Shown here one piece after another: positions 1 through 64,000 of a stretch of 64,000 bases of DNA; the stretch's first letter is position 1, and the number at the start of each line of letters is the position of its first letter. The notes under the pieces are model-generated. The model was not told where the DNA came from. It was given only the letters and a program-made list of their open reading frames with translations, and did no database searches. The stretch is from NCBI GenBank assembly GCA_945877575.1, contig CAMDUE010000002.1, positions 197,861-261,860 on the forward strand, given 5' to 3'. The stretch comes from Chitinophaga pinensis (GTDB lineage: Bacteria > Bacteroidota > Bacteroidia > NS11-12g > UBA955). Made by a program: the position numbers and the translations under genes.

Positions 1-187
1 TCTTATTCAGCAAAGAATATATACCGTTACAAGGGCAATACTAACGTGAATTTGTTAAAGAGAATTATTTGGTTTAGATTATTCAATTTGACATTTAAAC
101 AATTTAAATATAAAAATTATGTTACTGGAGTTGAGAACATTATTTTTTTATTTAGGAAAATAAGATGGGTGTTTAGAAGCAATCAAA

Positions 188-1324
188 TTGAATCATAGAA
201 TTATTTTAGTATTGCCTGCTCCCATCAATATGGTTGAAACCTTTATAAAAGCTTTAATTTTAGGTTTTAGGGAAAAGAAAAAAATTGACATTATCACAAT
301 TTACCCATCAACAAAACTGACTAAAAACAAATTTTTTTCAATTATTAGGGTTCCAATTTATTTGACAAGGGTATTACTTTTTTTGAAAGGTAATCAAAAC
401 AAGAATCCGTTTAAAAAAATGATACAAGTTTATATCAATCTGGAAATCTTAACTTCTAGAAAAATTGATGTGGTTCATTATTTATTTTCAAATTTAGCGG
501 TAGGAAGAGAAAACTTGGCTGATATTATTGGTGCAAAAAATTCAATTGGTTTGAGGGGTTATGATATTACATTTTATGCTATAAATCATCCTGAAGTTTA
601 TTCCGAATTGTTTTGGAATAGCATTGACTCAATCCAAACTAATTCACAAGATTTATATCAATGGGCACTTAAATGGGGAGCATCCTTAAAAACCCCTGTT
701 TCAACTATAAATGCTGCCGTAGACGATTCGTTTATACTTCCAATTGAGAATAAAAGCGTCAAAGCTTCAATTAATCAAATAAATTTGGTTTTTGTTGGAA
801 GATTGCACTGGAAAAAAGGATTGGATATGCTGATTAAGGTTTTCGTCAAACTTTTTAAAAGTCACAACGCTAAATTAGTAATAATTGGAGAAGGACCGGA
901 ACGCGAAAAACTCCAATTTCTTATTTCGAAATTTGAATTAAGGGAAAGTGTTACAATTACAGGCAAATTAGAGCAAACCGAAATTTTAAAAAAATTGGAT
1001 GAATCTGATATACTATTGGCCCCCAGTATTCAAGAGGGTTGTAGCAATGTGGTTTTGGAAGCGCAAGCTAGGGGTGTGTTTTGTATTGTGTCGGATGCAG
1101 AGGGTATGAATGAAGTTATTGAGGATCAAAAGACTGGAGTTATTTGTGAAATGTGGGAAGATCAATTATGGATTGAAGCAATATTAGAGTATGTAAGCTT
1201 AAATCAAAATACTAGGAAGGAAATAGCTGAATATTCAATCAATCGAGTATCGAAAAATTTCACTCGGTCAAAACAAATAGAAAAGTGGGAAAACTATTTT
1301 AATGAATTATGTTCGATTTCTTAA
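188..1324 (+). CDS. Glycosyltransferase family 4 (GT-B fold)
   Basis: C-terminal GT1/GT4 signature: VFVGRLHWKKGLDML...EGCSNVVLEAQARGVFCIVSD...EVIED. Part of a co-directional polysaccharide cluster. Confidence 0.7.
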   Translation: MNHRIILVLPAPINMVETFIKALILGFREKKKIDIITIYPSTKLTKNKFFSIIRVPIYLTRVLLFLKGNQNKNPFKKMIQVYINLEILTSRKIDVVHYLFSNLAVGRENLADIIGAKNSIGLRGYDITFYAINHPEVYSELFWNSIDSIQTNSQDLYQWALKWGASLKTPVSTINAAVDDSFILPIENKSVKASINQINLVFVGRLHWKKGLDMLIKVFVKLFKSHNAKLVIIGEGPEREKLQFLISKFELRESVTITGKLEQTEILKKLDESDILLAPSIQEGCSNVVLEAQARGVFCIVSDAEGMNEVIEDQKTGVICEMWEDQLWIEAILEYVSLNQNTRKEIAEYSINRVSKNFTRSKQIEKWENYFNELCSIS

Positions 1325-2625
1325 AATATATTCAACCTGCTAATTATTATAGATTGATAGGCCAAATGCCACTAGCAGTTTTGTGCGATGTATTAGTGAA
1401 TGTTCCAGATTCAAATCCATACAGAACTGAAAAGGCATGGATATTAGACAGGCTATATAATAGCTTACAATCTGGAATCATTCCAACAGTGGGGCAGGTA
1501 CGAAATCCAATACAAAATGTGATTATCACAGATGTATTTGACAATTACACATTTATCAGAAGGTATTTCTCAGTAGTTCAAGTTTTCTACGTATTTTGTG
1601 TTCGGCTAATAAGTTTCAAAAATCCATTGAAAGAGATTTTCGGATTGATGAATGCATTATGGAAGGTAAAGAGAGAAATATTAGTACCTATTCTTTACGG
1701 AGATTGGGATCATTTTCAAAGCAAAATTCTTAAAGAAAAACCACTAGTATCAGTTATTATACCGACCCTCAATCGTTATGATTATTTGAAGGATGTTTTA
1801 GCGGATTTACTGCTTCAGGACTATCAAAACTTTGAAGTAATCGTGGTGGATCAATCAGAGCCGGTGAATGAGTCATTCTATGAGAACTGGAAACTCAATA
1901 TTCAATTGATCCAACAAGAAGAAAAAGCTTTATGGTTAGCCCGGAATAGGGCAATTAAACAATCAAAAGGAGAATATATTTTGCTTTTTGACGATGATTC
2001 GAGAGTAGAACCTAATTGGATAGAGAATCATGTTAAATGTTTGGAGTTTTTTGAGGTGAAAATTTCTGCTGGTGTGACACATACCCTGATAGGAGGAGGT
2101 TTGGGAAAAAAAGACCATAATTTTCATCTAAGTGATGTTTTTGATACGGGCAATGCGATGGTTCACCGTTCTGTTTTTGAAAAAGTAGGTTTGTTTGACC
2201 GTCAGTTTGAAAAACAGCGAATGGGAGATTCTGAATTTGGATTGCGTTCTCTATTGGGGGGATATAATTTAATTTCAAATCCTTATGCCAAAAGAATTCA
2301 CTTAAAAGTGGAAACGGGCGGTCTTCGTCAAATGGGCAGTTGGGATGCGCTTAGACCCAAGTCGTTATTTGCTCCAAGGCCTGTGCCCAGTGTGTTATAT
2401 TTGATTAGGAAATATTACGGGAATCAAGAGGCTATTCTCTATTTAATCAAGAATATTCCACAGTCTTATATGCCCTATAAATTTAAGAAAAACAAAATTA
2501 TGAGATTGACTTATGGTTTTATTTTTCCTTTGTTTTTGCCAATTGCATTTGTGGCTGTTGTTAGATCTTGGAATTTAGCAACTGATAAAATTGAAAAAGG
2601 TCAATCGATAGCCCAATTAAATTGA
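1309..2625 (+). CDS. Glycosyltransferase family 2
   Basis: GT-A signature: VSVIIPTLNRYDYLKDVLADLLLQDYQNFEVIVVDQSEP...ILLFDDDS. Confidence 0.75.
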   Translation: MFDFLKYIQPANYYRLIGQMPLAVLCDVLVNVPDSNPYRTEKAWILDRLYNSLQSGIIPTVGQVRNPIQNVIITDVFDNYTFIRRYFSVVQVFYVFCVRLISFKNPLKEIFGLMNALWKVKREILVPILYGDWDHFQSKILKEKPLVSVIIPTLNRYDYLKDVLADLLLQDYQNFEVIVVDQSEPVNESFYENWKLNIQLIQQEEKALWLARNRAIKQSKGEYILLFDDDSRVEPNWIENHVKCLEFFEVKISAGVTHTLIGGGLGKKDHNFHLSDVFDTGNAMVHRSVFEKVGLFDRQFEKQRMGDSEFGLRSLLGGYNLISNPYAKRIHLKVETGGLRQMGSWDALRPKSLFAPRPVPSVLYLIRKYYGNQEAILYLIKNIPQSYMPYKFKKNKIMRLTYGFIFPLFLPIAFVAVVRSWNLATDKIEKGQSIAQLN

Positions 2626-3728
2626 AAAACAAAATTCTATTGGTAGCAAGCGAATTTCCTCCAGGCCCTGGAGGAATTGGGCATCATGCTTGGTTTTTGG
2701 CTAAAGAGTTAGCAAAAAGAGAGTTGATACATATCGAGGTTTTATGTCCTAAAGATTATGCCTCAGAGACAGATGTGTTGAAATTCGATGAGGTATCACC
2801 GTTTAAAATCCATCGATTTAGTAGGATAAAAGGGATAACATATCTACTTAGAATTTTCAAATTAAGTAAGCTTCTATTTGGAAATTCATTCACTCATTTT
2901 ATATCTAGCGGTAAATTTGCACTTTGGTTAATCTGGATTCAGAAAATTTTCGCTAGTAAGGCTAAAACACTCTGTATTCTTCACGGTTCTGAAGTTAATT
3001 TATCCAATAATTTACTTAGAGCATTTACCCACTCATCTATTTCTAAGTTTAATACCATTATTTCCGTTTCAAACTTTACGCAAAGTTTATTACCTAAATG
3101 GATTTTAGAAAATGAACAGCGTTTGCATGTTATTCCAAATGGATTGGATAAAAGTGATTTTGTTTTTAGCAATAATATTGTACTAAAGGGGGTACCTGCA
3201 CTTTTAACGGTGGGCCATGTATCACCACGAAAGGGCCAACATCGCTTGATTAAAGCATTGCCTAAACTAATTAAACAATTTCCCCAAATACACTATCATA
3301 TTGTAGGAAGACCTATCAATCAAAAGGTGCTAGAGGCATTAGCTAGAAAGTTGGGTGTTGAATCGCAAATTACATTCCATGGAAGTGTTAAGCAACACAA
3401 AGATTTGTGGGACTACTATCGTGCGGCGGATATTTTTGTATTGCTAAGTGAAAATCAGCCCAATGGAGATGTGGAAGGTTTTGGTATTGTGGCTTTGGAG
3501 GCTAATGCCTGTGGTACACCTGTTTTGGGGGCAATGTATTGTGGGGTCGAGGAGGCTGTGAAGCAAAAAGAGTCCGGTTTTTTGGTTGACGGTGATAATG
3601 ATGATGAGATTTATCAGGGAATTCAATTTTGTGTTTCCAATCAAAGTAACCTTCAACAGAAATGTATAGATTGGGCAGAACAGCATAATTGGTCAAGAAT
3701 AAGTGAAAGTTTCATTGAATGCCTTTAA
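2622..3728 (+). CDS. Glycosyltransferase family 4
   Basis: N-terminus KILLVASEFPPGPGGIGHHAW. C-terminal EGFGIVALEANACGTPVLG motif. Confidence 0.75.
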   Translation: MKNKILLVASEFPPGPGGIGHHAWFLAKELAKRELIHIEVLCPKDYASETDVLKFDEVSPFKIHRFSRIKGITYLLRIFKLSKLLFGNSFTHFISSGKFALWLIWIQKIFASKAKTLCILHGSEVNLSNNLLRAFTHSSISKFNTIISVSNFTQSLLPKWILENEQRLHVIPNGLDKSDFVFSNNIVLKGVPALLTVGHVSPRKGQHRLIKALPKLIKQFPQIHYHIVGRPINQKVLEALARKLGVESQITFHGSVKQHKDLWDYYRAADIFVLLSENQPNGDVEGFGIVALEANACGTPVLGAMYCGVEEAVKQKESGFLVDGDNDDEIYQGIQFCVSNQSNLQQKCIDWAEQHNWSRISESFIECL

Positions 3729-4858
3729 TTGGAAAGAAATTAGTAATAATTAGTCATACTTTACACGCCATCAATGAGCGCAGTGAGGTTGTAGGTTGGG
3801 GGCCAACGGTGGCAGAAATAAATTATTTGTCTGACCATTGGAGCGATGTTGTACATGTGGCATGTTTCGGTCAAGAAAATGCCAATGCAAGTATGAAAAG
3901 TTATTCCAATAAAAATATTCGATTTAGCCCAATTCCCACTTTTGGTGGTTTAAGAATAATTGATAAGGTTTCGGTGTTTACAAATGCATTTACCGTTATC
4001 CGAGTAATACTAAAAGAATTAAAAGGAGCGAGTCACGTGCAGATTCGTGTACCAATGGGTATTGGGGTATATGTTTTACCTTTATTCCTTTTTATACCTA
4101 GGAAATTCACTTTGTGGGTCAAATATGCCAATAATTGGGGGCATGTTTCTAGTTCATTAGGGTATCGTTTTCAGCGGTGGTTTTTAGAAAAGAAGTTTTT
4201 GAATTGCGCTGTAACAATAAATGGATTTTGGCCAAATCAAAAGAAGCACTTACAGAGCTTTGAAAATCCATGCATAACAGAAGAACAGAATAAAATAGGC
4301 CAATTAATAAATAAAGAGTTTGATAAAGAATTTAAAGTGGTTTTTGCGGGTCGAATAGATTCTGAAAAGGGCTTGGACTTCTTATTAGAGATAATTCCAA
4401 AGCTCCCCAATGAAAAAATACAAGAATGGGTATTTATTGGTGATGGATCATTAAGAGAAAAACTAGAAATTGAATTTAAAAAGGTGAACATCAACACTAG
4501 ATTTTTGGGATTTGTGGAACAAGAATTAGTTCATAAAGAACTTCAAGAAGCACATTTTCTCGTATTACCTAGCAAATCGGAGGGATTTCCCAAAGTAGTT
4601 GCTGAAGCTTGGAACTACGGTTGTATACCCATTTGCAGTGCAGTTGGAAGCATTCCTCATTATCTGGAAAATGAAAAAAACGGGTTCTTAATGAGCGAAT
4701 TAAATTCTATTTCTTTGCTTCAGACCATTAATGTTGCATTTTTTTTGAATTCAAAGGAATTGAAAAAAATAGCGAAAAATGGCTCTATTGGATCAACTGA
4801 ATTTAGATTTGAAAATTATTTAAAGAATCTGGAGGAAAAGATATTTCATGGTAATTGA
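3719..4858 (+). CDS. Glycosyltransferase family 1/4
   Basis: VVFAGRIDSEKGLDFLLEII...EGFPKVVAEAWNYGCIPICSAVGSIPHYL. Confidence 0.7.
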   Translation: MPLIGKKLVIISHTLHAINERSEVVGWGPTVAEINYLSDHWSDVVHVACFGQENANASMKSYSNKNIRFSPIPTFGGLRIIDKVSVFTNAFTVIRVILKELKGASHVQIRVPMGIGVYVLPLFLFIPRKFTLWVKYANNWGHVSSSLGYRFQRWFLEKKFLNCAVTINGFWPNQKKHLQSFENPCITEEQNKIGQLINKEFDKEFKVVFAGRIDSEKGLDFLLEIIPKLPNEKIQEWVFIGDGSLREKLEIEFKKVNINTRFLGFVEQELVHKELQEAHFLVLPSKSEGFPKVVAEAWNYGCIPICSAVGSIPHYLENEKNGFLMSELNSISLLQTINVAFFLNSKELKKIAKNGSIGSTEFRFENYLKNLEEKIFHGN

Positions 4859-6212
4859 AGGAATGGCCACCGAAAAGAGGAATTTACTATGGACTATAGC
4901 TCATATAGTATTAGGCTTTTTGTGTACAATTACTCCTTTTTCTTTAATAATTTGGTTTTATTTTATATTAATAACAAATATTGGTAAGAGTTTAAATCTT
5001 TTATCTCAAAAGAAAGCTGTATTTTTTTTGTCGTTATTCTCATATCTTATTTCGTTTGAAGTATTAGATAGAATGGCAAAGACTTCACCATTCATTCCAT
5101 ACGAATTGGGAAAGTACTTTTTAGTTTTAATGGGTATAATGGGTGTTTATTTTTTTGGAGTTCGTTCTAAAAAGGGTGTTTGGATGATAATATTAATAAC
5201 ACCTGCTTTGTTTTATGATTTTAGTGGACTCAGAAATTATTACGATATTATCAATTATTATTTGGGTCCACTAGCCGTTGGTTTAGGTATTGCTTTTGCT
5301 GACCGCCTCCTAATTTCTAAAATTGCATTGAACCAAATCTTGAAATTCATTTTTTGGGGTTGTTTAGCTAGTCTAACATATACATATATTAAAACTCCAG
5401 ATTTTGAGGATATAACATTTAAACTAGGGGCGAATTTTGAAACTACCGCAGGCCATTCTTCTAATCAGGTTTCTACCGTGCTAGGATTGGGAATGTTTTT
5501 GACATTTTATAGTGTTTTCAATAAGTTAAACTTTTCCGGGAATCGAATTTTCGATGGAATTATTTTATCAGGATTTACTTTCCAGGGATTGTTGAGTTTT
5601 TCCCGTGGAGGAATGATGGTAGGCGCTTTAGGTATTGTTTTGCTTATGCTTTTACCACTAAGAAAACAAAATAGAATTTTACTTAAACAAGAGAGAAGTT
5701 CTCAACGATCATTAATTTTTGGGTTTATATTAATCGTAGTTTTATATGGAGTATTCGAAGTAGCAAATTCAATTACTGGAGGGAATCTCCTATTAAGGTA
5801 TCAAGGTGAAACTCAAGGGACCTTATTGGGAACAAAAGAGGTAACAGCTGATCATTTTTTAACTGGACGCCTGGGTATTTTTGAAAAGGACCTTAAATTA
5901 TGGTTAGAAAATCCAATTACTGGGGTTGGTCTTGGAGTATCTAATTATTTGAGAGATCCTGAAAGAATTATGGCGGCACACGTAGAGATTTCACGTTTAT
6001 TTGCAGATCATGGCGTTCTTGGTGTGATATTCGCTTATATGTTTTTTACAATTCCATTTTCTAGTTGGAATCTAAATAAAAATAGTTTACATCGAAATAT
6101 AATTTTTATTTTGTTAGTTGTTTCAACTTTAACAACATTTCATGCTGCTATGAGAACTTTTGTTACGCCTTTATTTATGATCTTTGGAGTTTTGAAAATA
6201 AAAGAAAATTGA
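4848..6212 (+). CDS. O-antigen polymerase/ligase family membrane protein (Wzy-like)
   Basis: 454 aa polytopic membrane protein with about 10 hydrophobic helices and a large periplasmic loop, embedded in a glycosyltransferase cluster. Confidence 0.5.
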   Translation: MVIEGMATEKRNLLWTIAHIVLGFLCTITPFSLIIWFYFILITNIGKSLNLLSQKKAVFFLSLFSYLISFEVLDRMAKTSPFIPYELGKYFLVLMGIMGVYFFGVRSKKGVWMIILITPALFYDFSGLRNYYDIINYYLGPLAVGLGIAFADRLLISKIALNQILKFIFWGCLASLTYTYIKTPDFEDITFKLGANFETTAGHSSNQVSTVLGLGMFLTFYSVFNKLNFSGNRIFDGIILSGFTFQGLLSFSRGGMMVGALGIVLLMLLPLRKQNRILLKQERSSQRSLIFGFILIVVLYGVFEVANSITGGNLLLRYQGETQGTLLGTKEVTADHFLTGRLGIFEKDLKLWLENPITGVGLGVSNYLRDPERIMAAHVEISRLFADHGVLGVIFAYMFFTIPFSSWNLNKNSLHRNIIFILLVVSTLTTFHAAMRTFVTPLFMIFGVLKIKEN

Positions 6213-7237
6213 ATAACAGAAAAAGAGTATTATTCATTGGAGCCATAAATGAAAATAATTTACCCTTGGGGGGGGAGGAATACAAGAACCAGTTGATTTT
6301 AACAAAATTAAAAGCGGAAAAAGTCAGTTTATTTTATATCGACACTTTTAATTGGAAAAAATCTTTTACAATAATAACTATTTTATTTTGGAAATTATTA
6401 TTTAGTAGTTTTGATTCCATTTTTATTTCAGCCTCTTCGGTATCCACGTATCGGTTACTCTTTGTTTTGTCTATTATAAAACCCTCAGTGCTTAGTAAGA
6501 TAACATATGCCGTCATTGGGGGCTATTTGCCGGAAGCAATTGAAAAAGGTATTTTTAAGGTTAAAGTTTATAAAGTTTTGCATTCAATTATTGTTGAAGG
6601 AAATTTATTGAAATCCAAGTTATGTAAATTTATAGAAGCAGATAGGATAAAGGTAATCCCCAATTTCAAGGAATTTCCTTCACTCGAGTATGTTTCAACA
6701 AATAAAAGTAATTCCATTAAATTCGTCTATTTAGGTCGAATATCAGATTCAAAAGGGGTATCAGAAATAATAAGGGCATCTAAGGAAATCAAAACGTTAA
6801 GGCCAGAATTATCATTCATAATTGATTTTTATGGTCCATTAGAAGAAGATTTTGCATTTGAAGACCCCTGTAATTACATTGGATATTTAGATTTTATCAA
6901 TGAGCCTGAGAAGTCATATGCTCAATTGAATAAATACGACTGTATGTTATTTCCAACTTTTTGGAAGGGTGAAGGTTTTCCTGGAGTAATTGTAGATGCG
7001 TTTATAGCAGGGTTACCTGTTATCGCAACACATTGGAACATGAATGTTGAAATAATACAAGATGGTATTAACGGTTTTATCATTCCACCCAATGATATCA
7101 ATAGATTAACTGAAAAAATGTTATGGGTAGTTGATAATATTCATGCAATGAATATAATTCGTGAGAATAATTTAGAGCAAGCGAAAGAATATCATATTGA
7201 TAAAGTGTGGCCTGAACTTTTCAAACATGTTTTATAA
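6209..7237 (+). CDS. Glycosyltransferase family 4
   Basis: YLGRISDSKGV...EGFPGVIVDAFIAGLPVIATHWNMNVEIIQDGINGFII. Confidence 0.7.
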   Translation: MNNRKRVLFIGAINENNLPLGGEEYKNQLILTKLKAEKVSLFYIDTFNWKKSFTIITILFWKLLFSSFDSIFISASSVSTYRLLFVLSIIKPSVLSKITYAVIGGYLPEAIEKGIFKVKVYKVLHSIIVEGNLLKSKLCKFIEADRIKVIPNFKEFPSLEYVSTNKSNSIKFVYLGRISDSKGVSEIIRASKEIKTLRPELSFIIDFYGPLEEDFAFEDPCNYIGYLDFINEPEKSYAQLNKYDCMLFPTFWKGEGFPGVIVDAFIAGLPVIATHWNMNVEIIQDGINGFIIPPNDINRLTEKMLWVVDNIHAMNIIRENNLEQAKEYHIDKVWPELFKHVL

Positions 7238-8531
7238 TAGAATTTTAGAAAGAATTATACTGCCAATTGGTGATACTATTTTTGGGGGGCAATATATAAA
7301 ATCCATAAAATTAACAGAACAAATTCTTAGTCAAAACAGACAATTCATCCTTAATTTACAACGGAAAAATTTAATTGAGATTTTAACTTTAGCGCGGCAA
7401 AAGAGTGTATATTATAAACGTCTTCCAATTGAATTTCAAAACGATCCATTTAAACAATTAAGCGCTTTTCCACTGCTTACGAAAGATAATATCCGTTCAA
7501 ATTATGAGGAATTACTAACTAAGAAATCTGGACTAATAAAGAATAGTACGAGTGGTTCTACTGGCATACAAACAGAAATATATATAGATAAACAAGAACA
7601 AAGTTTAATCCGAGCAATTCAAACAATTTGGTGGAAATGGGCAGGATACCAAATAGGCACACCTATGTTACAAACAGGGCTTGGTACAACTCGTTCGTTC
7701 GAAAAAAGACTAAAAGATTTTTTCTTTCAAACATATTATCAATTTGCGTTTGGCCTTACAACAGAAAACACCTACGATGGGTTAAATTGGGCAAAAAAGA
7801 AGAAATCATTTCTAGGTGGTTACGCATCAAGCTTATTTGTATTAGCCGAAATTGCCGAAGGGCAAAAGATTAAGTTGAAATCTGCCGTATCATGGGGTGA
7901 TAAACTTTTTGATCATTACAAGAAAAAAATTGAAACGGTATTTAGTTGCAGGGTATACGAAACTTATGGAACGGGTGAAGGCCTGATGTTAGGGGCTCAA
8001 AAAGATTTGGATTATTTATACATTATGGATCCTTATTTTATTGTTGAGATATTAGATGATAATGGAAATGAAGTAGTTGATGGAGAAATTGGACATGTGG
8101 TAGTTACAAGTCTTATACATAAAACAATGCCATTAATTAGATATAAAGTAGGTGATTTAGCAATTAAATTACCATCGAATCTTTATCCCTTAAAACAAGA
8201 TTTGGCATTAGGATTATTTCAAAAAATAATAGGTAGGGAAACAGATATAATAACAACCCCATCAGGACGTAAATTAATTGTTCATTCATTTACAGGTGTT
8301 TTTGAGTATTTCTCAGAAATAAAACAGTTTCAAGTGGTACAAAAGAAAAATGATACAGCTATTACAATTAACTATATTGAAGGCATGAATTTCAGGAACA
8401 AAGTTTTAAAAGACATCCATGAAAAGCTCAATCACTTAGCAAATGAACAGTTAATGATTACTTTCAATCAAGTCTACGAAATTAAAAACTCAAAATCAGG
8501 CAAGCCTCAAATTGTTGTGATCGTCGATTGA
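7227..8531 (+). CDS. Phenylacetate-CoA ligase family adenylate-forming enzyme (CapK-like)
   Basis: AMP-binding-like motif TSGSTGIQTEIYID. ANL-superfamily architecture typical of CapK proteins in capsule and O-antigen loci. Start placed at the internal Met MFYNRIL. Confidence 0.55.
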   Translation: MFYNRILERIILPIGDTIFGGQYIKSIKLTEQILSQNRQFILNLQRKNLIEILTLARQKSVYYKRLPIEFQNDPFKQLSAFPLLTKDNIRSNYEELLTKKSGLIKNSTSGSTGIQTEIYIDKQEQSLIRAIQTIWWKWAGYQIGTPMLQTGLGTTRSFEKRLKDFFFQTYYQFAFGLTTENTYDGLNWAKKKKSFLGGYASSLFVLAEIAEGQKIKLKSAVSWGDKLFDHYKKKIETVFSCRVYETYGTGEGLMLGAQKDLDYLYIMDPYFIVEILDDNGNEVVDGEIGHVVVTSLIHKTMPLIRYKVGDLAIKLPSNLYPLKQDLALGLFQKIIGRETDIITTPSGRKLIVHSFTGVFEYFSEIKQFQVVQKKNDTAITINYIEGMNFRNKVLKDIHEKLNHLANEQLMITFNQVYEIKNSKSGKPQIVVIVD

Positions 8532-9724
8532 AAATAATTTATCTATATCAATATTTTGGCACTCCACAGGGGTCATGGTCAACCAGGGTCTATGAGTTTA
8601 CTAAGAGATGGGTTGAACTTGGGCATGAAGTAACTGTAGTTACATCACCCTATGACAAGTCAGATATTAAGGCTCAAAAATTCATTGAAAGATCCAAAAT
8701 TGAAGGTATCAACATAATCGTAATTAATGCAGGAGATAGTAATAGATATACCGTATTGAAAAGAGCCTTAAACGCCATTCTTTTTTCAATGATAAGTAGT
8801 TATTACGCAATTTTTATTAAAGCTGACGTAATAATTGCTAGTTCGGGACCAATCACTATTGGAATACCGGGTTTATTCGGTAAATGGTTTAGCAAAAAAA
8901 AGTTGGTTTTTGAGATTCGAGATTTATGGCCTTTAGGAGCTATTGAAATGGGTTTGATAAATCCGCTATTAGGGAAAATAGGATTAGAATTTGAAAAGTT
9001 AATTTATTCTCAGTCCACATTCCTAGTAACTTGCTCAATTGGCATGGAAAATAACATAAAGCGGAGATTTCCCAATATAGATTGTATAACAATACCAAAT
9101 GTGGCGAACGAAGAATTAATTAATAACTCTGAATTTGAAAATGACTTTTATTTTCCTTGTTGGTTAGACATTAAAAAACACAAAGTCTTTTTATACGCAG
9201 GTTCTATTGGTCGAATGGATGCCGTTGAAGAAGTAATACATGCTTTTTTTAATGGCCAAATTCCGAAAGAAATGAAAATAGTAATCATTGGGGAAGGCGT
9301 CGATAAAATCTACTTAGAACAATTGGTTAGAGAAAAACAATTAGAAAATTCAATTTACTTTTTGGGATTATTGCCAAAAACAGAAGTTGTTCAGTGGTAT
9401 AAAATAGCTGCGTTTTCATTTGTTTTATTCAAGGATTATCCTGTTTTAAGCACAAGTTCACCCAATAAGTTATTTGATTCAATTGCATATGGTGTACCAA
9501 TTATTCATAATACAACTGGTTGGATTAAGGACTTGGTTGATGATGAAAATATTGGTATTTCTGTGAAACCAAATTCGCCTCAAATGATGAATGAAGCTTT
9601 ACAACAGGCTATTGATAATTTGCATGAATATCGAAATGCTTTAAATCTTGTAAAAGCACGTTATTCAATTCAAACCATTGCCTTAAATTATGAAAACAAA
9701 CTTAAATCGTTAACCATTGCTTAA
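8528..9724 (+). CDS. Glycosyltransferase family 4, WbuB-like
   Basis: N-terminus MKIIYLYQYFGTPQGSWSTRVYEF...GHEVTVVTSPYDKSD is typical of WbuB-type L-FucNAc/QuiNAc transferases. Confidence 0.7.
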   Translation: MKIIYLYQYFGTPQGSWSTRVYEFTKRWVELGHEVTVVTSPYDKSDIKAQKFIERSKIEGINIIVINAGDSNRYTVLKRALNAILFSMISSYYAIFIKADVIIASSGPITIGIPGLFGKWFSKKKLVFEIRDLWPLGAIEMGLINPLLGKIGLEFEKLIYSQSTFLVTCSIGMENNIKRRFPNIDCITIPNVANEELINNSEFENDFYFPCWLDIKKHKVFLYAGSIGRMDAVEEVIHAFFNGQIPKEMKIVIIGEGVDKIYLEQLVREKQLENSIYFLGLLPKTEVVQWYKIAAFSFVLFKDYPVLSTSSPNKLFDSIAYGVPIIHNTTGWIKDLVDDENIGISVKPNSPQMMNEALQQAIDNLHEYRNALNLVKARYSIQTIALNYENKLKSLTIA

Positions 9725-10874
9725 TTCATTTTCTCGTAAAACCGCTTCAAATCAATTTATTCCTGAAATTGATGGACTCAGATTTTTGGCAATTATAACA
9801 GTTGTTTTTTATCATCTTAATACGGCATTATCAAAAGAAATTGGCACAGGTTTGCAGAATTCTTTGGAATTGATGGGTGGCGCAAAAAATACCTTATCAT
9901 TGGCTTGGTGGTGGATAAGGTTGGATTTGGGTGTTAAGGTCTTTTTTGCCTTAAGCGGATTTGTGTTGGCTCTTCCTTTTTTGAGATTTTATTTGGGAAA
10001 AACAGAACGAAATATAGAGCTAAAGGGTTATTTTCTGAGAAGGTTGACTCGTTTGGAACCACCTTTTATCATCAGCCTTATTGTTTTCTATTTAATTCAT
10101 TTATTTGTATTCCGTGCCGATGGTGTGGATTACCTGTATCATCTATTAGCAGGAATTGTGTATGGTCATGTTTTTATTTATGGTGAGCCAAATCCCATCA
10201 ATCCAGTTTCCTGGAGCTTAGAGACGGAAGCCCAGTTTTATTTGATTGTACCATTTATACTTTGGGTAGTATTTAGGTCCCAGAAAAAGTGGGTTTCGGG
10301 GTTGTGGATGCTTGTTTTTTTAGTATTTAGTATTTGGTTCAAACATGATTTCATTTGGAATGATTATTGGAACCGCTCAATTCCGTCATTCTTTATCAAT
10401 TTTGCAATGGGAATAATAGCTTGTTGGGTTTACTTGGAGAATTTAGAGTGGATCAAGCGAAAATCATATTTTTACGATGTGGTTGGTTTATTGTCTATGT
10501 TTGGATTGTTTTATTTCTACAAACCACAACATCACATTTTCAATATTGTGGCTTTTAATTTTTCATTGGTTATAGTATTGATTACCGCTTTTAAATCTTA
10601 TTTATTCAATTGGATATATACCCGAAAAATCATTTATACAATTGGAGGCATGTGTTACAGCATATACTTGCTGCATTATGCCTTTTTTCATTTAAGTGTT
10701 AAACTCACCAAAAAACTTTGGATTAATTCATTCGCTTACAATGAGAATCTTTTAATACAGTTATTGTTGAGCGTACCTTTGGTTTTGTTAATTTCTTCTA
10801 TCTTTTTTTTGCTGTTTGAAAGACCGTTTATGGATAAGAATTGGGTAAAAAATTTTACTAATAGATTTAATTGA
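9717..10874 (+). CDS. Acyltransferase family 3 (membrane O-acyltransferase)
   Basis: IDGLRFLAIITVVFYHL motif. About 10 TM helices. Confidence 0.65.
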   Translation: MLNSFSRKTASNQFIPEIDGLRFLAIITVVFYHLNTALSKEIGTGLQNSLELMGGAKNTLSLAWWWIRLDLGVKVFFALSGFVLALPFLRFYLGKTERNIELKGYFLRRLTRLEPPFIISLIVFYLIHLFVFRADGVDYLYHLLAGIVYGHVFIYGEPNPINPVSWSLETEAQFYLIVPFILWVVFRSQKKWVSGLWMLVFLVFSIWFKHDFIWNDYWNRSIPSFFINFAMGIIACWVYLENLEWIKRKSYFYDVVGLLSMFGLFYFYKPQHHIFNIVAFNFSLVIVLITAFKSYLFNWIYTRKIIYTIGGMCYSIYLLHYAFFHLSVKLTKKLWINSFAYNENLLIQLLLSVPLVLLISSIFFLLFERPFMDKNWVKNFTNRFN

Positions 10875-11824
10875 TCAGTCAAGTTATTTTAGTTGTATTA
10901 TCAATTTTATTGTTTGAGATTTACTTTAAAATAGCAAATCATTATAACATAATTGACAAACCCAACCAACGAAGCAGTCATACCGTTCTGACCATTCGTG
11001 GTGCAGGATTGGTTTTTCCCTTCATCATTTTTGCTACTTTGTTTTTTAATATTTTTACGAAAAATGACGGCTTAAATCTAATAAAGGAACCCATTCAGTT
11101 TTGGATTGCTTTGCTGGTTTTATCGGCAATTAGTTTTTATGATGATGTAAAATCACTCTCCCCAAAATTTAGAATTTTGATTCAAATTATTACCATTGCT
11201 TCGGTAGTGTTTTCATCAAATACTGTTATTTGGCAATCGCTATTGGCGCTAATATTGATCATTGGAGTGATTAATGCATACAATTTCATGGACGGCATCA
11301 ATGGCATTACCGCCCTTTATTCTTTGGTGGCTGTAATAACGGCCTTGGTAATGTTAGAGCTTGATTATCAATTAGTAATTGGATCAGAAATTTGGTGGGC
11401 TTTGGGAGCGGCACTAGTTGTCTTCTCCTTTTACAATGTTCGAAAACGCGCGAGATGTTTCTCGGGTGATGTTGGGGCGGTGAGTGTGGCTTTTGTTTTG
11501 TCTTACTGGATTTATGGGTTGGTCATAGCAAATGACAATTTAATTTATGTTTTATTCCTAGGTGTCTATGGTTTGGATTCGGTTGCGACTATAGCATTGC
11601 GTTTATATAGAAAGGAAAACATTTTAGAAGCTCATAGAAGTCATTTGTATCAATTACTGGCCAACGAAAAAGGGTGGTCGCATGTTAAAGTTTCGTCCAT
11701 TTATGCATTGACTCAAGCTGTTATAAATGGTTTGATTTTATACAATTCATTTCTAGCAGTAGTATTTTTTGTCCTTTTATCTGTTGGTTATATCTTATTA
11801 AGATTCAAATGGGCTGAGCAATGA
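10871..11824 (+). CDS. Polyprenol-phosphate N-acetylhexosamine-1-phosphate transferase (GT4 MraY/WecA/WbpL family)
   Basis: DDVKSLSPKFR...NAYNFMDGINGI motifs of the MraY-like family. Polytopic membrane protein. Confidence 0.75.
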   Translation: MISQVILVVLSILLFEIYFKIANHYNIIDKPNQRSSHTVLTIRGAGLVFPFIIFATLFFNIFTKNDGLNLIKEPIQFWIALLVLSAISFYDDVKSLSPKFRILIQIITIASVVFSSNTVIWQSLLALILIIGVINAYNFMDGINGITALYSLVAVITALVMLELDYQLVIGSEIWWALGAALVVFSFYNVRKRARCFSGDVGAVSVAFVLSYWIYGLVIANDNLIYVLFLGVYGLDSVATIALRLYRKENILEAHRSHLYQLLANEKGWSHVKVSSIYALTQAVINGLILYNSFLAVVFFVLLSVGYILLRFKWAEQ

Positions 11825-12690
11825 TAGCATTAACTGGATATAGCGGTTTTCTCGGTCAACACCTTAAAGATTTGGGTAATGGTGCCATTAAGATTGGTCG
11901 TTCTGCAGATGCGGATTGGAAATTCGATCTTGCCTCAGATCTCAATCAAATCCCAAGAAAAAAAGTGACAGACCCGGAAATAGAGTTATTCATTCATGCT
12001 GCGGGGTTGGCACATACGGTTCCTAAAACGGATGAAGAGAAGCAGCGGTTTTTTGAAGTCAATACGAGGGGAACAGAGCGATTGATGGAGGCGCTGAAGG
12101 AGGCGGAGTGGAAGCCAAAGAAGTTTTTATTTATCTCAACCATTGCTGTATATGGGGAGCCATTTGATGAGGATCGTTGTGTGCCGCCTTATCCTTCGGA
12201 AAAAGAGGCGCAAGAGCTTGAATTGTCCCCATATGGCAGGAGCAAATGGGAGGCCGAGCGAATTGTGCAGCGATATTGTGAAAAATGGAATTGCGTGTGC
12301 ATCGTTTGGCGGTTGCCGTTGATTGTGGGTGAGAATGCGCCAGGAAATTTGGGTGCCATGGAAAAGGCCATCCGGAAGGGGTATTATTTCAGAATTGGCA
12401 ACAGTTATGAACGTTTCCGATACTACGTGAATATTGAAGAGCTCGGTCGAAAGGTTCTGGATTTGCTTCAGGAACCATCGGCGGGCCTTGCTGGTTCAAA
12501 GACTTTGAATGTGTTTTCAGGAAGGAAATCCTACGGTGAATTCGAAGATGAAATTGCCGCCACGTACGGACGGAAAATCAAGTCCCTTCCGTTGTGGTTG
12601 GTGCGAATGATTGCGAAAGTTGGAGATTGGATTCCTGGGTTTCCGTTGAATAGTTACAGATTGGACAAATTAGTTAATTCTTCATCTTAA
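11821..12690 (+). CDS. NAD-dependent epimerase/dehydratase family protein (possible WbpV-like 4-reductase)
   Basis: N-terminal Rossmann motif MIALTGYSGFLGQHL. Short-chain SDR-like, 289 aa. Confidence 0.55.
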   Translation: MIALTGYSGFLGQHLKDLGNGAIKIGRSADADWKFDLASDLNQIPRKKVTDPEIELFIHAAGLAHTVPKTDEEKQRFFEVNTRGTERLMEALKEAEWKPKKFLFISTIAVYGEPFDEDRCVPPYPSEKEAQELELSPYGRSKWEAERIVQRYCEKWNCVCIVWRLPLIVGENAPGNLGAMEKAIRKGYYFRIGNSYERFRYYVNIEELGRKVLDLLQEPSAGLAGSKTLNVFSGRKSYGEFEDEIAATYGRKIKSLPLWLVRMIAKVGDWIPGFPLNSYRLDKLVNSSS

Positions 12691-14557
12691 AACTAGATTG
12701 AACCCTTTGGTTGACTTCTTCTTTGGTCTGTTTTAAAACAAAAAGAGAACCCCATACTTCTACTGAGCTGAGTTTGGCAATTAATTTAGGGTCGCATTCA
12801 GTATACATTTGTTGCAGACTCTCTTGGTTCATACCACATGCTTTTTGCCAAAATCCATTTTTGAAAAAGTTTAAATCCACTTTTAGTTCCGCATTGGCGT
12901 GTCCTTGAACGCCAAATCCAAATTTCTTCTTCTTAACTAATTCTTGGGGTAGTAATTGTTCTCCAAAATTACGAACTACTGCCTTATCCATTTTGAATGG
13001 ATGTTTCCAATTGTAAAATGAAGAAGTTTTTCCAATTTTAAATTTAGAAGGTAAATTCAAACCGAACTTCATGACCTCTTCATCTAAAAAGGGGAATCTT
13101 GATTCGATGGAATGCATCATTCCCATCCGGTCGTTGCGCCATAACAGAGAGTGAAGATGTCTGTGAATCATATTGACTGAAAGTTTAGAACAGCGCAATT
13201 CTTCGTCGTTATTTTTCAAAAAATGGTACGCCTTCATTACTTCATTGTCATTGCTTCTTTCTTTATATCCGTTTAAGTGACTTTGCAGTATTTCTTTTTG
13301 CATATCTACGGAATTTATTTTTAGGTAACTTTTCAATCCTGGCACTTTCTTATAAATACCGTTGATTATATCGTACGGCAATTGAATCAGGTTGTCCCAC
13401 CTTTGCGTGAGTAGTTTTGGATATCCTAAAAACAACTCATCTGATCCTTCACCCGTTAAAACTGCCTTCACGTTTTTTTGTCGAGCTAAATCAGCAACCC
13501 CTGAAAACGCCACCGAATTTGTAAAAAGAACGATGGGCGCTTCATAATGCCAAGTACAATCTACTATGTCTTTAATGAAATAATCTGGTAGATACTTGTA
13601 TTCATTAAGGTTCGTTTTCAATGATTTGGACAAGTAACGTGCATCTTTAATTTCGGAGAATTTACCTTCCACGTTCGCAGTAAAAAGTTGTAAATCCCCA
13701 TAATTTTTTGAAGTGGCAGCTACCACCGAAGAGTCAATACCTCCGCTAACAAAAGTTCCCATGGGGGCATCTGAGACAGACATGGAGGATACTGAATTGT
13801 TAAATAAGGCACTGAATTCTTCTGTGATTGCTTGTGAAGTTTTATTGTTTCGAAGATTAAAATCTTTTTCATCAACCCAATCTTCGAGTCCAAACCATTT
13901 AATGATATTATAGTCTAGATTTTGGGTATTTAATTTTAACAAATAACCTGGTTCCAGTTGATGAATTTGTTTGAAAGGCGAAATGTGGCGTTGGGTTTCG
14001 TATATCCCGTAATATGCTTGTGCCAAATAATGCATATTTACGTCATCCAAATTCAAATCTTTACATAGGGATTTGATTTCTGAGGAAAAATAGAAATCGC
14101 CTTGAATCATCCCATAAAATAAAGGCTTAATTCCAACTCTGTCCCGCACTAAAATCAAAGTATGTTCGCTCTTGTCAAACCATGAAAAAGCAAACATTCC
14201 TTTTAAATTTGCTAGTGTTTTCTCAACACCCCATTTTTTCAATCCGAAAAATAAAACTTCCGTATCTGAAGAAGTTTTAAAGTTTACCCCTTCGTTTTTC
14301 AGTTTTTCTTTCAGGTTTTTCCAGTTGTAAATTTCACCATTGAAAACCAAGACAAAACGATCATCGTAAAATGGTTGGTTTGAATTTTCTGTTAAGTCGA
14401 GGAGAGACAGTCGGTTGTGCCCAAATCCTATATTTTCATGTATAAATGTTCCTTTTGAATCGGGTCCTCTATGATTAGTTATTGATAACTTAACGTTCAG
14501 TTCATCAATGGATACCGTTTTATTTTTAGATTTAATAATCCCTAAAATTCCGCACAT
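12674..14557 (-). CDS. asnB: Asparagine synthase (glutamine-hydrolysing) family amidotransferase (AsnB/WbpS-like)
   Basis: N-terminal MCGILGII catalytic Cys2. SGGIDSS PP-loop motif. 627 aa. Confidence 0.85.
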   Translation of the reverse strand: MCGILGIIKSKNKTVSIDELNVKLSITNHRGPDSKGTFIHENIGFGHNRLSLLDLTENSNQPFYDDRFVLVFNGEIYNWKNLKEKLKNEGVNFKTSSDTEVLFFGLKKWGVEKTLANLKGMFAFSWFDKSEHTLILVRDRVGIKPLFYGMIQGDFYFSSEIKSLCKDLNLDDVNMHYLAQAYYGIYETQRHISPFKQIHQLEPGYLLKLNTQNLDYNIIKWFGLEDWVDEKDFNLRNNKTSQAITEEFSALFNNSVSSMSVSDAPMGTFVSGGIDSSVVAATSKNYGDLQLFTANVEGKFSEIKDARYLSKSLKTNLNEYKYLPDYFIKDIVDCTWHYEAPIVLFTNSVAFSGVADLARQKNVKAVLTGEGSDELFLGYPKLLTQRWDNLIQLPYDIINGIYKKVPGLKSYLKINSVDMQKEILQSHLNGYKERSNDNEVMKAYHFLKNNDEELRCSKLSVNMIHRHLHSLLWRNDRMGMMHSIESRFPFLDEEVMKFGLNLPSKFKIGKTSSFYNWKHPFKMDKAVVRNFGEQLLPQELVKKKKFGFGVQGHANAELKVDLNFFKNGFWQKACGMNQESLQQMYTECDPKLIAKLSSVEVWGSLFVLKQTKEEVNQRVQSSFKMKN

Positions 14558-14949
14558 AAATTATAACAAGATGCAAGATAATGTCACATTTTTGATATCC
14601 ATAAATATTAATTGAATGGCGTAATTTCTTTGTGAGTGAATCAATTAAGTATGTCAAGTAAGTATTATCATGAATAACTGCCAAACAGGTTAAATAAAAA
14701 ATTTATCAAGAAAAACGATTGACAATATGAGGTCGCTTCTGGACATAATATAAAACAGTCAATTGTTTCCATAATTATTTTGAATAAAATGTTTGTGACA
14801 TTGGCTTGCTGGTTATTTTCAATTCCCTCAATTTGCCAAAAAGCAGGATTTACAATTTGGTCCAAGTAATTTAGTTGATTCAAAATAAAAAATTGTATCA
14901 TGTTTTGATACTAGTTGAACGTTGAATAGTTACAGGTTGGGTAAGTTGA

Positions 14950-16218
14950 TCAATTCTTGAGGCAACTTATAGGTATTACCCAAATCCCATCGTTGCGCTG
15001 GTAGGCGAATTCGCCGCCGGTGATGATCATTAGAAAAGAGGGTTCCCCCATTTTTTCAGTGTTAATCTTGTCTCGAATCTTTAAAAGATTCTTGGCTGCC
15101 TCTTCTATTTGTTTTTGTCCGAGTTTTACTTCGGCTGCAGCCCATTTGCCATTTCTAAGGCGTATGATTAGGTCGGCTTCTAAGCCAGATTTATCTCTGT
15201 AATGGAGAACATCCCCATCGTTGGCTTGGGCATAGATTCGGATGTCTCTTGTGCAAAGCGATTCAAACAGGAATCCAAACAATTCAAAGTCGTTTAAAAT
15301 ACCGTTGGGATCCGTTCTGAGCGCAGCTACGGCAATTGACGGGTCAACAAAATGGCGTTTATCCGATGTTCGAATGGCTGTTTTTGATCTCAAAGAGGGT
15401 TGCCATGCGGGTAGATCTTCGGTAACAAAAATTCTATTTAGGGCCTCAAGGTAGAGGCTGATTGTTTTCTCCGAGTATTGGCTGTCTTTGGTTTCAAGGT
15501 CTTCCTTAATTGTTTGGTAATTGGTGATTGTGGAGGTATTTCGGGCTAGTGAACGCAACAACAATCGGACCCGCTCAGGATTTTTCGTGATTCCGTCAGC
15601 GGCTGAGATGTCTTGATTTATAATTGACTCTACATAATCAATGGGTGTCTTCAGGGCACTTTTTTTGTTCATGTTAAGACTTCCTGGCCATCCACCCCTG
15701 CAGATGCAAGTTGCAATTTGTTCAATGCTCAAATTAGACAATCCTTCAGGTTCAGAAACGGTATGATTAAAAAGGTCTCTCAACGATATTTGTCCAGTAG
15801 ATTCTTTCGATTCGTACAAACTCATGGGTCTCATTCGGATTCTTGCGAATCTTCCTGTCCCAGTATGGGCGGTTTGATTGTCTGAGGGAGTGGTTGAGCC
15901 GGTGAGCAAGAACTGACCGGGTAAATTTCTTTTATCGATTTCATGCCTTACGGCATCCCACAGAACGGGTGCCATTTGCCATTCATCAATCAATCTTGGG
16001 GTGTCACCTTTGAGTAGGAGTGAAGGTTTTGTATCTGCGAGTGCCAAATATCCGGGCGCATTATCTGGGTCTTGAAGGTAAATAACGCTCTTTGCGGCTT
16101 GTTTTGCGCTGCTTGTTTTTCCACACCACTTAGGCCCTTCAATCAATACAGCACCTGCCCTATTGAGTGCTTCGTGAATTTCTAAATCAGATATACGTTC
16201 TAAATAATTGTTATTCAT
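14950..16218 (-). CDS. AAA family ATPase with DUF4143 domain
   Basis: Walker A GPKWCGKTS. C-terminal DUF4143-like region. GC-rich relative to its neighbours. Confidence 0.65.
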   Translation of the reverse strand: MNNNYLERISDLEIHEALNRAGAVLIEGPKWCGKTSSAKQAAKSVIYLQDPDNAPGYLALADTKPSLLLKGDTPRLIDEWQMAPVLWDAVRHEIDKRNLPGQFLLTGSTTPSDNQTAHTGTGRFARIRMRPMSLYESKESTGQISLRDLFNHTVSEPEGLSNLSIEQIATCICRGGWPGSLNMNKKSALKTPIDYVESIINQDISAADGITKNPERVRLLLRSLARNTSTITNYQTIKEDLETKDSQYSEKTISLYLEALNRIFVTEDLPAWQPSLRSKTAIRTSDKRHFVDPSIAVAALRTDPNGILNDFELFGFLFESLCTRDIRIYAQANDGDVLHYRDKSGLEADLIIRLRNGKWAAAEVKLGQKQIEEAAKNLLKIRDKINTEKMGEPSFLMIITGGEFAYQRNDGIWVIPISCLKN

Positions 16219-16259
16219 AAATATAAGTCCGTTTTATTGTTCAAATATACTAAAAATTA

Positions 16260-16386
16260 CCGAGTTTGGCGCCGTTTTACTTCCGAGTTTGGCACTGTTT
16301 TACTTCCGAGTTTGGCGTTTTTTTAAAATACCCCCTACCAACTACCAGGTACCATCTACCAGGTACTAGGTACCAGGTACCAGGTA
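16260..16386. repeat. 23-bp direct repeats (CCGAGTTTGGCRCYGTTTTACTT, about 2.6 copies) followed by a TACCAGGTA / CTACC hexamer array
   Basis: Directly visible in the divergent intergenic region. The array is the reverse-strand version of the GGTAGN family found elsewhere in the window. Confidence 0.8.
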
Positions 16387-16480
16387 TTATATTTTGCCTA
16401 CTCGAACAAAAACTTTGTGAAGGGAATCGGTTGGTATTGAATTTGGAACGAAATTTGTAGTGATAGTTCGACAATAATTC

Positions 16481-18397
16481 ATGGAGCGACAACTACAGCA
16501 TTTGTTTTTGAAAATTTTAGGGAAAAAGTACCTTCCGGTGTGGGTGATATTGGGCATCGATCTGGTACTTGTGGGTGTGGCCTACGTGTTTTCGCTGTTG
16601 TTGTTGAGCAATTTCAATCTTGATAAAATTTATAATGTAGAGCATCTTCGGGCGTGGGCCTTTTTGGAGCTCTCGTTTGCGGTGTCGTTTGTGGTGTTTA
16701 GGTCGTATGAAGGGGCTTTCCGACATACGGGTGTGAGGGATTTGATGCGTCTGGCGGTGGCCAGCGTGACCGCGTTATCGGCGACCTTCTTTTTGAGTCG
16801 GTCGGCGCATCAGTTTTTGCCGGTCGATTTATCGAAACTGTCTATTGCGTTTTTGATTTTGCACGGATTCGCATTTTTGATGGGGGTTTTGGGATTGAGG
16901 TTGTTCGTTAAGTTGAGTTACAGCCGCTTCGTGTTGAAGTCGGATGCTAAGAAAGATAAGGGTTTGATCATTTATGGTGCTGGTGTTACGGGCATCAGCG
17001 TGCGGAACGCCATCAAGCAAGATCCCAATGCAACTGCAGATGTGGTGGGTTTTGTGGATGATAATCCGAGCGTGGTGGGCAAGCGAATCGATGGCATCAA
17101 GGTGTATTCGGCTGATGAAGTTTTCGAAAAAGACTTCCTCGAGAAAAATAAGGTGACGGGAGTGGTTTGGTCGGTGCAATCGGTATCGAACAACAGTTTT
17201 CATAGGGTCGGTGAGTTGTGTTTGCAGTTCAATTTGAATTTCCAGCGGGTGCCGAACGTCAATGAATGGATTGGCGGGGATTTGAGTGCGAAACAGTTGC
17301 GCACGGTAAAAATCGAAGATTTGCTGAACAGGCACCCCATATCCCTCGATAATAAAAACATCAAGAGTTTCATCAGAGGAAAACGGGTGTTGGTGACGGG
17401 TGCGGCAGGATCTATTGGATCAGAGATTTGCCGACAGGTAATTCATTATGGGCCGGAGTGTTTGGTGATGTTAGACAACGCCGAAACGCCCATGAACGAC
17501 TTGATTTTGGAGTTGGTGAAGAACTATGGAGAATCGAAAATTCTACATCCAATTTTGGGGGATGTGACCCGCGAAAACCGAATTGAGGAAGTATTTGCCA
17601 AGCACCAACCGGAGATTGTGTTCCACGCGGCGGCCTACAAACATGTCCCGTTGATGGAAAACAATGCCAAGGAGGCGGTGAGGGTGAATGTGCGCGGAAC
17701 TCAGGTTCTGGCGGAAGCGAGCGTGCGTCATGGAGTGAAGAAGTTTGTAATGATTTCGACGGATAAAGCGGTGAATCCCACGAATGTGATGGGAGCGACG
17801 AAGCGCACGGCGGAAATCTTGGTTCAGGATATGAATCGAAAGGCAGAGACGGAGTTCATCACCACGCGTTTTGGTAATGTGTTGGGATCGAATGGGTCTG
17901 TAATTCCGTTGTTCCGCAAGCAGATTGAGGCGAGGCAGGATGTTACGGTGACCCACCGAGATATTGTTCGTTATTTCATGACCATTCCGGAGGCAGTTCA
18001 ATTGGTTTTGGAAGCGGGCACCATGGGTAATGGAGGTGAGATATTTGTCTTTGATATGGGTGAACCCGTTCGCATTTACGACCTCGCTGAGAAGATGATT
18101 AAGTTGAGCGGTTTCGAGCCCGGCAAAGATATCCGCATTATAGAAACGGGTTTACGTCCTGGAGAAAAACTCTACGAAGAGCTGTTAAGCTCCGCGGAGA
18201 GCACAGTCCCCACGCATCACCCTAAGATATTGATTGCCAAAGTCAGAGAATACGAATCGGGCGCATTAACCGGCAAATTTGAATCCTTGACGTACGCTTC
18301 TTTAAACGGCGCCACTGACTGGGAGTTGGTTAAGTTGCTGAAAGAATTGGTTCCCGAGTATATCAGTCAGAATTCGGAGTTTGAAAGGTTAGATTGA
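16481..18397 (+). CDS. Polysaccharide biosynthesis protein CapD/WbpM (membrane-anchored UDP-GlcNAc 4,6-dehydratase)
   Basis: N-terminal TM helices followed by two Rossmann domains: VLVTGAAGSIGSEI and YGAGVTGIS. 638 aa. Confidence 0.85.
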   Translation: MERQLQHLFLKILGKKYLPVWVILGIDLVLVGVAYVFSLLLLSNFNLDKIYNVEHLRAWAFLELSFAVSFVVFRSYEGAFRHTGVRDLMRLAVASVTALSATFFLSRSAHQFLPVDLSKLSIAFLILHGFAFLMGVLGLRLFVKLSYSRFVLKSDAKKDKGLIIYGAGVTGISVRNAIKQDPNATADVVGFVDDNPSVVGKRIDGIKVYSADEVFEKDFLEKNKVTGVVWSVQSVSNNSFHRVGELCLQFNLNFQRVPNVNEWIGGDLSAKQLRTVKIEDLLNRHPISLDNKNIKSFIRGKRVLVTGAAGSIGSEICRQVIHYGPECLVMLDNAETPMNDLILELVKNYGESKILHPILGDVTRENRIEEVFAKHQPEIVFHAAAYKHVPLMENNAKEAVRVNVRGTQVLAEASVRHGVKKFVMISTDKAVNPTNVMGATKRTAEILVQDMNRKAETEFITTRFGNVLGSNGSVIPLFRKQIEARQDVTVTHRDIVRYFMTIPEAVQLVLEAGTMGNGGEIFVFDMGEPVRIYDLAEKMIKLSGFEPGKDIRIIETGLRPGEKLYEELLSSAESTVPTHHPKILIAKVREYESGALTGKFESLTYASLNGATDWELVKLLKELVPEYISQNSEFERLD

Positions 18398-18421
18398 ACG
18401 ATTATTTAGAGTCACTTACAA

Positions 18422-19810
18422 ATGCATATTATTTATTATTATATCAGATCAAACAAGTACTATATAATTTATTTTTTAATCAGAGTCATATCAATTTTTT
18501 TTCTTTTTAATTTAGCTCCTGATATTTCTCGACAGCTGAATGTTACAATGGTTCTTAAGAATCACGGAGCATATGGTTTAAAAATGTTAAACATTATTAC
18601 AAAAACATATGAAATTTCGCCATATTATTCTCACCCCCCATTTTTATCTTTAATAATTTATTTAATCGATTTTTTATTTAATAATATTATCTATTCTACG
18701 GTTTTTTTGGGAATAATATTGGCTGCAATAGAAACACAAATGGTCGGAAAAATTTTAAAGAAATTCGTATATGTTGATAATCAATTTATAATAGTGTTTT
18801 TATTATGCTCACTTTATATAGGTCATATTGACAGGGGTACTATATCTGATTATTTTTCAATTGTTCTTGGATTGTTTCTTTTCTGGCAAATATTGAAATT
18901 GATTGACAAAGAAACCATAAATTTTTTAAATACAGTTATTGTAATACTATTAGTACCTTGTTCGAAATATAGTCTATTTCCGGTTGTAATTTCATTTACT
19001 TTAATATATTTTTTTATAAAAATCCGACGCAAACAGTTATTCCAATTTGAAAGTTTTATTGTAGGATTATCATCTTTATTTTCACTGTTGATACTTATAT
19101 ACTTAAAAGCCAAAGGTGTCAATAATGTATTAAATGAAGATAACCAATTATTTCTGGATTTATACAACATCTCTAAAGTGGATTATTTTTGGTTTCATTT
19201 TGGTTTGGAAATTGATAGATTTTATAAACATTTAATGTGGTTTTCAGAAAAAAAATTAGATGTTAAAATATGGTACTGGTATTTTGGTCAAATTTTTGGT
19301 GTAATCACTGTTGCAATCGTTGTTTCGAAATCTAAAAAATTTATTTCTGAGAATAAGGTTCTTTTGTATAGTCTGATAGTTTTTTCTATTTTCCAATATA
19401 TCTTTTTATTTCTCCTTCAAATTACAACACCTCCCCAAGAAGGTGTTCATTATGGGGTTGATAATTTATGTTGGGTGTTTTCTGAAGAAGCTCGCTATTA
19501 TAACTATTTATCACTGCTTTGGTTTATTGTACTTGTTATAGGTTTACTTGGTTTTAAAAATAATTTTTATCTAGGAATATTAGTTCTATTAATAACTTTT
19601 GGTTATGCTAAAACAACGTATGCAAGATCAAATGGATTTAGTGAAATTAAATTTATACGATTGAGTAAACAATTTAATTATGCAAATAATATTTTAAATC
19701 CTACAAAGAAAGGTTGTTCAGCTTCTGAAGTTAATTGGCCCGATAAAATAGATAAGGAAATTCTATTAATATTTGGTGTAAAAAAAGTTAACATTAAAGT
19801 TAATCATTAG
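18422..19810 (+). CDS. Polytopic membrane protein of unknown function (possible GtrC/ArnT/Wzy-like)
   Basis: Very AT-rich ORF with more than 10 predicted hydrophobic helices. Start codon uncertain. Confidence 0.4.
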   Translation: MHIIYYYIRSNKYYIIYFLIRVISIFFLFNLAPDISRQLNVTMVLKNHGAYGLKMLNIITKTYEISPYYSHPPFLSLIIYLIDFLFNNIIYSTVFLGIILAAIETQMVGKILKKFVYVDNQFIIVFLLCSLYIGHIDRGTISDYFSIVLGLFLFWQILKLIDKETINFLNTVIVILLVPCSKYSLFPVVISFTLIYFFIKIRRKQLFQFESFIVGLSSLFSLLILIYLKAKGVNNVLNEDNQLFLDLYNISKVDYFWFHFGLEIDRFYKHLMWFSEKKLDVKIWYWYFGQIFGVITVAIVVSKSKKFISENKVLLYSLIVFSIFQYIFLFLLQITTPPQEGVHYGVDNLCWVFSEEARYYNYLSLLWFIVLVIGLLGFKNNFYLGILVLLITFGYAKTTYARSNGFSEIKFIRLSKQFNYANNILNPTKKGCSASEVNWPDKIDKEILLIFGVKKVNIKVNH

Positions 19811-19872
19811 TGATTTAGCGGTTTAACATCCAAACCTTTAAAAACAAATACTTTTATTAAAGATCATACATT

Positions 19873-20703
19873 ATGTCAAAAGATTTCCTGTTTAGCATTG
19901 ATCTTGAAGATCCAAGAGAAAATATTTGGAATAAGGACAGATACGAGGATCGTGTCAATCTAAATGTAATGAAATTATTGGATTGGTTAGAGAATAATAA
20001 TTCGAAGACTACTTTTTTCGTTGTTGGTAAAATAGCAGAGAGATATCCTGATTTAGTAAAACAAATATTTATAAAAGGACATGAAATAGCTTGCCATTCA
20101 TATTCTCATATTCCAATAAACCATTTAGGTAAAAAAGAATTCGAAAATGATCTTGTGCGCAATATTGAAGCAATAATAAATTGTGGTGTACCGAGTCCCA
20201 TAGGGTTTCGGGCTCCCACATTTTCCTTGATTGAAAGTTCATTCTGGGCATATAATATTCTCCGAAATAATGGTATTAAATATTCTAGTTCTGTACTACC
20301 AGCTAAAAATCCACTTTTTGGAATACCAAATTTCGGGCAACAACCTAAATATATTGATGGAATATTGGAAATTCCTGTCACTATTAGTAATTTCCTCTTC
20401 TATAAACTTCCAATTGCTGGTGGTATTTATTTACGGATTTTGCCCAAGCATATTATTTTGGCTAAAGCGCGTAATTTTCTTAGTACAAATTACCCATTAG
20501 TAAGTTATATACATCCTTACGATATAGACGTTAATCAAAATTATTTTATGCATGAACATATCAATAATCACATTTTAAATTATTTAATGTACTTTAACCG
20601 AAAAAATACTTTATTGAGGTTGGACTCATTTATTGATTTGGATTATAATATAATAACATATGAGAGATTCTTCAGAGATCATTTATCAAAGAATATCAGC
20701 TGA
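19873..20703 (+). CDS. Polysaccharide deacetylase family protein (NodB-like / DUF3473-like)
   Basis: N-terminal FSIDLEDP motif. FVVGKIAERYPDLVKQIFIKGHEIACHSYSH. Confidence 0.6.
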   Translation: MSKDFLFSIDLEDPRENIWNKDRYEDRVNLNVMKLLDWLENNNSKTTFFVVGKIAERYPDLVKQIFIKGHEIACHSYSHIPINHLGKKEFENDLVRNIEAIINCGVPSPIGFRAPTFSLIESSFWAYNILRNNGIKYSSSVLPAKNPLFGIPNFGQQPKYIDGILEIPVTISNFLFYKLPIAGGIYLRILPKHIILAKARNFLSTNYPLVSYIHPYDIDVNQNYFMHEHINNHILNYLMYFNRKNTLLRLDSFIDLDYNIITYERFFRDHLSKNIS

Positions 20704-21487
20704 TTCTAAATTTATCAAAAGGCAACTTGAACTTTTGAATTTAGTATTTGGAAAGAATTCTTTTTCAAGTAATTTTTTAAATTGGTTGTATCATGAGAAT
20801 CCAAATGGTAACATATTTGGTTTTGATGCATATTATAGAGAGAAATTAGTAGGTCATTATGCTACAATTCCTGTCTATTATTTTTATGGGAATAGAACTA
20901 TAAAAGGTCTTTTATCTCTAAATACTGCAACTCATCCAGATTTTCAAGGAATGGGTATTTTTACTAGATTGGCGAAATTTACTTACGACGTAGCCCAAAA
21001 AGAAGGTTATAATTTTGTGATAGGCGTATCAAATAAGAATAGTACATATGCTTTTATTAATAAACTTGATTTTAAATTAGTGAAGCCACTTGATGTGTAT
21101 ATTAATTTTTTTACGCGTTCACATAATACAAAAGTCAAAATTAATTTTGGAGGACAAAGAAATTTTGAATTTACTAAATGGAGACTATCAAATCCCAAAA
21201 GCAGTTATTTCGATTGTAAGGATATGGTGGTAAGCAAAAAGTATTTTGGATTATTAACAATACAAGTTTCCAAAAATTCAAGGGTAATTGAGCTGGACAA
21301 ATGTAATTGTATTATACTGCTTAGTGTAGGTATCAATAATCATCCAAAATCATTATTTTCGTTTAAATTACCTGAGTTTTTAAAACCTTCTCCTTTAAAT
21401 TTAATAATTCGCTCCCTTTCTACTGATTTTGCAATTCCAAACCATAATGAAATTTTATTTGAAAATTTTGATTTTGATGCTTTTTAG
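20660..21487 (+). CDS. GNAT-fold acyltransferase (FemAB-like?)
   Basis: GNAT motif A FQGMGIFTRLAKF. Confidence 0.45.
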   Translation: MRDSSEIIYQRISADSKFIKRQLELLNLVFGKNSFSSNFLNWLYHENPNGNIFGFDAYYREKLVGHYATIPVYYFYGNRTIKGLLSLNTATHPDFQGMGIFTRLAKFTYDVAQKEGYNFVIGVSNKNSTYAFINKLDFKLVKPLDVYINFFTRSHNTKVKINFGGQRNFEFTKWRLSNPKSSYFDCKDMVVSKKYFGLLTIQVSKNSRVIELDKCNCIILLSVGINNHPKSLFSFKLPEFLKPSPLNLIIRSLSTDFAIPNHNEILFENFDFDAF

Positions 21488-21564
21488 ATTCTGATAAGAC
21501 ATTTGTTTCGAGCGCAATTTTTTAGGTTAGAGAATTACAAAGTATGTTTCCATATTTGATAATA

Positions 21565-21599
21565 TTTGTTAAGTACTGCAAGAGATTATTGTATTTTTG
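21565..21599 (+). promoter_or_regulatory. Candidate Bacteroidetes sigma-A promoter (TTTG ... TATTTTTG)
   Basis: TAnnTTTG-type -7 element TATTTTTG at 21592-21599, about 27 bp upstream of the ATG. An upstream TTTG is present, but the spacer is slightly long. Confidence 0.25.
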
Positions 21600-21625
21600 A
21601 TATTTTACACCACTAAATTATAAAC

Positions 21626-22516
21626 ATGCAAAGCGTATCTATAATTGTTCCTTGTTATAATGAACAAGATAATTTGCCAAAGTTGATTGATAAAATCGCT
21701 AAATTCATTTCAGATAACAAAGATTACTATGTTATTTTTGTTAACGATGGTAGTAAAGATAATACATTGGAATGCTTGAAAAACAGTATTAACGAAAAGT
21801 TTGTAATAGTTTCGCATTCGAGAAACAGAGAATATGGTGCGGCTATAAAAAGTGGAATATTATCTGCAGAAACTGATTTTTGTATTACAATTGACGGTGA
21901 TGGTCAACATGATTTGCAAGACATACCAAAAATGTTAAATCAATTATTGGAATCAAAATCCGACATGATTGTTGGTAATCGAAATGGGAAGGGTTCTAGT
22001 AGTTTTAGGAATCTTGGAAAATGGATGATCCGTAAGTTTATTACAACCATGACAGATTTGTCAATTGAAGATGTTAATAGTGGAATGAAGTTATATAGAA
22101 CGGAAGTTGTAAAGTCACTGATAAAGTGGGCACCTAGTGATATGTCCTTTTCAGAAACAATAGTAATTTTACACAACCATTTTCGATATAAGATTTCAGA
22201 ATTGGAAATTAATATTTTCAATAGGGAAGCTGGGAAGAGTACAATAAACATTAATACAGCAATTAAAGCAGTAAAGGAAATTGTTTTTTTGCTAATTAAT
22301 TTCTTTCCATTTCGTTTCTTCTCGTTAATAGGAACTATTTTTTTCATATTTGGCCTGTTCTGGAGTTTGCCATTTTTAATAAACGGTGAAGGATTGACCA
22401 TTGGTTCAGGTTTTATATTCTCGAGTTGTGTATTAATCTTTTTATTAGGAATAATATTGCAAACTTTGACTCGTATGAAGTTTGAAGATTATTTACATGT
22501 TAATAGTAAGGTATAA
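21626..22516 (+). CDS. Polyprenyl-phosphate glycosyltransferase, GT2 (GtrB/ArnC/DPM1-like)
   Basis: VSIIVPCYNEQDNLPKL...FVNDGSKDNT...DGDGQHD. Two C-terminal TM helices as in GtrB/ArnC. Confidence 0.75.
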   Translation: MQSVSIIVPCYNEQDNLPKLIDKIAKFISDNKDYYVIFVNDGSKDNTLECLKNSINEKFVIVSHSRNREYGAAIKSGILSAETDFCITIDGDGQHDLQDIPKMLNQLLESKSDMIVGNRNGKGSSSFRNLGKWMIRKFITTMTDLSIEDVNSGMKLYRTEVVKSLIKWAPSDMSFSETIVILHNHFRYKISELEINIFNREAGKSTININTAIKAVKEIVFLLINFFPFRFFSLIGTIFFIFGLFWSLPFLINGEGLTIGSGFIFSSCVLIFLLGIILQTLTRMKFEDYLHVNSKV

Positions 22517-22599
22517 TACTATTGTGTAATTTATGATAAATTCATTCATAATTTATTAAAAGGTTTATTTTTAATTCAAATGAAATCTGATAACCTATT

Positions 22600-23961
22600 A
22601 TGAATCACAGGTGCTTACATATTCTCAATCGTTTTGGATTTGGCACTAGCATTCAATTTTTGCTGAATTATGAATTATCTGATTTACTGATTGATGAAAA
22701 TAAAATGAAATTTTGGTTGATTAATGAAGTTCCGGAATTTGTAGAAATAGAGAAAGTCAACAAAGAATTTTCAACTGAAGCAAAAATAGGCTCAAATGAA
22801 AAATGGAGAAAAAGATGGCCTGATGCAGCTGTGAGAACCGATTGGATTCAATTCATGGTTGAATTAGAAAATCCTCTTAGAGAAAAAGCTGCGCTATTTT
22901 GGAATCATGTAGTACCGATTTCAGTGGGGATTTGGGGTTTTGCACAGAATTTATTGATAGATTCATACCGAAAGAATGCTTTTTCAGATTACAATGTGTT
23001 ACTGAAGGATGTTTTAGCCTCACCTTGCGCGATGAAGTTTCTAAATGCCTATCATTCCAAAAAAGATAATCCCAATCAGAACATGCCCCGTGAATTGCTT
23101 GAACTGTTTACGGTAGGTATTGATAATTACGGTCAGAATGATGTTTTGGAAATTTCGAGAGCTTTTGCTGGCAGAAGAACAGTAAATCCGGATAATTTTA
23201 AAGTCCCTTATCCTTATCAACTGTATATTGATGAAAATAATTCAGACAGGGGGGAGAAGACTATTCTAGGTCAAACTGGAAATTGGGATGGAAATGACGC
23301 AATCGACATTCTCGTAAATTCAAAACATACTCATGAGAGAGTTGCTCATTTATTTATGAGGTTCTTTGTTTCAGACAAACCAAAAGATGAGCATGTTGAT
23401 GAATTGGCAGCATTTACATTTTCTAAAAATAGAATTAATTTTATTGATTTGGTTCAATACACAATCAATTCAGAATGGTTCTTTCGAGATGAATATATTG
23501 GAAATAAAGTAAAAACACCCGTGGAACATTGGGTTGGATTTCAAAAAAAGATGGGATTAAAAGTTTTAACCAGCGAATTACATTCAAATGTATTAAGACA
23601 GTTTGGTCAGGATGTATTTTTCCCCATAAATGTTGGTGGATGGCCTTGGGGTGAAGGTTGGTTAAATGGAAATTTACTCATAAACAGAGTGTTTTTACCC
23701 AAAGCAATTTTAGAAATCGCCCAAGAAAATCAACAGGAAATAGAAATGTCTTTCTCTGAAAAGGTAACATACAGAACATTCAAAAAACACCTATTGGGAA
23801 TGCGATTTGAGAGTGCTGTGTTATTGAATATCAGAGAAGTTATAAATATTCTCAAAGAAAATAATGTTAAGTTGTCCAGTTGGGTCTTGTCTAGAAACAC
23901 AAGTTTAAAAAACGACGAAATTAGTTATTTAATTACTCATCAATTATTTCAATATCATTGA
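22600..23961 (+). CDS. DUF1800 family protein
   Basis: HILNRFGFGTS and ELFTVGIDNY...ARAFAGRR motifs characteristic of DUF1800. Paired with the downstream DUF1501 gene. Confidence 0.6.
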   Translation: MNHRCLHILNRFGFGTSIQFLLNYELSDLLIDENKMKFWLINEVPEFVEIEKVNKEFSTEAKIGSNEKWRKRWPDAAVRTDWIQFMVELENPLREKAALFWNHVVPISVGIWGFAQNLLIDSYRKNAFSDYNVLLKDVLASPCAMKFLNAYHSKKDNPNQNMPRELLELFTVGIDNYGQNDVLEISRAFAGRRTVNPDNFKVPYPYQLYIDENNSDRGEKTILGQTGNWDGNDAIDILVNSKHTHERVAHLFMRFFVSDKPKDEHVDELAAFTFSKNRINFIDLVQYTINSEWFFRDEYIGNKVKTPVEHWVGFQKKMGLKVLTSELHSNVLRQFGQDVFFPINVGGWPWGEGWLNGNLLINRVFLPKAILEIAQENQQEIEMSFSEKVTYRTFKKHLLGMRFESAVLLNIREVINILKENNVKLSSWVLSRNTSLKNDEISYLITHQLFQYH

Positions 23962-25076
23962 AAAGAAGTGCATTCATAAAGATAGTTGGGAGTGGCGTTG
24001 TTGCAGGGTCAATCGGTTCAATGTTTGAATCCTGCTCTGTAAATCAGACCAAGAAATATTCTGATGATGTATTGGTAGTAGTGAGAGTGAAAGGTGGAAT
24101 GGATGGATATCATTTGATTTCTCCTAAGGAGAATGATTTGCTCCTAAAATTACGGCCCAATATTCAAAAGTCTATTGAACAAAAAGGAATAAATTACCGG
24201 AATAATTGGTTTATAAATCCAAATTTTGCTGTAATAGCAGATCTAAATGAGAAGGGTTGGCTTCAAATCATCCCAAATGTTGGATATTCTGATTATAATA
24301 GATTGTCTCATTTTAAAGCACAAGATTATTGGGAAACAGGAAGTGTTGTAGGTGATAAAGTTCAACATAGGACGGGGTGGGCTGGAAGGTTAGTTGATAA
24401 CAATATTATTCAAGTTAATGGGAACAAATCACCTATTTTAATAATTGACAATGAGCAAACATTGTTTGATAAAGGAGAAAATAGTTCAGGAGTGTATTAC
24501 ACCCCATTTAATACCTATTCTAATTTATTTCCCTTAGTTGAGGATTGGATTAATGAGAATAAAAATAGCTTAGAGAATAAGCAGATTTATCAGAGAGTCG
24601 AAGAGCAATATAGAATAAATCAATTATTAAAAGAAACAAGTCCAAATTCTGTGTCGTCCAAGGATATGAAGGGAAAGTTGGATCAGATTGCTGATTGCAT
24701 TGAGAAGGAATTGCCGTTTAGGGTATACAATTTAACTCAAAGTGGATATGATACTCATCACAAACAGACAATTAGATTAGAGCCATTAGCCTTAGACTTA
24801 TTCAATGGATTAAATCAATTTGCCGAGCGTCTTCAACAGGGAAATAATTGGGGGAGAGTAAAGGTATTGGTATACACTGAATTTGGAAGGACAATTGCTG
24901 AAAACAGTAATGGCGGAACAGATCACGGAACGGCAAATCATACATATTTATTAGGTGGTAATCTTGGAGATAAATGGTTAAATCCTTCTTTTGAATTTAA
25001 TACAATGAAAATTGCGGGTAATGATTATTTGACAATCAATGAGGATTTTAGAGAAATATACAAGAGTTTAATTTGA
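23958..25076 (+). CDS. DUF1501 family protein (sulfatase-like, Tat-signal-like N-terminus)
   Basis: NGGTDHGTANHTYLLGGNLG motif. N-terminal MKRSAFIKIVGSGVVAG. Confidence 0.6.
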   Translation: MKRSAFIKIVGSGVVAGSIGSMFESCSVNQTKKYSDDVLVVVRVKGGMDGYHLISPKENDLLLKLRPNIQKSIEQKGINYRNNWFINPNFAVIADLNEKGWLQIIPNVGYSDYNRLSHFKAQDYWETGSVVGDKVQHRTGWAGRLVDNNIIQVNGNKSPILIIDNEQTLFDKGENSSGVYYTPFNTYSNLFPLVEDWINENKNSLENKQIYQRVEEQYRINQLLKETSPNSVSSKDMKGKLDQIADCIEKELPFRVYNLTQSGYDTHHKQTIRLEPLALDLFNGLNQFAERLQQGNNWGRVKVLVYTEFGRTIAENSNGGTDHGTANHTYLLGGNLGDKWLNPSFEFNTMKIAGNDYLTINEDFREIYKSLI

Positions 25077-25081
25077 TTTAG

Positions 25082-26116
25082 TTATTCCATTCTCTCCCAA
25101 GTGCTTTTTAGAACTTTTGTTTTGAGGCCGTGTTTTTCGGCGAGGTAGCGCGCGAAGACGGCAGAGTAGCCGTGGGTGACGGAAATGGTGTGGGCTTCGG
25201 TGGCGAGGCAGGCGGTTTCGAGTTCTTGGAAGTCGGCGTGGTCGCTGAGAACGAATCCGCGGTCAAAGTTTCCCCAACGGCGGGAACCGCGAAGGGCCAT
25301 CCAGCCGGAGCAGGAAATTGTTAGGTGACGAGGGTCTTGTGGCGAGGGACTGGTGTCTATATTTTGGGTGTTAGGGGTCGGGTGTCGGGATTCGGAGGGG
25401 GTCGGGTTACGGGAGTCGGTGGGGTTGCTGGAGATGAGGATGTGCTTGGAGGTGGGGCGTTGGTTTTTGGTGGTAGGGTAAATGGGGGGAAGGAAGATAT
25501 TGAAGCCGTCACGGTTGAGGGCTTGGGTTGTGTCGGCGATGGTTTTGGTGACGTAGAGGGGGAGGTCTTGGAGGTGATGGATGAGACGCTGGGCTTTTCC
25601 GAGGGAGTAGGCTGAGATGATGAGGTTTTCATCGTTGTTGTGGAAGTATTCGCGGATGTCGTTGAAGATATCGGCTTGGGGTGTCCATCGAAAAACGGGG
25701 AGTCCGAAGGTGCTTTCGGTGATAAAGTGGTGGCATTTCACGGGTTCGAATGGGGTGGAGATGCCGTCATTGTTGAGTTTATAGTCCCCCGAAACGACCC
25801 AAATTTCGCCTTGATGTTCTAGTCGGATTTGCGCGGAACCGGGTATGTGTCCGGCGGGATGAAAGGAAATGTTGACGCCGTTGATGCTGATGGTTTGGCT
25901 GAAGGGAAGGGTTTGGAGGGAGATGTGTTGACCGAGACGGAGTTTCAGGATGTGTTCGTTGCCCTGGGCGGCGAGGTAGTGTTTGTGGTTGGGTCGGGCG
26001 TGATCAGCGTGGGCGTGGGTGATGAGGGCTTTGTTGACGGGCTTGTGGGGATCTATGTAGACATCGGCGGCGGGGCAGTAGAGGCCGGATGGGGTGGAGG
26101 TTAGTAGTTGGTACAT
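25082..26116 (-). CDS. Ligase-associated DNA damage response exonuclease (MBL-fold)
   Basis: GLYCPAADVYIDPHKPVNKALITHAHADHA N-terminus and HxHxDH metallo-beta-lactamase motif. An ATP-dependent DNA ligase gene lies nearby. Contains an in-frame low-complexity insert. Confidence 0.7.
   Translation of the reverse strand: MYQLLTSTPSGLYCPAADVYIDPHKPVNKALITHAHADHARPNHKHYLAAQGNEHILKLRLGQHISLQTLPFSQTISINGVNISFHPAGHIPGSAQIRLEHQGEIWVVSGDYKLNNDGISTPFEPVKCHHFITESTFGLPVFRWTPQADIFNDIREYFHNNDENLIISAYSLGKAQRLIHHLQDLPLYVTKTIADTTQALNRDGFNIFLPPIYPTTKNQRPTSKHILISSNPTDSRNPTPSESRHPTPNTQNIDTSPSPQDPRHLTISCSGWMALRGSRRWGNFDRGFVLSDHADFQELETACLATEAHTISVTHGYSAVFARYLAEKHGLKTKVLKSTWERME
25325..25480. repeat. G-rich heptamer array (GGGTGTC/GGGATTC/GGGTTAC ...) embedded in-frame in the exonuclease CDS
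   Basis: Seen directly. Encodes TDSRNPTPSESRHPTPNTQ... on the minus strand. Confidence 0.7.
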
Positions 26117-26160
26117 GGTAGATGGTACATGGTAGATGGTAGATGGTACATGGTAGGGGG
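26101..26160. repeat. GGTACATGGTAGATGG hexamer array at the exonuclease start
   Basis: ggtacatggtagatggtacatggtagatggtagatggtacatggtagggggtagggg. Confidence 0.8.
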
Positions 26161-26171
26161 TAGGGGATATT

Positions 26172-26210
26172 AAAAAAACCCCGAGGTGTTGCCCCGGGGT
26201 TTTTTGTTTT
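26172..26210. terminator. Bidirectional intrinsic terminator hairpin
   Basis: A7-CCCCGAGG-tgttg-CCCCGGGG-T6. The 8-bp stem has one mismatch. The element lies just downstream of the S46 peptidase stop on the minus strand. Confidence 0.6.
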
Positions 26211-26222
26211 TGGTGGGTTTGG

Positions 26223-28391
26223 TTATTTCACCAAGGTCATTTCGTTGACGATGTTGGTGGCGCCGCCGAGTTTGTCGATGATGAACAACACGTAGCGTAT
26301 GTCAACGGAGATGGTGCGCTGTAGGGCGGGCATGAATCCGAAGTCAGAAGCGATGGCTTCCCAGTTTCCGTCGAAAGCAATTCCTATAAGCTCGCCGCGG
26401 CCGTTGATGACGGGTGAACCCGAGTTTCCGCCGGTGATGTCGTTGTTGCTCAAGAAGCAAGCGTGAAGATCGCCGGTAGTGGGGTCAGCGTATTGGCCGA
26501 AGTCTTTGTTTTTAATTAATTCTATCAATGCATCTGGTGCGTCGAATTCGAAGTCGCCGGGGATGTATTTTTCCATGATGCCGCGAGAAGAGGTGTAGTA
26601 GTTGTACTTTACCGCGTCTTTGGCGTTGTAACTTTCAATGGTTCCGTAGCTCAAACGCATGGTGGCGTTGGCATCAGGAGCGGTTACTTTTTCGGGATAC
26701 ATTTCCGCTTGAGCGGACAAAAACAAACGGTTAGCGCGGTCCAAACGACTGTTGATGTCAGCGGTGATAGGCGCTAAGTCTTTGCGTAGGATGCTCACAT
26801 AGCCGTTTACGATGGCGAACAACGGATCTTTTGCAAGTGCAGAAGCATTAGCAGAAGACATTAATTTTTTGAGCTTTACAGGATTTGAGAAAGCGCTCTT
26901 TGCCCAAACTTGGTCAGCCATTGCTTGGTAGTTTTTACCGTGCTTGGCAGCTAATTTCTTCAAATTTTCAGGCAGGTATTTGTTGTCTAAATCCTCCAAA
27001 AAGTGGCGGAAAATCACTGCAATTACTCGGCGTTCGATGTCGGAGTTGAATTCTTTGTAATTTTCGTCAATGCCGGCAGCAAATTCTGCGGACATGGCTT
27101 TTCCTTTGTCGTTGGTTTTGTCAAGAAGGGCTGTGTAAATGCGCATGGCTTGCATGGCATTCATCATGGGCACGCTGTTGGCGATACCATCTTGAAGGTA
27201 GACAGAGTATAGTCCGTATTTGTTAAGGTCTTCGTAGGCGCGGTCGTAAAGGGAGGTCACTTCACCGTAAACTTCTTCTTTTTTATTGTCGCGAACCCAC
27301 TGTTCGAAGGCGCGTTCTTGAGCTTTGCGGCGGGCGTAAATTTCGGGTTTAGAAAGTTCTTTCGCTTCACCGTTGAACTTGTTCCAGTAGTTTCCGATGC
27401 CGGCCAATTTCGCAGAGTACATCAAGCGTACGTCTTTGTCAGCCTTCATGTAGGTTTCGTAAACGTCCATGATGTCGCGGCGCAATTGCACACGCATTGG
27501 ACGCTCTTTTCCTGCCAAGTATTTGATTCCCTCGGAATAAGTATAGCGGGTGGTGCGGCCGGGATATCCCATGGTCATAGCAAAATCACCTTCTTTCACG
27601 CCTTTCAAGCTCACCGGAAGGTAGTGCTTGGGGGTGAAGGGCTTGTTGGACGTGCTGTAATCAGCGGGCTTGTTGTCGGCACCTGCATAAACGCGGAACA
27701 TAGAGAAGTCGCAGGTATGGCGTGGCCATCTCCAGTTGTCGGTTTCACCTCCGAATTTTCCTACGTTTTCTGGGGGAGTACCCACCAGGCGGATGTCGCG
27801 GTACACCTCGTAGTACATAGCAAGGTATTGGTTTCCGTTAGAGAACACGGCGATATCAACTACGTAGTTCTTTTTCTCGTCGCCAAGGGCTTCAACCAAC
27901 GCATTTTGGGTGGCTTTGAAGTTTTCGGCAACGGCTTTGGTGCGAGATGCTTCGTCTTGGTTGATGCTGGTATTTGCAAGAACGCGGCTGGTAACGTCTT
28001 CAATTTTGCGGAGCAGTCCGATTTGGAAAGCGACTTTACGCTCTTCAGATTGGGACTTAGCCCAGAATCCGTTAGAAAGGATATTGTCTTGAGGGGTAGC
28101 GATGCTTTGGATGGCATCATAACCACAGTGGTGGTTGGTGAGGAACATACCTTGTGAGGAGATGATTTCACCGGAGCAGAACATTCTGCCGTTTTGCATG
28201 AGTCGAACGATGGCATCTTTGGTAGAAGCATTGTTTATGGAGTAAATATCTTCTGCGGAGAGTGTCATTCCGCGGGCCTGCATTTTATCTTGAATTTTAG
28301 ACAAGAGGGTCAGTGGCCACATCCCTTCATCGGCGCGCAAGCTAAGGAAAGAGGTTGCGGCGAGTAATAAACTGAGGAATTTTTTGCTCAT
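26223..28391 (-). CDS. S46 family dipeptidyl-peptidase (DPP7/DPP11-like)
   Basis: Signal peptide then ADEGMWPL. TNHHCGYD (His). GGNSGSPV (Ser). 722 aa. Confidence 0.85.
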   Translation of the reverse strand: MSKKFLSLLLAATSFLSLRADEGMWPLTLLSKIQDKMQARGMTLSAEDIYSINNASTKDAIVRLMQNGRMFCSGEIISSQGMFLTNHHCGYDAIQSIATPQDNILSNGFWAKSQSEERKVAFQIGLLRKIEDVTSRVLANTSINQDEASRTKAVAENFKATQNALVEALGDEKKNYVVDIAVFSNGNQYLAMYYEVYRDIRLVGTPPENVGKFGGETDNWRWPRHTCDFSMFRVYAGADNKPADYSTSNKPFTPKHYLPVSLKGVKEGDFAMTMGYPGRTTRYTYSEGIKYLAGKERPMRVQLRRDIMDVYETYMKADKDVRLMYSAKLAGIGNYWNKFNGEAKELSKPEIYARRKAQERAFEQWVRDNKKEEVYGEVTSLYDRAYEDLNKYGLYSVYLQDGIANSVPMMNAMQAMRIYTALLDKTNDKGKAMSAEFAAGIDENYKEFNSDIERRVIAVIFRHFLEDLDNKYLPENLKKLAAKHGKNYQAMADQVWAKSAFSNPVKLKKLMSSANASALAKDPLFAIVNGYVSILRKDLAPITADINSRLDRANRLFLSAQAEMYPEKVTAPDANATMRLSYGTIESYNAKDAVKYNYYTSSRGIMEKYIPGDFEFDAPDALIELIKNKDFGQYADPTTGDLHACFLSNNDITGGNSGSPVINGRGELIGIAFDGNWEAIASDFGFMPALQRTISVDIRYVLFIIDKLGGATNIVNEMTLVK

Positions 28392-28413
28392 GGTGCGAAG
28401 ATAGTAAAAATTA

Positions 28414-28560
<147 letters not shown>

Positions 28561-28642
28561 CGGATAGTGTGGGGAAGTGGTTTTATGTTTGCGGTTTGAA
28601 GGCATGGGATATTTGTACGGATAAAATACGTACATTTGTTGA

Positions 28643-28933
28643 ATGGAAAATAAGATGGAACGAATTGAGTTGAGGGTGAGCAAGTCGGAAAAAATGATAT
28701 TACAGCGGGCGGCAGAAATATTGGGTTTCGGGTCATTGAGTGCCTTTTTATTATCGGAAGTTCGTCCTAAAGCAGAGGAGGTAGTGAAGAGAGAGAGTAC
28801 AATAAGATTAAATTTGGAAGACTCTTTCAAGATCATGGAGTATCTTGAAAGGGGGGAAGTGGAGAATGGTGCTTTGAAAAAGGCGAGGGAAATGTACGGT
28901 CAAGTGGTGAAAGATGAAGGAATTCCGATTTGA
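28643..28933 (+). CDS. DUF1778 family antitoxin (TacA-like, RHH)
   Basis: RIELRVSKSEKMILQRAAEILGFGSLSAFLLSE. 96 aa. Overlaps the downstream GNAT gene by 20 bp. Confidence 0.7.
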   Translation: MENKMERIELRVSKSEKMILQRAAEILGFGSLSAFLLSEVRPKAEEVVKRESTIRLNLEDSFKIMEYLERGEVENGALKKAREMYGQVVKDEGIPI

Positions 28934-29402
28934 GAAACTGGATGTAAAAAGGCACGACAGAAAATCATTTGTTTCTGGAAACGAAGAATTAGATCAGTTT
29001 TTTCAAACCCAGGCCAGACAGCAAATGGAGAAGCGTTTGAGTGTCTGCTTTGTCATGTTAAATGGCGGATCAAAAATTATTGGATTTTATACATTAAGTT
29101 CTGCAAGTGTAGAAGCAAATGAAAGTAGAATTTCGAGTTCAAAATATGTAAGCTTACCTGTGGTTTTGATTGGTAGACTGGCTGTACATTCTCAGTTTCA
29201 AAAGCAGGGTTTAAGTGGATTGATGTTGGTTAATATCATTGAAAGAGTTAGAAAATTATCGGAGAGTGAAATTGGGGTTAAGGGCATTTTCGTTGAGCCC
29301 AAATCCGAGGAAATCTCATTGTACTACCTTAAATATGGATTTTTGAAGCTGGAAAAAGGGGTGTTTTATCCTTTCGGTAAAAATTCAAGTAATTCTGGAT
29401 AA
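28914..29402 (+). CDS. GNAT family acetyltransferase toxin (TacT-like)
   Basis: 162 aa GNAT, translationally coupled to the DUF1778 gene. N-terminal KLDVKRHDRKSFVSGNEELDQFF is typical of TacT/KacT. Confidence 0.7.
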   Translation: MKEFRFEKLDVKRHDRKSFVSGNEELDQFFQTQARQQMEKRLSVCFVMLNGGSKIIGFYTLSSASVEANESRISSSKYVSLPVVLIGRLAVHSQFQKQGLSGLMLVNIIERVRKLSESEIGVKGIFVEPKSEEISLYYLKYGFLKLEKGVFYPFGKNSSNSG

Positions 29403-30905
29403 CAGTTCTTCAAGGGTGGCGATGTCTTTGACGGATTTATCGCGGCGCCAGCGCACGATGCGAGGGAAACGAACGGCGATGCCGCTTTTATGTCGGGTGC
29501 TACGATTGATTCCTTCGAAGGCGAGTTCGAAGACGAGTTCGGCGTCTACACTTTTTACAGGGCCGAAACTTTCACGGGTGTGGAGTTTGATCCATTTATT
29601 GACTTCTAGAATTTCAGCGTCAGTGAGTCCGGAATAGGCTTTAGCAAACGGTACGAGTTCCTCGCCTTTGTAAATGGCGAAGGTAAAATCGGTATATAGG
29701 TTGGCGCGACGACCGTGTCCGCGTTGGGCGTAGATGAGAACGGCATCAACAGTGTCTGCGTCGACTTTCCATTTCCACCAATCGCCGCGTTTACGTCCAA
29801 TTCCATAGGCTGAATCTTTGCGTTTGATCATGAGTCCTTCGCTTCTTATTTGGGAGGATTCATTTCTGATTTTCTGGAGTTCTTCAAAGTCTTTGGGATG
29901 AAAAACGGGACTGGGCTGTATGTGAGTGTTTGGTGATGGGAATAGATTGTCTAGTTGTTGTCGACGATTGAAAAGGGGTTCCTGGCGAAGGTCTTGACCG
30001 TTAATTTCGAGGAGGTCATAGGCTAAAAACACGACAGGGTAGTCTGTGAGAGTTTTTTTTCCGGGGGACTTTCTTCCGAGTCTTTTTTGCAGGTCTTGAA
30101 ACGGTCTTGGGAGTTGAAGTTCAAAGTCCCAACAAAGGATTTCCCCATCGAGGGCGCCCGAAAAAGCATCCCAAGAAAGCATGGAGGAAGCAAGTTCAGG
30201 AAATTGGTGGGTGATGATGTCTTCGCCGCGTGACCAGAGGTTTATGGAGTTGTTGCGTTTGATGATTTGCGCGCGGATGCCATCCCATTTAGGCTCTATT
30301 TGATAATTTGTAAGTGGATGAATATCTGTTGATTGAGGATCTTCATTGAAGGGAGACGCAAGGAAAAAAGGGTATGGTTTGGTAGAATTTAGATGGGGTT
30401 TTGGTGAGATGATGAGGTCTTGGTAGTTGGAGTTTTGCACGGTCCAATTTCCCATCAATCGGAGGTTGAGCTCGTCTTTTTCGATGCCTGTGTGAGCGTG
30501 AAGGGCTTGAACGAGAAGTCCTTGAGAGACGCCAAGTCGGAAGCCGCCGGTGAGGAGTTTGATTGATGGTAGTTGGTAGGGGGTAGAGGGTAGGGGGTAG
30601 AGGGACTGTGAGTTTTGGAGGATGAGGTGGATGGTTTCGGCGAGGTCACCTACTACGGAGTAGGATTCTTCGAAGAGCCAATCGGGGATTTGGGCGGTTT
30701 GGATGGCCCATTGTTTGAGTTCGGATAGTTTGATTTGTCGTTTGGGTCGGCGGCCGGTGAAGATTGCGATGACCATGAGTTTGTCAGGGTCTGGGGCTTG
30801 GTTGAAATAATGGGTTAGGGCTTGCACCTTACGGGAGTTTTTGGTGGTGGAGTCGAGTTCGTAGAAAAGTTTGGAAAAGAGATCAGGAACTTCGAAGATG
30901 TGCAT
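29385..30905 (-). CDS. ATP-dependent DNA ligase (ligase-associated DNA damage response type)
   Basis: N-terminal FSKLFYELDSTTKNSRKVQALTHYF. Motif I EPKWDGIRAQI (the adenylated Lys). 506 aa. Contains an in-frame GGTAGN array. Confidence 0.8.
   Translation of the reverse strand: MHIFEVPDLFSKLFYELDSTTKNSRKVQALTHYFNQAPDPDKLMVIAIFTGRRPKRQIKLSELKQWAIQTAQIPDWLFEESYSVVGDLAETIHLILQNSQSLYPLPSTPYQLPSIKLLTGGFRLGVSQGLLVQALHAHTGIEKDELNLRLMGNWTVQNSNYQDLIISPKPHLNSTKPYPFFLASPFNEDPQSTDIHPLTNYQIEPKWDGIRAQIIKRNNSINLWSRGEDIITHQFPELASSMLSWDAFSGALDGEILCWDFELQLPRPFQDLQKRLGRKSPGKKTLTDYPVVFLAYDLLEINGQDLRQEPLFNRRQQLDNLFPSPNTHIQPSPVFHPKDFEELQKIRNESSQIRSEGLMIKRKDSAYGIGRKRGDWWKWKVDADTVDAVLIYAQRGHGRRANLYTDFTFAIYKGEELVPFAKAYSGLTDAEILEVNKWIKLHTRESFGPVKSVDAELVFELAFEGINRSTRHKSGIAVRFPRIVRWRRDKSVKDIATLEELLSRIT
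30568..30605. repeat. (GGTAGN)6 array in-frame inside the ligase CDS
   Basis: ggtagttggtagggggtagagggtagggggtagaggg. Encodes PLPSTPYQLPS on the minus strand. Confidence 0.8.
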
Positions 30906-30906
30906 G

Positions 30907-30921
30907 TTGCGAATTTCGCAA
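30907..30921. promoter_or_regulatory. Perfect palindrome TTGCGAATTTCGCAA (TTGCG-W5-CGCAA), candidate operator
   Basis: Lies 1 bp upstream of the ligase ATG and 65 bp upstream of the wecB ATG. The same half-sites occur at 38981 and 39022. Confidence 0.4.
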
Positions 30922-30986
30922 ATTTTGGCGGGGAGTTTTGTGAAAAATGCAAGAACTTAGAAAATTGAATGACTTAACTTTGCACC

Positions 30987-32081
30987 ATGAAAATCACGTT
31001 GGTTGCGGGGGCGAGACCCAACTTTATGAAGATAGCTCCAATCCTTAGGGCAATTGAGGGGGCGGCGATTCGTGGGGAAGATATTCAATATCGATTGGTG
31101 CATACTGGACAGCACTACGACAAGGCAATGTCGGGTAGCTTCTTTGAGCAATTGGGAATTCCTGAGCCAAACGTGAATTTGGAATGTGGAGGTGGAAGTC
31201 ATGCAGAGCAGACTGCGGCTATTATGGTTGCGTTTGAGAAAGAGTTGATGGCACACCCTTGCGATTGGGTGGTGGTGGTTGGAGATGTTACTTCTACAAT
31301 GGCCTGTTCAATTTCAGCTAAGAAGTTACATATTAAGGTTGCGCACGTAGAGGGAGGAATCAGAAGCGGTGATATTACCATGCCCGAAGAGATCAATCGT
31401 TTGGTGACAGACAGCATCACGGATGTGTTTTTTACCACATCGGAGGTGGCTAACAGTAATTTGAGAAAAGCTGGGGTATCGGAGGAGAGCATTGTTTTTG
31501 TGGGTAATACCATGATTGACACGTTGTTGAGGCATGAAAATGATTTTGTAGCACCTGCATTTTGGGAGGCTGAGTCTTTGAAGAAGGGTGACTATTTGGT
31601 GATGACCTTGCATAGGCCATCGAATGTGGATGATGCTGATCAGTTGAGGTCTATTTTCGAGGTGATTGATGATGAATTGAAAGATCATAAAGTGGTTTTT
31701 CCAGTACATCCGAGAACCCGAAAAAACATGGAAAGTTTTGGAATTAAGCCTATGAATGTGGTGATGGCTGAGCCTTTGGGGTATTTTGAATTCAATTATT
31801 TGGTGAAAAATGCCAAAGGGGTGATTACCGATTCAGGGGGAATTACAGAAGAGACCACTGTGATGGGTGTTCCGTGTATCACTATGAGGAATAGCACCGA
31901 AAGACCGGAGACGGTTGATATTGGTACCAATGAGTTGATAGGAACCGACCCTGAAAATTTGAGAAAAGCATTGAAACAACTGCTTTCGGGCCAATGGAAA
32001 AAAGGAAATATTCCTCCAATGTGGGACGGTAAAACTGCTGAGCGAATCGTGGAGTGGTTTTCTCTAAATTTGCAAAAATGA
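30987..32081 (+). CDS. wecB: UDP-N-acetylglucosamine 2-epimerase (non-hydrolysing)
   Basis: MKITLVAGARPNFMKIAPI...HTGQHYD. 364 aa. Confidence 0.9.
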   Translation: MKITLVAGARPNFMKIAPILRAIEGAAIRGEDIQYRLVHTGQHYDKAMSGSFFEQLGIPEPNVNLECGGGSHAEQTAAIMVAFEKELMAHPCDWVVVVGDVTSTMACSISAKKLHIKVAHVEGGIRSGDITMPEEINRLVTDSITDVFFTTSEVANSNLRKAGVSEESIVFVGNTMIDTLLRHENDFVAPAFWEAESLKKGDYLVMTLHRPSNVDDADQLRSIFEVIDDELKDHKVVFPVHPRTRKNMESFGIKPMNVVMAEPLGYFEFNYLVKNAKGVITDSGGITEETTVMGVPCITMRNSTERPETVDIGTNELIGTDPENLRKALKQLLSGQWKKGNIPPMWDGKTAERIVEWFSLNLQK

Positions 32082-34399
32082 AAATTTCCGTTAATTGGTT
32101 AAAATCTTTGGTTCCGGTGGAGGAAAGCGCGCAGCAAATTGCTGATCGATTGTCGGTTTCGGGACTAGAAGTGGAGCATATAGAAGAGTGGGAGAGTTTG
32201 CCCGGAGGATTGAAGGGATTTATTGTTGGTCAGGTACTTACCTGCGAAAAACACCCTGATGCCGATCGGTTGAGCGTGACTACGGTTGATGTTGGAACGG
32301 GTGAACCCTTAAATATTGTTTGCGGTGCACCGAATGTGGCGGCGGGTCAGAAAGTGGTGGTAGCTACGGTGGGCACGGAAGTTAGAATCCCCGGAAAAGA
32401 ACCTTTTTCCATAGGAAAAAGTAAGATCCGCGGAGCAGTGAGTGAGGGCATGATTTGCGCTGAAGATGAGATGGGACTGAGTGCGGGGCACGATGGAATC
32501 ATGGTTCTTCCTGATTCTGTGGAAGTAGGAACTTTGGCAGCAGATTATTTTGGAATTGAGCGTGATACGGTTCTTGAAATTGGATTGACAGCGAACCGAG
32601 GAGATGCCGCTTCTCATTTGGGAGTTGCTCGCGATGTCGCTGCCTTATATGGGGCAACAGTATTGGAGCAAAAGTCACTGGATTTTGAGGGATTGGGCTC
32701 TGCTTCGAAGAGCATTGTTATAGAAAATAGCGAGCTTTGTCGCAGATATGTAGGAGTGAGTATTGAAGGGGTTGAAATTAAAGAGTCGCCCGAATGGTTG
32801 AAAAACCGTTTGAAAGCCATTGATATTGAGCCCAAGAACAATGTGGTGGATGCCACTAATTATGTGTTGCATCATTTTGGGCAGCCGGTTCATGCTTTTG
32901 ATGCTGATTGTTTGGGAAAAGAAGTTTATGTTAAGTTGGCTTCCGGCCAAAAGGCGGTTCTTTTGGATGGTAAGGAGATTGAATTGAAAACTTCAGACCT
33001 GGTGATTGCAGATGATCAAAATATTCTTGCATTGGCCGGGGTGATGGGCGGAAAATCATCGGCGGTGAGCGGTGAAACCAAGAATTTATTTTTGGAAATC
33101 GCGCATTTTCATCCCACTTATGTGAGAAAATCGGCCAAGGCGCATGTGATTAATACGGATGCTTCTTTCCGGTTTGAAAGAGGAATTGACATTGAGAACC
33201 TTCCCAATGTGGCTGGGTTCTTGTCAGGGTTGATTTTGGATATTTCCGGAGGACGTTTGGTTGGAATGACGGATGAATATCCTTCGGAAAGAGAAAAGAA
33301 AACCATCGATTTGAGTTTGGGTGCATTGAATCAATTTGCGGGATATACCTACGAAGTGGCAGATGTGGAGCGGATCTTGAGCAGTTTGGGATTTGAAGTT
33401 CAAGGTGCGAGCGAAGGACATTGGATGGTGGACGTTCCAGGTTGGCGCAACGATGTTGAGCAGGTGGTTGACTTGTACGAAGAGGTCATGCGGATATACG
33501 GTTACGACCGAATTCCGATGAGCGGAAAAATGCAGGTGTCGTTGGGTGATTTCAGCGGCATGGAGCGCAAGAAAAAGGAGAATATTACTCGCAACTATTT
33601 GGTTGATAGAGGTTTATTTGAAGCACAAACGAACAGTTTGGTATCGCCTGAATGGTATAATAGTGAGAGTTTGGTTGGATTAAGCAATCCATTGAGCGCG
33701 GACATGTCTGTGATGCGGGAGAGTTTGATTCCGGGTCTTTTGCAGTCGGTGGCGTACAATCAAAACAGGCAAGCCCGCAGGGTTCAGTTGTTTGAATTCG
33801 GACGTGTGTACGGGAAGAGCGATTCTGGAGAGTTTAAGGAAACGCCGGTGTTGGCCATTGTTTTATGGGGCTCGAAAGATGTGGAGTCTTGGGAAGGCCG
33901 CGAGGAAAAGGTTGATTTTTTCAGCTTGAAGCGTTTGGTTTCTGGACTTTTAGCGCGTTTGGATAGTGGTTTGTCGGTGGCAGATTGCGAAATCAAGCGT
34001 GTTTCTGGGGCGTGGATGAAGAAAGCTGATGTTTCGGGTGAAGTATGGTCAGTAGAAATACCATTGAAGAAATTGTACAAGCCTGGTCGGAAGCAAGTTC
34101 GTTACGAAGAGGCATCGAAGTTCTTCCAAGTGAGGAGGGATTTGAGTTTGGTGGTAGATAAAGCGGTTGGATTTGCTCAATTGGAGACGTTGGTAAAGTC
34201 TTCTAAAATGAAGAATTTGGTTGAGTTTAAGGTTTTTGATGTATTTGAAGGCAAACCTTTGGATGAGGGCAAAAAAGCCATTTCATTGAGTTTTGCGTTT
34301 AATAAGAAAGACGAACCCATGAAAGAGGGCGAAGCCGATGCAAGTATGGATCGACTGATGAAGTCTTTTGAAGAAATGGGTGCGTTGATTCGCAGATAA
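32078..34399 (+). CDS. pheT: Phenylalanine--tRNA ligase beta subunit
   Basis: MKISVNWLKSLV N-terminus. tRNA-binding, B3/4 and FDX-ACB domains. Start taken at the internal Met, which overlaps the wecB stop (ATGA). Confidence 0.9.
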   Translation: MKISVNWLKSLVPVEESAQQIADRLSVSGLEVEHIEEWESLPGGLKGFIVGQVLTCEKHPDADRLSVTTVDVGTGEPLNIVCGAPNVAAGQKVVVATVGTEVRIPGKEPFSIGKSKIRGAVSEGMICAEDEMGLSAGHDGIMVLPDSVEVGTLAADYFGIERDTVLEIGLTANRGDAASHLGVARDVAALYGATVLEQKSLDFEGLGSASKSIVIENSELCRRYVGVSIEGVEIKESPEWLKNRLKAIDIEPKNNVVDATNYVLHHFGQPVHAFDADCLGKEVYVKLASGQKAVLLDGKEIELKTSDLVIADDQNILALAGVMGGKSSAVSGETKNLFLEIAHFHPTYVRKSAKAHVINTDASFRFERGIDIENLPNVAGFLSGLILDISGGRLVGMTDEYPSEREKKTIDLSLGALNQFAGYTYEVADVERILSSLGFEVQGASEGHWMVDVPGWRNDVEQVVDLYEEVMRIYGYDRIPMSGKMQVSLGDFSGMERKKKENITRNYLVDRGLFEAQTNSLVSPEWYNSESLVGLSNPLSADMSVMRESLIPGLLQSVAYNQNRQARRVQLFEFGRVYGKSDSGEFKETPVLAIVLWGSKDVESWEGREEKVDFFSLKRLVSGLLARLDSGLSVADCEIKRVSGAWMKKADVSGEVWSVEIPLKKLYKPGRKQVRYEEASKFFQVRRDLSLVVDKAVGFAQLETLVKSSKMKNLVEFKVFDVFEGKPLDEGKKAISLSFAFNKKDEPMKEGEADASMDRLMKSFEEMGALIRR

Positions 34400-34409
34400 A
34401 ATCAAAAAT

Positions 34410-35132
34410 GTGAAAACCATAACCGTAGATATTGGAAATACCCGATCTAAATATGTGGTTTGGAGCAATGAAGGCTTGATGCTTGAGCATGGAAGCGATG
34501 TGTTGATGGTTGATTTGTTGGCGCGGTTTCCAGATTCAAAGATGGTAGTGTCTTGCGTGGGTAAACGGAACGAAGTTGTGCCTGTTGAAGCGAAATTTTT
34601 AGAGGTTGGAGGCCGTTTTCCTTTTGAAATTGGTATTGAGCAACCCCATACTTTGGGTGTTGATCGATTGGCAGGCATGTTGGGTGCTTTTCATAAGTTT
34701 TCGGAAAGCGATTTGTTGGTAATTGATTTGGGAAGCTGTGTAACCTATGATTATTTGTATTTAAAAGGCGATCATGGATTGCCCATTTATGCGGGTGGTG
34801 CAATTTCGCCGGGTTTGAGATTTCGATATGTGGTGATGTCTGAACATACGGCGGCACTTCCATATTTGGGTGATGAAGTTTCGAATTTTCTTCATGTTGT
34901 GAATGATGTAGAGAGAAATACCGTGACTGCTATGCATTCTGGAGTGCTTTTGGGTTTTTTGGATGAAGTTTCGGGAAGGGTTGATCGATTTTTTAAAGAA
35001 TATCAAGATGGATTGGTCGTTTTTACGGGTGGAGATGCCGAGTTGATTCATGAAAAGTTGGGTAATCGCTGGAAATCAAAGATATTTGTGGAACCGTGGT
35101 TGGTTCACTACGGACTTTATCATGCGTTATAA
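34410..35132 (+). CDS. coaX: Type III pantothenate kinase
   Basis: MKTITVDIGNTRSK N-terminus. 240 aa. Confidence 0.85.
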   Translation: MKTITVDIGNTRSKYVVWSNEGLMLEHGSDVLMVDLLARFPDSKMVVSCVGKRNEVVPVEAKFLEVGGRFPFEIGIEQPHTLGVDRLAGMLGAFHKFSESDLLVIDLGSCVTYDYLYLKGDHGLPIYAGGAISPGLRFRYVVMSEHTAALPYLGDEVSNFLHVVNDVERNTVTAMHSGVLLGFLDEVSGRVDRFFKEYQDGLVVFTGGDAELIHEKLGNRWKSKIFVEPWLVHYGLYHAL

Positions 35133-36477
35133 AATAATTTTTGTCCTCATTTGGTGTTTTTTCACTTCTTCTGAAGGCTTTGGTCAGGGTAGTAGTGGGC
35201 AGAATTTCATCAGTTCACCTTATAGTAATTACGGTTTGGGAGATTGGACGCAAACCAATCAATACAATGCTTTTGGCGCACATAGTACATTTTCTGGATT
35301 ATACTCCTATTCGATGATGAATCCTGCAACTTTGGGGAATGTACGTTTCACTACATTAGATGTTGCAAGTAATTTGAGGTCAGGAACAACTACATCCGGA
35401 AGTGAGAAACAAGAGTTCTTGGGGGGTAATTTTGAATATTTGAGCTTGGCTCTTCCGGTTTGGAAGTACTTGAAAAGAAAACAGATTGGATTTGATACGG
35501 CTAGGAATGTAAAGCGTTGGAAATACACACCATTCGGTGCTTCAACCGCTATTACTTTAAGACCTCTCACCACGAAGGGTTATTCTTATTTTTTGGATAA
35601 TCAACAGGTTTTACCCACGCGCACCAGTTTTACCGGTTCAGGGGGAGTAAGCCAATTGATGTGGAATACAGGTTTCAGGTTTAGTGATCATTTTATGTTG
35701 GGTTATGGAACAGGATTTCTATTTGGCAATACTTCCGAAAAAGCATTATTTTCTATACCAGATAGTTTGGAGTTGGGTTTAGTTGAGGATTCTCGTACCT
35801 TGGTTTTCAGAGGTATGCAACAACAAGTGGGTGCTTTGATTCAATTTAAGATTGATACTACCTATCACAAAATTGGTGGCTATTATGAGTGGTATGGCGA
35901 TGTCAATGCCATTCAGAATAGGTTGACTCGTACCATGGCATACAACGTGAGTTTTACCTCACCGTTAGATACCATCATCAACGAAGTTGGTGTAAACAGG
36001 GGATTGACTTTGCCTCCCGCTTTTGGTTTCGGTTACACCCTTAGAATTCGAAATGATCTTCAACTGAGTGCTGACTATCGCAGGCAACTTTGGTCTAAGT
36101 ATGATGCCTTTTTTGATAGTAAAAAGGATTATCAAGACCGAGAGGATTACAATTTCAATTTGATTATCAATCCTTTAGATTATAAACTTGGCAATGTCAA
36201 GAAAATGCCAATGCCTATTCGTTTGGGATATGGATTGACCCATTCTCATATTTCGTTGAATGGTTCAAGATTGGAAGAGCAGCGGTATTCTGTGGGTGTG
36301 GGAATTCCTATGATTCGCAGATACTTTGACAATTCGGTAATCACGAATATGATTCACGTGAATCTGCAGTACATGACCCGCGGCGCAGGTTTGGCATATC
36401 CTAAAGAACAATTCATCACATTAGGAATAGGATTACAATTAGGTGATATTTGGTTTGCAAAACGCAAATATGATTAA
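35122..36477 (+). CDS. Putative outer-membrane protein (signal peptide, beta-rich)
   Basis: Signal peptide MRYKIIFVLIWCFFTSSEGFGQ. Alternating hydrophobic pattern. C-terminal aromatic residue. Confidence 0.4.
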   Translation: MRYKIIFVLIWCFFTSSEGFGQGSSGQNFISSPYSNYGLGDWTQTNQYNAFGAHSTFSGLYSYSMMNPATLGNVRFTTLDVASNLRSGTTTSGSEKQEFLGGNFEYLSLALPVWKYLKRKQIGFDTARNVKRWKYTPFGASTAITLRPLTTKGYSYFLDNQQVLPTRTSFTGSGGVSQLMWNTGFRFSDHFMLGYGTGFLFGNTSEKALFSIPDSLELGLVEDSRTLVFRGMQQQVGALIQFKIDTTYHKIGGYYEWYGDVNAIQNRLTRTMAYNVSFTSPLDTIINEVGVNRGLTLPPAFGFGYTLRIRNDLQLSADYRRQLWSKYDAFFDSKKDYQDREDYNFNLIINPLDYKLGNVKKMPMPIRLGYGLTHSHISLNGSRLEEQRYSVGVGIPMIRRYFDNSVITNMIHVNLQYMTRGAGLAYPKEQFITLGIGLQLGDIWFAKRKYD

Positions 36478-37060
36478 AAGTGTTTCTTGGGTAATGTTGG
36501 TATTCGCTGTGGTTGCTTGCAGCGATTTAGATACTAGCGCATACCGAAGAAAACGCACACAAGATTCCATTGCCACCCGTGAATACGCTGAAAAGGTAAC
36601 CATTGAGTACACAGATTCTGGGTATTTGAGGGCGCGAGTGTTTTCACCGGTCTTGGTGGCTGTGAAACAATCGGGAAGTCAGTTCATTGAAATGAACAAA
36701 GGATTGAAAGTTGATTTTTACGATCCTGATGGTTCCATTGCGAGTTATATGACGGCCGAATATGGAATCAGTTATCCAGACAAAAAAGAGATAATTGTTC
36801 GACGAAATGTAGAAATCTTGAATGTCAAAGGCGAGGTTTTAAATACCGAAGAACTGCGTTGGGATCAACGAACTGGGAAAATCATTACTGATCGATTTGT
36901 AAAAATCACCACTAAAGATCAAATCATAACTGGCCAAGGATTGATCAGTGATCAATCATTTACTGACTGGGAAATATTAGAAGTATCAGCCACATTAAAC
37001 GTTCCACATGATCAAATACCACGTCCTCGCTCTGTTGTCCCTGGTCGCGGCCGCTATTAG
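36443..37060 (+). CDS. LptC-like LPS export lipoprotein
   Basis: Lipoprotein signal VVACSD. Bacteroidetes LptC-like beta-jellyroll size. The C-terminal 20 aa may be read-through. Confidence 0.5.
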   Translation: MIFGLQNANMIKSVSWVMLVFAVVACSDLDTSAYRRKRTQDSIATREYAEKVTIEYTDSGYLRARVFSPVLVAVKQSGSQFIEMNKGLKVDFYDPDGSIASYMTAEYGISYPDKKEIIVRRNVEILNVKGEVLNTEELRWDQRTGKIITDRFVKITTKDQIITGQGLISDQSFTDWEILEVSATLNVPHDQIPRPRSVVPGRGRY

Positions 37061-37202
37061 TGCGGTTGAGATTCTGGTAGTTTTTAGTAAGAATCCAACA
37101 GGATATTTATCTGATTTTGAATTTTGGTTATTGACGGGTGTCTTTGCTTTGTCAATGGTGATGTATTTCCGTGTGAAGCGGGAGCGCAAGAAAACCTTGT
37201 GA
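37008..37202 (+). CDS. Small two-TM membrane protein (hypothetical)
   Basis: 64 aa. Two hydrophobic helices and a basic C-terminus KRERKKTL. Overlaps the LptC-like ORF tail. Confidence 0.3.
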   Translation: MIKYHVLALLSLVAAAISAVEILVVFSKNPTGYLSDFEFWLLTGVFALSMVMYFRVKRERKKTL

Positions 37203-37269
37203 ATGTGAATTTCTAAAGTTTTCCACATAGATATTAACATTTATACATACTTCTTGGTATATTTGCTCC

Positions 37270-37899
37270 ATGAGTAAAAAGTCGACCCGAGAAAACATCC
37301 TCAGAAAATGTTTTGAAGCTGTTGAAAAACAAGGATTTGAGGCTCTTAGAACAGACAAAGAGATTCAAAATTTAAGTATATCGAAGGGGGCATTTTATCA
37401 TTATTTTCCAACGAAATTAGACTTGGGATATGCCTTGATTGAGGAAATAATCAAGCCAAAATACGAACAAAAGTGGTCAACCTTATTGGAAAATGAGTCG
37501 GAGATTGCATGGGCATTGCACAATTTGCTGGAAAAAGAGAAGGCCACCGCAAGCGAACAATTGATTTCAAGGGGCGATGTTCTGTACAACTTGATGTTGG
37601 AAATGAGCGGGGTTGATTCGCAATTTCGACTAAAGTTGGATGAGGTTTTAGAGATACAGGTGAAAATCTTGCAGAAAGCTTTGTTGGCTGGAAAGAATAA
37701 CGGACAATTCAAGTCGGGAATGGACTCACGTTCAATGGCTTATTTGTTGATAGGACAGTTGCACGGATGTTATGCAATAGCCAAAACGCGCGCGAGCAAA
37801 GAGGTTTTTATTTCAATGGTTAGCGCTTTGCAGCGTCAGTTACAGGAAGTGTTATATGCACAAGACCCCTCGCTGATGAAGCAAAGGGTCCTGGTTTAA
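37270..37899 (+). CDS. TetR/AcrR family transcriptional regulator
   Basis: N-terminal HTH KGAFYHYFPTKLDLGYALIEE. Confidence 0.8.
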   Translation: MSKKSTRENILRKCFEAVEKQGFEALRTDKEIQNLSISKGAFYHYFPTKLDLGYALIEEIIKPKYEQKWSTLLENESEIAWALHNLLEKEKATASEQLISRGDVLYNLMLEMSGVDSQFRLKLDEVLEIQVKILQKALLAGKNNGQFKSGMDSRSMAYLLIGQLHGCYAIAKTRASKEVFISMVSALQRQLQEVLYAQDPSLMKQRVLV

Positions 37900-37933
37900 G
37901 ATCGGAAGAAAGTAAGAGTAATATTTATAGATG

Positions 37934-37970
37934 ATGCTCGGATTTAGAAAAGTCCGAGCATTTGTTTTTT
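37934..37970. terminator. Intrinsic terminator hairpin (9-bp perfect stem ATGCTCGGA/TCCGAGCAT, T-run)
   Basis: Seen directly, immediately after the TetR stop codon. The stop codon of the convergent minus-strand gene lies in the loop. Confidence 0.6.
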
Positions 37971-38960
37971 AGAGCCGTAGTCTTGAATGAGGAATTTGTT
38001 TCTCGCAGATTGTCCGGTTTTGCTGATAAGAGTGCCATTTTCTTTGCAGGTTTCGAGCCAATTTTCGGTAGAATACACCCAGTGGGGCGCTTCACTGAAT
38101 ACCACGCCACTCATTTGCGAACAGATTACAGCAATTTTATCTTTTAGGGTATGAAAAATGATGGAATTATCGGTGGTAATCATGGGCGTAAAAAATAATT
38201 TGTAACGCGCTCCCATATATTCTTCAACATAAGGATTGAGTTTTCGACCGAGTTCAGCCTGTCTATACACCAAGTTGATGAGTTGATCGTATTCCTTAAG
38301 AACATTGAGGAAGGTGCGGTCATCGGCGAACATTCCAGATTCTTTGTAGTGATAAATTTGATAAAGGGTTGAATATAGGGTTTCATATCCCCAGATTTCA
38401 TGCGAAGCAATTTTGAGGTATTTTTCGGCGAGTTTCATCCACTTGAATTCATTGGGCTTTGCTTGAAATTTCGTTTTATTCAATTCAGGTTGTTTGAGAA
38501 ATTCCCGGTTCCAAATGAAGTTTTTGAACTGGGCCAGCGCCGGAAACCACATATAGTAGAACATAGGCACCTCTTTGGCACCATACATTATATGTGAGTG
38601 ATTTTGGTGGATGCAATGATCGAGACGCGATTCAAGTTCCGTATAAAAATCGTCTGAGGTATAAGTTTCAAAATTGAGGGTTTTTAATTGTCCGCTTAGC
38701 CAATTATTATCAGCGTGTGAGAATTTATTGAGGTCAATATTGAACTCTTTGGCGAGTAAAATCATTTCATCGGCTCTAAGTGACTGCGGATTTCTGAGTC
38801 GGCGGTATGCCGCATCCTCCGAAATACATAGCAAATCAGCCATGATGGTTGCCGTTCTAAATCCCAATTTGCGGGTTTTTTCAGTAAATTCTTGAGTAAA
38901 AGTATGTGCCATAAGCTTTATAAAAGTGTTTGACCCATTAGACACCAATTTTTTGGACAT
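37944..38960 (-). CDS. HTH domain-containing protein of unknown family (putative regulator)
   Basis: N-terminal HTH-like KLGFRTATIMADLLCISEDAAYRRL. 338 aa. Divergent from the giant T9SS gene. Confidence 0.45.
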   Translation of the reverse strand: MSKKLVSNGSNTFIKLMAHTFTQEFTEKTRKLGFRTATIMADLLCISEDAAYRRLRNPQSLRADEMILLAKEFNIDLNKFSHADNNWLSGQLKTLNFETYTSDDFYTELESRLDHCIHQNHSHIMYGAKEVPMFYYMWFPALAQFKNFIWNREFLKQPELNKTKFQAKPNEFKWMKLAEKYLKIASHEIWGYETLYSTLYQIYHYKESGMFADDRTFLNVLKEYDQLINLVYRQAELGRKLNPYVEEYMGARYKLFFTPMITTDNSIIFHTLKDKIAVICSQMSGVVFSEAPHWVYSTENWLETCKENGTLISKTGQSARNKFLIQDYGSKKQMLGLF

Positions 38961-38978
38961 CCCCTAAAAAAAATTTCG

Positions 38979-39037
38979 ATTTGCGAAAAATGCAAATTCT
39001 TTTTTCCGGGGGACGTTGAATTTGCGAAAAACGCAAG
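38979..39037. promoter_or_regulatory. Two near-palindromic TTGCG-AAAAA-YGCAA sites 41 bp apart (candidate operators)
   Basis: ATTTGCGAAAAATGCAAAT at 38979-38997. TTTGCGAAAAACGCAAG at 39021-39037. Both sit in the divergent intergenic region. Confidence 0.45.
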
Positions 39038-39089
39038 AGATGTAAAATCAATGCGTTGCAACTTTGCATCGAACCTTTATTCAAATCTT

Positions 39090-42000
39090 ATGAAAAACTC
39101 GTACACTTTAAAAATCGAGGGCGTGAAGCCCGGAACCAAACGCCTCAAAGGCATGGCAATGGCATTATTATTAGGAATGGGAATCCCATTGAAGGCCCAA
39201 ACCTTTTTAGATGATTATCTGCAAAAGTTTAAGAAAGTTCAACCATCGCATGGATATTTATTGGAAAGTTTGGCTCCGCGATTCGATGCCGATGGCTATG
39301 CCTCAGATCCTCAATCGAAGGAAGCTGATTATTTGGTTGGATCGGAAGCGGTGAGAATGGCATTGATACAGAAGTATGGACTTGCCGAATATGATTACAG
39401 AGACAGCCTTCGAAGGGTATTGGAAGCAAAATATCTCTCTGAAGATGTGGTTCCCATCACCATTGTTGATATGATGTTTCAGAAAATCAATCCCATTTTA
39501 TCAAATGCAGGTCGATTAGAATATGATGATGATAGCAATTATGTGTTTAATTTAACTGGATTCACTGGTAATAAATACAAGGAACAATACATGTTGGTAG
39601 GGCATATTCCGGTGGAACAGCTTCGATGGGATCAAACCAAGTTTGTATTAGATAGCAATTTAATTCTGAGTAATTTTTCTGGCCAACCTTCAAAGCTGGG
39701 TTGGACTATGGTTGTCAATGGAAAGGAATTTCCGATACAGTTGAATGTACCCATGGAATTTCCTAAAGATTTGACAGGTTATAAATTTGAAATTAAAGCT
39801 GAAGTTGATTCTGGGAATGTGCGTTTGAAGGGAATAGGAATACCGCTGTGGAAATCACCAATGGTAGTGAAATTATGGGCGAAAATGGCACGTAAGGTAA
39901 ATCCATATCACAGCGATTTACCAAAAGTAGATGATCAAAATATCAGCATACATTTCTTTGAATTAGATGGAGTGAAAGCGCCTTGGAGAAAGGCCATGTA
40001 CACCATACACAAAGGTTTAGACGAATATGGTAAGCCAAGAATTTGCATGGCCAAGCCCCTAATATTGGTTGAAGGCATTGATTACGGTTACAAGGATTAT
40101 CCGAAGGGATTGAGAGACAATAAATACGGAGAGAATGGTTATGTAGACCTTCTGAAGGGAAAGACTTGGAATGTTCCAGCCCAATTGTGGGAAGACTGGG
40201 AGTCCATCAAAGATGCACCGCAAGTAATAGATCGATTGAGGAAAGAGGGATTTGATGTGGTTTACGTTGATTTTTACGACGGTGCGGAAGACATGAATTA
40301 CAATGCGGAGGTGTTGATTGGAGTGATGCAAGAGTTGCAGCGCTTATCGTGTGGAAATGAAATGCATGTAGTGGGTGTCAGCATGGGGGGAACAGTTGCG
40401 AAGCGGGCTTTGCGCTTAATGGAGCTTCGCAACATTCCTTCATGTGTTACCAGTTTTACTTCGTTTGATGCGCCTTACCAGGGTGCCAATTTACCACTCG
40501 GACTACAGCACGGGGTGCGTTATTTAAGAAATTCAGTAGGAGAATGCAATGATCTATTTCACCGAGTATTGAGACGTCCGGCAACATTGCAATTATTGGC
40601 TAATCATGAAAGTTCCAATTACAGAGGAGCTGAATACCGTAAACTTTGGATTAGGGAGGATTCGTTGTATGGGGGTTATCCCAAAAAACCTTGGTTATTT
40701 GCCATCACCAATGGCGGTAGCGGAGGAAAAGAAAGTCGTCAGAAATATGATAACACCACCTTTTTGGAACCCGGCATGACCATGTCGAGATTGAGTTTCA
40801 ACTTCATGGTTGCCTTGGGAATGGTGAATAACTACATCTACGATATATACGCAGAGAACTTTTACGATCGCAACAAAAAGGAATATTATTCAGGAAGAAT
40901 TCATTTTTTGTCAACCTTTAAATCGCACAAAGACAATCATTTATACGATCATGTTCAAGGTTCTTATGTAAAGAAACTGGGTTTCATGAAGAGTTTGACA
41001 AAGATTCCATTTTTTAAAGTTCCCTTTTTAACTGAGCAAATGTGTTTTGTTCCAACCATCAGTGCTTTGGATATTACCAAGGGCAATGCAGATGTTTCAG
41101 AGTTGAGTTTTGGTTTAAAAGACAGTGTTTTTGGACAAATATTGACTCAAGATTTGAAAACACCTTTCCATCAGGTTTACATACCCAAATCAAATCAGCC
41201 CCACGTTAAATTGGACAATTCCAAGGGAGGCAATATTGAGTGGTTGATAGGAAAATTGAAGTCAATTTCTCCATCGGAGATGCCCGTAGTTTTGAAGTAT
41301 GATTACAATGTAAGAAAAACTCACGAGCGTGCTTTTGCCAATGTAACAGTGAGGGGAGAGGCTTCTTTTGAGATAAACGGTGTGGGCAATAATCCTAAAA
41401 TTAGTACATCCGAAGAGAAGCAAAACAGAACCTTTGAAGTTAGAGATTTTTATGTTGGACAATGCGGTGGGTCTTGGTGGCAGGCGTTTGACAGTTCTAC
41501 TTTAGGATTGGGGCAACATATACAAGCGACAGTCTTAAGGGTTGGTTCTGGAAGCAGGGTAGACTTAAACGACCGAAGCAAATTTTTAGTGTCGGCAGGA
41601 AATAACAAATTAATTTTAGAAAAAGGCAGTCACTTGCAAATTGATGAAAATGCATCTTTGGTTATTGAAAATGGATCACAAGTAATTATTGAAGAGGGTG
41701 CTGAATTGATTTTTAAGAAAAAGGGTCAATTGATTTTAGATGGTCCGAATGCCATGTTGCATATTAAAGGTGATTTAATCTTAGACTCTGGAGTGGTTTT
41801 CGAACCCAAAAAGAGATGGAAGCAAGAGGTTGGATTGGTAAAATTCTCAGCACATGGATACGGTTATGGAAATGCACAGATATTGTCTAGAGATGAAGAA
41901 GTAGAATTGATCTTCAACGGAAACGGCAAGAAGGGTTCAAAGAATTTGCAAATCGAGGGAACGGTTGATTTCAGTGGCAAGGCTGGTGGTAAGGAGGTGA

Positions 42001-43244
42001 GGAGTTTGACAATTGATCGTTCTCAGGTTTGCTTTGCGCCGAGTTCTAAGTTATTCACCACCAGCTCATTGATTTTGATGGAATCGAAGTTTGACAAGGT
42101 TGAATGGGCGAGTAAGACTGCGGGAATCATTCAACACAAAGGGTCCTATTTTTATGCTAAGAATGTTGATTTCATTCATATGGATACTGCATTGATATAC
42201 GAATCAAAGTCAAACTTAGATGTTGCAAATTGTGAATTTGAGGAGAATTGGGTGGGTTTGTATTTGAATTATTACAATCCCAACGTAAGAAACTGCAAAT
42301 TCGAGAAGAATCACAACGCCTTGATCGTGAATATGATCATCAAAGATTTTAGCGTTCAAGAATGTGAATTCAAGAAGAATCAGACGGGATTGAAGATGAT
42401 GAATGATCGTGTTTGGATGGGTCGTGGTTATATTGAAAGCAGTTTGTTTCAGGAAAACTGGATTGGAGTTGATGCGCTGAAGGTAGACCTTACGTTAAAG
42501 TGCAACAGATTTGATTCAGATGCTTATTCTATTGTTCATTCGGGCGGTTATTTGAGAATGGATCATGACTCAAAATGGCAGAACGACGGGTTATTGAAGT
42601 CGGTCATTGGCGGATACAATGTTTTTGTGAATCCAAAGTATACTGGCATCAAATTGGATAACACTGAGCTATTCGCTGATGGTATGAATTATTTCTTCTA
42701 CAATAAGAAAAAGTACACCGGAACTGCATTTATTGAAGGAAGGGCATACGTTGATGAGAATGCAGATTATTACAACAATCAGAATGGTGAAGTTTCATTG
42801 GGAAGAAACATATGGAAGCCTATTTCTGATGAATTTGTAGCTGATAGTTTGAATCTTCAATTTGTGAGATTACACAGAAATGCCGATGGAAGTGGTGTTG
42901 TGAAAGTAACGGGAAAATTGGAGAAGACTTATCCTTCAGAAGCATGTTACAGTGCAAAAAAGCCTGAGGATTTGGATGGAATGAAGAGCACCTCGCCGAA
43001 TGGAGGTTCATTTGTTGGGGATGAGATTGAAGCGCCTAAATGGAAGGTAGTAAACGGCTTGGTTGTACTAGAGGTTGAGGAAGAGATGTTGGTGGAAGTG
43101 TACAACAGCAACGGTGTAAGGGTTTACCGTGGAAGAATCACTCCTGATACTTCTGAAATACCCTTAAGTACGGGAATTTACTTTCTGAGCACTCAAGTAG
43201 GTGGGGTTATTTCCACTCAAAAGATTGCAGTGTTAGAGGAGTAA
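39090..43244 (+). CDS. T9SS C-terminal-sorting-domain protein with lipase-like alpha/beta-hydrolase domain and parallel beta-helix repeats
   Basis: Signal peptide MAMALLLGMGIPLKAQ. GxSxG nucleophile elbow HVVGVSMGG. NCEFEEN/NCKFEKN beta-helix repeats. C-terminal Por-secretion tail ...GIYFLSTQVGGVISTQKIAVLEE. Confidence 0.7.
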   Translation: MKNSYTLKIEGVKPGTKRLKGMAMALLLGMGIPLKAQTFLDDYLQKFKKVQPSHGYLLESLAPRFDADGYASDPQSKEADYLVGSEAVRMALIQKYGLAEYDYRDSLRRVLEAKYLSEDVVPITIVDMMFQKINPILSNAGRLEYDDDSNYVFNLTGFTGNKYKEQYMLVGHIPVEQLRWDQTKFVLDSNLILSNFSGQPSKLGWTMVVNGKEFPIQLNVPMEFPKDLTGYKFEIKAEVDSGNVRLKGIGIPLWKSPMVVKLWAKMARKVNPYHSDLPKVDDQNISIHFFELDGVKAPWRKAMYTIHKGLDEYGKPRICMAKPLILVEGIDYGYKDYPKGLRDNKYGENGYVDLLKGKTWNVPAQLWEDWESIKDAPQVIDRLRKEGFDVVYVDFYDGAEDMNYNAEVLIGVMQELQRLSCGNEMHVVGVSMGGTVAKRALRLMELRNIPSCVTSFTSFDAPYQGANLPLGLQHGVRYLRNSVGECNDLFHRVLRRPATLQLLANHESSNYRGAEYRKLWIREDSLYGGYPKKPWLFAITNGGSGGKESRQKYDNTTFLEPGMTMSRLSFNFMVALGMVNNYIYDIYAENFYDRNKKEYYSGRIHFLSTFKSHKDNHLYDHVQGSYVKKLGFMKSLTKIPFFKVPFLTEQMCFVPTISALDITKGNADVSELSFGLKDSVFGQILTQDLKTPFHQVYIPKSNQPHVKLDNSKGGNIEWLIGKLKSISPSEMPVVLKYDYNVRKTHERAFANVTVRGEASFEINGVGNNPKISTSEEKQNRTFEVRDFYVGQCGGSWWQAFDSSTLGLGQHIQATVLRVGSGSRVDLNDRSKFLVSAGNNKLILEKGSHLQIDENASLVIENGSQVIIEEGAELIFKKKGQLILDGPNAMLHIKGDLILDSGVVFEPKKRWKQEVGLVKFSAHGYGYGNAQILSRDEEVELIFNGNGKKGSKNLQIEGTVDFSGKAGGKEVRSLTIDRSQVCFAPSSKLFTTSSLILMESKFDKVEWASKTAGIIQHKGSYFYAKNVDFIHMDTALIYESKSNLDVANCEFEENWVGLYLNYYNPNVRNCKFEKNHNALIVNMIIKDFSVQECEFKKNQTGLKMMNDRVWMGRGYIESSLFQENWIGVDALKVDLTLKCNRFDSDAYSIVHSGGYLRMDHDSKWQNDGLLKSVIGGYNVFVNPKYTGIKLDNTELFADGMNYFFYNKKKYTGTAFIEGRAYVDENADYYNNQNGEVSLGRNIWKPISDEFVADSLNLQFVRLHRNADGSGVVKVTGKLEKTYPSEACYSAKKPEDLDGMKSTSPNGGSFVGDEIEAPKWKVVNGLVVLEVEEEMLVEVYNSNGVRVYRGRITPDTSEIPLSTGIYFLSTQVGGVISTQKIAVLEE

Positions 43245-43260
43245 TTCTTGGTAGGTTAGA

Positions 43261-43316
43261 CCGAAGCAACTGAGTGAAATTGATTGGTGGAGAGAAGGTT
43301 GCTTCGGTTTTTTTTA
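43261..43316 (+). terminator. Putative intrinsic terminator (10-bp stem CCGAAGCAAC/GTTGCTTCGG, T8)
   Basis: Seen directly. The loop is large (27 nt). Confidence 0.45.
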
Positions 43317-43393
43317 GTAAATAAACGGTTAAAATAACATACAGTTGAAAATGAAGGGGTTATCACTCGGTTGGTTAGTTGTAATTTTGGAGA

Positions 43394-44830
43394 ATGAAAT
43401 TAACCTTTTGGGGTGCAGCTCAACAAGTAACGGGAAGTATGCATTTGGTAGAGTTGGAAAGCGGCACGAAAATTTTGATAGACTGCGGACTAGATTACGA
43501 GAATAGAAAAGAGTTTGAAGATAAGAATGCTTCTTTTCCCTTCAAGGCAGCAGATATTGACTTATTGATATTAACACACGCACATATTGATCATTCAGGA
43601 AATGTCCCCAACTTAATCAAGCAAGGATTTTCTGGAAGGGTATTTTGTTCGGGTCCAACTTTAGAATTGAGTGGGTATTTGTTGCAAGACAGTTTAAACA
43701 TCCAGATGATGGAAGTGAGGAAGAAAAGGAAGATTTATTTCCGAAACAAAAAGAAGAAAACTGCCAAGGGTGGAGTTCCAGAGGCTTTATACAATAAGTC
43801 TCACATTGAAGATTTTGTGGAAATGGCTTATGCAATGGAACCAGGTCAAGTTTATGAATATAATGAAGAATTGAAGTTAGAGTTTTTCCCTTCAGGACAT
43901 ATTTTGGGAGCGATAAGTGTAAAAATCAGCGCTTTTGAGAACGGAGATTGGATTCATTTAGGACTAACGGGCGACTTAGGTAATACCAATTCCAAATTGG
44001 TTCCTGATCCAGAGTTTATGCACGGCCTCGATTATTTGGTTTCAGAAAGCACTTATGGCGGTAGAAAGCACTTAAACGAGCCCGAAAAGGCGGAAGAGAT
44101 AATGTTGAGAGAAGTGATGGATACTTGTGTGGAGCGAAAAGGAAAATTGGTGATTCCTGCTTTTTCTGTTGGTAGAACACAGGCTATTTTATTCACTTTG
44201 AATCAGTTGTATCAAGATGGAAAATTCCCTAAGGTTAAGGTGTTTACAGATAGTCCTTTAGCCATTAAATCTACCCGAATTTATCAAAATTACACTGAGT
44301 TTTTGAATGAGGAAGCGCAAGAATTCTCAAGAAAACACGGCAGTTTGTTTAGTTTCCCTTTGTTGCATGTGGTGGAAGATGAGCGTGAAAGTGAATACTT
44401 AAGTGTATTGCCTGAGCCTTGTGTTATTGTATCGGCGGCGGGTATGGTTGAAGGTGGAAGAATTCAGATGCACGTTCGAAATAATGTTGGACACCCAGAA
44501 AACACCATTTTAATTGCTGGATTTTGTGCAGAAAATACGTTGGGAGATCGATTATTAAAAGGACAAAGCTTCGTTGAAATCAATCAAAAGGAACGTCCGG
44601 TGCACGCTGCAATTAGACGTACTGATGTATTTTCAGCACATCCTGATCACGCGCAATTGGTAAACTATTTTGAAGAAACACAAAAAAGGGGCAATCTTAA
44701 GAAGCTGTTTTTAGTACATGGAGATAAATATCAGATGCAACTATTGAAAACGGATTTGGATGGAAATGCTGATTTTGTGAATGTAGAAGTTGAGACGCCT
44801 TTGCGTGGACAACAGTTTATATTGAATTAA
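43394..44830 (+). CDS. MBL-fold metallo-hydrolase, beta-CASP family (RNA-metabolising)
   Basis: LILTHAHIDHSGNVPNL. Beta-CASP length and architecture. Confidence 0.7.
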   Translation: MKLTFWGAAQQVTGSMHLVELESGTKILIDCGLDYENRKEFEDKNASFPFKAADIDLLILTHAHIDHSGNVPNLIKQGFSGRVFCSGPTLELSGYLLQDSLNIQMMEVRKKRKIYFRNKKKKTAKGGVPEALYNKSHIEDFVEMAYAMEPGQVYEYNEELKLEFFPSGHILGAISVKISAFENGDWIHLGLTGDLGNTNSKLVPDPEFMHGLDYLVSESTYGGRKHLNEPEKAEEIMLREVMDTCVERKGKLVIPAFSVGRTQAILFTLNQLYQDGKFPKVKVFTDSPLAIKSTRIYQNYTEFLNEEAQEFSRKHGSLFSFPLLHVVEDERESEYLSVLPEPCVIVSAAGMVEGGRIQMHVRNNVGHPENTILIAGFCAENTLGDRLLKGQSFVEINQKERPVHAAIRRTDVFSAHPDHAQLVNYFEETQKRGNLKKLFLVHGDKYQMQLLKTDLDGNADFVNVEVETPLRGQQFILN

Positions 44831-44836
44831 AAAGGT

Positions 44837-45868
44837 ATGGGTACAGCAGGGATTTCATTTATTTTTTTAAGTATAATCTTGCTGTTTTTGCTTTTTGGTT
44901 ATTCGTTAATTAGCGAATTGCGAATTCGCTTTGCGCATGCAGTTGGCACTCGAAAACGAGCAATTTTACCTACTGTGGTAGTTGGGAATTTAACCGTTGG
45001 AGGGTCTGGAAAAACCCCTTTTGTTCAATATTTGTCTCATAAACTGACTAAGAATGCTGTTTTATTGAGAGGATATCGAAGAAAAACCAAGGGTTTTATA
45101 GAGGTAAATTCAATGCATGATGTTCTTGATGTGGGTGATGAGGCATTGGAACATTTTCAACAAGAATTGAAGGTTTTTGTAGGTGAGAATAGAATTGAGG
45201 CGGTTGAAAAGATTCATCAAACAGATAATGATTTAGAATTAGTCATTCTAGATGATGGTCTTCAGCATGTTGCATTGGAACCCCATTATGGGTTGCTTTT
45301 GACGGATTATCAGCATCCGTTTTGGAATGAGAAATTTTCGATTCCATTCGGAAAATTGAGACAATTTAAAAGCTCGGCACATGATTTTGATGCATGGGTA
45401 GTAACAAAATGTCCGTTGAATATTTCTAAAATAGAAATGGATGAAATAAGATCTAAAACAGAAATGCCGGTCTTTTTTGCAAATTACAAAACCAGTGAAC
45501 TAAAGCAATGTTACGGGGCTAAACATCCAGTAGGTGAAGGATTGAAATGGGGATTAATTACTGGAATTGTAAATGGTAGGAGGTTGAGACTAACACTTGA
45601 AAGCAGAGATTTGAATGTTGTTAGACATTGGGAATATTCAGATCATTATTTGTTTGGTAAAGAGGATCTATTTCGTTGGATTGCTGATAGTAAGGATGAA
45701 GGAATAGTTGCTTGGATTTGCAGCAGGAAAGATTTCATGAGAATGAAGACATTGTTAGAAGAAATTGAAGTTGATGTTCCTATTTTTGAGGTACATACGG
45801 AAGTCGAGATTCTTAATTCTGAGGAAGAAGTATTGTTAAATTTAATTAAAGCGAAAACACACAAATGA
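44837..45868 (+). CDS. lpxK: Tetraacyldisaccharide 4'-kinase
   Basis: P-loop VVVGNLTVGGSGKTP. Confidence 0.8.
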   Translation: MGTAGISFIFLSIILLFLLFGYSLISELRIRFAHAVGTRKRAILPTVVVGNLTVGGSGKTPFVQYLSHKLTKNAVLLRGYRRKTKGFIEVNSMHDVLDVGDEALEHFQQELKVFVGENRIEAVEKIHQTDNDLELVILDDGLQHVALEPHYGLLLTDYQHPFWNEKFSIPFGKLRQFKSSAHDFDAWVVTKCPLNISKIEMDEIRSKTEMPVFFANYKTSELKQCYGAKHPVGEGLKWGLITGIVNGRRLRLTLESRDLNVVRHWEYSDHYLFGKEDLFRWIADSKDEGIVAWICSRKDFMRMKTLLEEIEVDVPIFEVHTEVEILNSEEEVLLNLIKAKTHK

Positions 45869-46341
45869 AAAAGAGAATATCCTATTTATTGGCATTATTA
45901 GTTTTGATGTTGGTATCATGTAAGCCATCTGAGAATATAGTTTTTGAGGAGTTTCAAGAGGTAAATGCAAATGGTTGGAATTGGAAAGAAGGTAATACTT
46001 TTGAATTTGAAATAACGGATGATCAACATTATTATACGTTGCTTACGGGATTGAGAGTAACAACTCAATATTCGTACAGCAATATTTGGTTCATGTATAG
46101 CATTAAGAGTGGTAAAGAGGAGAGAAAAGACCAGTTTCAAATGGTGTTGAGTGATAATTTAGGAAAATGGTTGGGTGATGGAGTGGGTAATTTGATATCC
46201 TTTCAACAGCCATTTTTGCAGAATATTAAATTCAAGAAAGGTAAATACCGGATTGAGTTTAATCAAAATATGCGCGACGAAAATTTGGAAGCGGTAAATA
46301 ATATTGGATTTCAAATTGTAAAAGGACCATTGATATTGTAA
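45865..46341 (+). CDS. Lipoprotein, GldH-like (gliding-motility-associated)
   Basis: Lipobox LVSCK. About 158 aa. Conserved YSYSNIWF and LGKWLGDGVGN blocks, recalled from the GldH family. Confidence 0.45.
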   Translation: MKKRISYLLALLVLMLVSCKPSENIVFEEFQEVNANGWNWKEGNTFEFEITDDQHYYTLLTGLRVTTQYSYSNIWFMYSIKSGKEERKDQFQMVLSDNLGKWLGDGVGNLISFQQPFLQNIKFKKGKYRIEFNQNMRDENLEAVNNIGFQIVKGPLIL

Positions 46342-46361
46342 AGAAAACGTGAGGAGGAAAT

Positions 46362-47909
46362 ATGGTTATAAAAGGATTCGCTTCTGCTTTGATAGGGGTA
46401 GAAGCAAAGACAGTCACGGTTGAGGCAAATGCTACAACCACCCCAGATTTTGCAACATTTATTATAGGATTACCGGATGTTTCGGTGCGAGAAAGTTTGT
46501 TTCGGTGTGATGCGGCTATAAGAAATTCTGGCTTTCAGCCGTTGAGGCAGAAAATTGTCATTAATCTAGCACCTGCCGATATTAAGAAAGAAGGCAGTTC
46601 CTATGATTTACCCATTGCTCTAAGCATGTTGGCGGCAGCATTTCAGATTGAAGCCGAACCCTTGGAAAAATTTGTGGTTTTAGGTGAGTTGGGTTTAGAT
46701 GGTAGCGTATTACCTATTCGAGGTGCTTTGCCTATGGCAATTCAGGCTTTGAAGGAGAAATTCAAAGGGGTTATTGTTCCTATTCAGAATGCTTTAGAGG
46801 CCGCTATAGTCAAAGACATTGAGGTTTATGGGGTACACAATTTGAGAGAGGCAGTTGATGTACTTGAAGGTCGGGGCAACATCAAAAGGGCAATTGCTGA
46901 TCCCCGAGGGGATTATGAAGCAGCTATTGAGGAGGTTGAGTTTGATTTTTCTCAGGTAGTTGGCCAGGAGCATGCGAAGCGAGCATTGGAAATTGCCGTT
47001 GCTGGCGGACATAATGCGCTGATGTTTGGTCCTCCAGGAACAGGAAAAACCATGATGGCGCGTTGTTTGCCGGGAATTATGCCACCAATGAGTTTGGTAG
47101 AGGCTTTAGAGATTACGAAAATTCATTCTATTGCTGGGAAGTTGGCTGAAAATGCCAAATTGATGGCAAAAAGACCGTTTCGTTCACCTCACCATTCATT
47201 GACAGAGCACGGATTGATTGGTGGTGGGAATCAAGCGTTGCCAGGAGAAATTACTTTGGCTCACAATGGGGTGCTTTTTTTGGATGAAATTCCTGAATTC
47301 AAGAGACCGGTATTAGAACTTTTAAGACAACCTTTGGAGGAACGGAAAATTACGCTGAATAGAACAAAATATTCGATTGATTATCCGGCGTCGTTTATGC
47401 TTATTGGAAGTATGAACCCTTGTCCTTGTGGTTACAACGGTCATCCCACCAAGGAGTGCACGTGTGCACCTGGGAATATTGCGAGGTACATGAGTAAAAT
47501 TTCTGGACCGTTATTGGACCGAATGGATATTCACGTGGAGGTTTCATCTATTGATGCGGAGAGGGTTGTGAATGGTGAAGATTCAGAAAGTAGTGCGGAG
47601 ATCAGGAAGAGGGTTGTTCAAGCAAGACAGTTCCAGTTGGAAAGGTATAAGAAGGCAGGATTGAGTTTTCGAACGAATGCCGAACTCACGGTTAACCATG
47701 TTCGGGAGGTTTGTAAAATACCCCAGACAGCGGAATTATTGTTGAAGGCTGCTATACAGAAATTGGGATTGAGCGTAAGAGCTCATGATCGAATATTAAA
47801 ATTGAGCAGAACCATTGCTGATTTGGAGCAATTGGAAGACATTCAATTGGAACACGTGGCCGAAGCCATCCATTTAAGAGGATTAGATAGAGAATCTACC
47901 GGGAATTAG
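46362..47909 (+). CDS. comM: YifB/ComM family Mg-chelatase-like AAA ATPase
   Basis: Lon-like N-domain. Walker A GPPGTGKT. 515 aa. Confidence 0.85.
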   Translation: MVIKGFASALIGVEAKTVTVEANATTTPDFATFIIGLPDVSVRESLFRCDAAIRNSGFQPLRQKIVINLAPADIKKEGSSYDLPIALSMLAAAFQIEAEPLEKFVVLGELGLDGSVLPIRGALPMAIQALKEKFKGVIVPIQNALEAAIVKDIEVYGVHNLREAVDVLEGRGNIKRAIADPRGDYEAAIEEVEFDFSQVVGQEHAKRALEIAVAGGHNALMFGPPGTGKTMMARCLPGIMPPMSLVEALEITKIHSIAGKLAENAKLMAKRPFRSPHHSLTEHGLIGGGNQALPGEITLAHNGVLFLDEIPEFKRPVLELLRQPLEERKITLNRTKYSIDYPASFMLIGSMNPCPCGYNGHPTKECTCAPGNIARYMSKISGPLLDRMDIHVEVSSIDAERVVNGEDSESSAEIRKRVVQARQFQLERYKKAGLSFRTNAELTVNHVREVCKIPQTAELLLKAAIQKLGLSVRAHDRILKLSRTIADLEQLEDIQLEHVAEAIHLRGLDRESTGN

Positions 47910-48688
47910 CGCCCTTTAAATTCAGGTTTGCGTTTTTCATTGAAGGCGGTTACACCTTCTTTGTAATCTTCAGATCTACCGGCAATTTCTTGGCAATATG
48001 CTTCGTATTGGAGCATGGTGTCAAGGTCAGAATGTGCAGCTTTATTGAGCATTTGCTTGATCATGCCAATTGATTTAGTGGGCGCCAATGCATAATACTG
48101 GGCAATTTGATCAATGGTTTCATCAAAAGATTCATCTGTACAAACACGGTTAATTAATCCCCATTCTAGGGCTTGTTGAGCTGAGATTTTTGGGGCCATG
48201 GTAGCCATTTCGAAAGCTCTTGCGGGGCTGATGGCTTTTGGCAAAAAGTAACTGCTGCCACTATCGGGAACTAAACCAACATTAACAAACACTTCAATGA
48301 GAGAGGCTTTTTCATTTGCAACAATAAAATCACAGGCTAAGGCAAGAGATGCGCCAGCGCCAGCTGCTACTCCATTGAGTCTGCAAATGATGGGCTTAGG
48401 AAGCTCTCTCATGGCTTTAATGATGGGATTGTAGCGTTTGTATAGACTATCGGAAAGTGATCTGTTTTTGGATCCTGCTATGGCTTTAAGATCTTGCCCG
48501 CTGCAAAAAGCTTTTCCTGCACCGGTAAGAACTATAACGCGGACTTCAGAATCTTTTTTAACTTCCTTTAGAACTGCTTGGAGGTCATAGCTCTGTTCAT
48601 CGTTGAAGGCATTGAAAACATCGGGGCGGTTCAAAGTAACGTAGGCTACGGAACCCTTTTTTTCGTACAAAACGCAGGTCAAGTCCAT
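47906..48688 (-). CDS. Enoyl-CoA hydratase/isomerase family protein
   Basis: VAYVTLNRPDVFNAFN...CSGQDL crotonase fold. Confidence 0.85.
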   Translation of the reverse strand: MDLTCVLYEKKGSVAYVTLNRPDVFNAFNDEQSYDLQAVLKEVKKDSEVRVIVLTGAGKAFCSGQDLKAIAGSKNRSLSDSLYKRYNPIIKAMRELPKPIICRLNGVAAGAGASLALACDFIVANEKASLIEVFVNVGLVPDSGSSYFLPKAISPARAFEMATMAPKISAQQALEWGLINRVCTDESFDETIDQIAQYYALAPTKSIGMIKQMLNKAAHSDLDTMLQYEAYCQEIAGRSEDYKEGVTAFNEKRKPEFKGR

Positions 48689-48753
48689 GGTTCAAAGTTA
48701 AGTCAGGGAATTTAAATGTGCTATTAGAGAATTGGAATAACCATGAATTAAGA

Positions 48754-49332
48754 CTAACGCCATAAACTATAGGCCCATTGATTGATGAAAACAATTGCAA
48801 TGCCCATGGTGAATCCAGCAATTAGTTCAATGGGGGTATGTGCTTTTACTTTGAATCTTGAATATGCTACCAACGCAATTGAGGTTAAGCTGATTAAAAG
48901 TCCTAAGGAAGAAAAAAATAGAGGTTGGTCAAGGGTGAAATAGGCAAGAAATCCTGTAATTGACATTACGTGAATGGAGATTTTGAATTTGAGGTTGTTA
49001 AAAATAAACTGGGTAAGCAATGAGACAAAAATGAGTTGATTCCAAAACTTGAGGGTTTGATCTGAAATAATAAGGAACTGAAAAACAAGTCCACAAGCGG
49101 CTGCAACTGCAACGGTTTTGATGCGCGACGATAATTCAGGAAGGTCAATGCTTTTGGTTTGACCAGATTTCAAAAGATAGATAACAAAAATCAGAGGAAT
49201 TAAAGAATGGAGGATAAGAGAAGCAGTTATACTTGATAATAAAGAATCAGGTATAGGGTTTAGAATGGCTACGCCTATGGTTGCCCAGAGCGCAGGATAG
49301 GTTAAGTAGGATATGATTTTGTACGGATTCAT
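48754..49332 (-). CDS. Membrane protein, possible degenerate PAP2-like phosphatase
   Basis: Six hydrophobic helices. SRFKVKAHTPIELIAG resembles PAP2 motif 3. Confidence 0.35.
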   Translation of the reverse strand: MNPYKIISYLTYPALWATIGVAILNPIPDSLLSSITASLILHSLIPLIFVIYLLKSGQTKSIDLPELSSRIKTVAVAAACGLVFQFLIISDQTLKFWNQLIFVSLLTQFIFNNLKFKISIHVMSITGFLAYFTLDQPLFFSSLGLLISLTSIALVAYSRFKVKAHTPIELIAGFTMGIAIVFINQWAYSLWR

Positions 49333-49341
49333 ATTTTAAAA

Positions 49342-52300
49342 TTAAAATGCTGCTTCAACGCCAATTAGGAACCGGAAATCTACGAAGTTTTCTTGTGGAT
49401 TCACGGTATTTAGGAAAAATGGAAAATCAATTCTATATCGCATGGTTCTTGGAGAGTAAGAGTAGTTGCGATTGATGATTTTATTGTAATTATTGATGTT
49501 GATCCACGTTCCTATTCCGGCATCTGCGAGCAGGTTGCTGTTGTACCAATTATTTGATTTTTGGATTGCGATCAAACCTGCATCAGCGAATAAATAGGGT
49601 GAAAAAGAAATGAATTTATTTTTCAAAAAGGGCGAAAGTAACTTTCCGAAGTGCCATTCTGTGTTGATAGATATACCAGAAGTACCTCTAAAAAATGCCA
49701 TGATGCTGTCGTTTGATTTGATTCCAATGGCTCTTCCATGAAATCCTCTGAGGTTCAGTCCGCCACCTAAATGGGTGTAATTCGGTTGGATGTTTCCGAG
49801 ATTTCGAACCATCATATTTTGGAATTGAGTTTCAGGGTTGGCGCTTGATGTGTAAAGGGCTGATTCAGGTGATGGATTCGCACCTTGAGCTAATTGAGCG
49901 AATACTCTAGACTTGAAAGTGGTTGATTTAATAGGTTGTTGGTGTTTCCATTCTAGGTTAAACCAACCAAATTGTGTTTGGCTCCAAGGCGATATTAATC
50001 GGGTATCAACGGCAATGGTTCCTGACCTTGACCAACCTGAGTATTGGATGTTCCAAAACAGGTGGAAGTTGGTATTGGTTCTGTCAGACCAAGTACTTGC
50101 AGTGGGTAGATAACCATTGAAAAGGGAATTCTTGTTTATGATGGTTTCGGTGTTTGAACTAAGTGCCCTTAGGTCTTTTCCATAAAGTCCGAAGGTATGT
50201 TTCCCCAATTTCCATTTCCAACCTAGTATTGAGCTCAGACGTTGGTTTGAGGAGATGATTTCTGCAAAATATGTCCCTCCACCGCGTATGTCATGTTGCC
50301 AATTTACTAAACCATTGATGGTCTGGTGAGCGAATTTTATATAATTTAATGGGTAAATCTGATTATTAAGGGCATAATATATTCTGGCATCAAAAACATG
50401 TTTTCGGCTGGCATATTGTCCGGTAAATTTTGCACCAATCATGGTTCCAGAATACTGATTGTATGCAATTGCGGGTCTAATTAGTACTTCGTATGGTTCT
50501 AAAATATTGCTATTTGGACCTTGTCCTTGATCGAGTTTAAAGGAAATTTTCTTTTTCCAACGGTTATTCCTTCGGTCAATGTCGGCCAAAAGGTAGGTGG
50601 CGTCCAAGAAAATTTCTGTGAGTTCATGTTTGGGTTCAATGCTCACATTGATGGTAAAATCGCGGTTCAAACGTCCCCAAGAATTCCAAACCTTGGTTGA
50701 AAGCCTGTTAGGAATGATGTATTGATTTGTTGGGATGGTTAATTGGGTAAATATTAATTTTCCACTTTCGGTTCGTGTCAAAAGGTCTAAGTTCACGGGC
50801 ATGGTGAGATTTCCGTAGCGATGAACGGTGATTTTATATTGACCATTCTCGAGCTTTTTTACTTTTTTAATGCCGTAGTCAATGACTTCTTTCGATTCAA
50901 ACCATTGATCAAAGAACTTATTCAGATCAATTTGTGCTGATTGAATGACTGAATTTCGAAAATCTTCTATGTACGGATGCTTGAATTTCCATTGTTCCAC
51001 ATAGTTTTTCATGGCTATCGAGAAAATGGAATCCCCCAAGAAATAGCGCAAATTGTAGAGCATGGTAGCCGTTTTGTAGTATACATTTCCGTATCCGCCG
51101 CCATGTCCAACGGCCTCATGAAATTCATTACTATGGGTATTGAGACGTTCGTCTTCGCCATCAATGGCATCATCCAAATAGGGGCCAATGGCCCTGGAAT
51201 ATTCGGGAAATGGCTCTACTTTCAGCTCTTTCAGAGCTTCGGCCGTTAAAAATTGAGTGAATCCTTCGTCGAGAGCTGCCCGATAGGTTTCGTTGCTGCC
51301 CACCATTCCCATGAACCAATTGTGGGCCACTTCGTGTGCGATGAGTGCTCTGTGCGAGGGATAGGAACCGCCGCAGAGCGTGAGCATGGGGTATTCCATA
51401 CCATCAGCAGCGTCTGCCACCACAATTTTAGGGTATGCATACATCCCATAATTTCGGCTGTAAAAGGCAATGACTTCACTTAAATATTGCGCGGTTTTTG
51501 TCCAATTTTTGGCATTATGGGCTTGTGCGATTGCCACGCATTGAATTCCGTTCCATGTGACTTCGCTTATTCTGTAGGTTGGATCAGCTGTCCAAGCAAA
51601 ATCGTGAACGTTTTGAGCAAGGAAATGCCAAGTTTTGGTAGTTGGTAGGGGGTAGTTGGTAGTTGGTAGTTGGTAGGGGGTAGTTGGTAGGGGGGTGTTG
51701 GGTTTCGGGTTTTGGGTTTCGGGGGACGGGGAGCGGGAGTTGGGTTGGTTGATGTCAATGGCTTTTTTGAGATCATCGGGAAGTGCTTCTTCGCGGTTTA
51801 AGAGTAATCCGGTGGCTTCAACGATGTACTTTTCTGGGAGATTTAGTTTCACATCAAAGGTGCCAAAGTCGCCGTAAAATTCTTTTTCAAGGTGTTGGCT
51901 GGTTTCCCAAGTGAACTTTTGGTCATAGACGCAAATTCTTGGGTACCAATGAACACCGTTGAAATGTTTAACTCCATGATGATCAAACACTTTCATTCTC
52001 CGGCGAATGGATCCTCGATCAAAATAAGTCTTGAACCAAATTTCAAACACGCAAGAATCTCCTGATTGCAGAGGCTCAGGAAGATCAATTTTCATGATGG
52101 TATAATCAATCTGAGGATCTAAAATGACTTTTTTATAGGGTTTGGTTGATTTATTTCCTTCAATTTGAATCCATGTGATTTGTGTCCCCAAACCTTGTTT
52201 TTCGTAGTTGCCGTAGGTGGGTTTAATTTTATTTAGTTCGTAGAGTTTATCTGTTAAAGAACCTGGCTGAGTGGAGTTTTGATATAAATGAAAAAAAGCT

Positions 52301-52548
52301 TCATTCAGGGTATTGGGTGAGTTGTTGGTGTAAGTCAATCGAAGTTTACCCGTAATAACTTCCGAACTATCATCAAGACTTGCATCTATTTGATAGTGAA
52401 CTTTTTGTTGCCAGTAAGTGGTAGGTGGTAGATGGTAGGGGGTAGGGGGTACTTGGTAAATGGTAGGGGGTAGTTGGCCGTTGGTAGAGAGGAGTTTTGT
52501 GGGGAAGAGTGACCAGAAAAAGATGAGCAAAATCAAGCGCATTCTCAA
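49342..52548 (-). CDS. M1 family zinc metallopeptidase (secreted), with PT/Y-rich low-complexity linkers
   Basis: Signal peptide. HEVAHNWF...E (HEXXH-X18-E). 1068 aa. Two in-frame hexamer-repeat inserts. Confidence 0.8.
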   Translation of the reverse strand: MRMRLILLIFFWSLFPTKLLSTNGQLPPTIYQVPPTPYHLPPTTYWQQKVHYQIDASLDDSSEVITGKLRLTYTNNSPNTLNEAFFHLYQNSTQPGSLTDKLYELNKIKPTYGNYEKQGLGTQITWIQIEGNKSTKPYKKVILDPQIDYTIMKIDLPEPLQSGDSCVFEIWFKTYFDRGSIRRRMKVFDHHGVKHFNGVHWYPRICVYDQKFTWETSQHLEKEFYGDFGTFDVKLNLPEKYIVEATGLLLNREEALPDDLKKAIDINQPNSRSPSPETQNPKPNTPLPTTPYQLPTTNYPLPTTKTWHFLAQNVHDFAWTADPTYRISEVTWNGIQCVAIAQAHNAKNWTKTAQYLSEVIAFYSRNYGMYAYPKIVVADAADGMEYPMLTLCGGSYPSHRALIAHEVAHNWFMGMVGSNETYRAALDEGFTQFLTAEALKELKVEPFPEYSRAIGPYLDDAIDGEDERLNTHSNEFHEAVGHGGGYGNVYYKTATMLYNLRYFLGDSIFSIAMKNYVEQWKFKHPYIEDFRNSVIQSAQIDLNKFFDQWFESKEVIDYGIKKVKKLENGQYKITVHRYGNLTMPVNLDLLTRTESGKLIFTQLTIPTNQYIIPNRLSTKVWNSWGRLNRDFTINVSIEPKHELTEIFLDATYLLADIDRRNNRWKKKISFKLDQGQGPNSNILEPYEVLIRPAIAYNQYSGTMIGAKFTGQYASRKHVFDARIYYALNNQIYPLNYIKFAHQTINGLVNWQHDIRGGGTYFAEIISSNQRLSSILGWKWKLGKHTFGLYGKDLRALSSNTETIINKNSLFNGYLPTASTWSDRTNTNFHLFWNIQYSGWSRSGTIAVDTRLISPWSQTQFGWFNLEWKHQQPIKSTTFKSRVFAQLAQGANPSPESALYTSSANPETQFQNMMVRNLGNIQPNYTHLGGGLNLRGFHGRAIGIKSNDSIMAFFRGTSGISINTEWHFGKLLSPFLKNKFISFSPYLFADAGLIAIQKSNNWYNSNLLADAGIGTWININNYNKIINRNYSYSPRTMRYRIDFPFFLNTVNPQENFVDFRFLIGVEAAF
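51637..51750. repeat. (GGTAGN)n + (GGGTTTC)n composite array in-frame in the M1 peptidase CDS
   Basis: ggtagttggtagggggtagttgg...gggtttcgggttttgggtttcgggggacgggg. Encodes NPKPNTPLPTTPYQLPTTNYPLPTT. Confidence 0.8.
52419..52492. repeat. (GGTAGN)n array in-frame right after the M1 peptidase signal peptide
   Basis: gtggtaggtggtagatggtagggggtagggggtacttggtaaatggtagggggtagttgg. Encodes QLPPTIYQVPPTPYHLPPTTY. Confidence 0.8.
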
Positions 52549-52595
52549 AGTTAATCAAATTTGTTTCACCCAACTTATTTTGGGAACTTTGTGTT

Positions 52596-53309
52596 GTGAA
52601 ACCCTATGTTTACCAAAGCGTTTATGAGCATGAAATTGCCGCTGTATTTGCCATTGCCTACGGTGGTTTGATTCATGCTGTTGGATTGGGAAATTCTGGG
52701 GTTGTTTGCAGACATTGGGTTATGGAAAAGTCTGACTTTGGACTTATTAAAGATATTCCAAAGCCCATGATGGCCGTTTGGAAAGAGTCGGTGACTGTGG
52801 TACCCGCTCAATTTATAGGTGTTAAACCACCCGATTCAGAGTTTGACTCTATGGTCACTCTCAATGATGAGGCGTATCTATGCTATAAAGGTAAAAACAG
52901 ACAACATTTGTTTCAATCATACCTTCACAAAGCCCAAATGGTTGCCGCAAAATATCAAAGTTTGGTATTTTTTTGGTGTTTGAATGACTGTGTTTATTTA
53001 TCGGTATTTGATGGCGGTAAGTTGTTGTTTTCTAACGTTTTTGAAGTAAATAAAAAAGAAGAAATAGTGTATTTTGTTTTGGCCGTGGCTCGTGATTGTG
53101 GGTTTGATTCTAAACCATTTACATTATTGGGTGATGCTGACGACAGCCAAATGAATGAGTTGCATGCTGATTTTGAAACATTGTCTGTTGAGCTGGTTCA
53201 TTTAAATAGAGAGCCGCTGTATACTGGTTGTGATCATGCGCCCGATGCTCATGTAGCCAATCTCTTATCGTTTTTAGGGGGATGTGAATTTCCTCGAGAT
53301 TATAACTAA
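52596..53309 (+). CDS. DUF3822-like protein
   Basis: Size and position immediately upstream of rsmD, as in many Bacteroidetes. Weak sequence recall. Confidence 0.4.
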   Translation: MKPYVYQSVYEHEIAAVFAIAYGGLIHAVGLGNSGVVCRHWVMEKSDFGLIKDIPKPMMAVWKESVTVVPAQFIGVKPPDSEFDSMVTLNDEAYLCYKGKNRQHLFQSYLHKAQMVAAKYQSLVFFWCLNDCVYLSVFDGGKLLFSNVFEVNKKEEIVYFVLAVARDCGFDSKPFTLLGDADDSQMNELHADFETLSVELVHLNREPLYTGCDHAPDAHVANLLSFLGGCEFPRDYN

Positions 53310-53316
53310 TCAAGTA

Positions 53317-53835
53317 ATGAGAGTAACAGGCGGACAATTTAAGGGTCACCCACTTCCCATGAAATTCGCTTCCCACGTTAGGCCATCGACAGACAAGATG
53401 CGTGAAAGTATGTTTAATATGCTCGCCAATCAATTGGATTTTGAGGAATTGAGTGTGTTGGACTTGTTTTCTGGGTCGGGAATTATTGCCCTTGAATTCC
53501 TGAGTAGGGGTGCCAAAGAGGTGGTTTCTGTTGATTTGGACGGAAAAAATATCCAACACCAAAAGAAGATCAGGGAAGAAAAACATTGTCAGCAATGGGA
53601 AATAGTGAAGGCAGATGTTTTTAAGTATTTGCAAAATTCACCCAAAAAATATGATTTGATTTTTGCAGATCCTCCATACGCAATGCCAAATCTGCAAAAT
53701 TTAGTATCTATGGTTCGACCGCATTTGATTGACGGTGGAATCTTTCTTTTTGAGCACCAACCTCGATTGGTCTTTGATCCGCCACCAACAAGGGAGAAGG
53801 ATTATGGAAGCAGTAAATTGAGCATTTTTGAGTAA
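53317..53835 (+). CDS. rsmD: 16S rRNA (guanine966-N2)-methyltransferase
   Basis: MRVTGGQFKGHPL. SAM motif DLFSGSGIIALE. DPPY motif. Confidence 0.85.
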   Translation: MRVTGGQFKGHPLPMKFASHVRPSTDKMRESMFNMLANQLDFEELSVLDLFSGSGIIALEFLSRGAKEVVSVDLDGKNIQHQKKIREEKHCQQWEIVKADVFKYLQNSPKKYDLIFADPPYAMPNLQNLVSMVRPHLIDGGIFLFEHQPRLVFDPPPTREKDYGSSKLSIFE

Positions 53836-53848
53836 TATTGTTTTGTAA

Positions 53849-54304
53849 ATGAAAAGAATAGCGGTTTTCCCAGGTACTTTCGACCCTGTAACGAAAGGGC
53901 ATGTAGACATAGTTGTGCGTGGGGCCAAGCTTTTTGATGAGATAATTGTGGCTATTGGAATCAATACCAAAAAGGCCATGTTGTTCGATTTAGAACAGCG
54001 CACTAAATGGCTCGAGGAGTCATTTAAACATGTTCCGAACGTGCGCATTGAGCATTACGAAGGTTTAACTGTTGAATATTGTAAAAAAGTAGGCGCACAT
54101 TTTTTGTTGAGAGGATTGCGAAATGGTACTGATTTTGATTACGAATCGCACATCGCTCAATTGAATAAAAGTCTCAATGAAGATATAGAAACCGTATTCA
54201 TTTTGAGTTCACCCGAATTGGGTTACATTTCCAGCACCTTGGTACGCGATCTGATTATCCATAAGGGAGATTATCAGAAGTTTATACCGTTTGATTTGAT
54301 TTAG
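53849..54304 (+). CDS. coaD: Phosphopantetheine adenylyltransferase
   Basis: RIAVFPGTFDPVTKGHVDIV (HxGH). Confidence 0.9.
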   Translation: MKRIAVFPGTFDPVTKGHVDIVVRGAKLFDEIIVAIGINTKKAMLFDLEQRTKWLEESFKHVPNVRIEHYEGLTVEYCKKVGAHFLLRGLRNGTDFDYESHIAQLNKSLNEDIETVFILSSPELGYISSTLVRDLIIHKGDYQKFIPFDLI

Positions 54305-54480
54305 TCCAAGGTAGTTGGTAGCAGGTAGTTGGTAGCAGGTAGTTGGTAGTTGGTAGCAGGTAGTTGGTAGTTGGTAGCTGGGCTCTGGCCCAAAACCCGG
54401 TACCCAAAACCCGAAACCCGATACCCGATACCCGATACCCGATACCTGAAACCTGATACCCGATACCCGGTACCCGATAC
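54305..54480. repeat. About 175-bp simple-repeat block: (GGTAGYWG)n then (CCCGATA/CCCGAAA)n
   Basis: Seen directly between convergent coaD and NUDIX genes. The minus strand is a (GGGTATC)n G4 motif. Confidence 0.85.
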
Positions 54481-55116
54481 CTAGTACCCAGTACCAACTA
54501 AATGCTTCTTGATGATATCGTGGATGCTGTGGTAGGACTGGAACTCAGAAGAGTTGAACCAGTCAAGTGGGGCGAAATTTGCTTCGGTGATGCCTTCTTC
54601 TTCTTGCGGTTTTAATGCGGCGGTGCCGCTGCTGTTCATTCTGTACCAGTGGGTTTCCTTTAGGAGAATGGCGTTGTCTTCGTAGTAGGCGTGGTAGGTT
54701 TCTCCGATTTTTTCGGAAATGTTGAGGTGATTGATGCCGGTTTCTTCCATCACTTCGCGAAGGGCGGCGGCAATTTGATCTTCGTGGCGTTCTATTTTGC
54801 CCTTGGGAAGATCCCAAACACCGTTGCGTTTGATGGTTAGTAATTCGTGGTTTTTGTTGAATACTAATCCTCCAGCGGCTTGAATAACGGTGTATTCTTC
54901 AATGAATTCTCTCAGTGTTTCTTGAGGTTCAGGGGTCATCAATCCGAAGGTCATGGGTTTGCCCAAGGCCTCGCTTGATATTAAGATGTTAAAACTTTTA
55001 TGGATTTCATCATCACCTATGAAATAAAAGTTTGGAATGCCTTTGAGAGCATCCAGAGAATCTGTGATGATCAACGCACCCTCATTGAAGTAGATTTTGT
55101 AAGTTTGCGGCTCCAT
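54481..55116 (-). CDS. NUDIX hydrolase
   Basis: Nudix box GKIERHEDQIAAALREVMEETGI. Confidence 0.8.
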   Translation of the reverse strand: MEPQTYKIYFNEGALIITDSLDALKGIPNFYFIGDDEIHKSFNILISSEALGKPMTFGLMTPEPQETLREFIEEYTVIQAAGGLVFNKNHELLTIKRNGVWDLPKGKIERHEDQIAAALREVMEETGINHLNISEKIGETYHAYYEDNAILLKETHWYRMNSSGTAALKPQEEEGITEANFAPLDWFNSSEFQSYHSIHDIIKKHLVGTGY

Positions 55117-55750
55117 GTCTCACGAAAGTGCAAAATTAGCAAAATTTCTTCTGGAAATAAAGGCCGTTAAGTTATCTCCAAGGAATCCCTTTACCTGGAC
55201 TTCAGGTATTAAGTCGCCCATTTACTGTGACAACAGAACCGTTTTGTCATATCCGGAAGTAAGAAACTTTGTGGCTGACTCCTTGGCTGCCAAGGTAAAA
55301 GAACATTTTCCGGAAGTTGATAGATTGGCTGGAATTGCAACGGCTGGGATTGCGCACGGTGTTTTAGCCGCTGATAGATTGAATATGTCTTACTGTTATG
55401 TTCGACCGGAGCCCAAAAAACACGGACTAAAAAATCAGGTGGAGGGGCATATGAATGAGGGCGATAAAGTGGTTTTGATTGAAGATTTAGTGTCCACCGG
55501 AAAAAGCTCCATGCAAGCGGTTGAAGGGGTGAGAAATGAAGGCGGTGTAGTTATTGGAGTGCTTGCTCTGTTCAGTTACGGATTTGCGGATGCACATAAA
55601 CGTTTTGCAGACGAAGGTATTCCGTTGTATACAATATCGAATTTGAACGTGCTGAGCGAAGTGGCTGCGAAAGAAGGATTTATTTCTATGGATGACATTG
55701 AAATGGTTCAGCAGTTCGCTAAAGATCCGCATTCTTGGGGAAATGTTTAA
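55115..55750 (+). CDS. pyrE: Orotate phosphoribosyltransferase
   Basis: PRPP-binding VVLIEDLVSTGKS. N-terminal FTWTSGIKSPIYCDNR. Confidence 0.9.
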   Translation: MSHESAKLAKFLLEIKAVKLSPRNPFTWTSGIKSPIYCDNRTVLSYPEVRNFVADSLAAKVKEHFPEVDRLAGIATAGIAHGVLAADRLNMSYCYVRPEPKKHGLKNQVEGHMNEGDKVVLIEDLVSTGKSSMQAVEGVRNEGGVVIGVLALFSYGFADAHKRFADEGIPLYTISNLNVLSEVAAKEGFISMDDIEMVQQFAKDPHSWGNV

Positions 55751-56411
55751 GCGCTTCCCGCCTAGATAATGGTTTTAACGGGTATTTGTTTACAAAATCG
55801 AATACCCAGGTCGAATCGTGTTTAGCGTATTGTCTCAATGCCCATCCGATGGCTTTTTGGTGGAAGAATTCTTTTGAGTGTAGGTGAGGCAGAATGGAAA
55901 ATTCAAGCCAATCGGTTTGAGTGTTTTTGCCGTATTTGAGTTGGCAGATGATGGCACTCCGGTTGATCCACATGTTTTCAGATGCCGCGTATTCTGAGAT
56001 GGTTGATTCGAAAATGGATGGATGGGTTTTCAAAAATGCTCCTAAATGGCTTCCAGCGAGCATATCAACGGTATCCCACCAGCTTTTTGTGGAGATCAAA
56101 TGGGTAAAAAAGGGTAGCTCGTCAGAACTAAAGGTTTTTAGAGCTCGAGGAAATAAATCAAGTGCGCAGTATTGAAATTCTCTTTCGGGTTGTTCCCAAA
56201 GAAGGTAAAAAAAAGCTTTCCAATCGGCTGAGGTAAACTCTTTCAATTCTGCTGATTCTAAGCTGAAGGTTTTCAAAACTTCTTTTCGAGCAGGAGAGGT
56301 TATGCCCATAAACTGAAAATGATTTTTCATGTAGGCTTCCATGCCGGCCCGTTTTTCGGGAGAAATGGAACCGTTTAATTGGGATCTTAGATTTTCAATA
56401 AGGTTTTTCAT
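55719..56411 (-). CDS. DNA alkylation repair protein (AlkD-like HEAT-repeat glycosylase)
   Basis: 230 aa HEAT-like repeat protein. AlkD-family length and pattern. Confidence 0.65.
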   Translation of the reverse strand: MKNLIENLRSQLNGSISPEKRAGMEAYMKNHFQFMGITSPARKEVLKTFSLESAELKEFTSADWKAFFYLLWEQPEREFQYCALDLFPRALKTFSSDELPFFTHLISTKSWWDTVDMLAGSHLGAFLKTHPSIFESTISEYAASENMWINRSAIICQLKYGKNTQTDWLEFSILPHLHSKEFFHQKAIGWALRQYAKHDSTWVFDFVNKYPLKPLSRREALKHFPKNADL

Positions 56412-56502
56412 GGGCCCAAAATAATCTTCGAAAGTAGGGATTTATTCTACGATTGTTGTGTAGATGGCAATGTATTTGAATGACAGCCGTTATATTTGAG
56501 GT

Positions 56503-57291
56503 ATGATAAAACTTCAACAATTTGGTTTTGGTGTTGCCGTAATTTCGCTTCTTACTTTTAGCGCTTGCGATACGATTCAGCAAGCGGCGCCCGGTTTGGC
56601 TCAAGAAGCTTTGAATCAGGCTCGTAAACCGGCACAACCTCAGTTGACGGGAGATCAAGCAGCTGGTGGCTTGAAAGATGCTCTGATTAAAGGGGTGACT
56701 TCAGGTACAGACAGATTAGGTGCGGTTGGTGCATTTTCACAAAATGCTGCGATAAGAATTTTACTTCCCCCAGAAATCCAAAAAATTGAACAAAAAATAA
56801 GAGACAATAAAATTTTAAATGCTCTCATTGGAAAGGAGTTGGATAAAACCATTGAAGCAATGAATGCAGGTGCCGAAAAATCAATGGCCTTAGCTGTACC
56901 CGTGTTTAAAAATGCAATCACACAAATGTCATTTGCAGATGCCATGGGAATTTTAACGGGGGGACAAGGGTCTGCAACGAGATATCTGAAAGAAACTAGT
57001 GAACTCCCTTTGCAAGAGAAATTCAAACCTGAAGTTAAAAAAGCGTTAGATGAAGTGTCGTTGGCCAAGATCTGGCAGCCTGTGGTTACTCAAATAAATA
57101 AAAACAAACGTATTTTGGGTTTAGAGGCTGATGTTCAGACTGATTTGAATCAATATGTAACTGAAAAAGCTACCGCTGCCTTGTTTAAAGAAATTGAGCA
57201 AGAAGAGAATTTGATTCGAAAAGATCCAATTCAAAGAACCACCGAATTACTAAAAAAGGCTTTTGATTACGCAGATAAAAATCAGAAGTAA
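56503..57291 (+). CDS. DUF4197 family protein (signal peptide/lipoprotein)
   Basis: Lipobox LTFSACD. DUF4197-like size and Bacteroidetes context. Confidence 0.5.
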   Translation: MIKLQQFGFGVAVISLLTFSACDTIQQAAPGLAQEALNQARKPAQPQLTGDQAAGGLKDALIKGVTSGTDRLGAVGAFSQNAAIRILLPPEIQKIEQKIRDNKILNALIGKELDKTIEAMNAGAEKSMALAVPVFKNAITQMSFADAMGILTGGQGSATRYLKETSELPLQEKFKPEVKKALDEVSLAKIWQPVVTQINKNKRILGLEADVQTDLNQYVTEKATAALFKEIEQEENLIRKDPIQRTTELLKKAFDYADKNQK

Positions 57292-57302
57292 ATTCCCACA
57301 AA

Positions 57303-59984
57303 ATGTTCGGGAAGTTTCTCATTATAAAACGATTAGCAGGGCTCATTTGGGCCTTGTCGTTTTTTAGTTTGAAGTCTTCTGTAAATTTCACAAGTCAAAA
57401 CATCCCCATTGAAAATGGGCTAAAAAAGAAAGTCACTTGGTCTTACAAGGGAAATGATTTCAAAACAGTTTTGAGTTTCTTTGAGAAGGAATCAGGGTAT
57501 TTTTTTCAATATGACCCTGGGTTAATTCCCTCTAAAAAGCAGTTCAACATTGAATATAAACAGGCTGTTTTGGGAGTGGTTTTGAGGGATTTTCTGCAAC
57601 AAAATGCCTTAGATTTTCAATTGGTTGGGAGTAAAAGTTTGGTTTTAAAAGCCTATCGAGAAAAAGTAAATGAGTTGATCATTAGTGGCCGCGTGTCACA
57701 AAAGTTTACGGGAGAACGAATTGTTCAAGCGTCTGTTTTTGTTCAGGGTGAGCCCACGGTTTATTATTCGAATTCGCAGGGTGTTTTTCAAGTCAGAACA
57801 AAACAGTCTTCTGCAATATTGGCCGTTACTTATCCAGGTTTTTTGCCCTTTTTTGATACATTAGATGGTTTGGGACGAACCTTTTATTTAGACGTTGTAT
57901 TAGAGCCCGAAGTTCAGCGCATGTCCGAAGCCAACGTGGCAGTTAAAATACAAACGGAGTTGCCGAGTACCATCAATGGTCAAACCGACAAGATCAATGT
58001 TACGGGAAAGCAATTGGGCAATTTTTCACATCTGTTGGGAGAACCCGATATTTTGAGGGTCTTTTCAACCAATCCGGGTGTTGTAGCTGGCAGTGAAGGT
58101 GTTTTTGGAATGTATGTTCGGGGTGGTGCATCAGATCAAAATTTGATTTTGTTGGATGATGTTCCCATCTATAATGCCTATCATATGTATGGGGTGTTTG
58201 GTGTTTTTAATGGCGATGTTGTGAAGAATGCTTCTTTTTATCGGGGATATTTTCCAGCGAATCAAGGGGGTAGATTAAGTTCAGTGGTGGAGGTTTTTAC
58301 AAGAGAAGGAAATGAGAAGAAGATAGAGGGTAGTTTAAGTGTGGGTCTACTTTCAAGTAGATTGTATTTTGGAGGGCCCTTATTTTCTAAACGAACCACT
58401 TTCTCTTTTGCAGCAAGGAGAAGTTTTTTTGATTTTCTGGTAGATCCTGTGGTTTCAGCTTTTCAATTGGATGGACAAGATTTGGTAAATCGTTATAATT
58501 TTTGGGATATCAATGCCAAGATTACTCATCGATTCAATAACAAAAGCAGGTTGAGTTTGTCAGCATATTCTGGTAAAGATAGAGCAGGATTGGTAGACAA
58601 TAAGAGTTTTGTATTGGATGAAAACGCTTATTATCAAAGGTCAGAAGACTTTTCGCGATGGGGAAATTCAGCGTATAGTATTCGGTGGGATTTGGTTACA
58701 TCACCCACATCGAATTTAATGTTCAAAGCGTATTATACCAATTACAACTACAGCCACAACCGGTCTTTTTTAAATGCTTTTTCTAGCGACGATGAACAGA
58801 AAATAACCGAAAGATCTCAATATGTGGTTTCAAATGGTATCAACGATTTAGAGGCATCTCTGCATTTTCAGAAACAGTGGAAGAACAAGATTAGGTGGGA
58901 AATAGGTTCTGGTTTTATTTATCATCAATTCCAACCCAATAAACGAAGTTTGAGTAGTTTCATTGATAGCGTTCAAACTAAAATTACCTTTGCTGATGAT
59001 GCTGCTAGAACACCCGAAATCTTTGGATATACCAATGTTCAAATCAATAGAGGGAAATGGGGTATTTATGATTTTGGTTTAAGAGGTGGATATTATAGTC
59101 TTGGAGAGGGGCAGTTTTATTTATTGCCTGAACCCAGATTTCAAGCTCGTTGGAATCCTTGGAAGCCTATTTGGATTAAACTTACAGCCGCGAGAAATAG
59201 ACAGTTTTTTCATCAGTTGAATAACCTAACTATGGGATTACCCTCTGATTTGTGGGTTCCTTCAACGGCTAATTTTAAGCCCGCTCAATCTAGATTATTA
59301 TCTGCAGGGACCTCAATTACCTTGTCAAAAAGTTGGAAATTAAATTCAGAGGTGTTTTACAGGCAGTTTTTTGACATACTTGAATACAAAGACAATGCGG
59401 TTTATGTAACCTCTAATTTGAATTGGGAGAACAGCGTTGTTTCTGGCACTGGCAGAGCAAGAGGAGTTGAAGTTTGGCTAGAAAAATCCAAAGGAAGACT
59501 TACCGGCTGGGCATCATACACCTACATGAATAATGACAGACTTTTCCAAGATTTAAATCAGGGAAAGGAGTTTTCCGCCCGTTACGATAGGCGCCACAGC
59601 GTATACATCACGGCCATGTATCAATTGAACAAACACTGGAATGTTTCGGGAAATTGGGTCTATAATTCAGGATTTGCATACACCCTGCCGGTAGGATATT
59701 ATCCTTCTCCATCTGGTTCTTTAGATCCGCGCAGAGACATTTATATTTATGGTTCTAGGAACAACGCCCGAACCAGAGATAATCACCGTTTAGATTTTTC
59801 AGTGATGAAAACAGTGATGCATCAAAATAGAGTTTCTTCATGGACCTTCGGGGTTTATAACATGTACAATCGGTTAAATCCATTTTACATGAATCTTGGC
59901 TTGAACGAAAAGGGCGGCCGTTCGTTATATCAAGTAAGTTTGTTGCCTTTTATGCCCTTTGTTAGTTATAAAATTGGATTTTGA
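57303..59984 (+). CDS. TonB-dependent receptor with N-terminal STN and carboxypeptidase-regulatory-like domains
   Basis: Plug motif GEPDILRVFSTNPGV. 893 aa. C-terminal beta-barrel ending in F. Confidence 0.8.
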   Translation: MFGKFLIIKRLAGLIWALSFFSLKSSVNFTSQNIPIENGLKKKVTWSYKGNDFKTVLSFFEKESGYFFQYDPGLIPSKKQFNIEYKQAVLGVVLRDFLQQNALDFQLVGSKSLVLKAYREKVNELIISGRVSQKFTGERIVQASVFVQGEPTVYYSNSQGVFQVRTKQSSAILAVTYPGFLPFFDTLDGLGRTFYLDVVLEPEVQRMSEANVAVKIQTELPSTINGQTDKINVTGKQLGNFSHLLGEPDILRVFSTNPGVVAGSEGVFGMYVRGGASDQNLILLDDVPIYNAYHMYGVFGVFNGDVVKNASFYRGYFPANQGGRLSSVVEVFTREGNEKKIEGSLSVGLLSSRLYFGGPLFSKRTTFSFAARRSFFDFLVDPVVSAFQLDGQDLVNRYNFWDINAKITHRFNNKSRLSLSAYSGKDRAGLVDNKSFVLDENAYYQRSEDFSRWGNSAYSIRWDLVTSPTSNLMFKAYYTNYNYSHNRSFLNAFSSDDEQKITERSQYVVSNGINDLEASLHFQKQWKNKIRWEIGSGFIYHQFQPNKRSLSSFIDSVQTKITFADDAARTPEIFGYTNVQINRGKWGIYDFGLRGGYYSLGEGQFYLLPEPRFQARWNPWKPIWIKLTAARNRQFFHQLNNLTMGLPSDLWVPSTANFKPAQSRLLSAGTSITLSKSWKLNSEVFYRQFFDILEYKDNAVYVTSNLNWENSVVSGTGRARGVEVWLEKSKGRLTGWASYTYMNNDRLFQDLNQGKEFSARYDRRHSVYITAMYQLNKHWNVSGNWVYNSGFAYTLPVGYYPSPSGSLDPRRDIYIYGSRNNARTRDNHRLDFSVMKTVMHQNRVSSWTFGVYNMYNRLNPFYMNLGLNEKGGRSLYQVSLLPFMPFVSYKIGF

Positions 59985-60892
59985 TGAGAGGTTTATTTTT
60001 TCGGGGGATGTTTTTAGCTGCGCTTCTTGGAGGATTCTCTTCTTGTGTAAAGGAGGTTGAGTTAGATACCCGAGATCAAACACCAGATTTGATGGTGTTT
60101 CATGGATATTGGCATTCAGACTCGCTCATCAGAGTGGAATTGGGTAAGGTAGCGCCCATTACGTCCTCAGGAATCAAAGTCAATGATGCCGAAATTTTTA
60201 TTAAAATCAACGACGTACTCACAGGCAAGATGCTTGCTTTGGGCAACGGCGAGTATGAACTTCCTAATGTGAAAATCAGGCCCAATGATTTGGTTAATTT
60301 AAATTTTAAATATGCTTCTATAGATGTAAATAAGACCTTGAAAGTTCCATCGAATGTAGTTATCAAGAAAATAGATACATTTCAAACAGTGGTAGGTTTT
60401 ATTGGAAAGACACCCACATTCAAGATTCATTTTAAAGACAGCGCCTACAATAAAAATGCGTATGTCTTAAATTTATGGGAAAAGCGGAGGTTTTATGAGC
60501 GAAACTCTCAAGGTAAAGTAGTTGATAGCACGGATAAAGAGTACAAGGTGGCAATTGAAGGCAACGAATTGCCTTTTTTGAGAAATAGATTTAATGAATA
60601 TACTACCAAAGAAATTTTATTTGACGATTTGGTATTTAACGGTTTGGAAAATGCCTTTGAGTTTTATATGAGCGCCCCTGATTTGAATGTTTCGGGAAAA
60701 TTATTGGAGCGTCGTGTAGTTTTAGAGAACATTGATAGGGAATTGTATGATTTTTGGAATTTGCGCAATGCTCATCTTTGGCAGCAAAATTCCATCACTC
60801 AAACACCAACAGTGGTAAAAGGTAACTTGGGTAATTGTTTGGGTGTCTGGGGATTGTTAAATTCAGATCAATGGATCATTAAATATCAGTAG
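59981..60892 (+). CDS. DUF4249 family lipoprotein
   Basis: Lipobox FSSCV. Conserved position downstream of a TonB-dependent receptor. Confidence 0.55.
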   Translation: MMRGLFFRGMFLAALLGGFSSCVKEVELDTRDQTPDLMVFHGYWHSDSLIRVELGKVAPITSSGIKVNDAEIFIKINDVLTGKMLALGNGEYELPNVKIRPNDLVNLNFKYASIDVNKTLKVPSNVVIKKIDTFQTVVGFIGKTPTFKIHFKDSAYNKNAYVLNLWEKRRFYERNSQGKVVDSTDKEYKVAIEGNELPFLRNRFNEYTTKEILFDDLVFNGLENAFEFYMSAPDLNVSGKLLERRVVLENIDRELYDFWNLRNAHLWQQNSITQTPTVVKGNLGNCLGVWGLLNSDQWIIKYQ

Positions 60893-62184
60893 ATTTTCAT
60901 TTCTACTTCTTCAATTCGAGCACCTTTCATTTTTTTAATGACAAATTCAAAGTTTTCATGTCGAATAGAATCACCTACTTGAGGAATGCGCTCTGCAAAA
61001 AAGATGATATATCCTCCTAAGGTATTGTATTCACCTTCTGAAAGATTGAGTTCGTATTTTTCGTTTAGATAATCAATTTCTAAGCGGGCATCGAATCGGT
61101 AGTGTTGATCACCCAATTTTTGTTCTTGGGCATCTTCGGTGTCAAACTCATCTTTGATTTCACCAAAGATTTCTTCAACCACATCTTCTACCGTAGCAAT
61201 TCCGGCGGTACCTCCAAATTCATCTACAATAACAGCCATACTTTTTCGCTCTTTGATGAATCGTTTTAGGAGATCGTGAGCATCTAAGTTTTCACTAACA
61301 ATAATAACGGGGTGCAGAACTTCGTGTAGTTTTTCAGGCTGTTGGAACAGGTCACTGTGATGTATAAAACCAATGATATTGTCAATGTTTTCTTTGTAGA
61401 CTAATATTCTAGATAAGGATGTTTCAATGAATTTTGCTTTCAGTACGTCTAGAGAGGTATTGATTTCAATAGCAATAATCTCTGTGCGTGGAACCATCAA
61501 GTCTTTAGATAAGACGTCTGAAAAGTCTAATGCATTTCTGAACGCTTCGGTATCTATTTCTTGGGTTTCTGAGTTTAGGGCATTTTCAATGCTCGATATG
61601 TAATTGTCTAAGTCTATTTTAGAAAATACTTGGGTGTGTTCATCGATGCTGTCTTTTGCAATTATCTTGATGAATAGTGCCGAAATCCATTTGATGAAGG
61701 CAATGAGTGGCCACAACAAAATATTAGCCAGTCTGAAAGGAAGGATCAGGGCAAAAATGAGGGAGTCAGCTTGTAATTTAAAAATGGTTTTGGGAATGTA
61801 CTCGGCAGTAATTAAAACCACTAAAGTACTGATGATGGTTGTAGCTAAGAAGTTAAAAAGGGTAGAATCTGATATTTTATTGAGGTAGTAATTCAAAATA
61901 TCACCAATGGCAATACCATAAATTACCAAGGCTAAATTTATAGCAACTAAAACAGTGCTGATGAATTCGTTTGGGTCTTTTATGTAGCGCCCCAACCATT
62001 TCCCTCCAAAAACACCTTTTTTGGTTTTTAATTCAATTCTCAGCTTATTAGCGGAGATGAATGCGATTTCCATTCCTGAGAAAAAACCAATGGTAATTAA
62101 ACAACCCAAGACAACAAGCCAACTTCCTGCGTTAGGAATATTAATGGTTTGTGCCTGTAAAAGTACCGAGAGGGGGTCTGCCAT
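60886..62184 (-). CDS. Hemolysin/CNNM family protein (DUF21 + CBS pair + CorC_HlyC), GldE-like
   Basis: Four N-terminal TM helices (DUF21). CBS pair. C-terminal transporter-associated domain. Confidence 0.8.
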   Translation of the reverse strand: MADPLSVLLQAQTINIPNAGSWLVVLGCLITIGFFSGMEIAFISANKLRIELKTKKGVFGGKWLGRYIKDPNEFISTVLVAINLALVIYGIAIGDILNYYLNKISDSTLFNFLATTIISTLVVLITAEYIPKTIFKLQADSLIFALILPFRLANILLWPLIAFIKWISALFIKIIAKDSIDEHTQVFSKIDLDNYISSIENALNSETQEIDTEAFRNALDFSDVLSKDLMVPRTEIIAIEINTSLDVLKAKFIETSLSRILVYKENIDNIIGFIHHSDLFQQPEKLHEVLHPVIIVSENLDAHDLLKRFIKERKSMAVIVDEFGGTAGIATVEDVVEEIFGEIKDEFDTEDAQEQKLGDQHYRFDARLEIDYLNEKYELNLSEGEYNTLGGYIIFFAERIPQVGDSIRHENFEFVIKKMKGARIEEVEMKIY

Positions 62185-62231
62185 ATTTATTCGAAGATAC
62201 GAATTTACGGCACATAGCCTAATTTTGCAGC

Positions 62232-63392
62232 ATGAATTTGCCGAAATCAGTGGGTATTATAGGAGGTGGTCAATTAGGAATGATGCTTTTAGAGGCTGCA
62301 AAATCCTCTGAAAACCAAGTGAAATATACCATTCTCGAAAGTTCTGTTGATTGCCCAGCAGCGCCTCTTGCCGATGAAGTAATTGTAGGTTCATTGAAGA
62401 ATGAAACTGATATTCAGAGGTTAGCAGCGGTAAGCGAGGTATTGACTTGGGAGATTGAGCACATTGCAGTAGATGCTCTGATTAAATTACAAAAACTAGG
62501 TAAAGTGATTGTTCCTAAGCCAGAGGTTCTGAAAATCATACAAGACAAAGGCATTCAAAAGCAGTTTTTTAGTAAAAATGAAATTCCAACGGCACCGTTT
62601 TTATTGCTAAATGCTTCCGAAATACAGGAAAATACCTTCAGTAATGACGTGGTTGGAGGTGAAAAATTAGTGATTAAGACCAGAACCGGTGGTTATGACG
62701 GTAAAGGTGTTTTTATTGCATCTCGTGAAGATATTTCTGCCGGAAGTATGCCATTCACCGGCAATTTATTGGTTGAGAAGTTTGCTCTTGATGCTTTAGA
62801 AGTAGCAGTGATTGTAGCTATTGACCAATTGGGCAATCAAACGACCTTTCCGGCAATTGAAATGTATTTTAACCCAGTCAGTAATTTGGTTGAATTTTTG
62901 TTTTCACCCGCTCAAATATCCCAGGAAATAGAAAAAAGAGCTCGCGAAATTGCCTTGAAAGCGGTTAGCGCGTTGAATTCAGCTGGACTTTTTGCAGTGG
63001 AGTTGTTTATCTTGCCTAACGGCGATGTTTGGGTCAATGAAATTGCGCCGAGGCCCCACAACAGCGGACATCATACCATTGAGGGTTGCAAAACCAGTCA
63101 GTTTGCCCAGTTGAATCGCATATTATTGGGACAAACTTTGGGAGATACTGCGCTTGTTCAGCCATCGGCAATGATCAACTTGGTGGGACCTGAGGGTGTT
63201 TCTGGGAATTACCAATTGGAAAACGAAGCACATTGGAACAGCCAAACCGATGTTTTTGTGCATATGTACAACAAGCTGGAGACTCGCCCACACAGAAAAT
63301 TGGGTCACGTAACGGTGACGGCTGATACGTTTGAGGAATTGATAACTAGAGCAACAGAGGTAAAAAATCAATTGCGGATTATACCGTCATGA
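62232..63392 (+). CDS. purK: N5-carboxyaminoimidazole ribonucleotide synthase
   Basis: ATP-grasp, VGIIGGGQLGMM N-terminus. Confidence 0.85.
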   Translation: MNLPKSVGIIGGGQLGMMLLEAAKSSENQVKYTILESSVDCPAAPLADEVIVGSLKNETDIQRLAAVSEVLTWEIEHIAVDALIKLQKLGKVIVPKPEVLKIIQDKGIQKQFFSKNEIPTAPFLLLNASEIQENTFSNDVVGGEKLVIKTRTGGYDGKGVFIASREDISAGSMPFTGNLLVEKFALDALEVAVIVAIDQLGNQTTFPAIEMYFNPVSNLVEFLFSPAQISQEIEKRAREIALKAVSALNSAGLFAVELFILPNGDVWVNEIAPRPHNSGHHTIEGCKTSQFAQLNRILLGQTLGDTALVQPSAMINLVGPEGVSGNYQLENEAHWNSQTDVFVHMYNKLETRPHRKLGHVTVTADTFEELITRATEVKNQLRIIPS

Positions 63393-63939
63393 TTTCTTTT
63401 TCTTTGTCAACAAAAAGCTCTTCTGTTTTGGCAATGAATGAATCAACGAGTTTTTGAACGCGGTCTTCACCGGCAGCCATTTCGTCTTCGCTTACACCAT
63501 CGGCTTTAAGTTTGCGAATTTTTTCGTTGGCGTCTTTTCGCAAATTGCGGATACCTACTTTTGAGCTTTCAGATTCAGCTTTAGCGCGTTTCACCAATTC
63601 TTTTCTTCTTTCTTCGGTAATTGGAGGAAGGTTAATTCTGATGTATTCACCGTCGTTTTGGGGTGCAAAACCTAAGTTGCTGTTGATGATTGCTTTTTCA
63701 ATGGCATTTATCAGTGATTTGTCCCAAGGTTGAATATTGATAGAGCGAGCATCTGGGGTGTTGACGTTGGCAACCTGCCCAATGGGGGTGCTTGCACCAT
63801 AGTATTCCACGAAAACACCGTCAAGCATATCAGGAGAGGACTTACCTGCTCTGATACGTTTGAACTCAATTTTGGTGTGATCAAGATTTTTTTCGAGGTT
63901 TTCTTTTAGTTGTTCAATTACGGCGTTAACACTGCTCAT
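63379..63939 (-). CDS. frr: Ribosome recycling factor
   Basis: 186 aa. IRAGKSSPDMLDGVFVEYYG...KDLVKRAKAE pattern. Confidence 0.9.
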   Translation of the reverse strand: MSSVNAVIEQLKENLEKNLDHTKIEFKRIRAGKSSPDMLDGVFVEYYGASTPIGQVANVNTPDARSINIQPWDKSLINAIEKAIINSNLGFAPQNDGEYIRINLPPITEERRKELVKRAKAESESSKVGIRNLRKDANEKIRKLKADGVSEDEMAAGEDRVQKLVDSFIAKTEELFVDKEKEIMTV

Positions 63940-64000
63940 GGTTGCAAAAATAATAATTCTATGAATATTTAATAGGCGCGTTCAGATCTTCCTTCGTAAA

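Follow-up and report, generated by a model that had tools for sequence, protein, structure and literature searches.

A low-GC gene block in a Bacteroidota contig as a candidate accessory module for decorating surface glycans with a re-acylated amino sugar

A low-GC block of six genes in a metagenome contig from a member of the Bacteroidota is best explained as an accessory, horizontally exchanged module for surface-glycan decoration. In the most likely of the mechanisms considered, an amino sugar would be loaded onto a lipid carrier, its acetyl group swapped for another acyl group, and the edited sugar attached to a surface glycan; taken together, we give this explanation and this mechanism about an even chance of being right. 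The same enzyme set, so far uncharacterised, is found across several bacterial phyla.

The window analyzed here is the whole stretch of 64,000 nucleotides in which the block lies (Table 1). The original prediction described a four-gene cassette (membrane protein, deacetylase, GNAT, and GT2) with a sharp drop in GC content that recovered after 22.6 kb. The co-directional gene set (18422–22516) was found as described, as was the step at the wbpM border: GC is 0.48 in wbpM but 0.25–0.30 across the four cassette genes, and GC3 drops from 0.585 to 0.18–0.27. The recovery, however, was misplaced. The DUF1800 and DUF1501 genes that follow retain GC of 0.30–0.34 (GC3 0.28) to position 25,076, and a rise to 0.52–0.56 is seen only from 25,080 on; the compositional unit is therefore the six genes at 18422–25076, all on the + strand, with GC3 of 0.18–0.28 as compared with 0.684 for the exonuclease gene on the right flank. 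The start of the DUF1501 gene overlaps the end of the DUF1800 gene by 4 nt, its stop lies 5 nt from that of the convergent exonuclease gene (25082), and its product has an N-terminus resembling an export signal (KRSAFIK...C).

Table 1. Genes of the low-GC block and of its two flanks, with the evidence for each assignment.
Product	Position	Strand	Evidence
462-aa polytopic membrane protein, GT-C-like	18422..19810	+	AF2/Foldseek, profile chain to PMT_2
276-aa CE4 (NodB-type) + DUF3473 deacetylase	19873..20703	+	PF01522 (1.3e-18), PF11959 (9.1e-19)
275-aa tandem-GNAT N-acyltransferase (candidate)	20660..21487	+	PF13527 Acetyltransf_9 (29.0 bits vs cutoff 25), AF2/Foldseek
296-aa GT2 polyprenyl-phosphate glycosyltransferase (predicted)	21626..22516	+	PF00535 (2.8e-27), ArnC-like best matches
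DUF1800 protein, same low-GC block	22600..23961	+	PF08811 (7.3e-62)
DUF1501 protein, same low-GC block	23958..25076	+	PF07394 (3.6e-18)
WbpM/CapD-type membrane 4,6-dehydratase, left flank, outside cassette	16481..18397	+	PF02719 (4e-117)
Ligase-associated DNA-damage-response exonuclease, right flank, outside cassette	25082..26116	-	TIGR04122 (358.8 bits vs cutoff 325)

Low GC is not peculiar to the cassette, since the glycan locus upstream (188–11824) is likewise low (GC 0.31–0.36, GC3 0.23–0.33). This locus is of the Wzy type, with a Wzy_C-type gene at 4848–6212. The cassette had been placed next to an O-antigen locus; the WbpM/CapD-type gene and the Wzy-type locus are indeed upstream, but because the host belongs to the Bacteroidota, the label "O-antigen" is an assumption. 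An AsnB-like amidotransferase gene resembling TIGR03108 and WbpS (PMC7468200) lies near the cassette at 12674–14557.

Gene order also bears on the suggested horizontal acquisition. Among relatives with WbpM identities of just 54–65%, the closest (L002, 65%) lacks the cassette at this junction, with a gap of 67 nt and nothing else between wbpM and the exonuclease gene, which argues that the block is accessory; in another (L032), a different backbone gene directly follows wbpM.

The GT2 is well supported, from its best matches, as a predicted polyprenyl-phosphate glycosyltransferase of the ArnC/GtrB/DPMS/PpgS type, in agreement with the original GtrB/ArnC-like call. Among solved structures, it is most closely related to ArnC (9hwj, 6.6e-26, residues 2–272), GtrB sll0501, and DPMS, with both catalytic and membrane parts covered, the latter including two C-terminal TM helices (~226–253 and ~255–284). 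The best NCBIfam matches (ArnC, PgfS, PpgS, and AglJ) all fall under their equivalog cutoffs (for ArnC, 115 bits against 529).

The 462-aa membrane protein is rare (7 homologs in a set of 5.8 billion proteins; 37 representative clusters by profile search), and Pfam and NCBIfam searches returned no match, including no direct match to PF13231. Its AF2 model (pLDDT 88.5, pTM 0.90) nonetheless points to a previously unclassified GT-C-like glycosyltransferase and candidate periplasmic transferase. The best 10 Foldseek PDB matches are all GT-C-fold proteins (EmbA/B/C, AftA, PIGU), with ALG6, Pmt1/2, and AftD further down the list, though these matches are weak (best E-value 7e-3, TM-score 0.44–0.47). 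A remote profile chain leads the same way: hhalign links the protein to distant relatives at 99.96% probability, and 2 of 10 of these match PMT_2. A 60-aa loop between TM1 and TM2 carries an invariant HPP motif and a near-invariant Asp (D34) right after TM1, as in GT-C enzymes, and conserved polar residues fall in predicted periplasmic loops. The gene adjoins a GT2 gene in the window, on the P0007 contig, and in L092, and shares a cassette with one in L090. The original prediction had named a lack of GT-C, GT83, or Wzy homology, together with conservation of the cassette at the same composition in all relatives, as grounds against itself; a GT-C-type fold and a remote PMT_2 link were found instead, so the prediction is not refuted on these grounds.

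The missing family assignment and weak Foldseek E-values could also fit a Wzy-like polymerase, a WaaL-like ligase, or a transporter or flippase for the modified lipid-linked sugar, the more so as no other flippase candidate (small multi-TM ORF of the GtrA, DUF2304, or ArnE/F type) occurs in the cassette or the rest of the window, consistent with the original report of no small GtrA-like gene. We consider such a function very improbable: the high-probability structural matches are all of the GT-C fold, none of the 49 Foldseek hits is a Wzy, WaaL, RodA, or MOP-flippase structure, and a Wzy_C-type gene is separately present, in addition to the PMT_2 link and the GT-C-style Asp.

Both domains foreseen for the deacetylase, PF01522 and DUF3473, were recovered. 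Across 6 orthologs, none of the CE4 catalytic motifs varies (DLED 10–13, H75/H79, RAP 113–115, HPYD 214–217), indicating catalytic competence, and neither a TM segment nor a signal-peptide-like N-terminus is predicted from its sequence. We interpret it as a probable cytoplasmic CE4/DUF3473 enzyme and candidate de-N-acetylase of a carrier-linked HexNAc. Its reading frame overlaps that of the GNAT by 44 nt.

The GNAT, a tandem GNAT in its AF2 model (pLDDT 92.4), has at least 454 homologs spread over several phyla, and its best Foldseek matches are Eis-like acetyltransferases (2hv2, 3n7z) and N-myristoyltransferases, so that its nearest structures are acyl-CoA enzymes. A conserved loop, HPxxQG(K/M)G, of the CoA type (Q-G-x-G) lies behind GNAT strand 4; the last residue of motif A is Phe, not Gly/Ala, making CoA binding only putative. 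The GNAT half of the earlier "GNAT/FemAB-like" description thus holds, whereas the FemAB half is rejected, as the TIGR03019 HMM matched none of 54 family members. Given the Eis/NMT-like tandem fold and CoA-type loop, acyl-CoA is a likelier donor than aminoacyl-tRNA. The enzyme is proposed as a candidate re-acylase of the amine freed by the deacetylase; were acetyl-CoA the donor for that same amine, the result would be a futile cycle and the model incomplete.

The gene set recurs elsewhere. Eight independent contexts were examined, and in each of them the GNAT adjoins a deacetylase, which is of the CE4/DUF3473 type in six (the window, L082, L087, L089/90, L095, and L096) and of the unrelated PIG-L type in two (L085, Lysobacter; L094, Phenylobacterium), so that the linkage extends to deacetylases of two unrelated families and to three or more phyla. 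A GT2 and a 450–700-aa polytopic protein (TM1, long loop, TM2) are a few genes away in every case, and in most the GT2 beside the pair is of the polyprenyl-phosphate type or PpgS-like with DUF2304. In L082 and L096, the frames for the GT-C-like protein, GT2, DUF2304, deacetylase, and GNAT overlap or nearly abut, and L096 has the GT2 and the polytopic domain joined in one protein. Both sets stand outside any larger sugar-nucleotide or polysaccharide locus, so lipid-linked HexNAc would be the sole glycan intermediate made by the module itself.

In the mechanism we favor, the GT2 would use a nucleotide sugar to attach an N-acetyl-hexosamine to polyprenyl (undecaprenyl) phosphate on the cytoplasmic side; the deacetylase would strip this lipid-linked sugar of its N-acetyl group; the GNAT would re-acylate the freed amine with a non-acetyl group, most likely from acyl-CoA; and the edited sugar would be flipped and transferred by the GT-C-like protein at the periplasmic face, probably to the glycan of the adjacent Wzy-type locus or to LPS. 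The original observation is partly confirmed and its interpretation partly supported: the core idea, an acquired module of deacetylase, re-acylating GNAT, and polytopic transferase working with a polyprenyl-phosphate sugar, withstood each test applied and gains from the recurrence across phyla, its aminoacyl variant being the less likely one. We infer which substrate the carrier bears, which acyl group is added, and what accepts the sugar.

One of the closest precedents is the Arn system, in which an N-acylated amino sugar is placed on undecaprenyl phosphate by the GT2 ArnC, N-deacylated while still carrier-bound by the cytoplasmic CE4/NodB-type ArnD, and transferred in the periplasm (as L-Ara4N, to lipid A) by the GT-C enzyme ArnT. 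The window shares the GT2, CE4, and GT-C-like set, and ArnC is the best solved relative of its GT2. However, Arn lacks the re-acylation step, whereas a GNAT is always present in the window-type module; the window transferase is not ArnT/PF13231 by HMM, its GT2 is far under the ArnC cutoff, and neither an ArnE/F-type flippase nor ArnA/ArnB-type sugar-nucleotide genes are found in the window. Francisella FlmF2, NaxD, and FlmK reportedly act in the same order for a hexosamine on lipid A; in both this system and the Bordetella Lgm system, the deacetylase is, as far as is known, a YdjC-family enzyme rather than a CE4 or PIG-L one. LgmABC puts GlcN on lipid A by way of an Und-P-HexNAc synthase, a deacetylase, and GT-C transfer (PMC4993483). 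The order of steps in LgmABC(D) and FlmF2/NaxD/FlmK is common with the window module, but both deliver a free amine and have no GNAT.

A free-amine (cationic) hexosamine might be delivered here as well, with the GNAT serving no pathway step but a regulatory or salvage role (e.g., re-acetylating surplus Und-P-HexN) or an unrelated acetylation. A GT2, a deacetylase, and a GT-C protein are precisely the combination known from GlcN/GalN modification of lipid A (PMC4993483; Llewellyn et al. 2012), and acetyl-CoA is typical for Acetyltransf_9/Eis-type GNATs, judging from the Foldseek matches and general knowledge. We regard this as unlikely: the strict GNAT–deacetylase linkage speaks for an obligatory step in which the product of the deacetylase is the substrate of the GNAT, and the two frames overlap both in the window and in L089 (by 4 nt).

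A doubtful but more serious alternative is that two separate functions are neighbors here, with the GT2 and membrane protein forming an ordinary Gtr/Arn-type side-branch pair while the deacetylase and GNAT edit a main-glycan sugar at the nucleotide-sugar or Und-PP-oligosaccharide stage. By analogy with VimE/VimA (Wbp/Vim linking sugar) and HfsH/HfsK, the deacetylase and GNAT could work on nucleotide sugars or on repeat units linked to Und-PP; the PEP-CTERM TIGR03006/TIGR03019 pair is a further precedent. VimE (CE4) removes a 2-N-acetyl group, and the GNAT-fold VimA adds Ser or Gly to the same amine (PMC7468200). That Porphyromonas/Tannerella system shares with the window a Bacteroidota host, a deacetylase with a GNAT-fold enzyme, and an AsnB-like amidotransferase close by. 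VimA, however, matches the FemAB-like TIGR03019, unlike the GNAT family of the window; Vim acts on a diacetamido-uronic acid of the Wbp pathway, and the window has no Wbp genes; and the Wbp/Vim pathway has no polyprenyl-phosphate GT2 and GT-C pair. In Caulobacter, the CE4 deacetylase HfsH is paired with HfsK, a tandem-GNAT N-acyltransferase thought to re-acylate exposed amines (PMC5362036), a likeness limited by HfsK being FemX-like and c-di-GMP regulated, and by the action of the pair on the holdfast polymer or its Und-PP precursor, unlinked to a polyprenyl-phosphate GT2/GT-C pair. The best NCBIfam match of the window deacetylase is the XrtA-system deacetylase TIGR03006 (1e-52), though below the curated cutoff (178.9 vs 276.2). 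The L095 pair lies amid aminotransferase, dehydratase, and radical-SAM genes, and some membrane-protein relatives occur with a GT2 but without deacetylase and GNAT, so the two halves are able to work independently. Against such a division stand the overlapping or abutting L082 and L096 frames outside polysaccharide loci, the type of GT2 beside the pair in most contexts, the lack of TIGR03019 matches in the GNAT family, and the below-cutoff TIGR03006 score of the deacetylase.

The favored single pathway also resembles PpgS–Rv3632–Rv3779 (GalN on arabinogalactan), in which a GT2 with a small DUF2304-type partner makes polyprenyl-P-GalNAc, with deacetylation and GT-C transfer following in mycobacteria and corynebacteria. 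DUF2304 is found in the L082 and L096 modules, whereas the window GT2 has its own TM hairpin and no such partner. We know of no re-acylation in that pathway. Its deacetylase is yet to be found (PMC9671496). GtrABC (O-antigen glucosylation) and the Gram-positive CsbB/YfhO and GacI/GacL systems are similarly accessory and horizontally exchanged, with a GT2 as the source of the polyprenyl-P-sugar and a polytopic transferase, variable and specific for its acceptor, finishing outside the cytoplasm; the window differs in lacking GtrA and in the proposed editing of the sugar by deacetylation and acylation before transfer.

L094 encodes a small EamA/SMR-like, ArnE/F-type protein. The DUF1800/DUF1501 pair appears to travel with the module: L089/L090 is the only other cluster with homologs of all six window genes, including this pair, and its DUF1501 homolog is 30% identical to that of the window.

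The four co-directional ORFs originally predicted to follow wbpM were recovered at 18422-22516, and the sharp compositional drop after wbpM was likewise borne out: GC content falls from 0.48 to 0.25-0.30 in the four genes, and GC3 from 0.585 to 0.18-0.27. The recovery expected at 22.6 kb, however, was not observed. The DUF1800 and DUF1501 genes that follow still have a GC3 of 0.28, with a rise to 0.684 only at the exonuclease gene (25082), and the compositional unit therefore consists of six genes, 18422-25076. This block is tightly packed, lying 24 nt from the wbpM stop and 5 nt from the stop of the convergent exonuclease gene, with gaps along the cassette of 24, 62, 138, and 83 nt. A scan for sigma-70 promoters and terminators, a method that is uninformative for an AT-rich Bacteroidota region, returned fewer terminator-like sites than shuffled controls and none inside the cassette.

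Genes of the low-GC block, with window positions, strand, third-position GC content, and Pfam domains
Gene	Position	Strand	GC3	Pfam
GT-C-like membrane protein	18422-19810	+	within the 0.18-0.27 range of four genes	
CE4/DUF3473 deacetylase	19873-20703	+		PF01522, PF11959
Tandem GNAT	20660-21487	+		PF13527
GT2	21626-22516	+		PF00535
DUF1800	22600-23961	+	0.28	
DUF1501	23958-25076	+	0.28	

The block is accessory in this neighborhood. The best genome matches to the WbpM/CapD-type protein of the window are found in Bacteroidia MAGs (65% and 61% identity). In the locus with the closest WbpM homolog (L002, 65%), wbpM ends at 1792 and a convergent exonuclease homolog (47% identical) ends at 1860, leaving an empty site of 67 nt from which the cassette is absent. 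A second locus (L032) also lacks the cassette and retains the order AAA_14/DUF4143 ATPase, wbpM, and a homolog (72%) of the ORF at 30987 in the window. The contrast in GC between the block and its flanks favors acquisition by insertion over loss in these relatives, which are not sister strains. The predicted horizontal origin gains support from the absence of the cassette in both loci and from composition, though insertion and loss are formally inseparable in a comparison with relatives at this distance. Low GC is frequent in glycan loci, and the upstream Wzy-type glycan locus is likewise low (GC3 0.23-0.33); it includes GT1/GT4 genes, one GT2, and Wzy_C, Acyl_transf_3, and WecA-like genes, and no Wbp-pathway genes occur in its share of the window. 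The ATPase gene beside wbpM (14950-16218, minus strand) has its counterpart in L032 at 4468-5727 (74% identity), a gene order conserved where the glycan locus borders its neighbors. The window belongs to a Bacteroidota metagenome contig, and a membrane protein identical to that of the cassette is present on contig k141_1150525 (252 kb) of ENA ERZ27280281.

Two members of the cassette are closely described by their predicted families, with intact catalytic motifs. The GT2 matches PF00535 across residues 5-164 (2.8e-27); in translation, its GT-A domain has a DxD motif (DGD, 90-92) and an NDGSKD motif (40-45), and two C-terminal TM segments follow (~226-253 and ~255-284). Its residues 2-272 align to ArnC (9hwj, 6.6e-26) and residues 4-278 to GtrB (5eke) by phmmer, and its best solved relatives (ArnC, GtrB sll0501, and DPMS) agree with the GtrB/ArnC-like assignment made from sequence. 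The top NCBIfam matches (ArnC, PgfS, PpgS, and AglJ) all fall under their equivalog cutoffs; a score of 115.3 bits against the ArnC equivalog NF007986 (cutoff 529) rules out ArnC orthology. By family, the enzyme belongs to the polyprenyl-phosphate glycosyltransferases of ArnC/GtrB/DPMS/PpgS type, and the corresponding activity is predicted. The deacetylase, also as anticipated, contains both Polysacc_deac_1 (PF01522, 1.3e-18) and DUF3473 (PF11959, 9.1e-19), and its CE4 motifs (DLED 10-13, H75, H79, RAP 113-115, and H214/D217) are invariant across six orthologs. It is probably cytoplasmic, as neither a TM segment nor a signal-peptide-like N-terminus was detected. Membership in the XrtA system was rejected: the match to the equivalog TIGR03006 (1e-52, 178.9 bits) is under the cutoff of 276.2, and no exosortase was present among the ORFs examined nearby.

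The third enzyme had been described as GNAT/FemAB-like, and only the first half of that description stands. It matches PF13527 weakly but above cutoff (29.0 bits, cutoff 25), and a confident AF2 model (pLDDT 92.4) displays a tandem GNAT fold. The FemAB/TIGR03019/VimA-type reading was rejected: the protein has no NCBIfam match, none of 54 examined members of its family (which has at least 454) matches TIGR03019 at E<=1, and the best 50 Foldseek matches of the model are Eis-like acetyltransferases and N-myristoyltransferases, with no FemX structures. These nearest structures are all acyl-CoA enzymes. The loop after strand 4 (HP-x-x-Q-G-x-G) reads as a near-canonical CoA pyrophosphate loop; as Q-G-M-G-I-F (family consensus Q-G-K-G-L-F) against the beta4-alpha3 motif Q/R-x-x-G-x-G/A, it fits at the first four positions but ends in Phe in place of Gly/Ala. 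Both the nearest structures and this loop favor acyl-CoA over aminoacyl-tRNA as the probable donor. CoA-transferase (PF01144) genes lie near the module in three of eight contexts (L082 1-1016, L096 2390-3764, and L085 16291-16849) and may hint at an acyl-CoA donor or represent inherited synteny. Taken as a whole, the original observation is partly confirmed and its interpretation partly supported, with corrections that include the extent of the block and the class of the GNAT.

The membrane protein very probably belongs to an unclassified family of GT-C-like transferases. Neither Pfam nor NCBIfam returned a match, and the predicted relationship to PF13231/GT83 was not detected directly even at E<=10 in the protein and its seven closest homologs. 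It emerges only indirectly, as the family profile matches a set of 540-aa distant relatives (hhalign, 99.96% probability, E 9e-39, 361 columns), two of ten of which match PMT_2 (PF13231; best 2.3e-8). The family is sparse: seven homologs were found among 5.8 billion proteins, 37 representative clusters in 1.84 billion by profile search, and three loci, two of them near-identical, in a metagenome scan. An AF2 model built from 25 sequences (pLDDT 88.5, pTM 0.90) matched solely GT-C-fold structures in the PDB at meaningful Foldseek probability (EmbC, EmbA, EmbB, AftA, and PIGU, followed by ALG6, Pmt1/2, and AftD), though the scores are weak (best E-value 7e-3, TMq 0.44-0.47). The AF2 helices and hydropathy predict an N-in TM1 at 12-28, a 60-aa extracytoplasmic loop at 29-88, and TM2 at 89-115. 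D34, an acidic residue directly after TM1, is shared by 90% or more of 25 sequences, and HPP (71-73) within the loop is invariant in the eight closest; further conserved polar clusters (GH-DRG-SDY, K-D-FW-HFG-E-DR-YK, and EEARYYNY) are located in predicted periplasmic loops. A rival assignment would make the protein a polymerase, ligase, or flippase; Wzy, WaaL, and flippase folds are absent from its Foldseek PDB matches. For the GT-C-like transferase, genomic pairing with the GT2 is the single line of evidence pointing to a polyprenyl-phosphate sugar as donor: the two genes lie together in the window, homologs adjoin a GT2 both on the P0007 contig and, at only 25% identity, in an organism of high GC (L092/93), and another homolog lies within the same cassette in L090, right after the GNAT (hhalign 1.2e-72).

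The association of these enzymes recurs outside the window. The GNAT adjoins a deacetylase in every one of the eight independent contexts examined; this deacetylase is of the CE4/DUF3473 type in six (the window and the homologous loci L082, L087/88, L089/90, L095, and L096) and of the unrelated PIG-L family in Lysobacter enzymogenes (L085/86) and Phenylobacterium (L094). That one deacetylase family can stand in for another is an argument for deacetylation with subsequent GNAT action as the function under selection. An alternative is that the free amine is delivered, as in Lgm/Flm, and that the GNAT is accessory. All eight contexts also contain a GT2, which either ends in a TM hairpin or lacks TM helices and is accompanied by DUF2304, the latter arrangement resembling PpgS/Rv3632; the GT2 of L095 has neither hairpin nor partner. 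A polytopic protein of 450-700 aa with a TM1-long loop-TM2 layout is present in all eight as well, assigned to PMT_2 in L082 and L085 but without annotation in the others. The polytopic proteins of L082, L087, L094, and L096 gave no significant hhalign match to the membrane-protein family of the window, so that the transferase component is non-orthologous between contexts. In L096, a 694-aa fusion (3761-5845) joins an N-terminal polytopic domain (~8 TM helices, weak DUF6541 match) to a C-terminal GT2 and is followed by DUF2304, deacetylase, and GNAT genes; this fusion links the transferase with the carrier-loading enzyme. In both L082 and L096 the module genes overlap or nearly abut and lie away from any larger polysaccharide locus, and a lipid-linked sugar would therefore be the sole glycan intermediate that the module itself can make.

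The only other cluster with homologs of all six genes of the window is found in a low-GC organism (L089/L090; GT2 61%, deacetylase 54%, GNAT 45%, membrane protein 34%, DUF1800 33%, and DUF1501 30%). For this reason the DUF1800/DUF1501 pair (22600-25076 in the window, 783-3174 in L089) appears to travel with the cassette, and it may be functionally tied to the glycan module. The DUF1501 N-terminus (MKRSAFIK...SMFESC) resembles a Tat or lipoprotein export signal.

Beyond the family and fold assignments, the intact catalytic motifs, the gene linkage, and the accessory status, all of which the analysis shows, we infer the substrates of the deacetylase and GNAT, and the donor, sugar, and acceptor, as follows. 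The GT2 would form polyprenyl-P-HexNAc at the cytoplasmic face, the CE4 enzyme would de-N-acetylate it, and the tandem GNAT would re-acylate the freed amine with a non-acetyl acyl group. A flippase would carry the edited lipid-linked sugar across the membrane, and the GT-C-like protein would pass it on to an acceptor in the periplasm, plausibly the product of the neighboring glycan locus. The absence of a small GtrA-like flippase gene, noted from the sequence, held up in an ORF scan: the window contains no GtrA, DUF2304, or ArnE/F candidate, and up to 23 kb from the cassette there is no free-standing ORF of 60-200 aa containing three or more hydrophobic segments. The only small multi-TM ORFs recovered were one in an alternative frame of the deacetylase gene and one of 192 aa with 5 TM segments at 48754-49332. 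In this respect the cassette differs from the three-component GtrABC system; L094 does carry a small EamA/SMR-like protein of ArnE/F type.

More broadly, we tentatively propose, while rating it somewhat below an even chance, that a GT2, a de-N-acetylase (CE4/DUF3473 or PIG-L), a tandem GNAT, and a GT-C protein form an uncharacterized pathway widespread in Bacteroidota, Gamma- and Alphaproteobacteria, and Acidobacteriota, which exchanges an N-acetyl for another acyl group on polyprenyl phosphate before the sugar is placed on envelope glycans, and whose version in the window may need DUF1800/DUF1501. In the principal rival, a nucleotide sugar or a unit linked to Und-PP is what the deacetylase and GNAT edit (compare VimE/VimA, HfsH/HfsK, and PEP-CTERM loci), and the GT2/GT-C pair beside them is an ordinary one. 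Membrane protein homologs that occur without the deacetylase and GNAT speak for such separate functions, as does an AsnB/WbpS-like gene at 12674-14557. This asparagine-synthase-type amidotransferase gene (minus strand, GC3 0.34), located where the glycan locus ends, matches TIGR03108 (XrtA/PEP-CTERM) at 1e-80, under cutoff; WbpS, of the same kind, amidates the uronic acid in the linking sugar of Porphyromonas (PMC7468200).

The module as proposed, with editing on the carrier, shares its logic with Arn (ArnC/ArnD/ArnT), Lgm in Bordetella (PMC4993483), Flm/NaxD in Francisella, and the PpgS/Rv3632/Rv3779 pathway of mycobacteria and corynebacteria, in which the deacetylase remains unassigned (PMC9671496). 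Deacetylation followed by re-acylation has precedents in HfsH/HfsK (PMC5362036) and in VimE/VimA (PMC7468200), the latter a likeness drawn from published description. New here are the union of both logics within a single conserved module, a GNAT family separate from FemAB/TIGR03019, a GT-C-like family that is as yet unclassified, and the association with DUF1800/DUF1501. Literature searches found no paper describing the GT2, deacetylase, GNAT, and GT-C combination, and nothing specific on DUF3473.

Decoration of LPS, capsules, and wall polymers in the periplasm, by way of polyprenyl-phosphate sugars, governs phage receptors, antimicrobial-peptide resistance, and immune recognition. To our knowledge, characterized systems all deliver the sugar unchanged (Gtr, CsbB/YfhO, GacI/L) or just deacylated (Arn, Lgm, Flm, PpgS), and deacetylation with re-acylation on the carrier would therefore broaden the known chemistry, giving bacterial glycan decoration a further branch in which the sugar is edited on its carrier first and transferred afterwards. 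If correct, the proposal would also define a GT-C-like family as yet in no database, supply candidate enzymes for the missing deacetylase step of analogous pathways, and give a testable context for DUF3473 and possibly for DUF1800 and DUF1501, for which it would be the first functional context. Because the Lysobacter enzymogenes and Phenylobacterium versions occur in cultured organisms, the hypothesis is directly testable.

Several other features of the window were observed. Tandem 7-nt arrays (GGTAGNT / GGTACAT) occur at seven sites (16329-16386, 26103-26162, 28469-28515, 30568-30593, 51637-51690, 52420-52466, and 54310-54377), with 32 matches at up to two mismatches against 2.2 expected in the window. 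The first two, on opposite strands, form a 67-nt inverted repeat (81% complementary) around wbpM through the exonuclease gene. This repeat (16320-16386 / 26112-26178) was rejected as a pair of element ends; as the array is dispersed over seven sites, it does not mark a cassette boundary. In the divergent gap between the ATPase gene and wbpM, a 23-nt unit (CCGAGTTTGGCGCCGTTTTACTT) is repeated three times in tandem at 16260-16328, immediately before the first array. The exonuclease (25082-26116, minus strand) is a ligase-associated DNA-damage-response enzyme (TIGR04122, above cutoff) with a Pro/Ser/Thr-rich low-complexity insert, part of which is encoded by a 24-nt sequence duplicated in tandem at 25374-25421. 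It is separated from the ATP-dependent DNA ligase gene (29385-30905, minus strand) by an S46 peptidase gene and by a TacA1-type antitoxin gene with an overlapping 162-aa ORF (28600-29402; 20234-20981 in the homologous locus L001), which lie between the peptidase and ligase genes and probably constitute a TacAT-like toxin-antitoxin pair.

Follow-up and report, generated by a model that had tools for sequence, protein, structure and literature searches.

The exonuclease (exo) and DNA ligase (lig) genes described here very probably form a functional two-gene Exo/LigB module with a rearranged, clade-specific layout, rather than a canonical operon that insertions have recently disrupted. The analyzed stretch of 64 kb, referred to as the window, is a part of a 252-kb contig. 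Within it, the ligase-associated exonuclease, an S46 peptidase and the LigB-type ligase are encoded on the minus strand, and a TacA/GNAT toxin-antitoxin (TA) pair on the plus strand (Table 1). The S46, tacA and toxin genes occupy the gap of 3268 bp that separates exo from lig. An earlier note on this DNA had placed the two repair genes on the same strand and 3.3 kb apart, and its coordinates were confirmed by matches to the TIGR04122, TIGR04120 and NF006701 models.

Table 1. Coordinates of the features in the window
Feature	Position	Strand	Evidence or remark
Beta-CASP/metallo-beta-lactamase exonuclease, ligase-associated, 344 aa	25082-26116	-	TIGR04122, 358.8 bits (cutoff 325)
Exo low-complexity Pro/Thr/Ser loop, about aa 222-262, strain-variable	25331-25453	-	TRF, alignment
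Heptamer array GGTAGAT/GGTACAT/GGTAGGG, G-rich on template strand, abuts and overlaps Exo start codon	26104-26166	+	
GC-rich hairpin bordered by runs of A and T, just past S46 stop; terminator-like on both strands	26173-26205	.	Inverted repeat I11
S46 family dipeptidyl-peptidase, signal peptide, full-length	26223-28391	-	PF10459, E = 2.5e-210
Composite heptamer region upstream of S46	28412-28558	+	AGTCCGA-type 28412-28451; GGTAGNN 28461-28519; GGACTAT 28518-28558
TacAT cassette, about 0.82 kb, strain-specific insertion with its own promoter-like motifs	28559-29379	+	Absence in relatives
tacA antitoxin (DUF1778), 96 aa	28643-28933	+	PF08681 TacA1, E = 5.4e-17
GNAT acetyltransferase toxin (predicted), 162 aa	28914-29402	+	Nearest PDB entries KacT, TacT, AtaT
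LigB-type ATP-dependent DNA ligase, 506 aa, DBD-NTase-OB	29385-30905	-	TIGR04120, 547 bits (cutoff 400); NF006701, 602 bits (cutoff 543)
Heptamer array within ligase ORF, coding about aa 101-113 (..LYPLPSTPYQLPS..)	30568-30604	+	Replaces 39-aa DBD segment
Divergent intergenic region lig/wecB, presumed ligase promoter region	30906-30986	.	

Identity and integrity of the repair enzymes

The published order of the ligase-associated cluster is Exo-Lig-Lhr-Core-MPE (Ejaz and Shuman 2018, as cited in PMC7826289 and PMC7470946). Both proteins of the window belong to the families of this cluster (TIGR04120-TIGR04123) and score above the equivalog cutoffs, with TIGR04122 being the model for the exonuclease of the ligase-associated DNA damage response (LADR). 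As in the cluster, the genes lie within 3.3 kb on the same strand and the catalytic motifs are kept: the alignment of the exonuclease retains HAHADH, HPAGH, SGDYK, ITESTFG, SDHAD and VTHGY, and the ligase retains KWDG. These matches identify, at the sequence level, a genuine LADR-type Exo/Lig pair. The identification of the ligase as a LigD fragment was rejected, as the LigD models scored 80-130 bits against cutoffs of 228-989.

The enzymes differ from those of the canonical cluster in the internal replacement of the ligase DBD and in that the exonuclease is without the acidic C-terminal tail of canonical partners. The replaced DBD segment has a median length of 39 aa and is shorter in only 3 of 165 homologues, namely those of the window, L083 and L163; the L166 ligase keeps a longer stretch, which is likewise repeat-coded. 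The AlphaFold model of the ligase (mean pLDDT of 89.4) is confident outside the linker and falls below 50 at residues 102-106. The copy number of the linker varies in steps of 21 nt (7 aa), with 21 nt more in L083 and 42 nt more in L122, and every one of the at least nine alleles is in frame. The exonuclease carries a different repeat, a 24-nt tandem unit at 25374-25424 (2.1 copies by TRF), inside a loop that exceeds that of homologues by 18 aa and has indels between the strains compared here; the allele lengths span 321-351 aa. Such repeats within both repair genes had already been pointed out in the earlier note.

These replacements could be taken as signs of decay, in which case exo and lig would be relics of a lost LADR operon. 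The exchange of 39 otherwise length-invariant DBD residues for a low-complexity linker, together with the exonuclease's low-complexity insert and missing acidic tail, would fit such decay, as would the extreme codon-position-3 GC skew of both genes, the absence of Lhr and MPE, and the divergence of the exonuclease, which is faster than that of S46 (70% vs. 95% identity to L164). However, the catalytic motifs are all intact and the frame is preserved in each linker allele. The dN/dS values of the repair genes, in comparisons with dS of up to 0.9, are 0.09-0.23 (exonuclease, 0.23 vs. L163 and 0.20 vs. L164; ligase, 0.18 vs. L083 and 0.09 vs. L163); for comparison, wecB and pheT give 0.09-0.14, and the repeat-coded part of the ligase alone gives 0.9. 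The apparently truncated ORFs were rejected as real truncations, being scaffold-gap artefacts. Moreover, the DBD replacement is older than the split from the lineage with 70% ligase identity, and the gene has been kept since. Decay is thus very unlikely, and the pair is under purifying selection (dN/dS of 0.1-0.2).

Gene order and partners in related genomes

Of 160 related loci, 125 have both genes on one strand with exo upstream of lig at a distance of under 400 bp; in 7 more, exo is within about 1 kb. The window has the order lig, S46, exo, the reverse of the canonical exo-then-lig arrangement, and therefore a simple insertion cannot explain the layout. In a simple neighbor-joining distance tree of 165 ligases, built without support values, the S46-adjacent ligases form one clade of nine with no canonical-layout members. 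All members of this clade with adequate flanks (L003, L084, L163, L165, L166 and L167) have the S46 gene next to the ligase, with varying surroundings. In L163 (95% ligase identity), three glycan genes separate S46 from exo, and in L166 (70%) two small genes do so. In L167 (54%), an opposite-strand gene lies between lig and S46, followed by an intact exo. L165 has the order S46, lig, two genes, exo, and in L003 exo and S46 share a strand with lig divergent. The S46 protein is 98.6% identical to that of L163, 94.7% to those of L164 and L166, and 75-76% to those of L003, L165 and L167, with dN/dS of 0.05-0.07. Because the S46-adjacent ligases are a single clade and the lig-S46-exo order is found again at as little as 54% ligase identity, S46 is an ancestral neighbor, neither an insert nor a part of the repair module.

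The earlier note had read the locus as a LADR pair split by an S46 insertion, and had itself named the same arrangement in relatives as evidence against this; such an arrangement is what L166 and L167 display. The corresponding explanation, i.e., a recent split of a canonical Exo-Lig operon by a mobile segment bounded by GGTAGN and carrying S46, plus a TA cassette, draws on the arrays at both sides of S46 (26104-26166 and 28461-28519), on the lower GC skew of S46 compared with its neighbors and on the TA cassette, which is indeed a strain-specific insertion. It is nevertheless extremely unlikely. The order of lig and exo is opposite to the canonical one; S46 holds its place down to 54% ligase identity, and GGTAGNN arrays were not found in the L166 and L167 genomes, which share the lig-S46-exo order; no transposase, integrase or target-site duplication was found at the locus. 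The three-unit GGTAGNN pattern matches the window 25 times, with an expectation of 0 from shuffles, and heptamer arrays also lie at 16336, 51635, 52414 and 54310, including inside ORFs. The arrays flanking S46 are real, but they are heptanucleotide simple-sequence repeats (SSRs) scattered through the window and not the ends of a mobile element.

The hairpin behind S46 has 14-nt arms, 93% complementary, and a loop of 5 nt, and in L163 it is kept directly after S46 despite different genes downstream. Since this conserved hairpin follows S46 and the intergenic slots take different cargo across strains, lig, S46 and exo are probably separate transcription units. The lig/wecB intergenic region is conserved in L083 and L166; in L122 and L163, additional glycan genes break it up. 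Scanned for promoter motifs, the sequences ahead of lig, S46 and exo showed no Bacteroidetes-type -7 box.

The window also differs from the canonical cluster in the absence of Lhr-Core and MPE. The tblastn searches with verified queries (Lhr-type helicase, TIGR04121, 1122 bits; PdeM/MPE, TIGR04123, 220 bits) gave nothing better than E = 1.5 in the whole window, in agreement with the earlier note, and either gene may lie elsewhere in the genome. Among the 62 fully flanked loci (8 kb or more on each side), Lhr is present in only 23 and absent from 39, and MPE is present in only 17. The local absence of Lhr/MPE is the majority state among related loci. In the loci compared, two-gene Exo-Lig modules without Lhr/MPE occur in most Rhodobacteraceae and in many Bacteroidota genomes (L005, L039, L042 and others). 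The window resembles these modules in having only a ligase and a beta-CASP nuclease, and neither a helicase nor a phosphoesterase within 10 kb. In those modules, however, exo and lig are direct neighbors that seem to be co-transcribed, whereas here they are uncoupled.

Toxin-antitoxin cassette and heptamer repeats

The TacAT, KacAT and AtaRT systems combine a DUF1778 antitoxin with a GNAT toxin that acetylates tRNA. The pair in the window resembles these type II systems in its overlapping genes with the antitoxin first, its PF08681 antitoxin and its candidate toxin, for which the best PDB matches are KacT 5ZGN (E = 8e-14), TacT 5FVJ/6G96 and AtaT 6AJM, while the GNAT Pfam matches stay below the gathering cutoff. 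As the earlier note had proposed, it is an AT-rich opposite-strand insertion: its genes have 36-42% GC vs. 48-56% in the flanking repair genes, and TAnnTTTG motifs are located at 28584 and 28631. L083 (94% nucleotide identity) and L163 have 16 nt in place of the cassette, between the ligase stop and the heptamer arrays; the lig-S46 interval of L166 also lacks it, and assemblies L002 and L169 contain it. Such presence/absence polymorphism is typical of TA cassettes. The cassette, which falls precisely between the ligase stop and the arrays, is the only recent insertion here. Unlike in the known systems, the last 18 nt (6 codons) of the toxin overlap the 3′ end of the ligase in antisense, and its final 7-8 codons consist of sequence also present in strains without the cassette.

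Heptanucleotide long SSRs have been reported in bacteria (Mrazek et al. 2007, as summarized in PMC4679880), and G-rich GGGNATC heptamer repeats were described as well (PMC4692102). The arrays of the window are likewise tandem 7-nt units, mostly intergenic and near start or stop codons; where they precede ORFs their antisense strand is G-rich, and their copy number varies between strains. They differ in their units, GGTAG(A/G/T)(T/G), GGACTAT and AGTCCGA, and in that several lie inside ORFs with 21-nt steps, one of them replacing a structured protein segment. In the composite region, the outer arrays are mutually complementary (inverted repeat I1), and the minus-strand RNA fold has -46.1 kcal/mol (z = -8.6).

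The arrays could act as contingency switches of phase or length variation, tuning exo and S46 expression or ligase properties through promoter or leader spacing, a template-strand G-quadruplex (G4) or linker length. This is improbable, even though they adjoin the Exo start codon and come within about 130 nt of the S46 start on its upstream side, G-rich in antisense, a placement matching that of the G4-forming heptamer repeats of Xanthomonas and Nostoc (PMC4692102), and even though copy number varies between strains and out-of-frame ATGs occur in the array ahead of the exo start. Against it, no frameshifted (OFF) alleles were seen among the repeat alleles compared, and the arrays are genome-wide, not confined to exo, S46 and lig. 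The hairpin of complementary arrays is unconserved even at 95% ligase identity, with L163 lacking the 3′ arm. A homologous array precedes exo in L163, but the unit at the same site in L166 is different (CCAAAGA), fitting neutral SSR turnover.

Proposed history of the module

The preferred explanation, a functional module in an old clade-specific layout, would begin with an ancestral exo-then-lig operon that was rearranged once in one Bacteroidota lineage. Since then, the ligase would have stood beside pheT/wecB and the S46 gene, with exo a few kb downstream. The TacAT cassette would have entered one slot in the strain of the window and in some strains that co-occur with it. The G-rich GGTAGNN arrays may grow and shrink by slippage throughout the genome, and a repeat-coded linker has taken over the 39-residue DBD stretch of the ligase, now varying in 21-nt steps; in the exonuclease, the other repeat would form a variable surface loop. 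Both enzymes are presumably still active: the ligase would seal nicks and the beta-CASP nuclease would resect 5′ ends or process crosslinks. Like their counterparts in most related genomes, they would do so with no Lhr helicase or PdeM/MPE nuclease encoded nearby. The layout would therefore be mostly ordinary, an old lineage-wide rearrangement, yet one in which 7-base repeats have rewritten a part of the ligase.

The exonuclease-ligase pair and its usual partners

The locus carries a known repair module, the ligase-associated DNA damage response (LADR) cluster, in a form specific to one clade. It lies on a 252-kb metagenome contig (ENA ERZ27280281 k141_1150525). The finding is real but largely ordinary, and its most unusual element is a long-standing, length-polymorphic, repeat-coded replacement of part of the DNA-binding domain (DBD) of the ligase. 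The exonuclease (Exo), the S46 peptidase, the TacAT pair, the ligase and the repeats were confirmed, in every particular described in the earlier note, by profile, repeat, and tblastn searches.

Features of the locus and related heptamer arrays in the window
Feature	Position	Strand	Remarks
TACCAGG array	16336-16386		opposite orientation; divergent intergenic region
exo, 344-aa metallo-beta-lactamase/beta-CASP nuclease	25082-26116	-	TIGR04122, 358.8 bits (curated equivalog cutoff 325)
24-nt repeat in exo	25374-25424
GGTAGNN heptamer array	26104-26166
Hairpin following S46	26173-26205		also after S46 in L163
S46 peptidase, full-length, with signal peptide	26223-28391	-	PF10459, 701 bits, positions 1-697 of 698
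Hairpin of heptamer arrays	28412-28558	-	-46 kcal/mol, z = -8.6; GGTAGNN array in loop
GGTAGNN heptamer array	28461-28519
Segment absent in close relatives (~0.82 kb)	28559-29379		tacA and nearly all of tacT
DUF1778/TacA antitoxin (tacA)	28643-28933	+	PF08681, E = 5.4e-17
GNAT toxin (tacT)	28914-29402	+	nearest solved relatives KacT, TacT, AtaT
lig, LigB-type ATP-dependent ligase, 506 aa	29385-30905	-	TIGR04120, 547 bits (curated cutoff 400); NF006701, 602.3 bits (543)
GGTAGNN heptamer array	30568-30604
ORF with M1 peptidase domain, 1068 aa	49342-52548	-
Heptamer arrays (GGTAGTT/GGTAGGG, GGGTTTT)	51635-51723; 52414-52477		inside the M1-peptidase ORF
GGTAGTT array, 10 copies	54310-54381		between cytidylyltransferase and NUDIX genes
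ACCCGAT array, 12 copies	54395-54481		between cytidylyltransferase and NUDIX genes

The exonuclease is aligned through residues 4-341 to positions 1-324 of 326 of the LADR exonuclease model, and its metal-binding and beta-CASP motifs (HAHADH, HPAGH, SGDYK, ITESTFG, SDHAD, VTHGY) all align with those of its homologues. In the ligase, the three domains of the DBD-NTase-OB set (PF04675, PF01068, PF04679) are detected, with the PF04675 match spanning just profile positions 4-108 of 174, and the adenylation motif I (KxDG) is present as EPKWDGIR, invariant across 40 aligned sequences (K206, D208, G209). The alternative of a fragment of LigD, the NHEJ ligase, is excluded by the domains, which are those of the DBD-NTase-OB set only, and by scores far below the cutoffs of the LigD models: 110.7 bits for TIGR02776 (cutoff 373), 129 for TIGR02779 (228) and 107.7 for NF007210 (989).

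The selection acting on these genes was described by dN/dS ratios (Nei-Gojobori) against related loci. For the whole ligase the ratio is 0.18 against L083 and 0.09 against L163, two loci which form one species-level group with the window. Along the protein, the comparison with L083 gives 0.16 for the N-terminal DBD part, 0.05 for residues 126-190, 0.13 for the NTase-OB part and 0.9 for the repeat-coded part. The exonuclease has ratios of 0.23 (L163) and 0.20 (L164); the corresponding values are 0.09-0.14 for wecB and pheT (L083, L163) and 0.05-0.07 for S46 (L163, L164). Ligases of 351 and 356 aa were considered as frameshift or OFF alleles and rejected as scaffold or assembly artefacts beside gaps, because the repeat array is bordered by a run of N in a 26-kb contig that encodes one of them. 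As the catalytic motifs are present, the dN/dS is low and the short ORFs are artefacts, the ligase and the exonuclease are maintained by selection, which is purifying in both genes outside the variable linker and loop; their enzymatic activity is presumed from sequence. The base composition of the window is very patchy, with a GC content from 25% to 56%. The strands are strongly asymmetric: among ORFs of 150 aa or more across positions 1-64000, almost all genes, in either orientation, have a positive third-position GC skew when read on the + strand. The most extreme are exo, with -0.81 on its coding strand and a GC3 of 0.68, and the ligase, with -0.70.

The published cluster has the order Exo-Lig-Lhr-Core-MPE (PMC7826289; PMC7470946), and the last two of these four members are both not found in the window. 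With verified tblastn queries across the 64 kb, no match was better than E = 1.5 for the Lhr-Core DEXH helicase (TIGR04121) or E = 2.2 for the MPE/PdeM metallophosphoesterase (TIGR04123), which agrees with the absence reported in the earlier note; the helicase was not found in loci L163-L168 either. Such absence is not a peculiarity of this window. Among the 62 loci flanked on each side by 8 kb or more, Lhr occurs within 10 kb in 23 and MPE in 17, and loci of Rhodobacteraceae typically have an M3 peptidase downstream in their place. Since both partners are in the minority, Exo and Lig are the constant core, and most loci have no helicase or phosphoesterase nearby, which is the norm for this ligase family and supports the pair as the core module.

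Gene order among relatives and transcription

The comparison set comprised 160 loci with ligase relatives, drawn from metagenomes and from genomes sampled at one per species. In 125 of them exo is upstream of lig on the same strand at a distance below 400 bp, and in 7 further loci within about 1 kb. In the canonical cluster exo thus precedes lig, whereas in the window lig is upstream and exo is located 3.27 kb downstream. As this order is the reverse of the canonical one, the insertion of DNA into an exo-then-lig pair cannot yield the layout of the window.

Relatives at graded distances were found by searches with the exonuclease and ligase proteins, followed by inspection of the gene context. 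In L163 (ligase 95%, exo 89% identity) wecB and a CapD-like gene are followed by lig and S46, then by three glycan genes on the opposite strand, exo and an MNT-HepT pair. In L166 (70% and 69%) the order is wecB, lig, S46, HAD_SAK_2, MNT, exo, and in L167 (ligase 54%) it is pheT, lig, one opposite-strand gene, S46 and an intact exo (329 aa) placed 80 nt after S46. Other layouts are those of L165 (ligase 49%, exo 55%), with pheT, S46, lig, two opposite-strand genes and exo, and L003/L084 (ligase 57%, S46 75%), where exo and S46 share one strand and lig is divergent.

In a neighbour-joining tree of 165 ligases, the S46-linked ones form a single clade of nine that includes no canonical members. 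The exonucleases of the window and L003 share derived features, namely the substitution of RW for RR in the RGxRRR motif and the loss of an acidic C-terminal tail. The single clade and these common features together indicate that S46 is an ancestral neighbour of the two genes. Exo and lig were uncoupled once, long ago, and the lig-S46-exo layout is old and clade-wide; the synonymous divergence between the window and the lineage with 70% ligase identity is already about 0.75-0.9. Of the earlier view that the pair had been split by insertions, the recent arrival of the TacAT cassette stands, and the part concerning S46 does not. At the C-terminus of Exo (window 25082-25120), exonucleases of the S46-linked clade have no acidic tail (..TEYEGELSE..), which is a feature of exonucleases encoded directly upstream of their ligase. 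The peptidase itself belongs to the S46 family over its full length and falls short of a specific Dpp7 assignment (NF053519 equivalog, 657.8 bits, cutoff 1200).

Matches in a sigma-70-type promoter scan are no more frequent than in shuffled sequences, and the Bacteroidetes -7 motif TAnnTTTG occurs upstream of tacA and wecB only, not of lig, S46 or exo. Because these three genes show no promoter motif signal, their transcription units are proposed from the hairpin and the gene geometry. The ligase may be transcribed from the divergent lig-wecB region, and S46, which is followed by the conserved hairpin, from a start region of its own. Expression of exo would depend on read-through or on the 50 nt before its start, which contain repeats. 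In this region (26117-26166, - strand) two out-of-frame ATGs in the heptamer array form a short upstream ORF, and the called start of exo in L163 lies deeper in the array, adding FPLPSTN to the N-terminus. Upstream of S46, adjoining its start, the - strand RNA of the arrays folds into a thermodynamically striking hairpin. This 147-nt structure of complementary arrays was rejected as a conserved regulatory element, since its 3′ arm is missing in L163.

Both enzymes presumably cooperate in trans: the beta-CASP nuclease would process ends or lesions, and the ligase would perform the sealing. This division of work has already been proposed for the canonical cluster (PMC7470946). The helicase and MPE functions may be provided from elsewhere, or may not be needed.

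The toxin-antitoxin cassette and variable cargo

The tacA gene lies upstream of the toxin gene and overlaps it by 20 nt, which is the layout of TacAT-type (DUF1778/GNAT) type II systems, and the toxin matches KacT (5ZGN, E = 8e-14), TacT (5FVJ) and AtaT (6AJM). The last 18 nt of tacT are antisense to the 3′ end of the ligase gene. Comparison with L083 defines the inserted segment: between 40196 and 29379, the latter 6 nt past the ligase stop, the two sequences are 94% identical at the nucleotide level, after which L083 has 16 unrelated bases and then resumes with GGACTAT/GGTAGNN arrays at window position 28552. The junction in L163 is the same, with no cassette. The GC content of the cassette (36-42%) is below that of its neighbours, and two -7 motifs of the Bacteroidetes type lie within it (28584 and 28631). 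No target-site duplications or inverted repeats are evident at its borders, and no recombinase gene was seen. As the cassette is also present in two further assemblies (L002 and L169), it is polymorphic in the population. It is the one recent insertion at the locus, of a garden-variety kind.

Other slots between the genes likewise hold differing cargo by strain, including glycan genes, MNT/HepT, a gene of the 23S-rRNA-IVP family and CapD/GT2. An example is the wecB-lig gap, just 81 bp in the window, which contains a CapD-like dehydratase in L122 (74-2081) and L163 (1815-2846), plus GT2 in L122. Around Exo, relatives carry other toxin-antitoxin or defence-type cassettes, such as MNT/HepT, AbiEi/AbiEii and SLFN/AlbA with AAA_21 ATPases (L163 11063-11685 and 16352-18023; L164 3218-3499; L166 14454-14735). 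The surroundings of Exo seem to be a hot spot for cassettes of this kind. To the left of Exo, positions 18400-25076 of the window form a polysaccharide-gene island of low GC (25-34%), which contains GT2, deacetylase, acetyltransferase, DUF1800 and DUF1501 genes. Identity to the DUF1800/DUF1501 genes found at the corresponding place in L163 and L166 is no more than 27-31%, which makes the island hypervariable, with Exo at its edge. Farther away, at about 37194-37202, the window is missing a 0.7-kb ion-channel gene (Ion_trans) that is present at this position in L083 (within 94% identical DNA), L166 and L167.

Heptamer repeats and the ligase linker

Three-unit heptamer matches number 25 in the window and 0 in shuffled sequences, and TRF reports arrays of 4-12 copies. 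Copy number differs among strains (+21 and +42 nt; nine protein alleles). The arrays are therefore head-to-tail 7-nt units, above chance and polymorphic in copy number, as is characteristic of bacterial heptanucleotide simple-sequence repeats (SSRs), a known class of long SSRs whose G-rich members are known from the antisense strand shortly before ORFs (PMC4679880; PMC4692102). The GGTAGN elements flank S46, as the earlier note had described. The same or related arrays occur at five further window sites, and the homologous intergenic sites of L166 hold another unit, CCAAAGA; the GGTAGN arrays are genome-wide heptamer SSRs and mark no mobile element around S46. Two of the sites lie inside the M1-peptidase ORF, so repeat-coded protein inserts are not limited to the repair genes.

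Repeats are present in both repair genes, as the earlier note had stated, and the one in the ligase is a replacement of native sequence, not an insert. The native DBD segment lies between the conserved GDLAETI helix and the KLITGGFR motif (e.g., SLTYWI...ERFVF) and has a median length of 39 aa in 165 homologues, being shorter only in the window, L083 and L163. In the window, these 39 residues are replaced by a 14-aa heptamer-coded linker (..LYPLPSTPYQLPS..). At least nine linker alleles are found in public metagenomes, all in frame and built of 7-aa units (PLPSTNY, PIPDTRH), resulting in ligases of 506 to 535 aa. Linker alleles of 35 aa and longer include P0241 and P0254. The lineage with 70% identity has another linker of 7-aa periodicity (SAVSxQx) at the same site, which places the loss of the native segment before that split, with the gene retained since.

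Judging from the sequence pattern, two helices and the first part of a third were probably lost with the segment. The AlphaFold model of the window ligase (mean pLDDT 89.4, pTM 0.73) is of low confidence only at residues 98-110, and the remaining DBD has a pLDDT above 80. The ligase P0123 (70% identity) was tried as an intact-DBD comparator. It carries the SAVSxQx linker and is likewise without the native segment, so that it dated the loss and did not display the missing helices; its predicted structure is of low confidence only over the linker. The ligase of L165 (6423-8162), a more distant member of the clade, keeps the native segment and contains two other low-complexity inserts, one of about 30 aa between NTase motifs. 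The DBD is also intact in the ligase of L003 (P0124), another clade member.

A second variable site is located in the beta-CASP domain of Exo, where a Pro/Thr/Ser-rich loop is about 18 aa longer than in homologues and varies by indels among strains, giving proteins of 321-351 aa. Length variation driven by SSRs stays within loops that tolerate it. The 7-nt repeats have replaced 39 residues of the DBD, and a second loop varies in Exo; that the linker-length polymorphism is itself selected is improbable. Selected length could tune ligase-DNA or ligase-partner interactions, or allow escape from an inhibitor, and the polymorphism would then act in a DNA repair enzyme as a contingency mechanism at the protein level, as opposed to neutral slippage in a dispensable loop.

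The main result is a correction: an apparent operon split had been over-interpreted. Such splitting needs to be judged against relatives, and the uncoupled lig-S46-exo state is old here. The locus holds a conserved Exo/LigB pair in a rearranged yet linked layout, with a strain-polymorphic TacAT cassette. Linkage within a few kilobases and purifying selection persist even after the presumed loss of co-transcription, which argues for a functional partnership without operon coupling. The LigB ligase, presumably active, tolerates the exchange of part of its DBD for a length-polymorphic repeat-coded linker. This is a clear case of heptanucleotide repeats remodelling coding sequence in 21-nt steps, and a natural experiment on which part of the DBD is dispensable.

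Follow-up and report, generated by a model that had tools for sequence, protein, structure and literature searches.

Heptanucleotide repeats in bacteria

Phase variation driven by simple-sequence repeats (SSRs) is exemplified in Haemophilus influenzae by the CAAT repeats of lic1, with their alternative ATGs, and by the 7-bp repeats in the hmw promoters. The name STRR, applied to head-to-tail heptanucleotide repeats of cyanobacteria, reportedly goes back to Mazel in 1990. According to Mrazek (2007), as cited in PMC4679880, some bacteria have heptanucleotides as their commonest class of long SSRs, with slippage of the polymerase as the proposed cause. Heptamer repeats located beside start or stop codons were described in Beggiatoaceae, cyanobacteria, Bacteroidetes and Xanthomonas (PMC4679880; PMC4692102), and the intergenic regions of Gramella and Aequorivita contain other heptamer repeats, which are missing from close relatives (PMC4679880). 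Here, we describe heptamer arrays of an uncultured Bacteroidota genome within a stretch of 64,000 nucleotides (the whole of which is called the window), with the main focus on the array placed at the 5' end of an exonuclease gene. The best named PheT relative, labelled 'Bacteroidetes bacterium', shows 59% identity. Loci of related strains are referred to by L numbers.

Structure of the focal array and the exonuclease start

The focal region contains the following features:

25082-26116, minus strand: LADR (ligase-associated DNA damage response) exonuclease gene, 344 aa (TIGR04122 and homologue alignment)
26101-26166, minus strand: heptanucleotide tandem array, the focal array (TRF, sequence, 35 versus 0 pattern matches, period-7 specificity)
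26114-26116, minus strand: exonuclease ATG, the first start after a stop in frame, with no alternative ahead of the invariant residues; TIGR04122 begins at residue 4
26101-26151, minus strand: out-of-frame upstream ORF made by the array (from the sequence; ATGs at 26151 and 26130, in one frame)
26173-26205, minus strand: intrinsic terminator of the S46 gene, a hairpin that has A-run and U-run arms (fold; kept in L003 and L206)
26223-28391, minus strand: S46 peptidase gene, 722 aa (PF10459, 701 bits)
28420-28558, no strand assigned: three abutting heptamer arrays upstream of S46 (TRF, sequence)

On the gene strand (26163-26101), the focal array is composed of nine contiguous units without spacers (CTACCCC, CTACCAT, GTACCAT, CTACCAT, CTACCAT, GTACCAT, CTACCAT, GTACCAA and CTACTAA), preceded by CCC at 26166-26164. 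The consensus is CTACCNN on the minus strand, which corresponds to GGTAGNN on the plus strand. TRF detected a period of 7 with 7.6 copies (26104-26156) and a higher-order row of period 21 (26109-26163). A reading of the same DNA made from the sequence alone (the sequence-only reading) had reported a hexamer array at 26101-26160; a tandem array is indeed present at this place, with a period of 7 and not 6, and hexamer periodicity is ruled out by the lag scan, which found no period-6 array in the window. The focal array fills the entire gap between the S46 terminator and the body of the exonuclease gene. CRISPR, REP or MITE readings appear unlikely, as spacers are lacking and no inverted-repeat structure was seen in the heptamer arrays; no stem-loop was found in single-stranded DNA of the focal array. 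The exonuclease leader is unstructured (-0.9 kcal/mol, z = +1.85) and a search of the whole window against Rfam at the gathering threshold gave no matches, which rules out a structured leader or a known RNA.

The exonuclease matches TIGR04122 with 358.8 bits (cut-off 325) over residues 4-341, position 1 of the model corresponding to residue 4, and THAHADH (the metallo-beta-lactamase HxHxDH motif) is invariant in the homologue alignment. Its ATG lies at a unit junction (CTACCAT/GTACCAA), with A and T closing one unit and G opening the next, in the context ACC-ATG with A at position -3. Codons 1-5 (MYQLL) are placed inside the last two focal units; the sequence-only reading had assigned the ATG and MYQLLTSTP to the repeat, and this holds for the ATG and MYQLL, while the TSTP codons are located outside the array. 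The N-terminal peptide predicted from the array-borne start is MYQLLTSTPSGLY. An internal Met start, which had been considered as the alternative, is not available, since downstream of 26116 no ATG, GTG or TTG falls in frame before the invariant residues T8, G11 and C14 are reached, and Met is not encountered again until near residue 272. The family-wide N-terminus in the homologue alignment is M-L-I-T-x-T-P, so that the MLI start alleles look ancestral. As judged from the reading frame and this alignment, the exonuclease start codon is now supplied by the repeat, the array having grown over the gene start.

Three ATGs in two frames are present in the focal array: those at 26151 and 26130 are out of frame and 26116 is in frame. 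The upstream ORF terminates at TAA (26103-26101) and overlaps the real exonuclease start; AUG is normally depleted around the start codons of Bacteroidetes (PMC6847099). The in-frame ATG is located 3' of seven of the nine units, at the last clean unit and with two degenerate units downstream. The exonuclease frame is therefore insensitive to units being added or removed upstream.

The S46 terminator (AAAAAACCCCGGGG-CAACA-CCUCGGGGUUUUUU; 26205-26173, minus strand), which lies 17 nt beyond the S46 stop codon, folds with -21.4 kcal/mol (z = -4.27), and the claim of an intrinsic terminator immediately upstream of the array was thus confirmed. It constitutes a conserved landmark, its T-run being followed by three different sequences in the window, L003 and L206. 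In the interval between the terminator and the ATG neither sigma-70-like sites nor Bacteroidetes TAnnTTTG boxes were found. Since no promoter was found, expression of the exonuclease in this strain is assumed from its intact, conserved frame. The arrays upstream of S46 consist of AGTCCGA (4.6 copies), GGTAGNN (8.3 copies) and GGACTAT (5.9 copies) units, spanning 28420-28451, 28462-28519 and 28518-28558, respectively. The S46 5' region had likewise been described as built from the same repeat family. Three arrays do lie upstream of the gene; they start 28 nt before the ATG (28391), upstream of the conserved TATCTTCG-CACC-ATG, and the coding sequence is not repeat-derived.

Heptamer arrays across the window

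The pattern GGTAGNNGGTAGNNGGTAG (three GGTAGNN units, at most 1 mismatch) occurs 35 times in the window versus 0.00 expected from 100 dinucleotide-preserving shuffles. A lag scan of the window identified nine arrays at period 7, none at periods 4-6 and 8-12, and none in the shuffles. GGTAGNN arrays are found at 8 places in the 64 kb. Higher-order periodicities of 14, 21 and 28 nt were detected (TRF), and further heptamer arrays are present in the strain loci L003, L005, L127 and L206. The arrays are placed (i) before start codons, (ii) across a stop codon, (iii) just after a stop codon and (iv) in frame within the ligase, M1-type peptidase and exonuclease genes. Besides those listed above, the following were distinguished:

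16328-16390, plus strand: CTACCNN array, 91 nt upstream of a plus-strand gene at 16481 (TRF, pattern search)
25366-25424, minus strand: NACCCGA-like in-frame segment within the exonuclease gene (TRF row 25374-25424)
30568-30604, minus strand: in-frame GGTAGNN array within the LADR ATP-dependent DNA ligase gene (29385-30905; translation)
51635-51723, minus strand: in-frame arrays (GGTAGNN, then GGGTTTN) in the M1-type peptidase gene (49342-52542; TRF, translation PLPTTPYQLPTTNYPLPTT)
52414-52477, minus strand: in-frame GGTAGNN array in the same peptidase gene (TRF, translation QLPPTIYQVPPTPYHLPPTTY)
54310-54388, plus strand: GGTAGNN array, 6 nt past the coaD stop codon (54304; TRF, sequence)
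54395-54495, minus strand: TCGGGTN array (ACCCGAN on the plus strand) overlapping the 3' end of the NUDIX gene (54481-55116; TRF, sequence)

The array in the ligase gene encodes SLYPLPSTPYQLPSI, and the TIGR04120 match is split into two stretches around it. In the exonuclease, the NACCCGA-like segment codes for a portion of a low-complexity loop of strain-dependent length, and in the M1-type peptidase the array at 52414-52477 directly follows an apparent signal peptide (by eye). The last codons of the NUDIX gene and its TAG stop codon come from the array. As members of the same unit families also span one stop codon, follow another and sit in frame within three genes, the arrays are not specifically 5' regulatory modules. 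Sigma-70-like and TAnnTTTG sites were not found before the exonuclease, and the earlier suggestion that the arrays provide promoter function is not supported in its original form.

The orientation of the arrays follows a strand rule: upstream of genes and within them the sense strand is C-rich, and past stop codons it is G-rich. The G-rich strand is thus antisense in the exonuclease and S46 arrays and sense in the 3' arrays of coaD and NUDIX; the array at 16328-16390 is the sole copy in the CTACCNN orientation on the plus strand. Four canonical G-quadruplex (G4) motifs were found in the window (25366-25424, 30579-30604, 51690-51744 and 54389-54440) versus 0.26 expected, all of them within heptamer arrays. 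The focal array contains two G-runs of at least 3 (GGGGG at 26156 and GGGG at 26163), i.e., two of the four required G-tracts, and a canonical G-quadruplex is therefore ruled out for it. In a genome-collection scan for four GGTAGNN units, the matches listed included Acidobacteriota, cyanobacteria, Bacteroidales, Saprospiraceae and others, a scatter of phyla from which no host range is definable.

Variation of the arrays between strains

The coding DNA of the exonuclease is 96.3-100% identical across strains, and five alleles of its 5' array were distinguished: CTACCNN with 9 (window) or 14 units (L003), and NACCCGA with 7 (L127-L131), 11 (L206, L209) or 12 units (L005). Tract length therefore differs between relatives, as the sequence-only reading had proposed to check. 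Genes upstream of the exonuclease also differ among strains. The 14-unit allele of L003 carries an array-borne ATG as well, exactly 3 units (7 codons) further upstream than that of the window, and the N-termini read from the two are MFPLPSTNYQLL (L003) and MYQLL (window). The strains L127-L129, L130 and L131, about 2% diverged in the exonuclease gene, have an identical 5' array. L001 and L002 also carry the focal array in identical form, being exact substrings of the window, and were rejected as independent confirmation. In a blastn comparison of the window with L206 only 26090-26172 remained unaligned; the apparent absence of the exonuclease from L206 is a gene-calling artefact, since tblastn finds it there with 93.7% identity.

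The arrays upstream of S46 occur in at least four alleles and differ in L206, L207, L209, L127 and L129. They are identical in L206, L207 and L209, which come from three samples, and differ in unit composition, at contig ends, between L127 and L129 (99.6% identical over 6.7 kb). Within genes, length differences between strains keep the reading frame: the ligase of L206-L209 has 14 additional residues (6 units) relative to the window, and the exonuclease segment from DGFNIF to CSGWM, including the loop, measures 213 nt in the window, 198 nt in L003, 153 nt in L005 and 156 nt in L127. Four contigs (L126, L127, L129 and L207) break within arrays. Among 80 exonuclease-related metagenome loci, heptamer arrays were almost confined to close relatives; sister-lineage loci of the same gene order contained none in 22 kb and 17.6 kb.

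Origin of the arrays and alternative explanations

We consider the focal tract, which has overrun a gene start and has no dedicated switch function, to belong to a heptanucleotide simple-sequence repeat family (STRR/LSSR-like) that is specific to the lineage and spread through the genome (probability of about 0.7). Judging from the allele patterns, replication slippage and unequal or ectopic recombination would make the arrays longer or shorter and exchange their unit types, which is probably also how they originated. What points to slippage and recombination are the whole-unit differences between alleles and the higher-order periodicities. Selection would retain harmless copies, i.e., those that are intergenic or, within genes, have the CTACC orientation, which is free of stops, and a unit number divisible by three. 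Where the S46 terminator and the exonuclease meet, at a junction that varies among strains, the focal array would have overrun the ancestral start ATG CTC ATC (M-L-I), and a C-to-G unit variant (CTACCAT/GTACC) would have created the present ATG, so that the first five codons became repeat sequence. As a leader, the array is G-poor and unstructured and carries A at -3, features that fit initiation without a Shine-Dalgarno sequence in Bacteroidota, and the exonuclease is probably transcribed by read-through or from an unrecognized promoter. The array may tune exonuclease expression quantitatively.

A dedicated cis-regulatory element is a possible but unlikely explanation. The arrays would then be bound by a Csp- or S1-like protein that recognizes single-stranded nucleic acids, at one heptamer per protein, or would form a G-quadruplex or i-motif that controls the neighboring genes at the level of transcription or translation. 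The GGTAG/CTACC core is kept at many loci, the arrays obey the same strand and position rule as the G4-forming heptamers (PMC4692102), and the excess of canonical G4 motifs falls entirely in heptamer arrays. In addition, heptamer repeats affect the expression of recF and recO in Nostoc (bioRxiv 10.1101/2022.06.06.494920), and a translational role was proposed for the TAACTGA repeats (PMC4679880). However, the focal array, with its two G-runs, lacks a canonical G4 motif, in strains of one species its place is taken by units of another family (NACCCGA), the sister lineage is array-free, and arrays are also found in coding regions and at 3' ends.

The conservation of the 5-nt GGTAG core across at least seven loci makes pure local slippage insufficient, and hints at ectopic conversion, a sequence-specific process or selection. 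It is conceivable, if doubtful, that the arrays are made or homogenized by a process peculiar to this lineage, which would depend on the core sequence and operate at DNA breaks or rearrangement junctions. The arrays would then be hot spots of recombination, through which cassettes are shuffled and genes acquire start codons, stop codons and 7-residue peptide linkers. Such a process would explain the conserved core, the exclusive 7-nt period and the presence of arrays at every strain-variable cassette boundary examined.

It is very improbable that the repeat-borne ATG is not the real start, either because the gene is silent or decaying after a rearrangement that removed its promoter and start, or because a non-canonical initiation codon is used. 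The locus is a structural-variant junction, the interval from the strong terminator to the ATG has no promoter motif, and the two out-of-frame AUGs just upstream are unusual for initiation regions of Bacteroidetes (PMC6847099); against this, all 344 codons are in an unbroken frame whose score exceeds the equivalog cut-off, the window and L003, as two independent alleles, each have exactly one in-frame array ATG, whole codons apart, the ACC-AUG context and the unstructured leader favor initiation, and no alternative start codon precedes the invariant residues.

The least probable of the explanations is a contingency (phase-variation) locus, as raised in the sequence-only reading, in which heptamer slippage toggles the exonuclease on and off or between N-terminal isoforms via the frames of the array ATGs: a unit length indivisible by 3, the spread of three ATGs over two frames, strain-variable copy number and contig breaks within arrays, which could reflect heterogeneity, are in line with it, but the frame-setting ATG lies downstream of seven units, so that their gain or loss is frame-neutral, no -35/-10 or TAnnTTTG element flanks the tract, so there is no promoter-spacing switch, strains diverged by about 2% share the same exonuclease array and three samples the same S46-upstream arrays, the array-associated genes (ligase, coaD, NUDIX, M1 peptidase) have DNA-repair and housekeeping roles and are not a surface-antigen set, the family is not 5'-specific, and phase variation was likewise rejected for the GGGNATC repeats by Rehm (2015; PMC4692102). 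The focal array is probably not a dedicated on/off switch.

Significance

The repeats described here provide a concrete case of a non-triplet simple-sequence repeat remodeling genes in a natural population. In strains that are otherwise 96-99% identical, the arrays replace a start codon, supply a stop codon and insert 7-residue-periodic linkers. They also matter for annotation: ORFs on the stop-free strand become longer or are joined, gene callers are misled, as happened with L206, and metagenome assemblies are interrupted. The contrast with the array-free sister lineage offers a clean system for asking why 7-nt repeats proliferate, with polymerase or mismatch-repair properties or a dedicated process as candidate causes, and for testing whether arrays tune Shine-Dalgarno-independent or leaderless expression in Bacteroidota.

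Comparison with known repeat systems

The focal array shares with SSR phase-variation loci a non-triplet repeat at a translation start, ATGs in more than one frame and a strain-variable repeat number. It differs from them in that the frame-determining ATG lies past nearly all units; moreover, surface and virulence genes are not involved, the array at the focal locus is stable across strains diverged by 2%, and the family is genome-wide, including 3' ends and internal coding sites.

The quadruplex-forming heptamers GGGNATC and GGGGA(C/T)T of Xanthomonas and Nostoc (Rehm, 2015; PMC4692102) are also genome-wide and were judged not to be phase-variation loci. In both systems the G-rich strand is non-coding up to 50 bp upstream of ORFs and coding at or after stop codons, a strand rule that by analogy could reflect function here as well. 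In contrast, the focal array has GG every 7 nt and two G-runs of at least 3, where at least four such tracts are needed for a canonical G4; there is no preference for four units, and many copies lie within coding regions.

The TAACTGA repeats (MacGregor, 2015; PMC4679880) likewise form arrays a few nt upstream of starts without a Shine-Dalgarno sequence, some overlap stop codons, and their reverse orientation is translatable in ORFs. Their pre-start copies are forward-oriented with stops in all frames, whereas the focal array is stop-free and contains the start codon. No forward TAACTGA lies directly upstream of the starts studied here, where the units are CTACCNN or NACCCGA, and the start-adjacent position is common to both.

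The closest similarity is to the LSSR (Mrazek, 2007) and STRR repeats, which, as summarized in PMC4679880, have head-to-tail 7-nt units with several unit families per genome, many dispersed and mostly intergenic copies, a sporadic, lineage-specific distribution, a strain-variable copy number and slippage as the proposed origin. The arrays analyzed here are 7-nt tandems beyond chance, with many dispersed copies and strain-variable copy number and unit order. They differ in that the GGTAGNN, TCGGGTN, GGACTAT and AGTCCGA units and an uncultured Bacteroidota host (38.7% GC) are absent from the descriptions cited, and in that one array supplies a start codon and others form frame-preserving insertions in conserved enzymes. 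The heptamer arrays are thus a known, fast-changing kind of bacterial simple-sequence DNA.

The heptamer array at the start of the exonuclease gene

The tandem array that the sequence-only reading had flagged at positions 26101-26160 is present, and its unit, described there as a hexamer, is a heptamer whose length had been misread. TRF reported a period of 7 (7.6 copies, 26104-26156), a higher-order row of period 21 (26109-26163) and two more copies of GGTAGGG, which extend the array to 26166. Both flanking genes lie on the minus strand, where positions 26166-26101 read CCC CTACCCC CTACCAT GTACCAT CTACCAT CTACCAT GTACCAT CTACCAT GTACCAA CTACTAA. The pattern GGTAGNNGGTAGNNGGTAG (at most 1 mismatch) has 35 matches in the window vs. 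0.00 in 100 dinucleotide-preserving shuffles, and a lag-identity scan of the window found nine period-7 arrays of at least 4 units and none with a period of 4, 5, 6, 8, 9, 10, 11 or 12; the repeat is thus genuine and not a product of chance. The array loci have a conserved 5-nt core in common.

Features flanking the array
25082-26116, minus strand: ORF of the ligase-associated DNA damage response (LADR) exonuclease (TIGR04122, 358.8 bits vs. a cut-off of 325; model position 1 is residue 4)
26205-26173, between the two ORFs: hairpin AAAAAACCCCGGGG-CAACA-CCUCGGGGUUUUUU (-21.4 kcal/mol, z = -4.27)
26223-28391, minus strand: ORF of an S46 peptidase (PF10459, 701 bits)

The hairpin, correctly anticipated just upstream of the array, is the terminator of the S46 gene. 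It is followed by AATAT, the array and the exonuclease gene, with no gap between the last two. The exonuclease ATG (26116-26114) is composed of the final 2 bases of one unit and the first base, G, of the next, which is a C-to-G variant (CTACCAT/GTACCAA), and the repeat encodes codons 1-5 (MYQLL); the proposal that it supplies the ATG and the residues MYQLLTSTP thus holds as far as MYQLL and fails for the remainder. No alternative in-frame ATG, GTG or TTG lies ahead of the invariant residues T8, G11 and C14, so this ATG is the sole canonical start, which is array-borne, and an internal Met start fails as an explanation. The array ATGs at 26151 and 26130 share one frame, other than that of the exonuclease, and open a 16-codon upstream ORF (stop TAA, 26103-26101) overlapping the exonuclease start.

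A genome-wide family of arrays

The heptamer arrays are a genome-wide family and not a 5'-specific module. Those of the window occupy four classes of position: before starts, across a stop, after a stop and in-frame inside genes.

Heptamer arrays of the window
16328-16390: upstream of the gene at 16481
25366-25424: in-frame within the exonuclease gene itself
26101-26166: upstream of the exonuclease start
28420-28558: AGTCCGA x4.6, GGTAGNN x8.3 and GGACTAT x5.9, upstream of the S46 start
30568-30604: in-frame, encoding ..SLYPLPSTPYQLPSI.., between two TIGR04120 match stretches of the LADR ATP-dependent DNA ligase gene (29385-30905, minus strand)
49342-52542, minus strand: M1-type peptidase gene (1066 aa) with two in-frame arrays
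54310-54388: GGTAGNN, starting 6 nt past the stop of coaD, which is convergent with the NUDIX gene
54395-54495: TCGGGTN, giving the NUDIX gene (54481-55116, minus strand) its last codons and TAG stop

Since GGTAG contains TAG, a sense array of at least 3 units places a stop in each frame, and CTACC arrays leave all frames open. This is sufficient by itself to explain why CTACC is the sense strand of copies in genes or over starts, and why the G-rich strand is sense in the 3'-end copies.

In the ligase, the array forms an insertion in the N-terminal domain (residues ~99-113) encoding PLPSTNY-type 7-residue repeats. One array of the M1-type peptidase directly follows an apparent signal peptide (judged by eye); the other, mid-protein (..PLPTTPYQLPTTNYPLPTT..), includes a GGGTTTN array resembling telomere repeats. 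Upstream of the S46 gene, the AGTCCGA (28420-28451) and GGACTAT (28518-28558) arrays have complementary cores (AGTCC/GGACT) and flank the GGTAGNN array; base pairing between the two could yield a long, imperfect hairpin or cruciform whose loop would hold the GGTAG array. The array at 16328-16390 is adjoined, in a divergent intergenic region, by a 23-nt direct repeat (CCGAGTTTGGCGCTGTTTTACTT, x2.9, 16260-16325).

The host is an uncultured member of the Bacteroidota (window GC content 38.7%); its closest named relative by PheT, 'Bacteroidetes bacterium', is 59% identical. In 403 kb of metagenome sequence from 80 exonuclease-related loci, the arrays are nearly limited to close relatives. None was found in the sister-lineage loci (22.3 and 17.6 kb searched), which have conserved gene order (S46, ligase, PheT) and encode PheT and exonuclease proteins ~62% and ~56% identical, respectively. 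There the ligase gene directly adjoins S46; in the window (25082-34399), S46 and a TacA-like/GNAT toxin-antitoxin pair sit between the LADR exonuclease and ligase genes. One array-free sister locus (L214, 8150-8359) carries a 98-nt tandem repeat (x2.1) downstream of the ligase gene.

Structural variation among related assemblies

The exact exonuclease protein of the window occurs in two other assemblies; both loci repeat a part of the window sequence without any difference and so add no information. In the remaining assemblies the gene is 96.3-98.8% identical to that of the window and to one another (600 nt of conserved coding DNA), which is about species level; protein identity is lower (88-89%) because of repeat-derived segments. 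Despite this coding identity, the 5' ends differ sharply.

Alleles of the exonuclease 5' end (L numbers, homologous loci of other assemblies)
Window: CTACCNN x9; upstream, S46 terminator; N-terminus MYQLL..
L003: same array lineage, x14, after GGGTTAC and GGGCTAC arrays; upstream, three divergent glycosyltransferase/epimerase genes; N-terminus MFPLPSTNYQLL..
L126: CTACC-type array, within which the contig breaks
L127-L131: NACCCGA x7 adjoining ATG CTC ATC; upstream, nucleotidyltransferase gene; N-terminus MLIQ..
L206, L209: NACCCGA x11; upstream, 526-aa gene; N-terminus MLIQ..
L005: NACCCGA x12; upstream, 518-aa gene; N-terminus MLIQ..

The suspected length variation of the tract is borne out: CTACCNN occurs as 9 or 14 units and NACCCGA as 7, 11 or 12. 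The start in L003 is displaced upstream from that of the window by precisely 3 units (21 nt, 7 codons), therefore both alleles retain one in-frame array ATG. Homologue alignment gives M-L-I-T-x-T-P as the N-terminus of the wider family, by which the MLI alleles look ancestral; the CTACC array seems to have overrun the original start. In a blastn comparison with L206, all of the window aligned save 26090-26172, i.e., the array, and the sequences after the terminator T-run are different in the window, L003 and L206; thus, the array marks a structural-variant junction. The cassettes beside the exonuclease vary by strain (the 526-aa gene, MNT/HepT pairs, or three glycosyltransferase/epimerase genes). 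The public gene call of L206 (1286-2329) omits the exonuclease (tblastn match, 93.7% identity) in favor of three small opposite-strand ORFs.

Other arrays also vary. Those upstream of S46 differ between the window and L206/L207/L209, and between L127 and L129 (otherwise 99.6% identical over 6.7 kb; contig ends are compared here, which calls for caution), with TATCTTCG-CACC-ATG kept at the S46 start in every allele. L206-L209 have a ligase insertion that exceeds the window's by 14 residues (6 units), and the variable-loop segment of the exonuclease (DGFNIF to CSGWM) measures 213, 198, 153 or 156 nt, the frame being kept throughout. The x7 array is identical in L127-L129, L130 and L131, although the gene is ~2% diverged, and the S46-upstream arrays are identical in three samples. 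Array change is therefore much faster than point substitution, without visible consensus-level instability. Several contigs start or end in heptamer arrays (L126, L127, L129 and L207 begin in one), so these repeats break assemblies.

Expression of the exonuclease gene

Neither a sigma-70-like site nor the Bacteroidetes -7 box (TAnnTTTG) occurs between the terminator and the exonuclease ATG. In the window, TAnnTTTG-N3-5-ATG, with the box exactly 11-13 nt before the ATG, marks ~10 of 51 ORFs vs. ~0.1 expected by chance (starts at 28643, 30987, 32078, 37270, 43394, 48688(-), 52542(-), 56503, 62232 and 63939(-)), a spacing implying that many host mRNAs are leaderless or nearly so; the S46 gene has a near-consensus box in its conserved start region. 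The 98 nt from the terminator through codon 14 show essentially no structure (-0.9 kcal/mol, z = +1.85; the fold is equalled or bettered by 194 of 200 shuffles), and neither this leader nor the whole window has an Rfam match. Initiation in Bacteroidetes is Shine-Dalgarno-independent and favored by low secondary structure and an A at -3, with AUG underrepresented around starts (PMC6847099): the ACC-AUG of the array and its open leader are favorable, its two nearby out-of-frame AUGs unfavorable. A canonical G4 motif, present in four other window arrays, is absent from this one. Taken together, these results leave the suggested promoter/RBS role of the arrays unsupported; a modest quantitative effect on expression is possible.

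The palindrome TTGCGAAATTCGCAA (30906-30935, minus strand) adjoins the ligase ATG upstream, and similar motifs (TTTCGCAAAT or TTGCGAAAAACGCAA) occur in the divergent region 38960/39051 (~38961-39050) and upstream of the L003 exonuclease (~3785-3805); it may be an operator common to LADR genes.

Comparison with known heptamer repeats

The arrays fit a known class of heptanucleotide SSR arrays. As cited by MacGregor (2015), Mrazek et al. (2007) found such repeats to be the commonest long SSR class in several bacteria and proposed that a DNA polymerase contact of ~7 nt favors slippage (PMC4679880). TAACTGA repeats of Beggiatoaceae, cyanobacteria and five Bacteroidetes directly precede start codons without a Shine-Dalgarno sequence; some extend across stop codons, and within ORFs the copies in reverse orientation are translated. 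Further heptamer repeats, absent from close relatives, occur in intergenic regions of Gramella and Aequorivita (MacGregor, 2015; PMC4679880). GGGNATC-type heptamers, for which phase variation was argued against (Rehm, 2015; PMC4692102), follow the same strand/position rule as the window arrays, and heptamer repeats of Nostoc are reported to influence recF and recO expression (bioRxiv 10.1101/2022.06.06.494920). For the arrays described here, we infer the expansion mechanism and any regulatory effect. The focal array supplies the start codon of a gene at a strain-variable junction, and this documented start-codon capture, together with the unit families and the host, is what is new relative to the known heptamer repeats.
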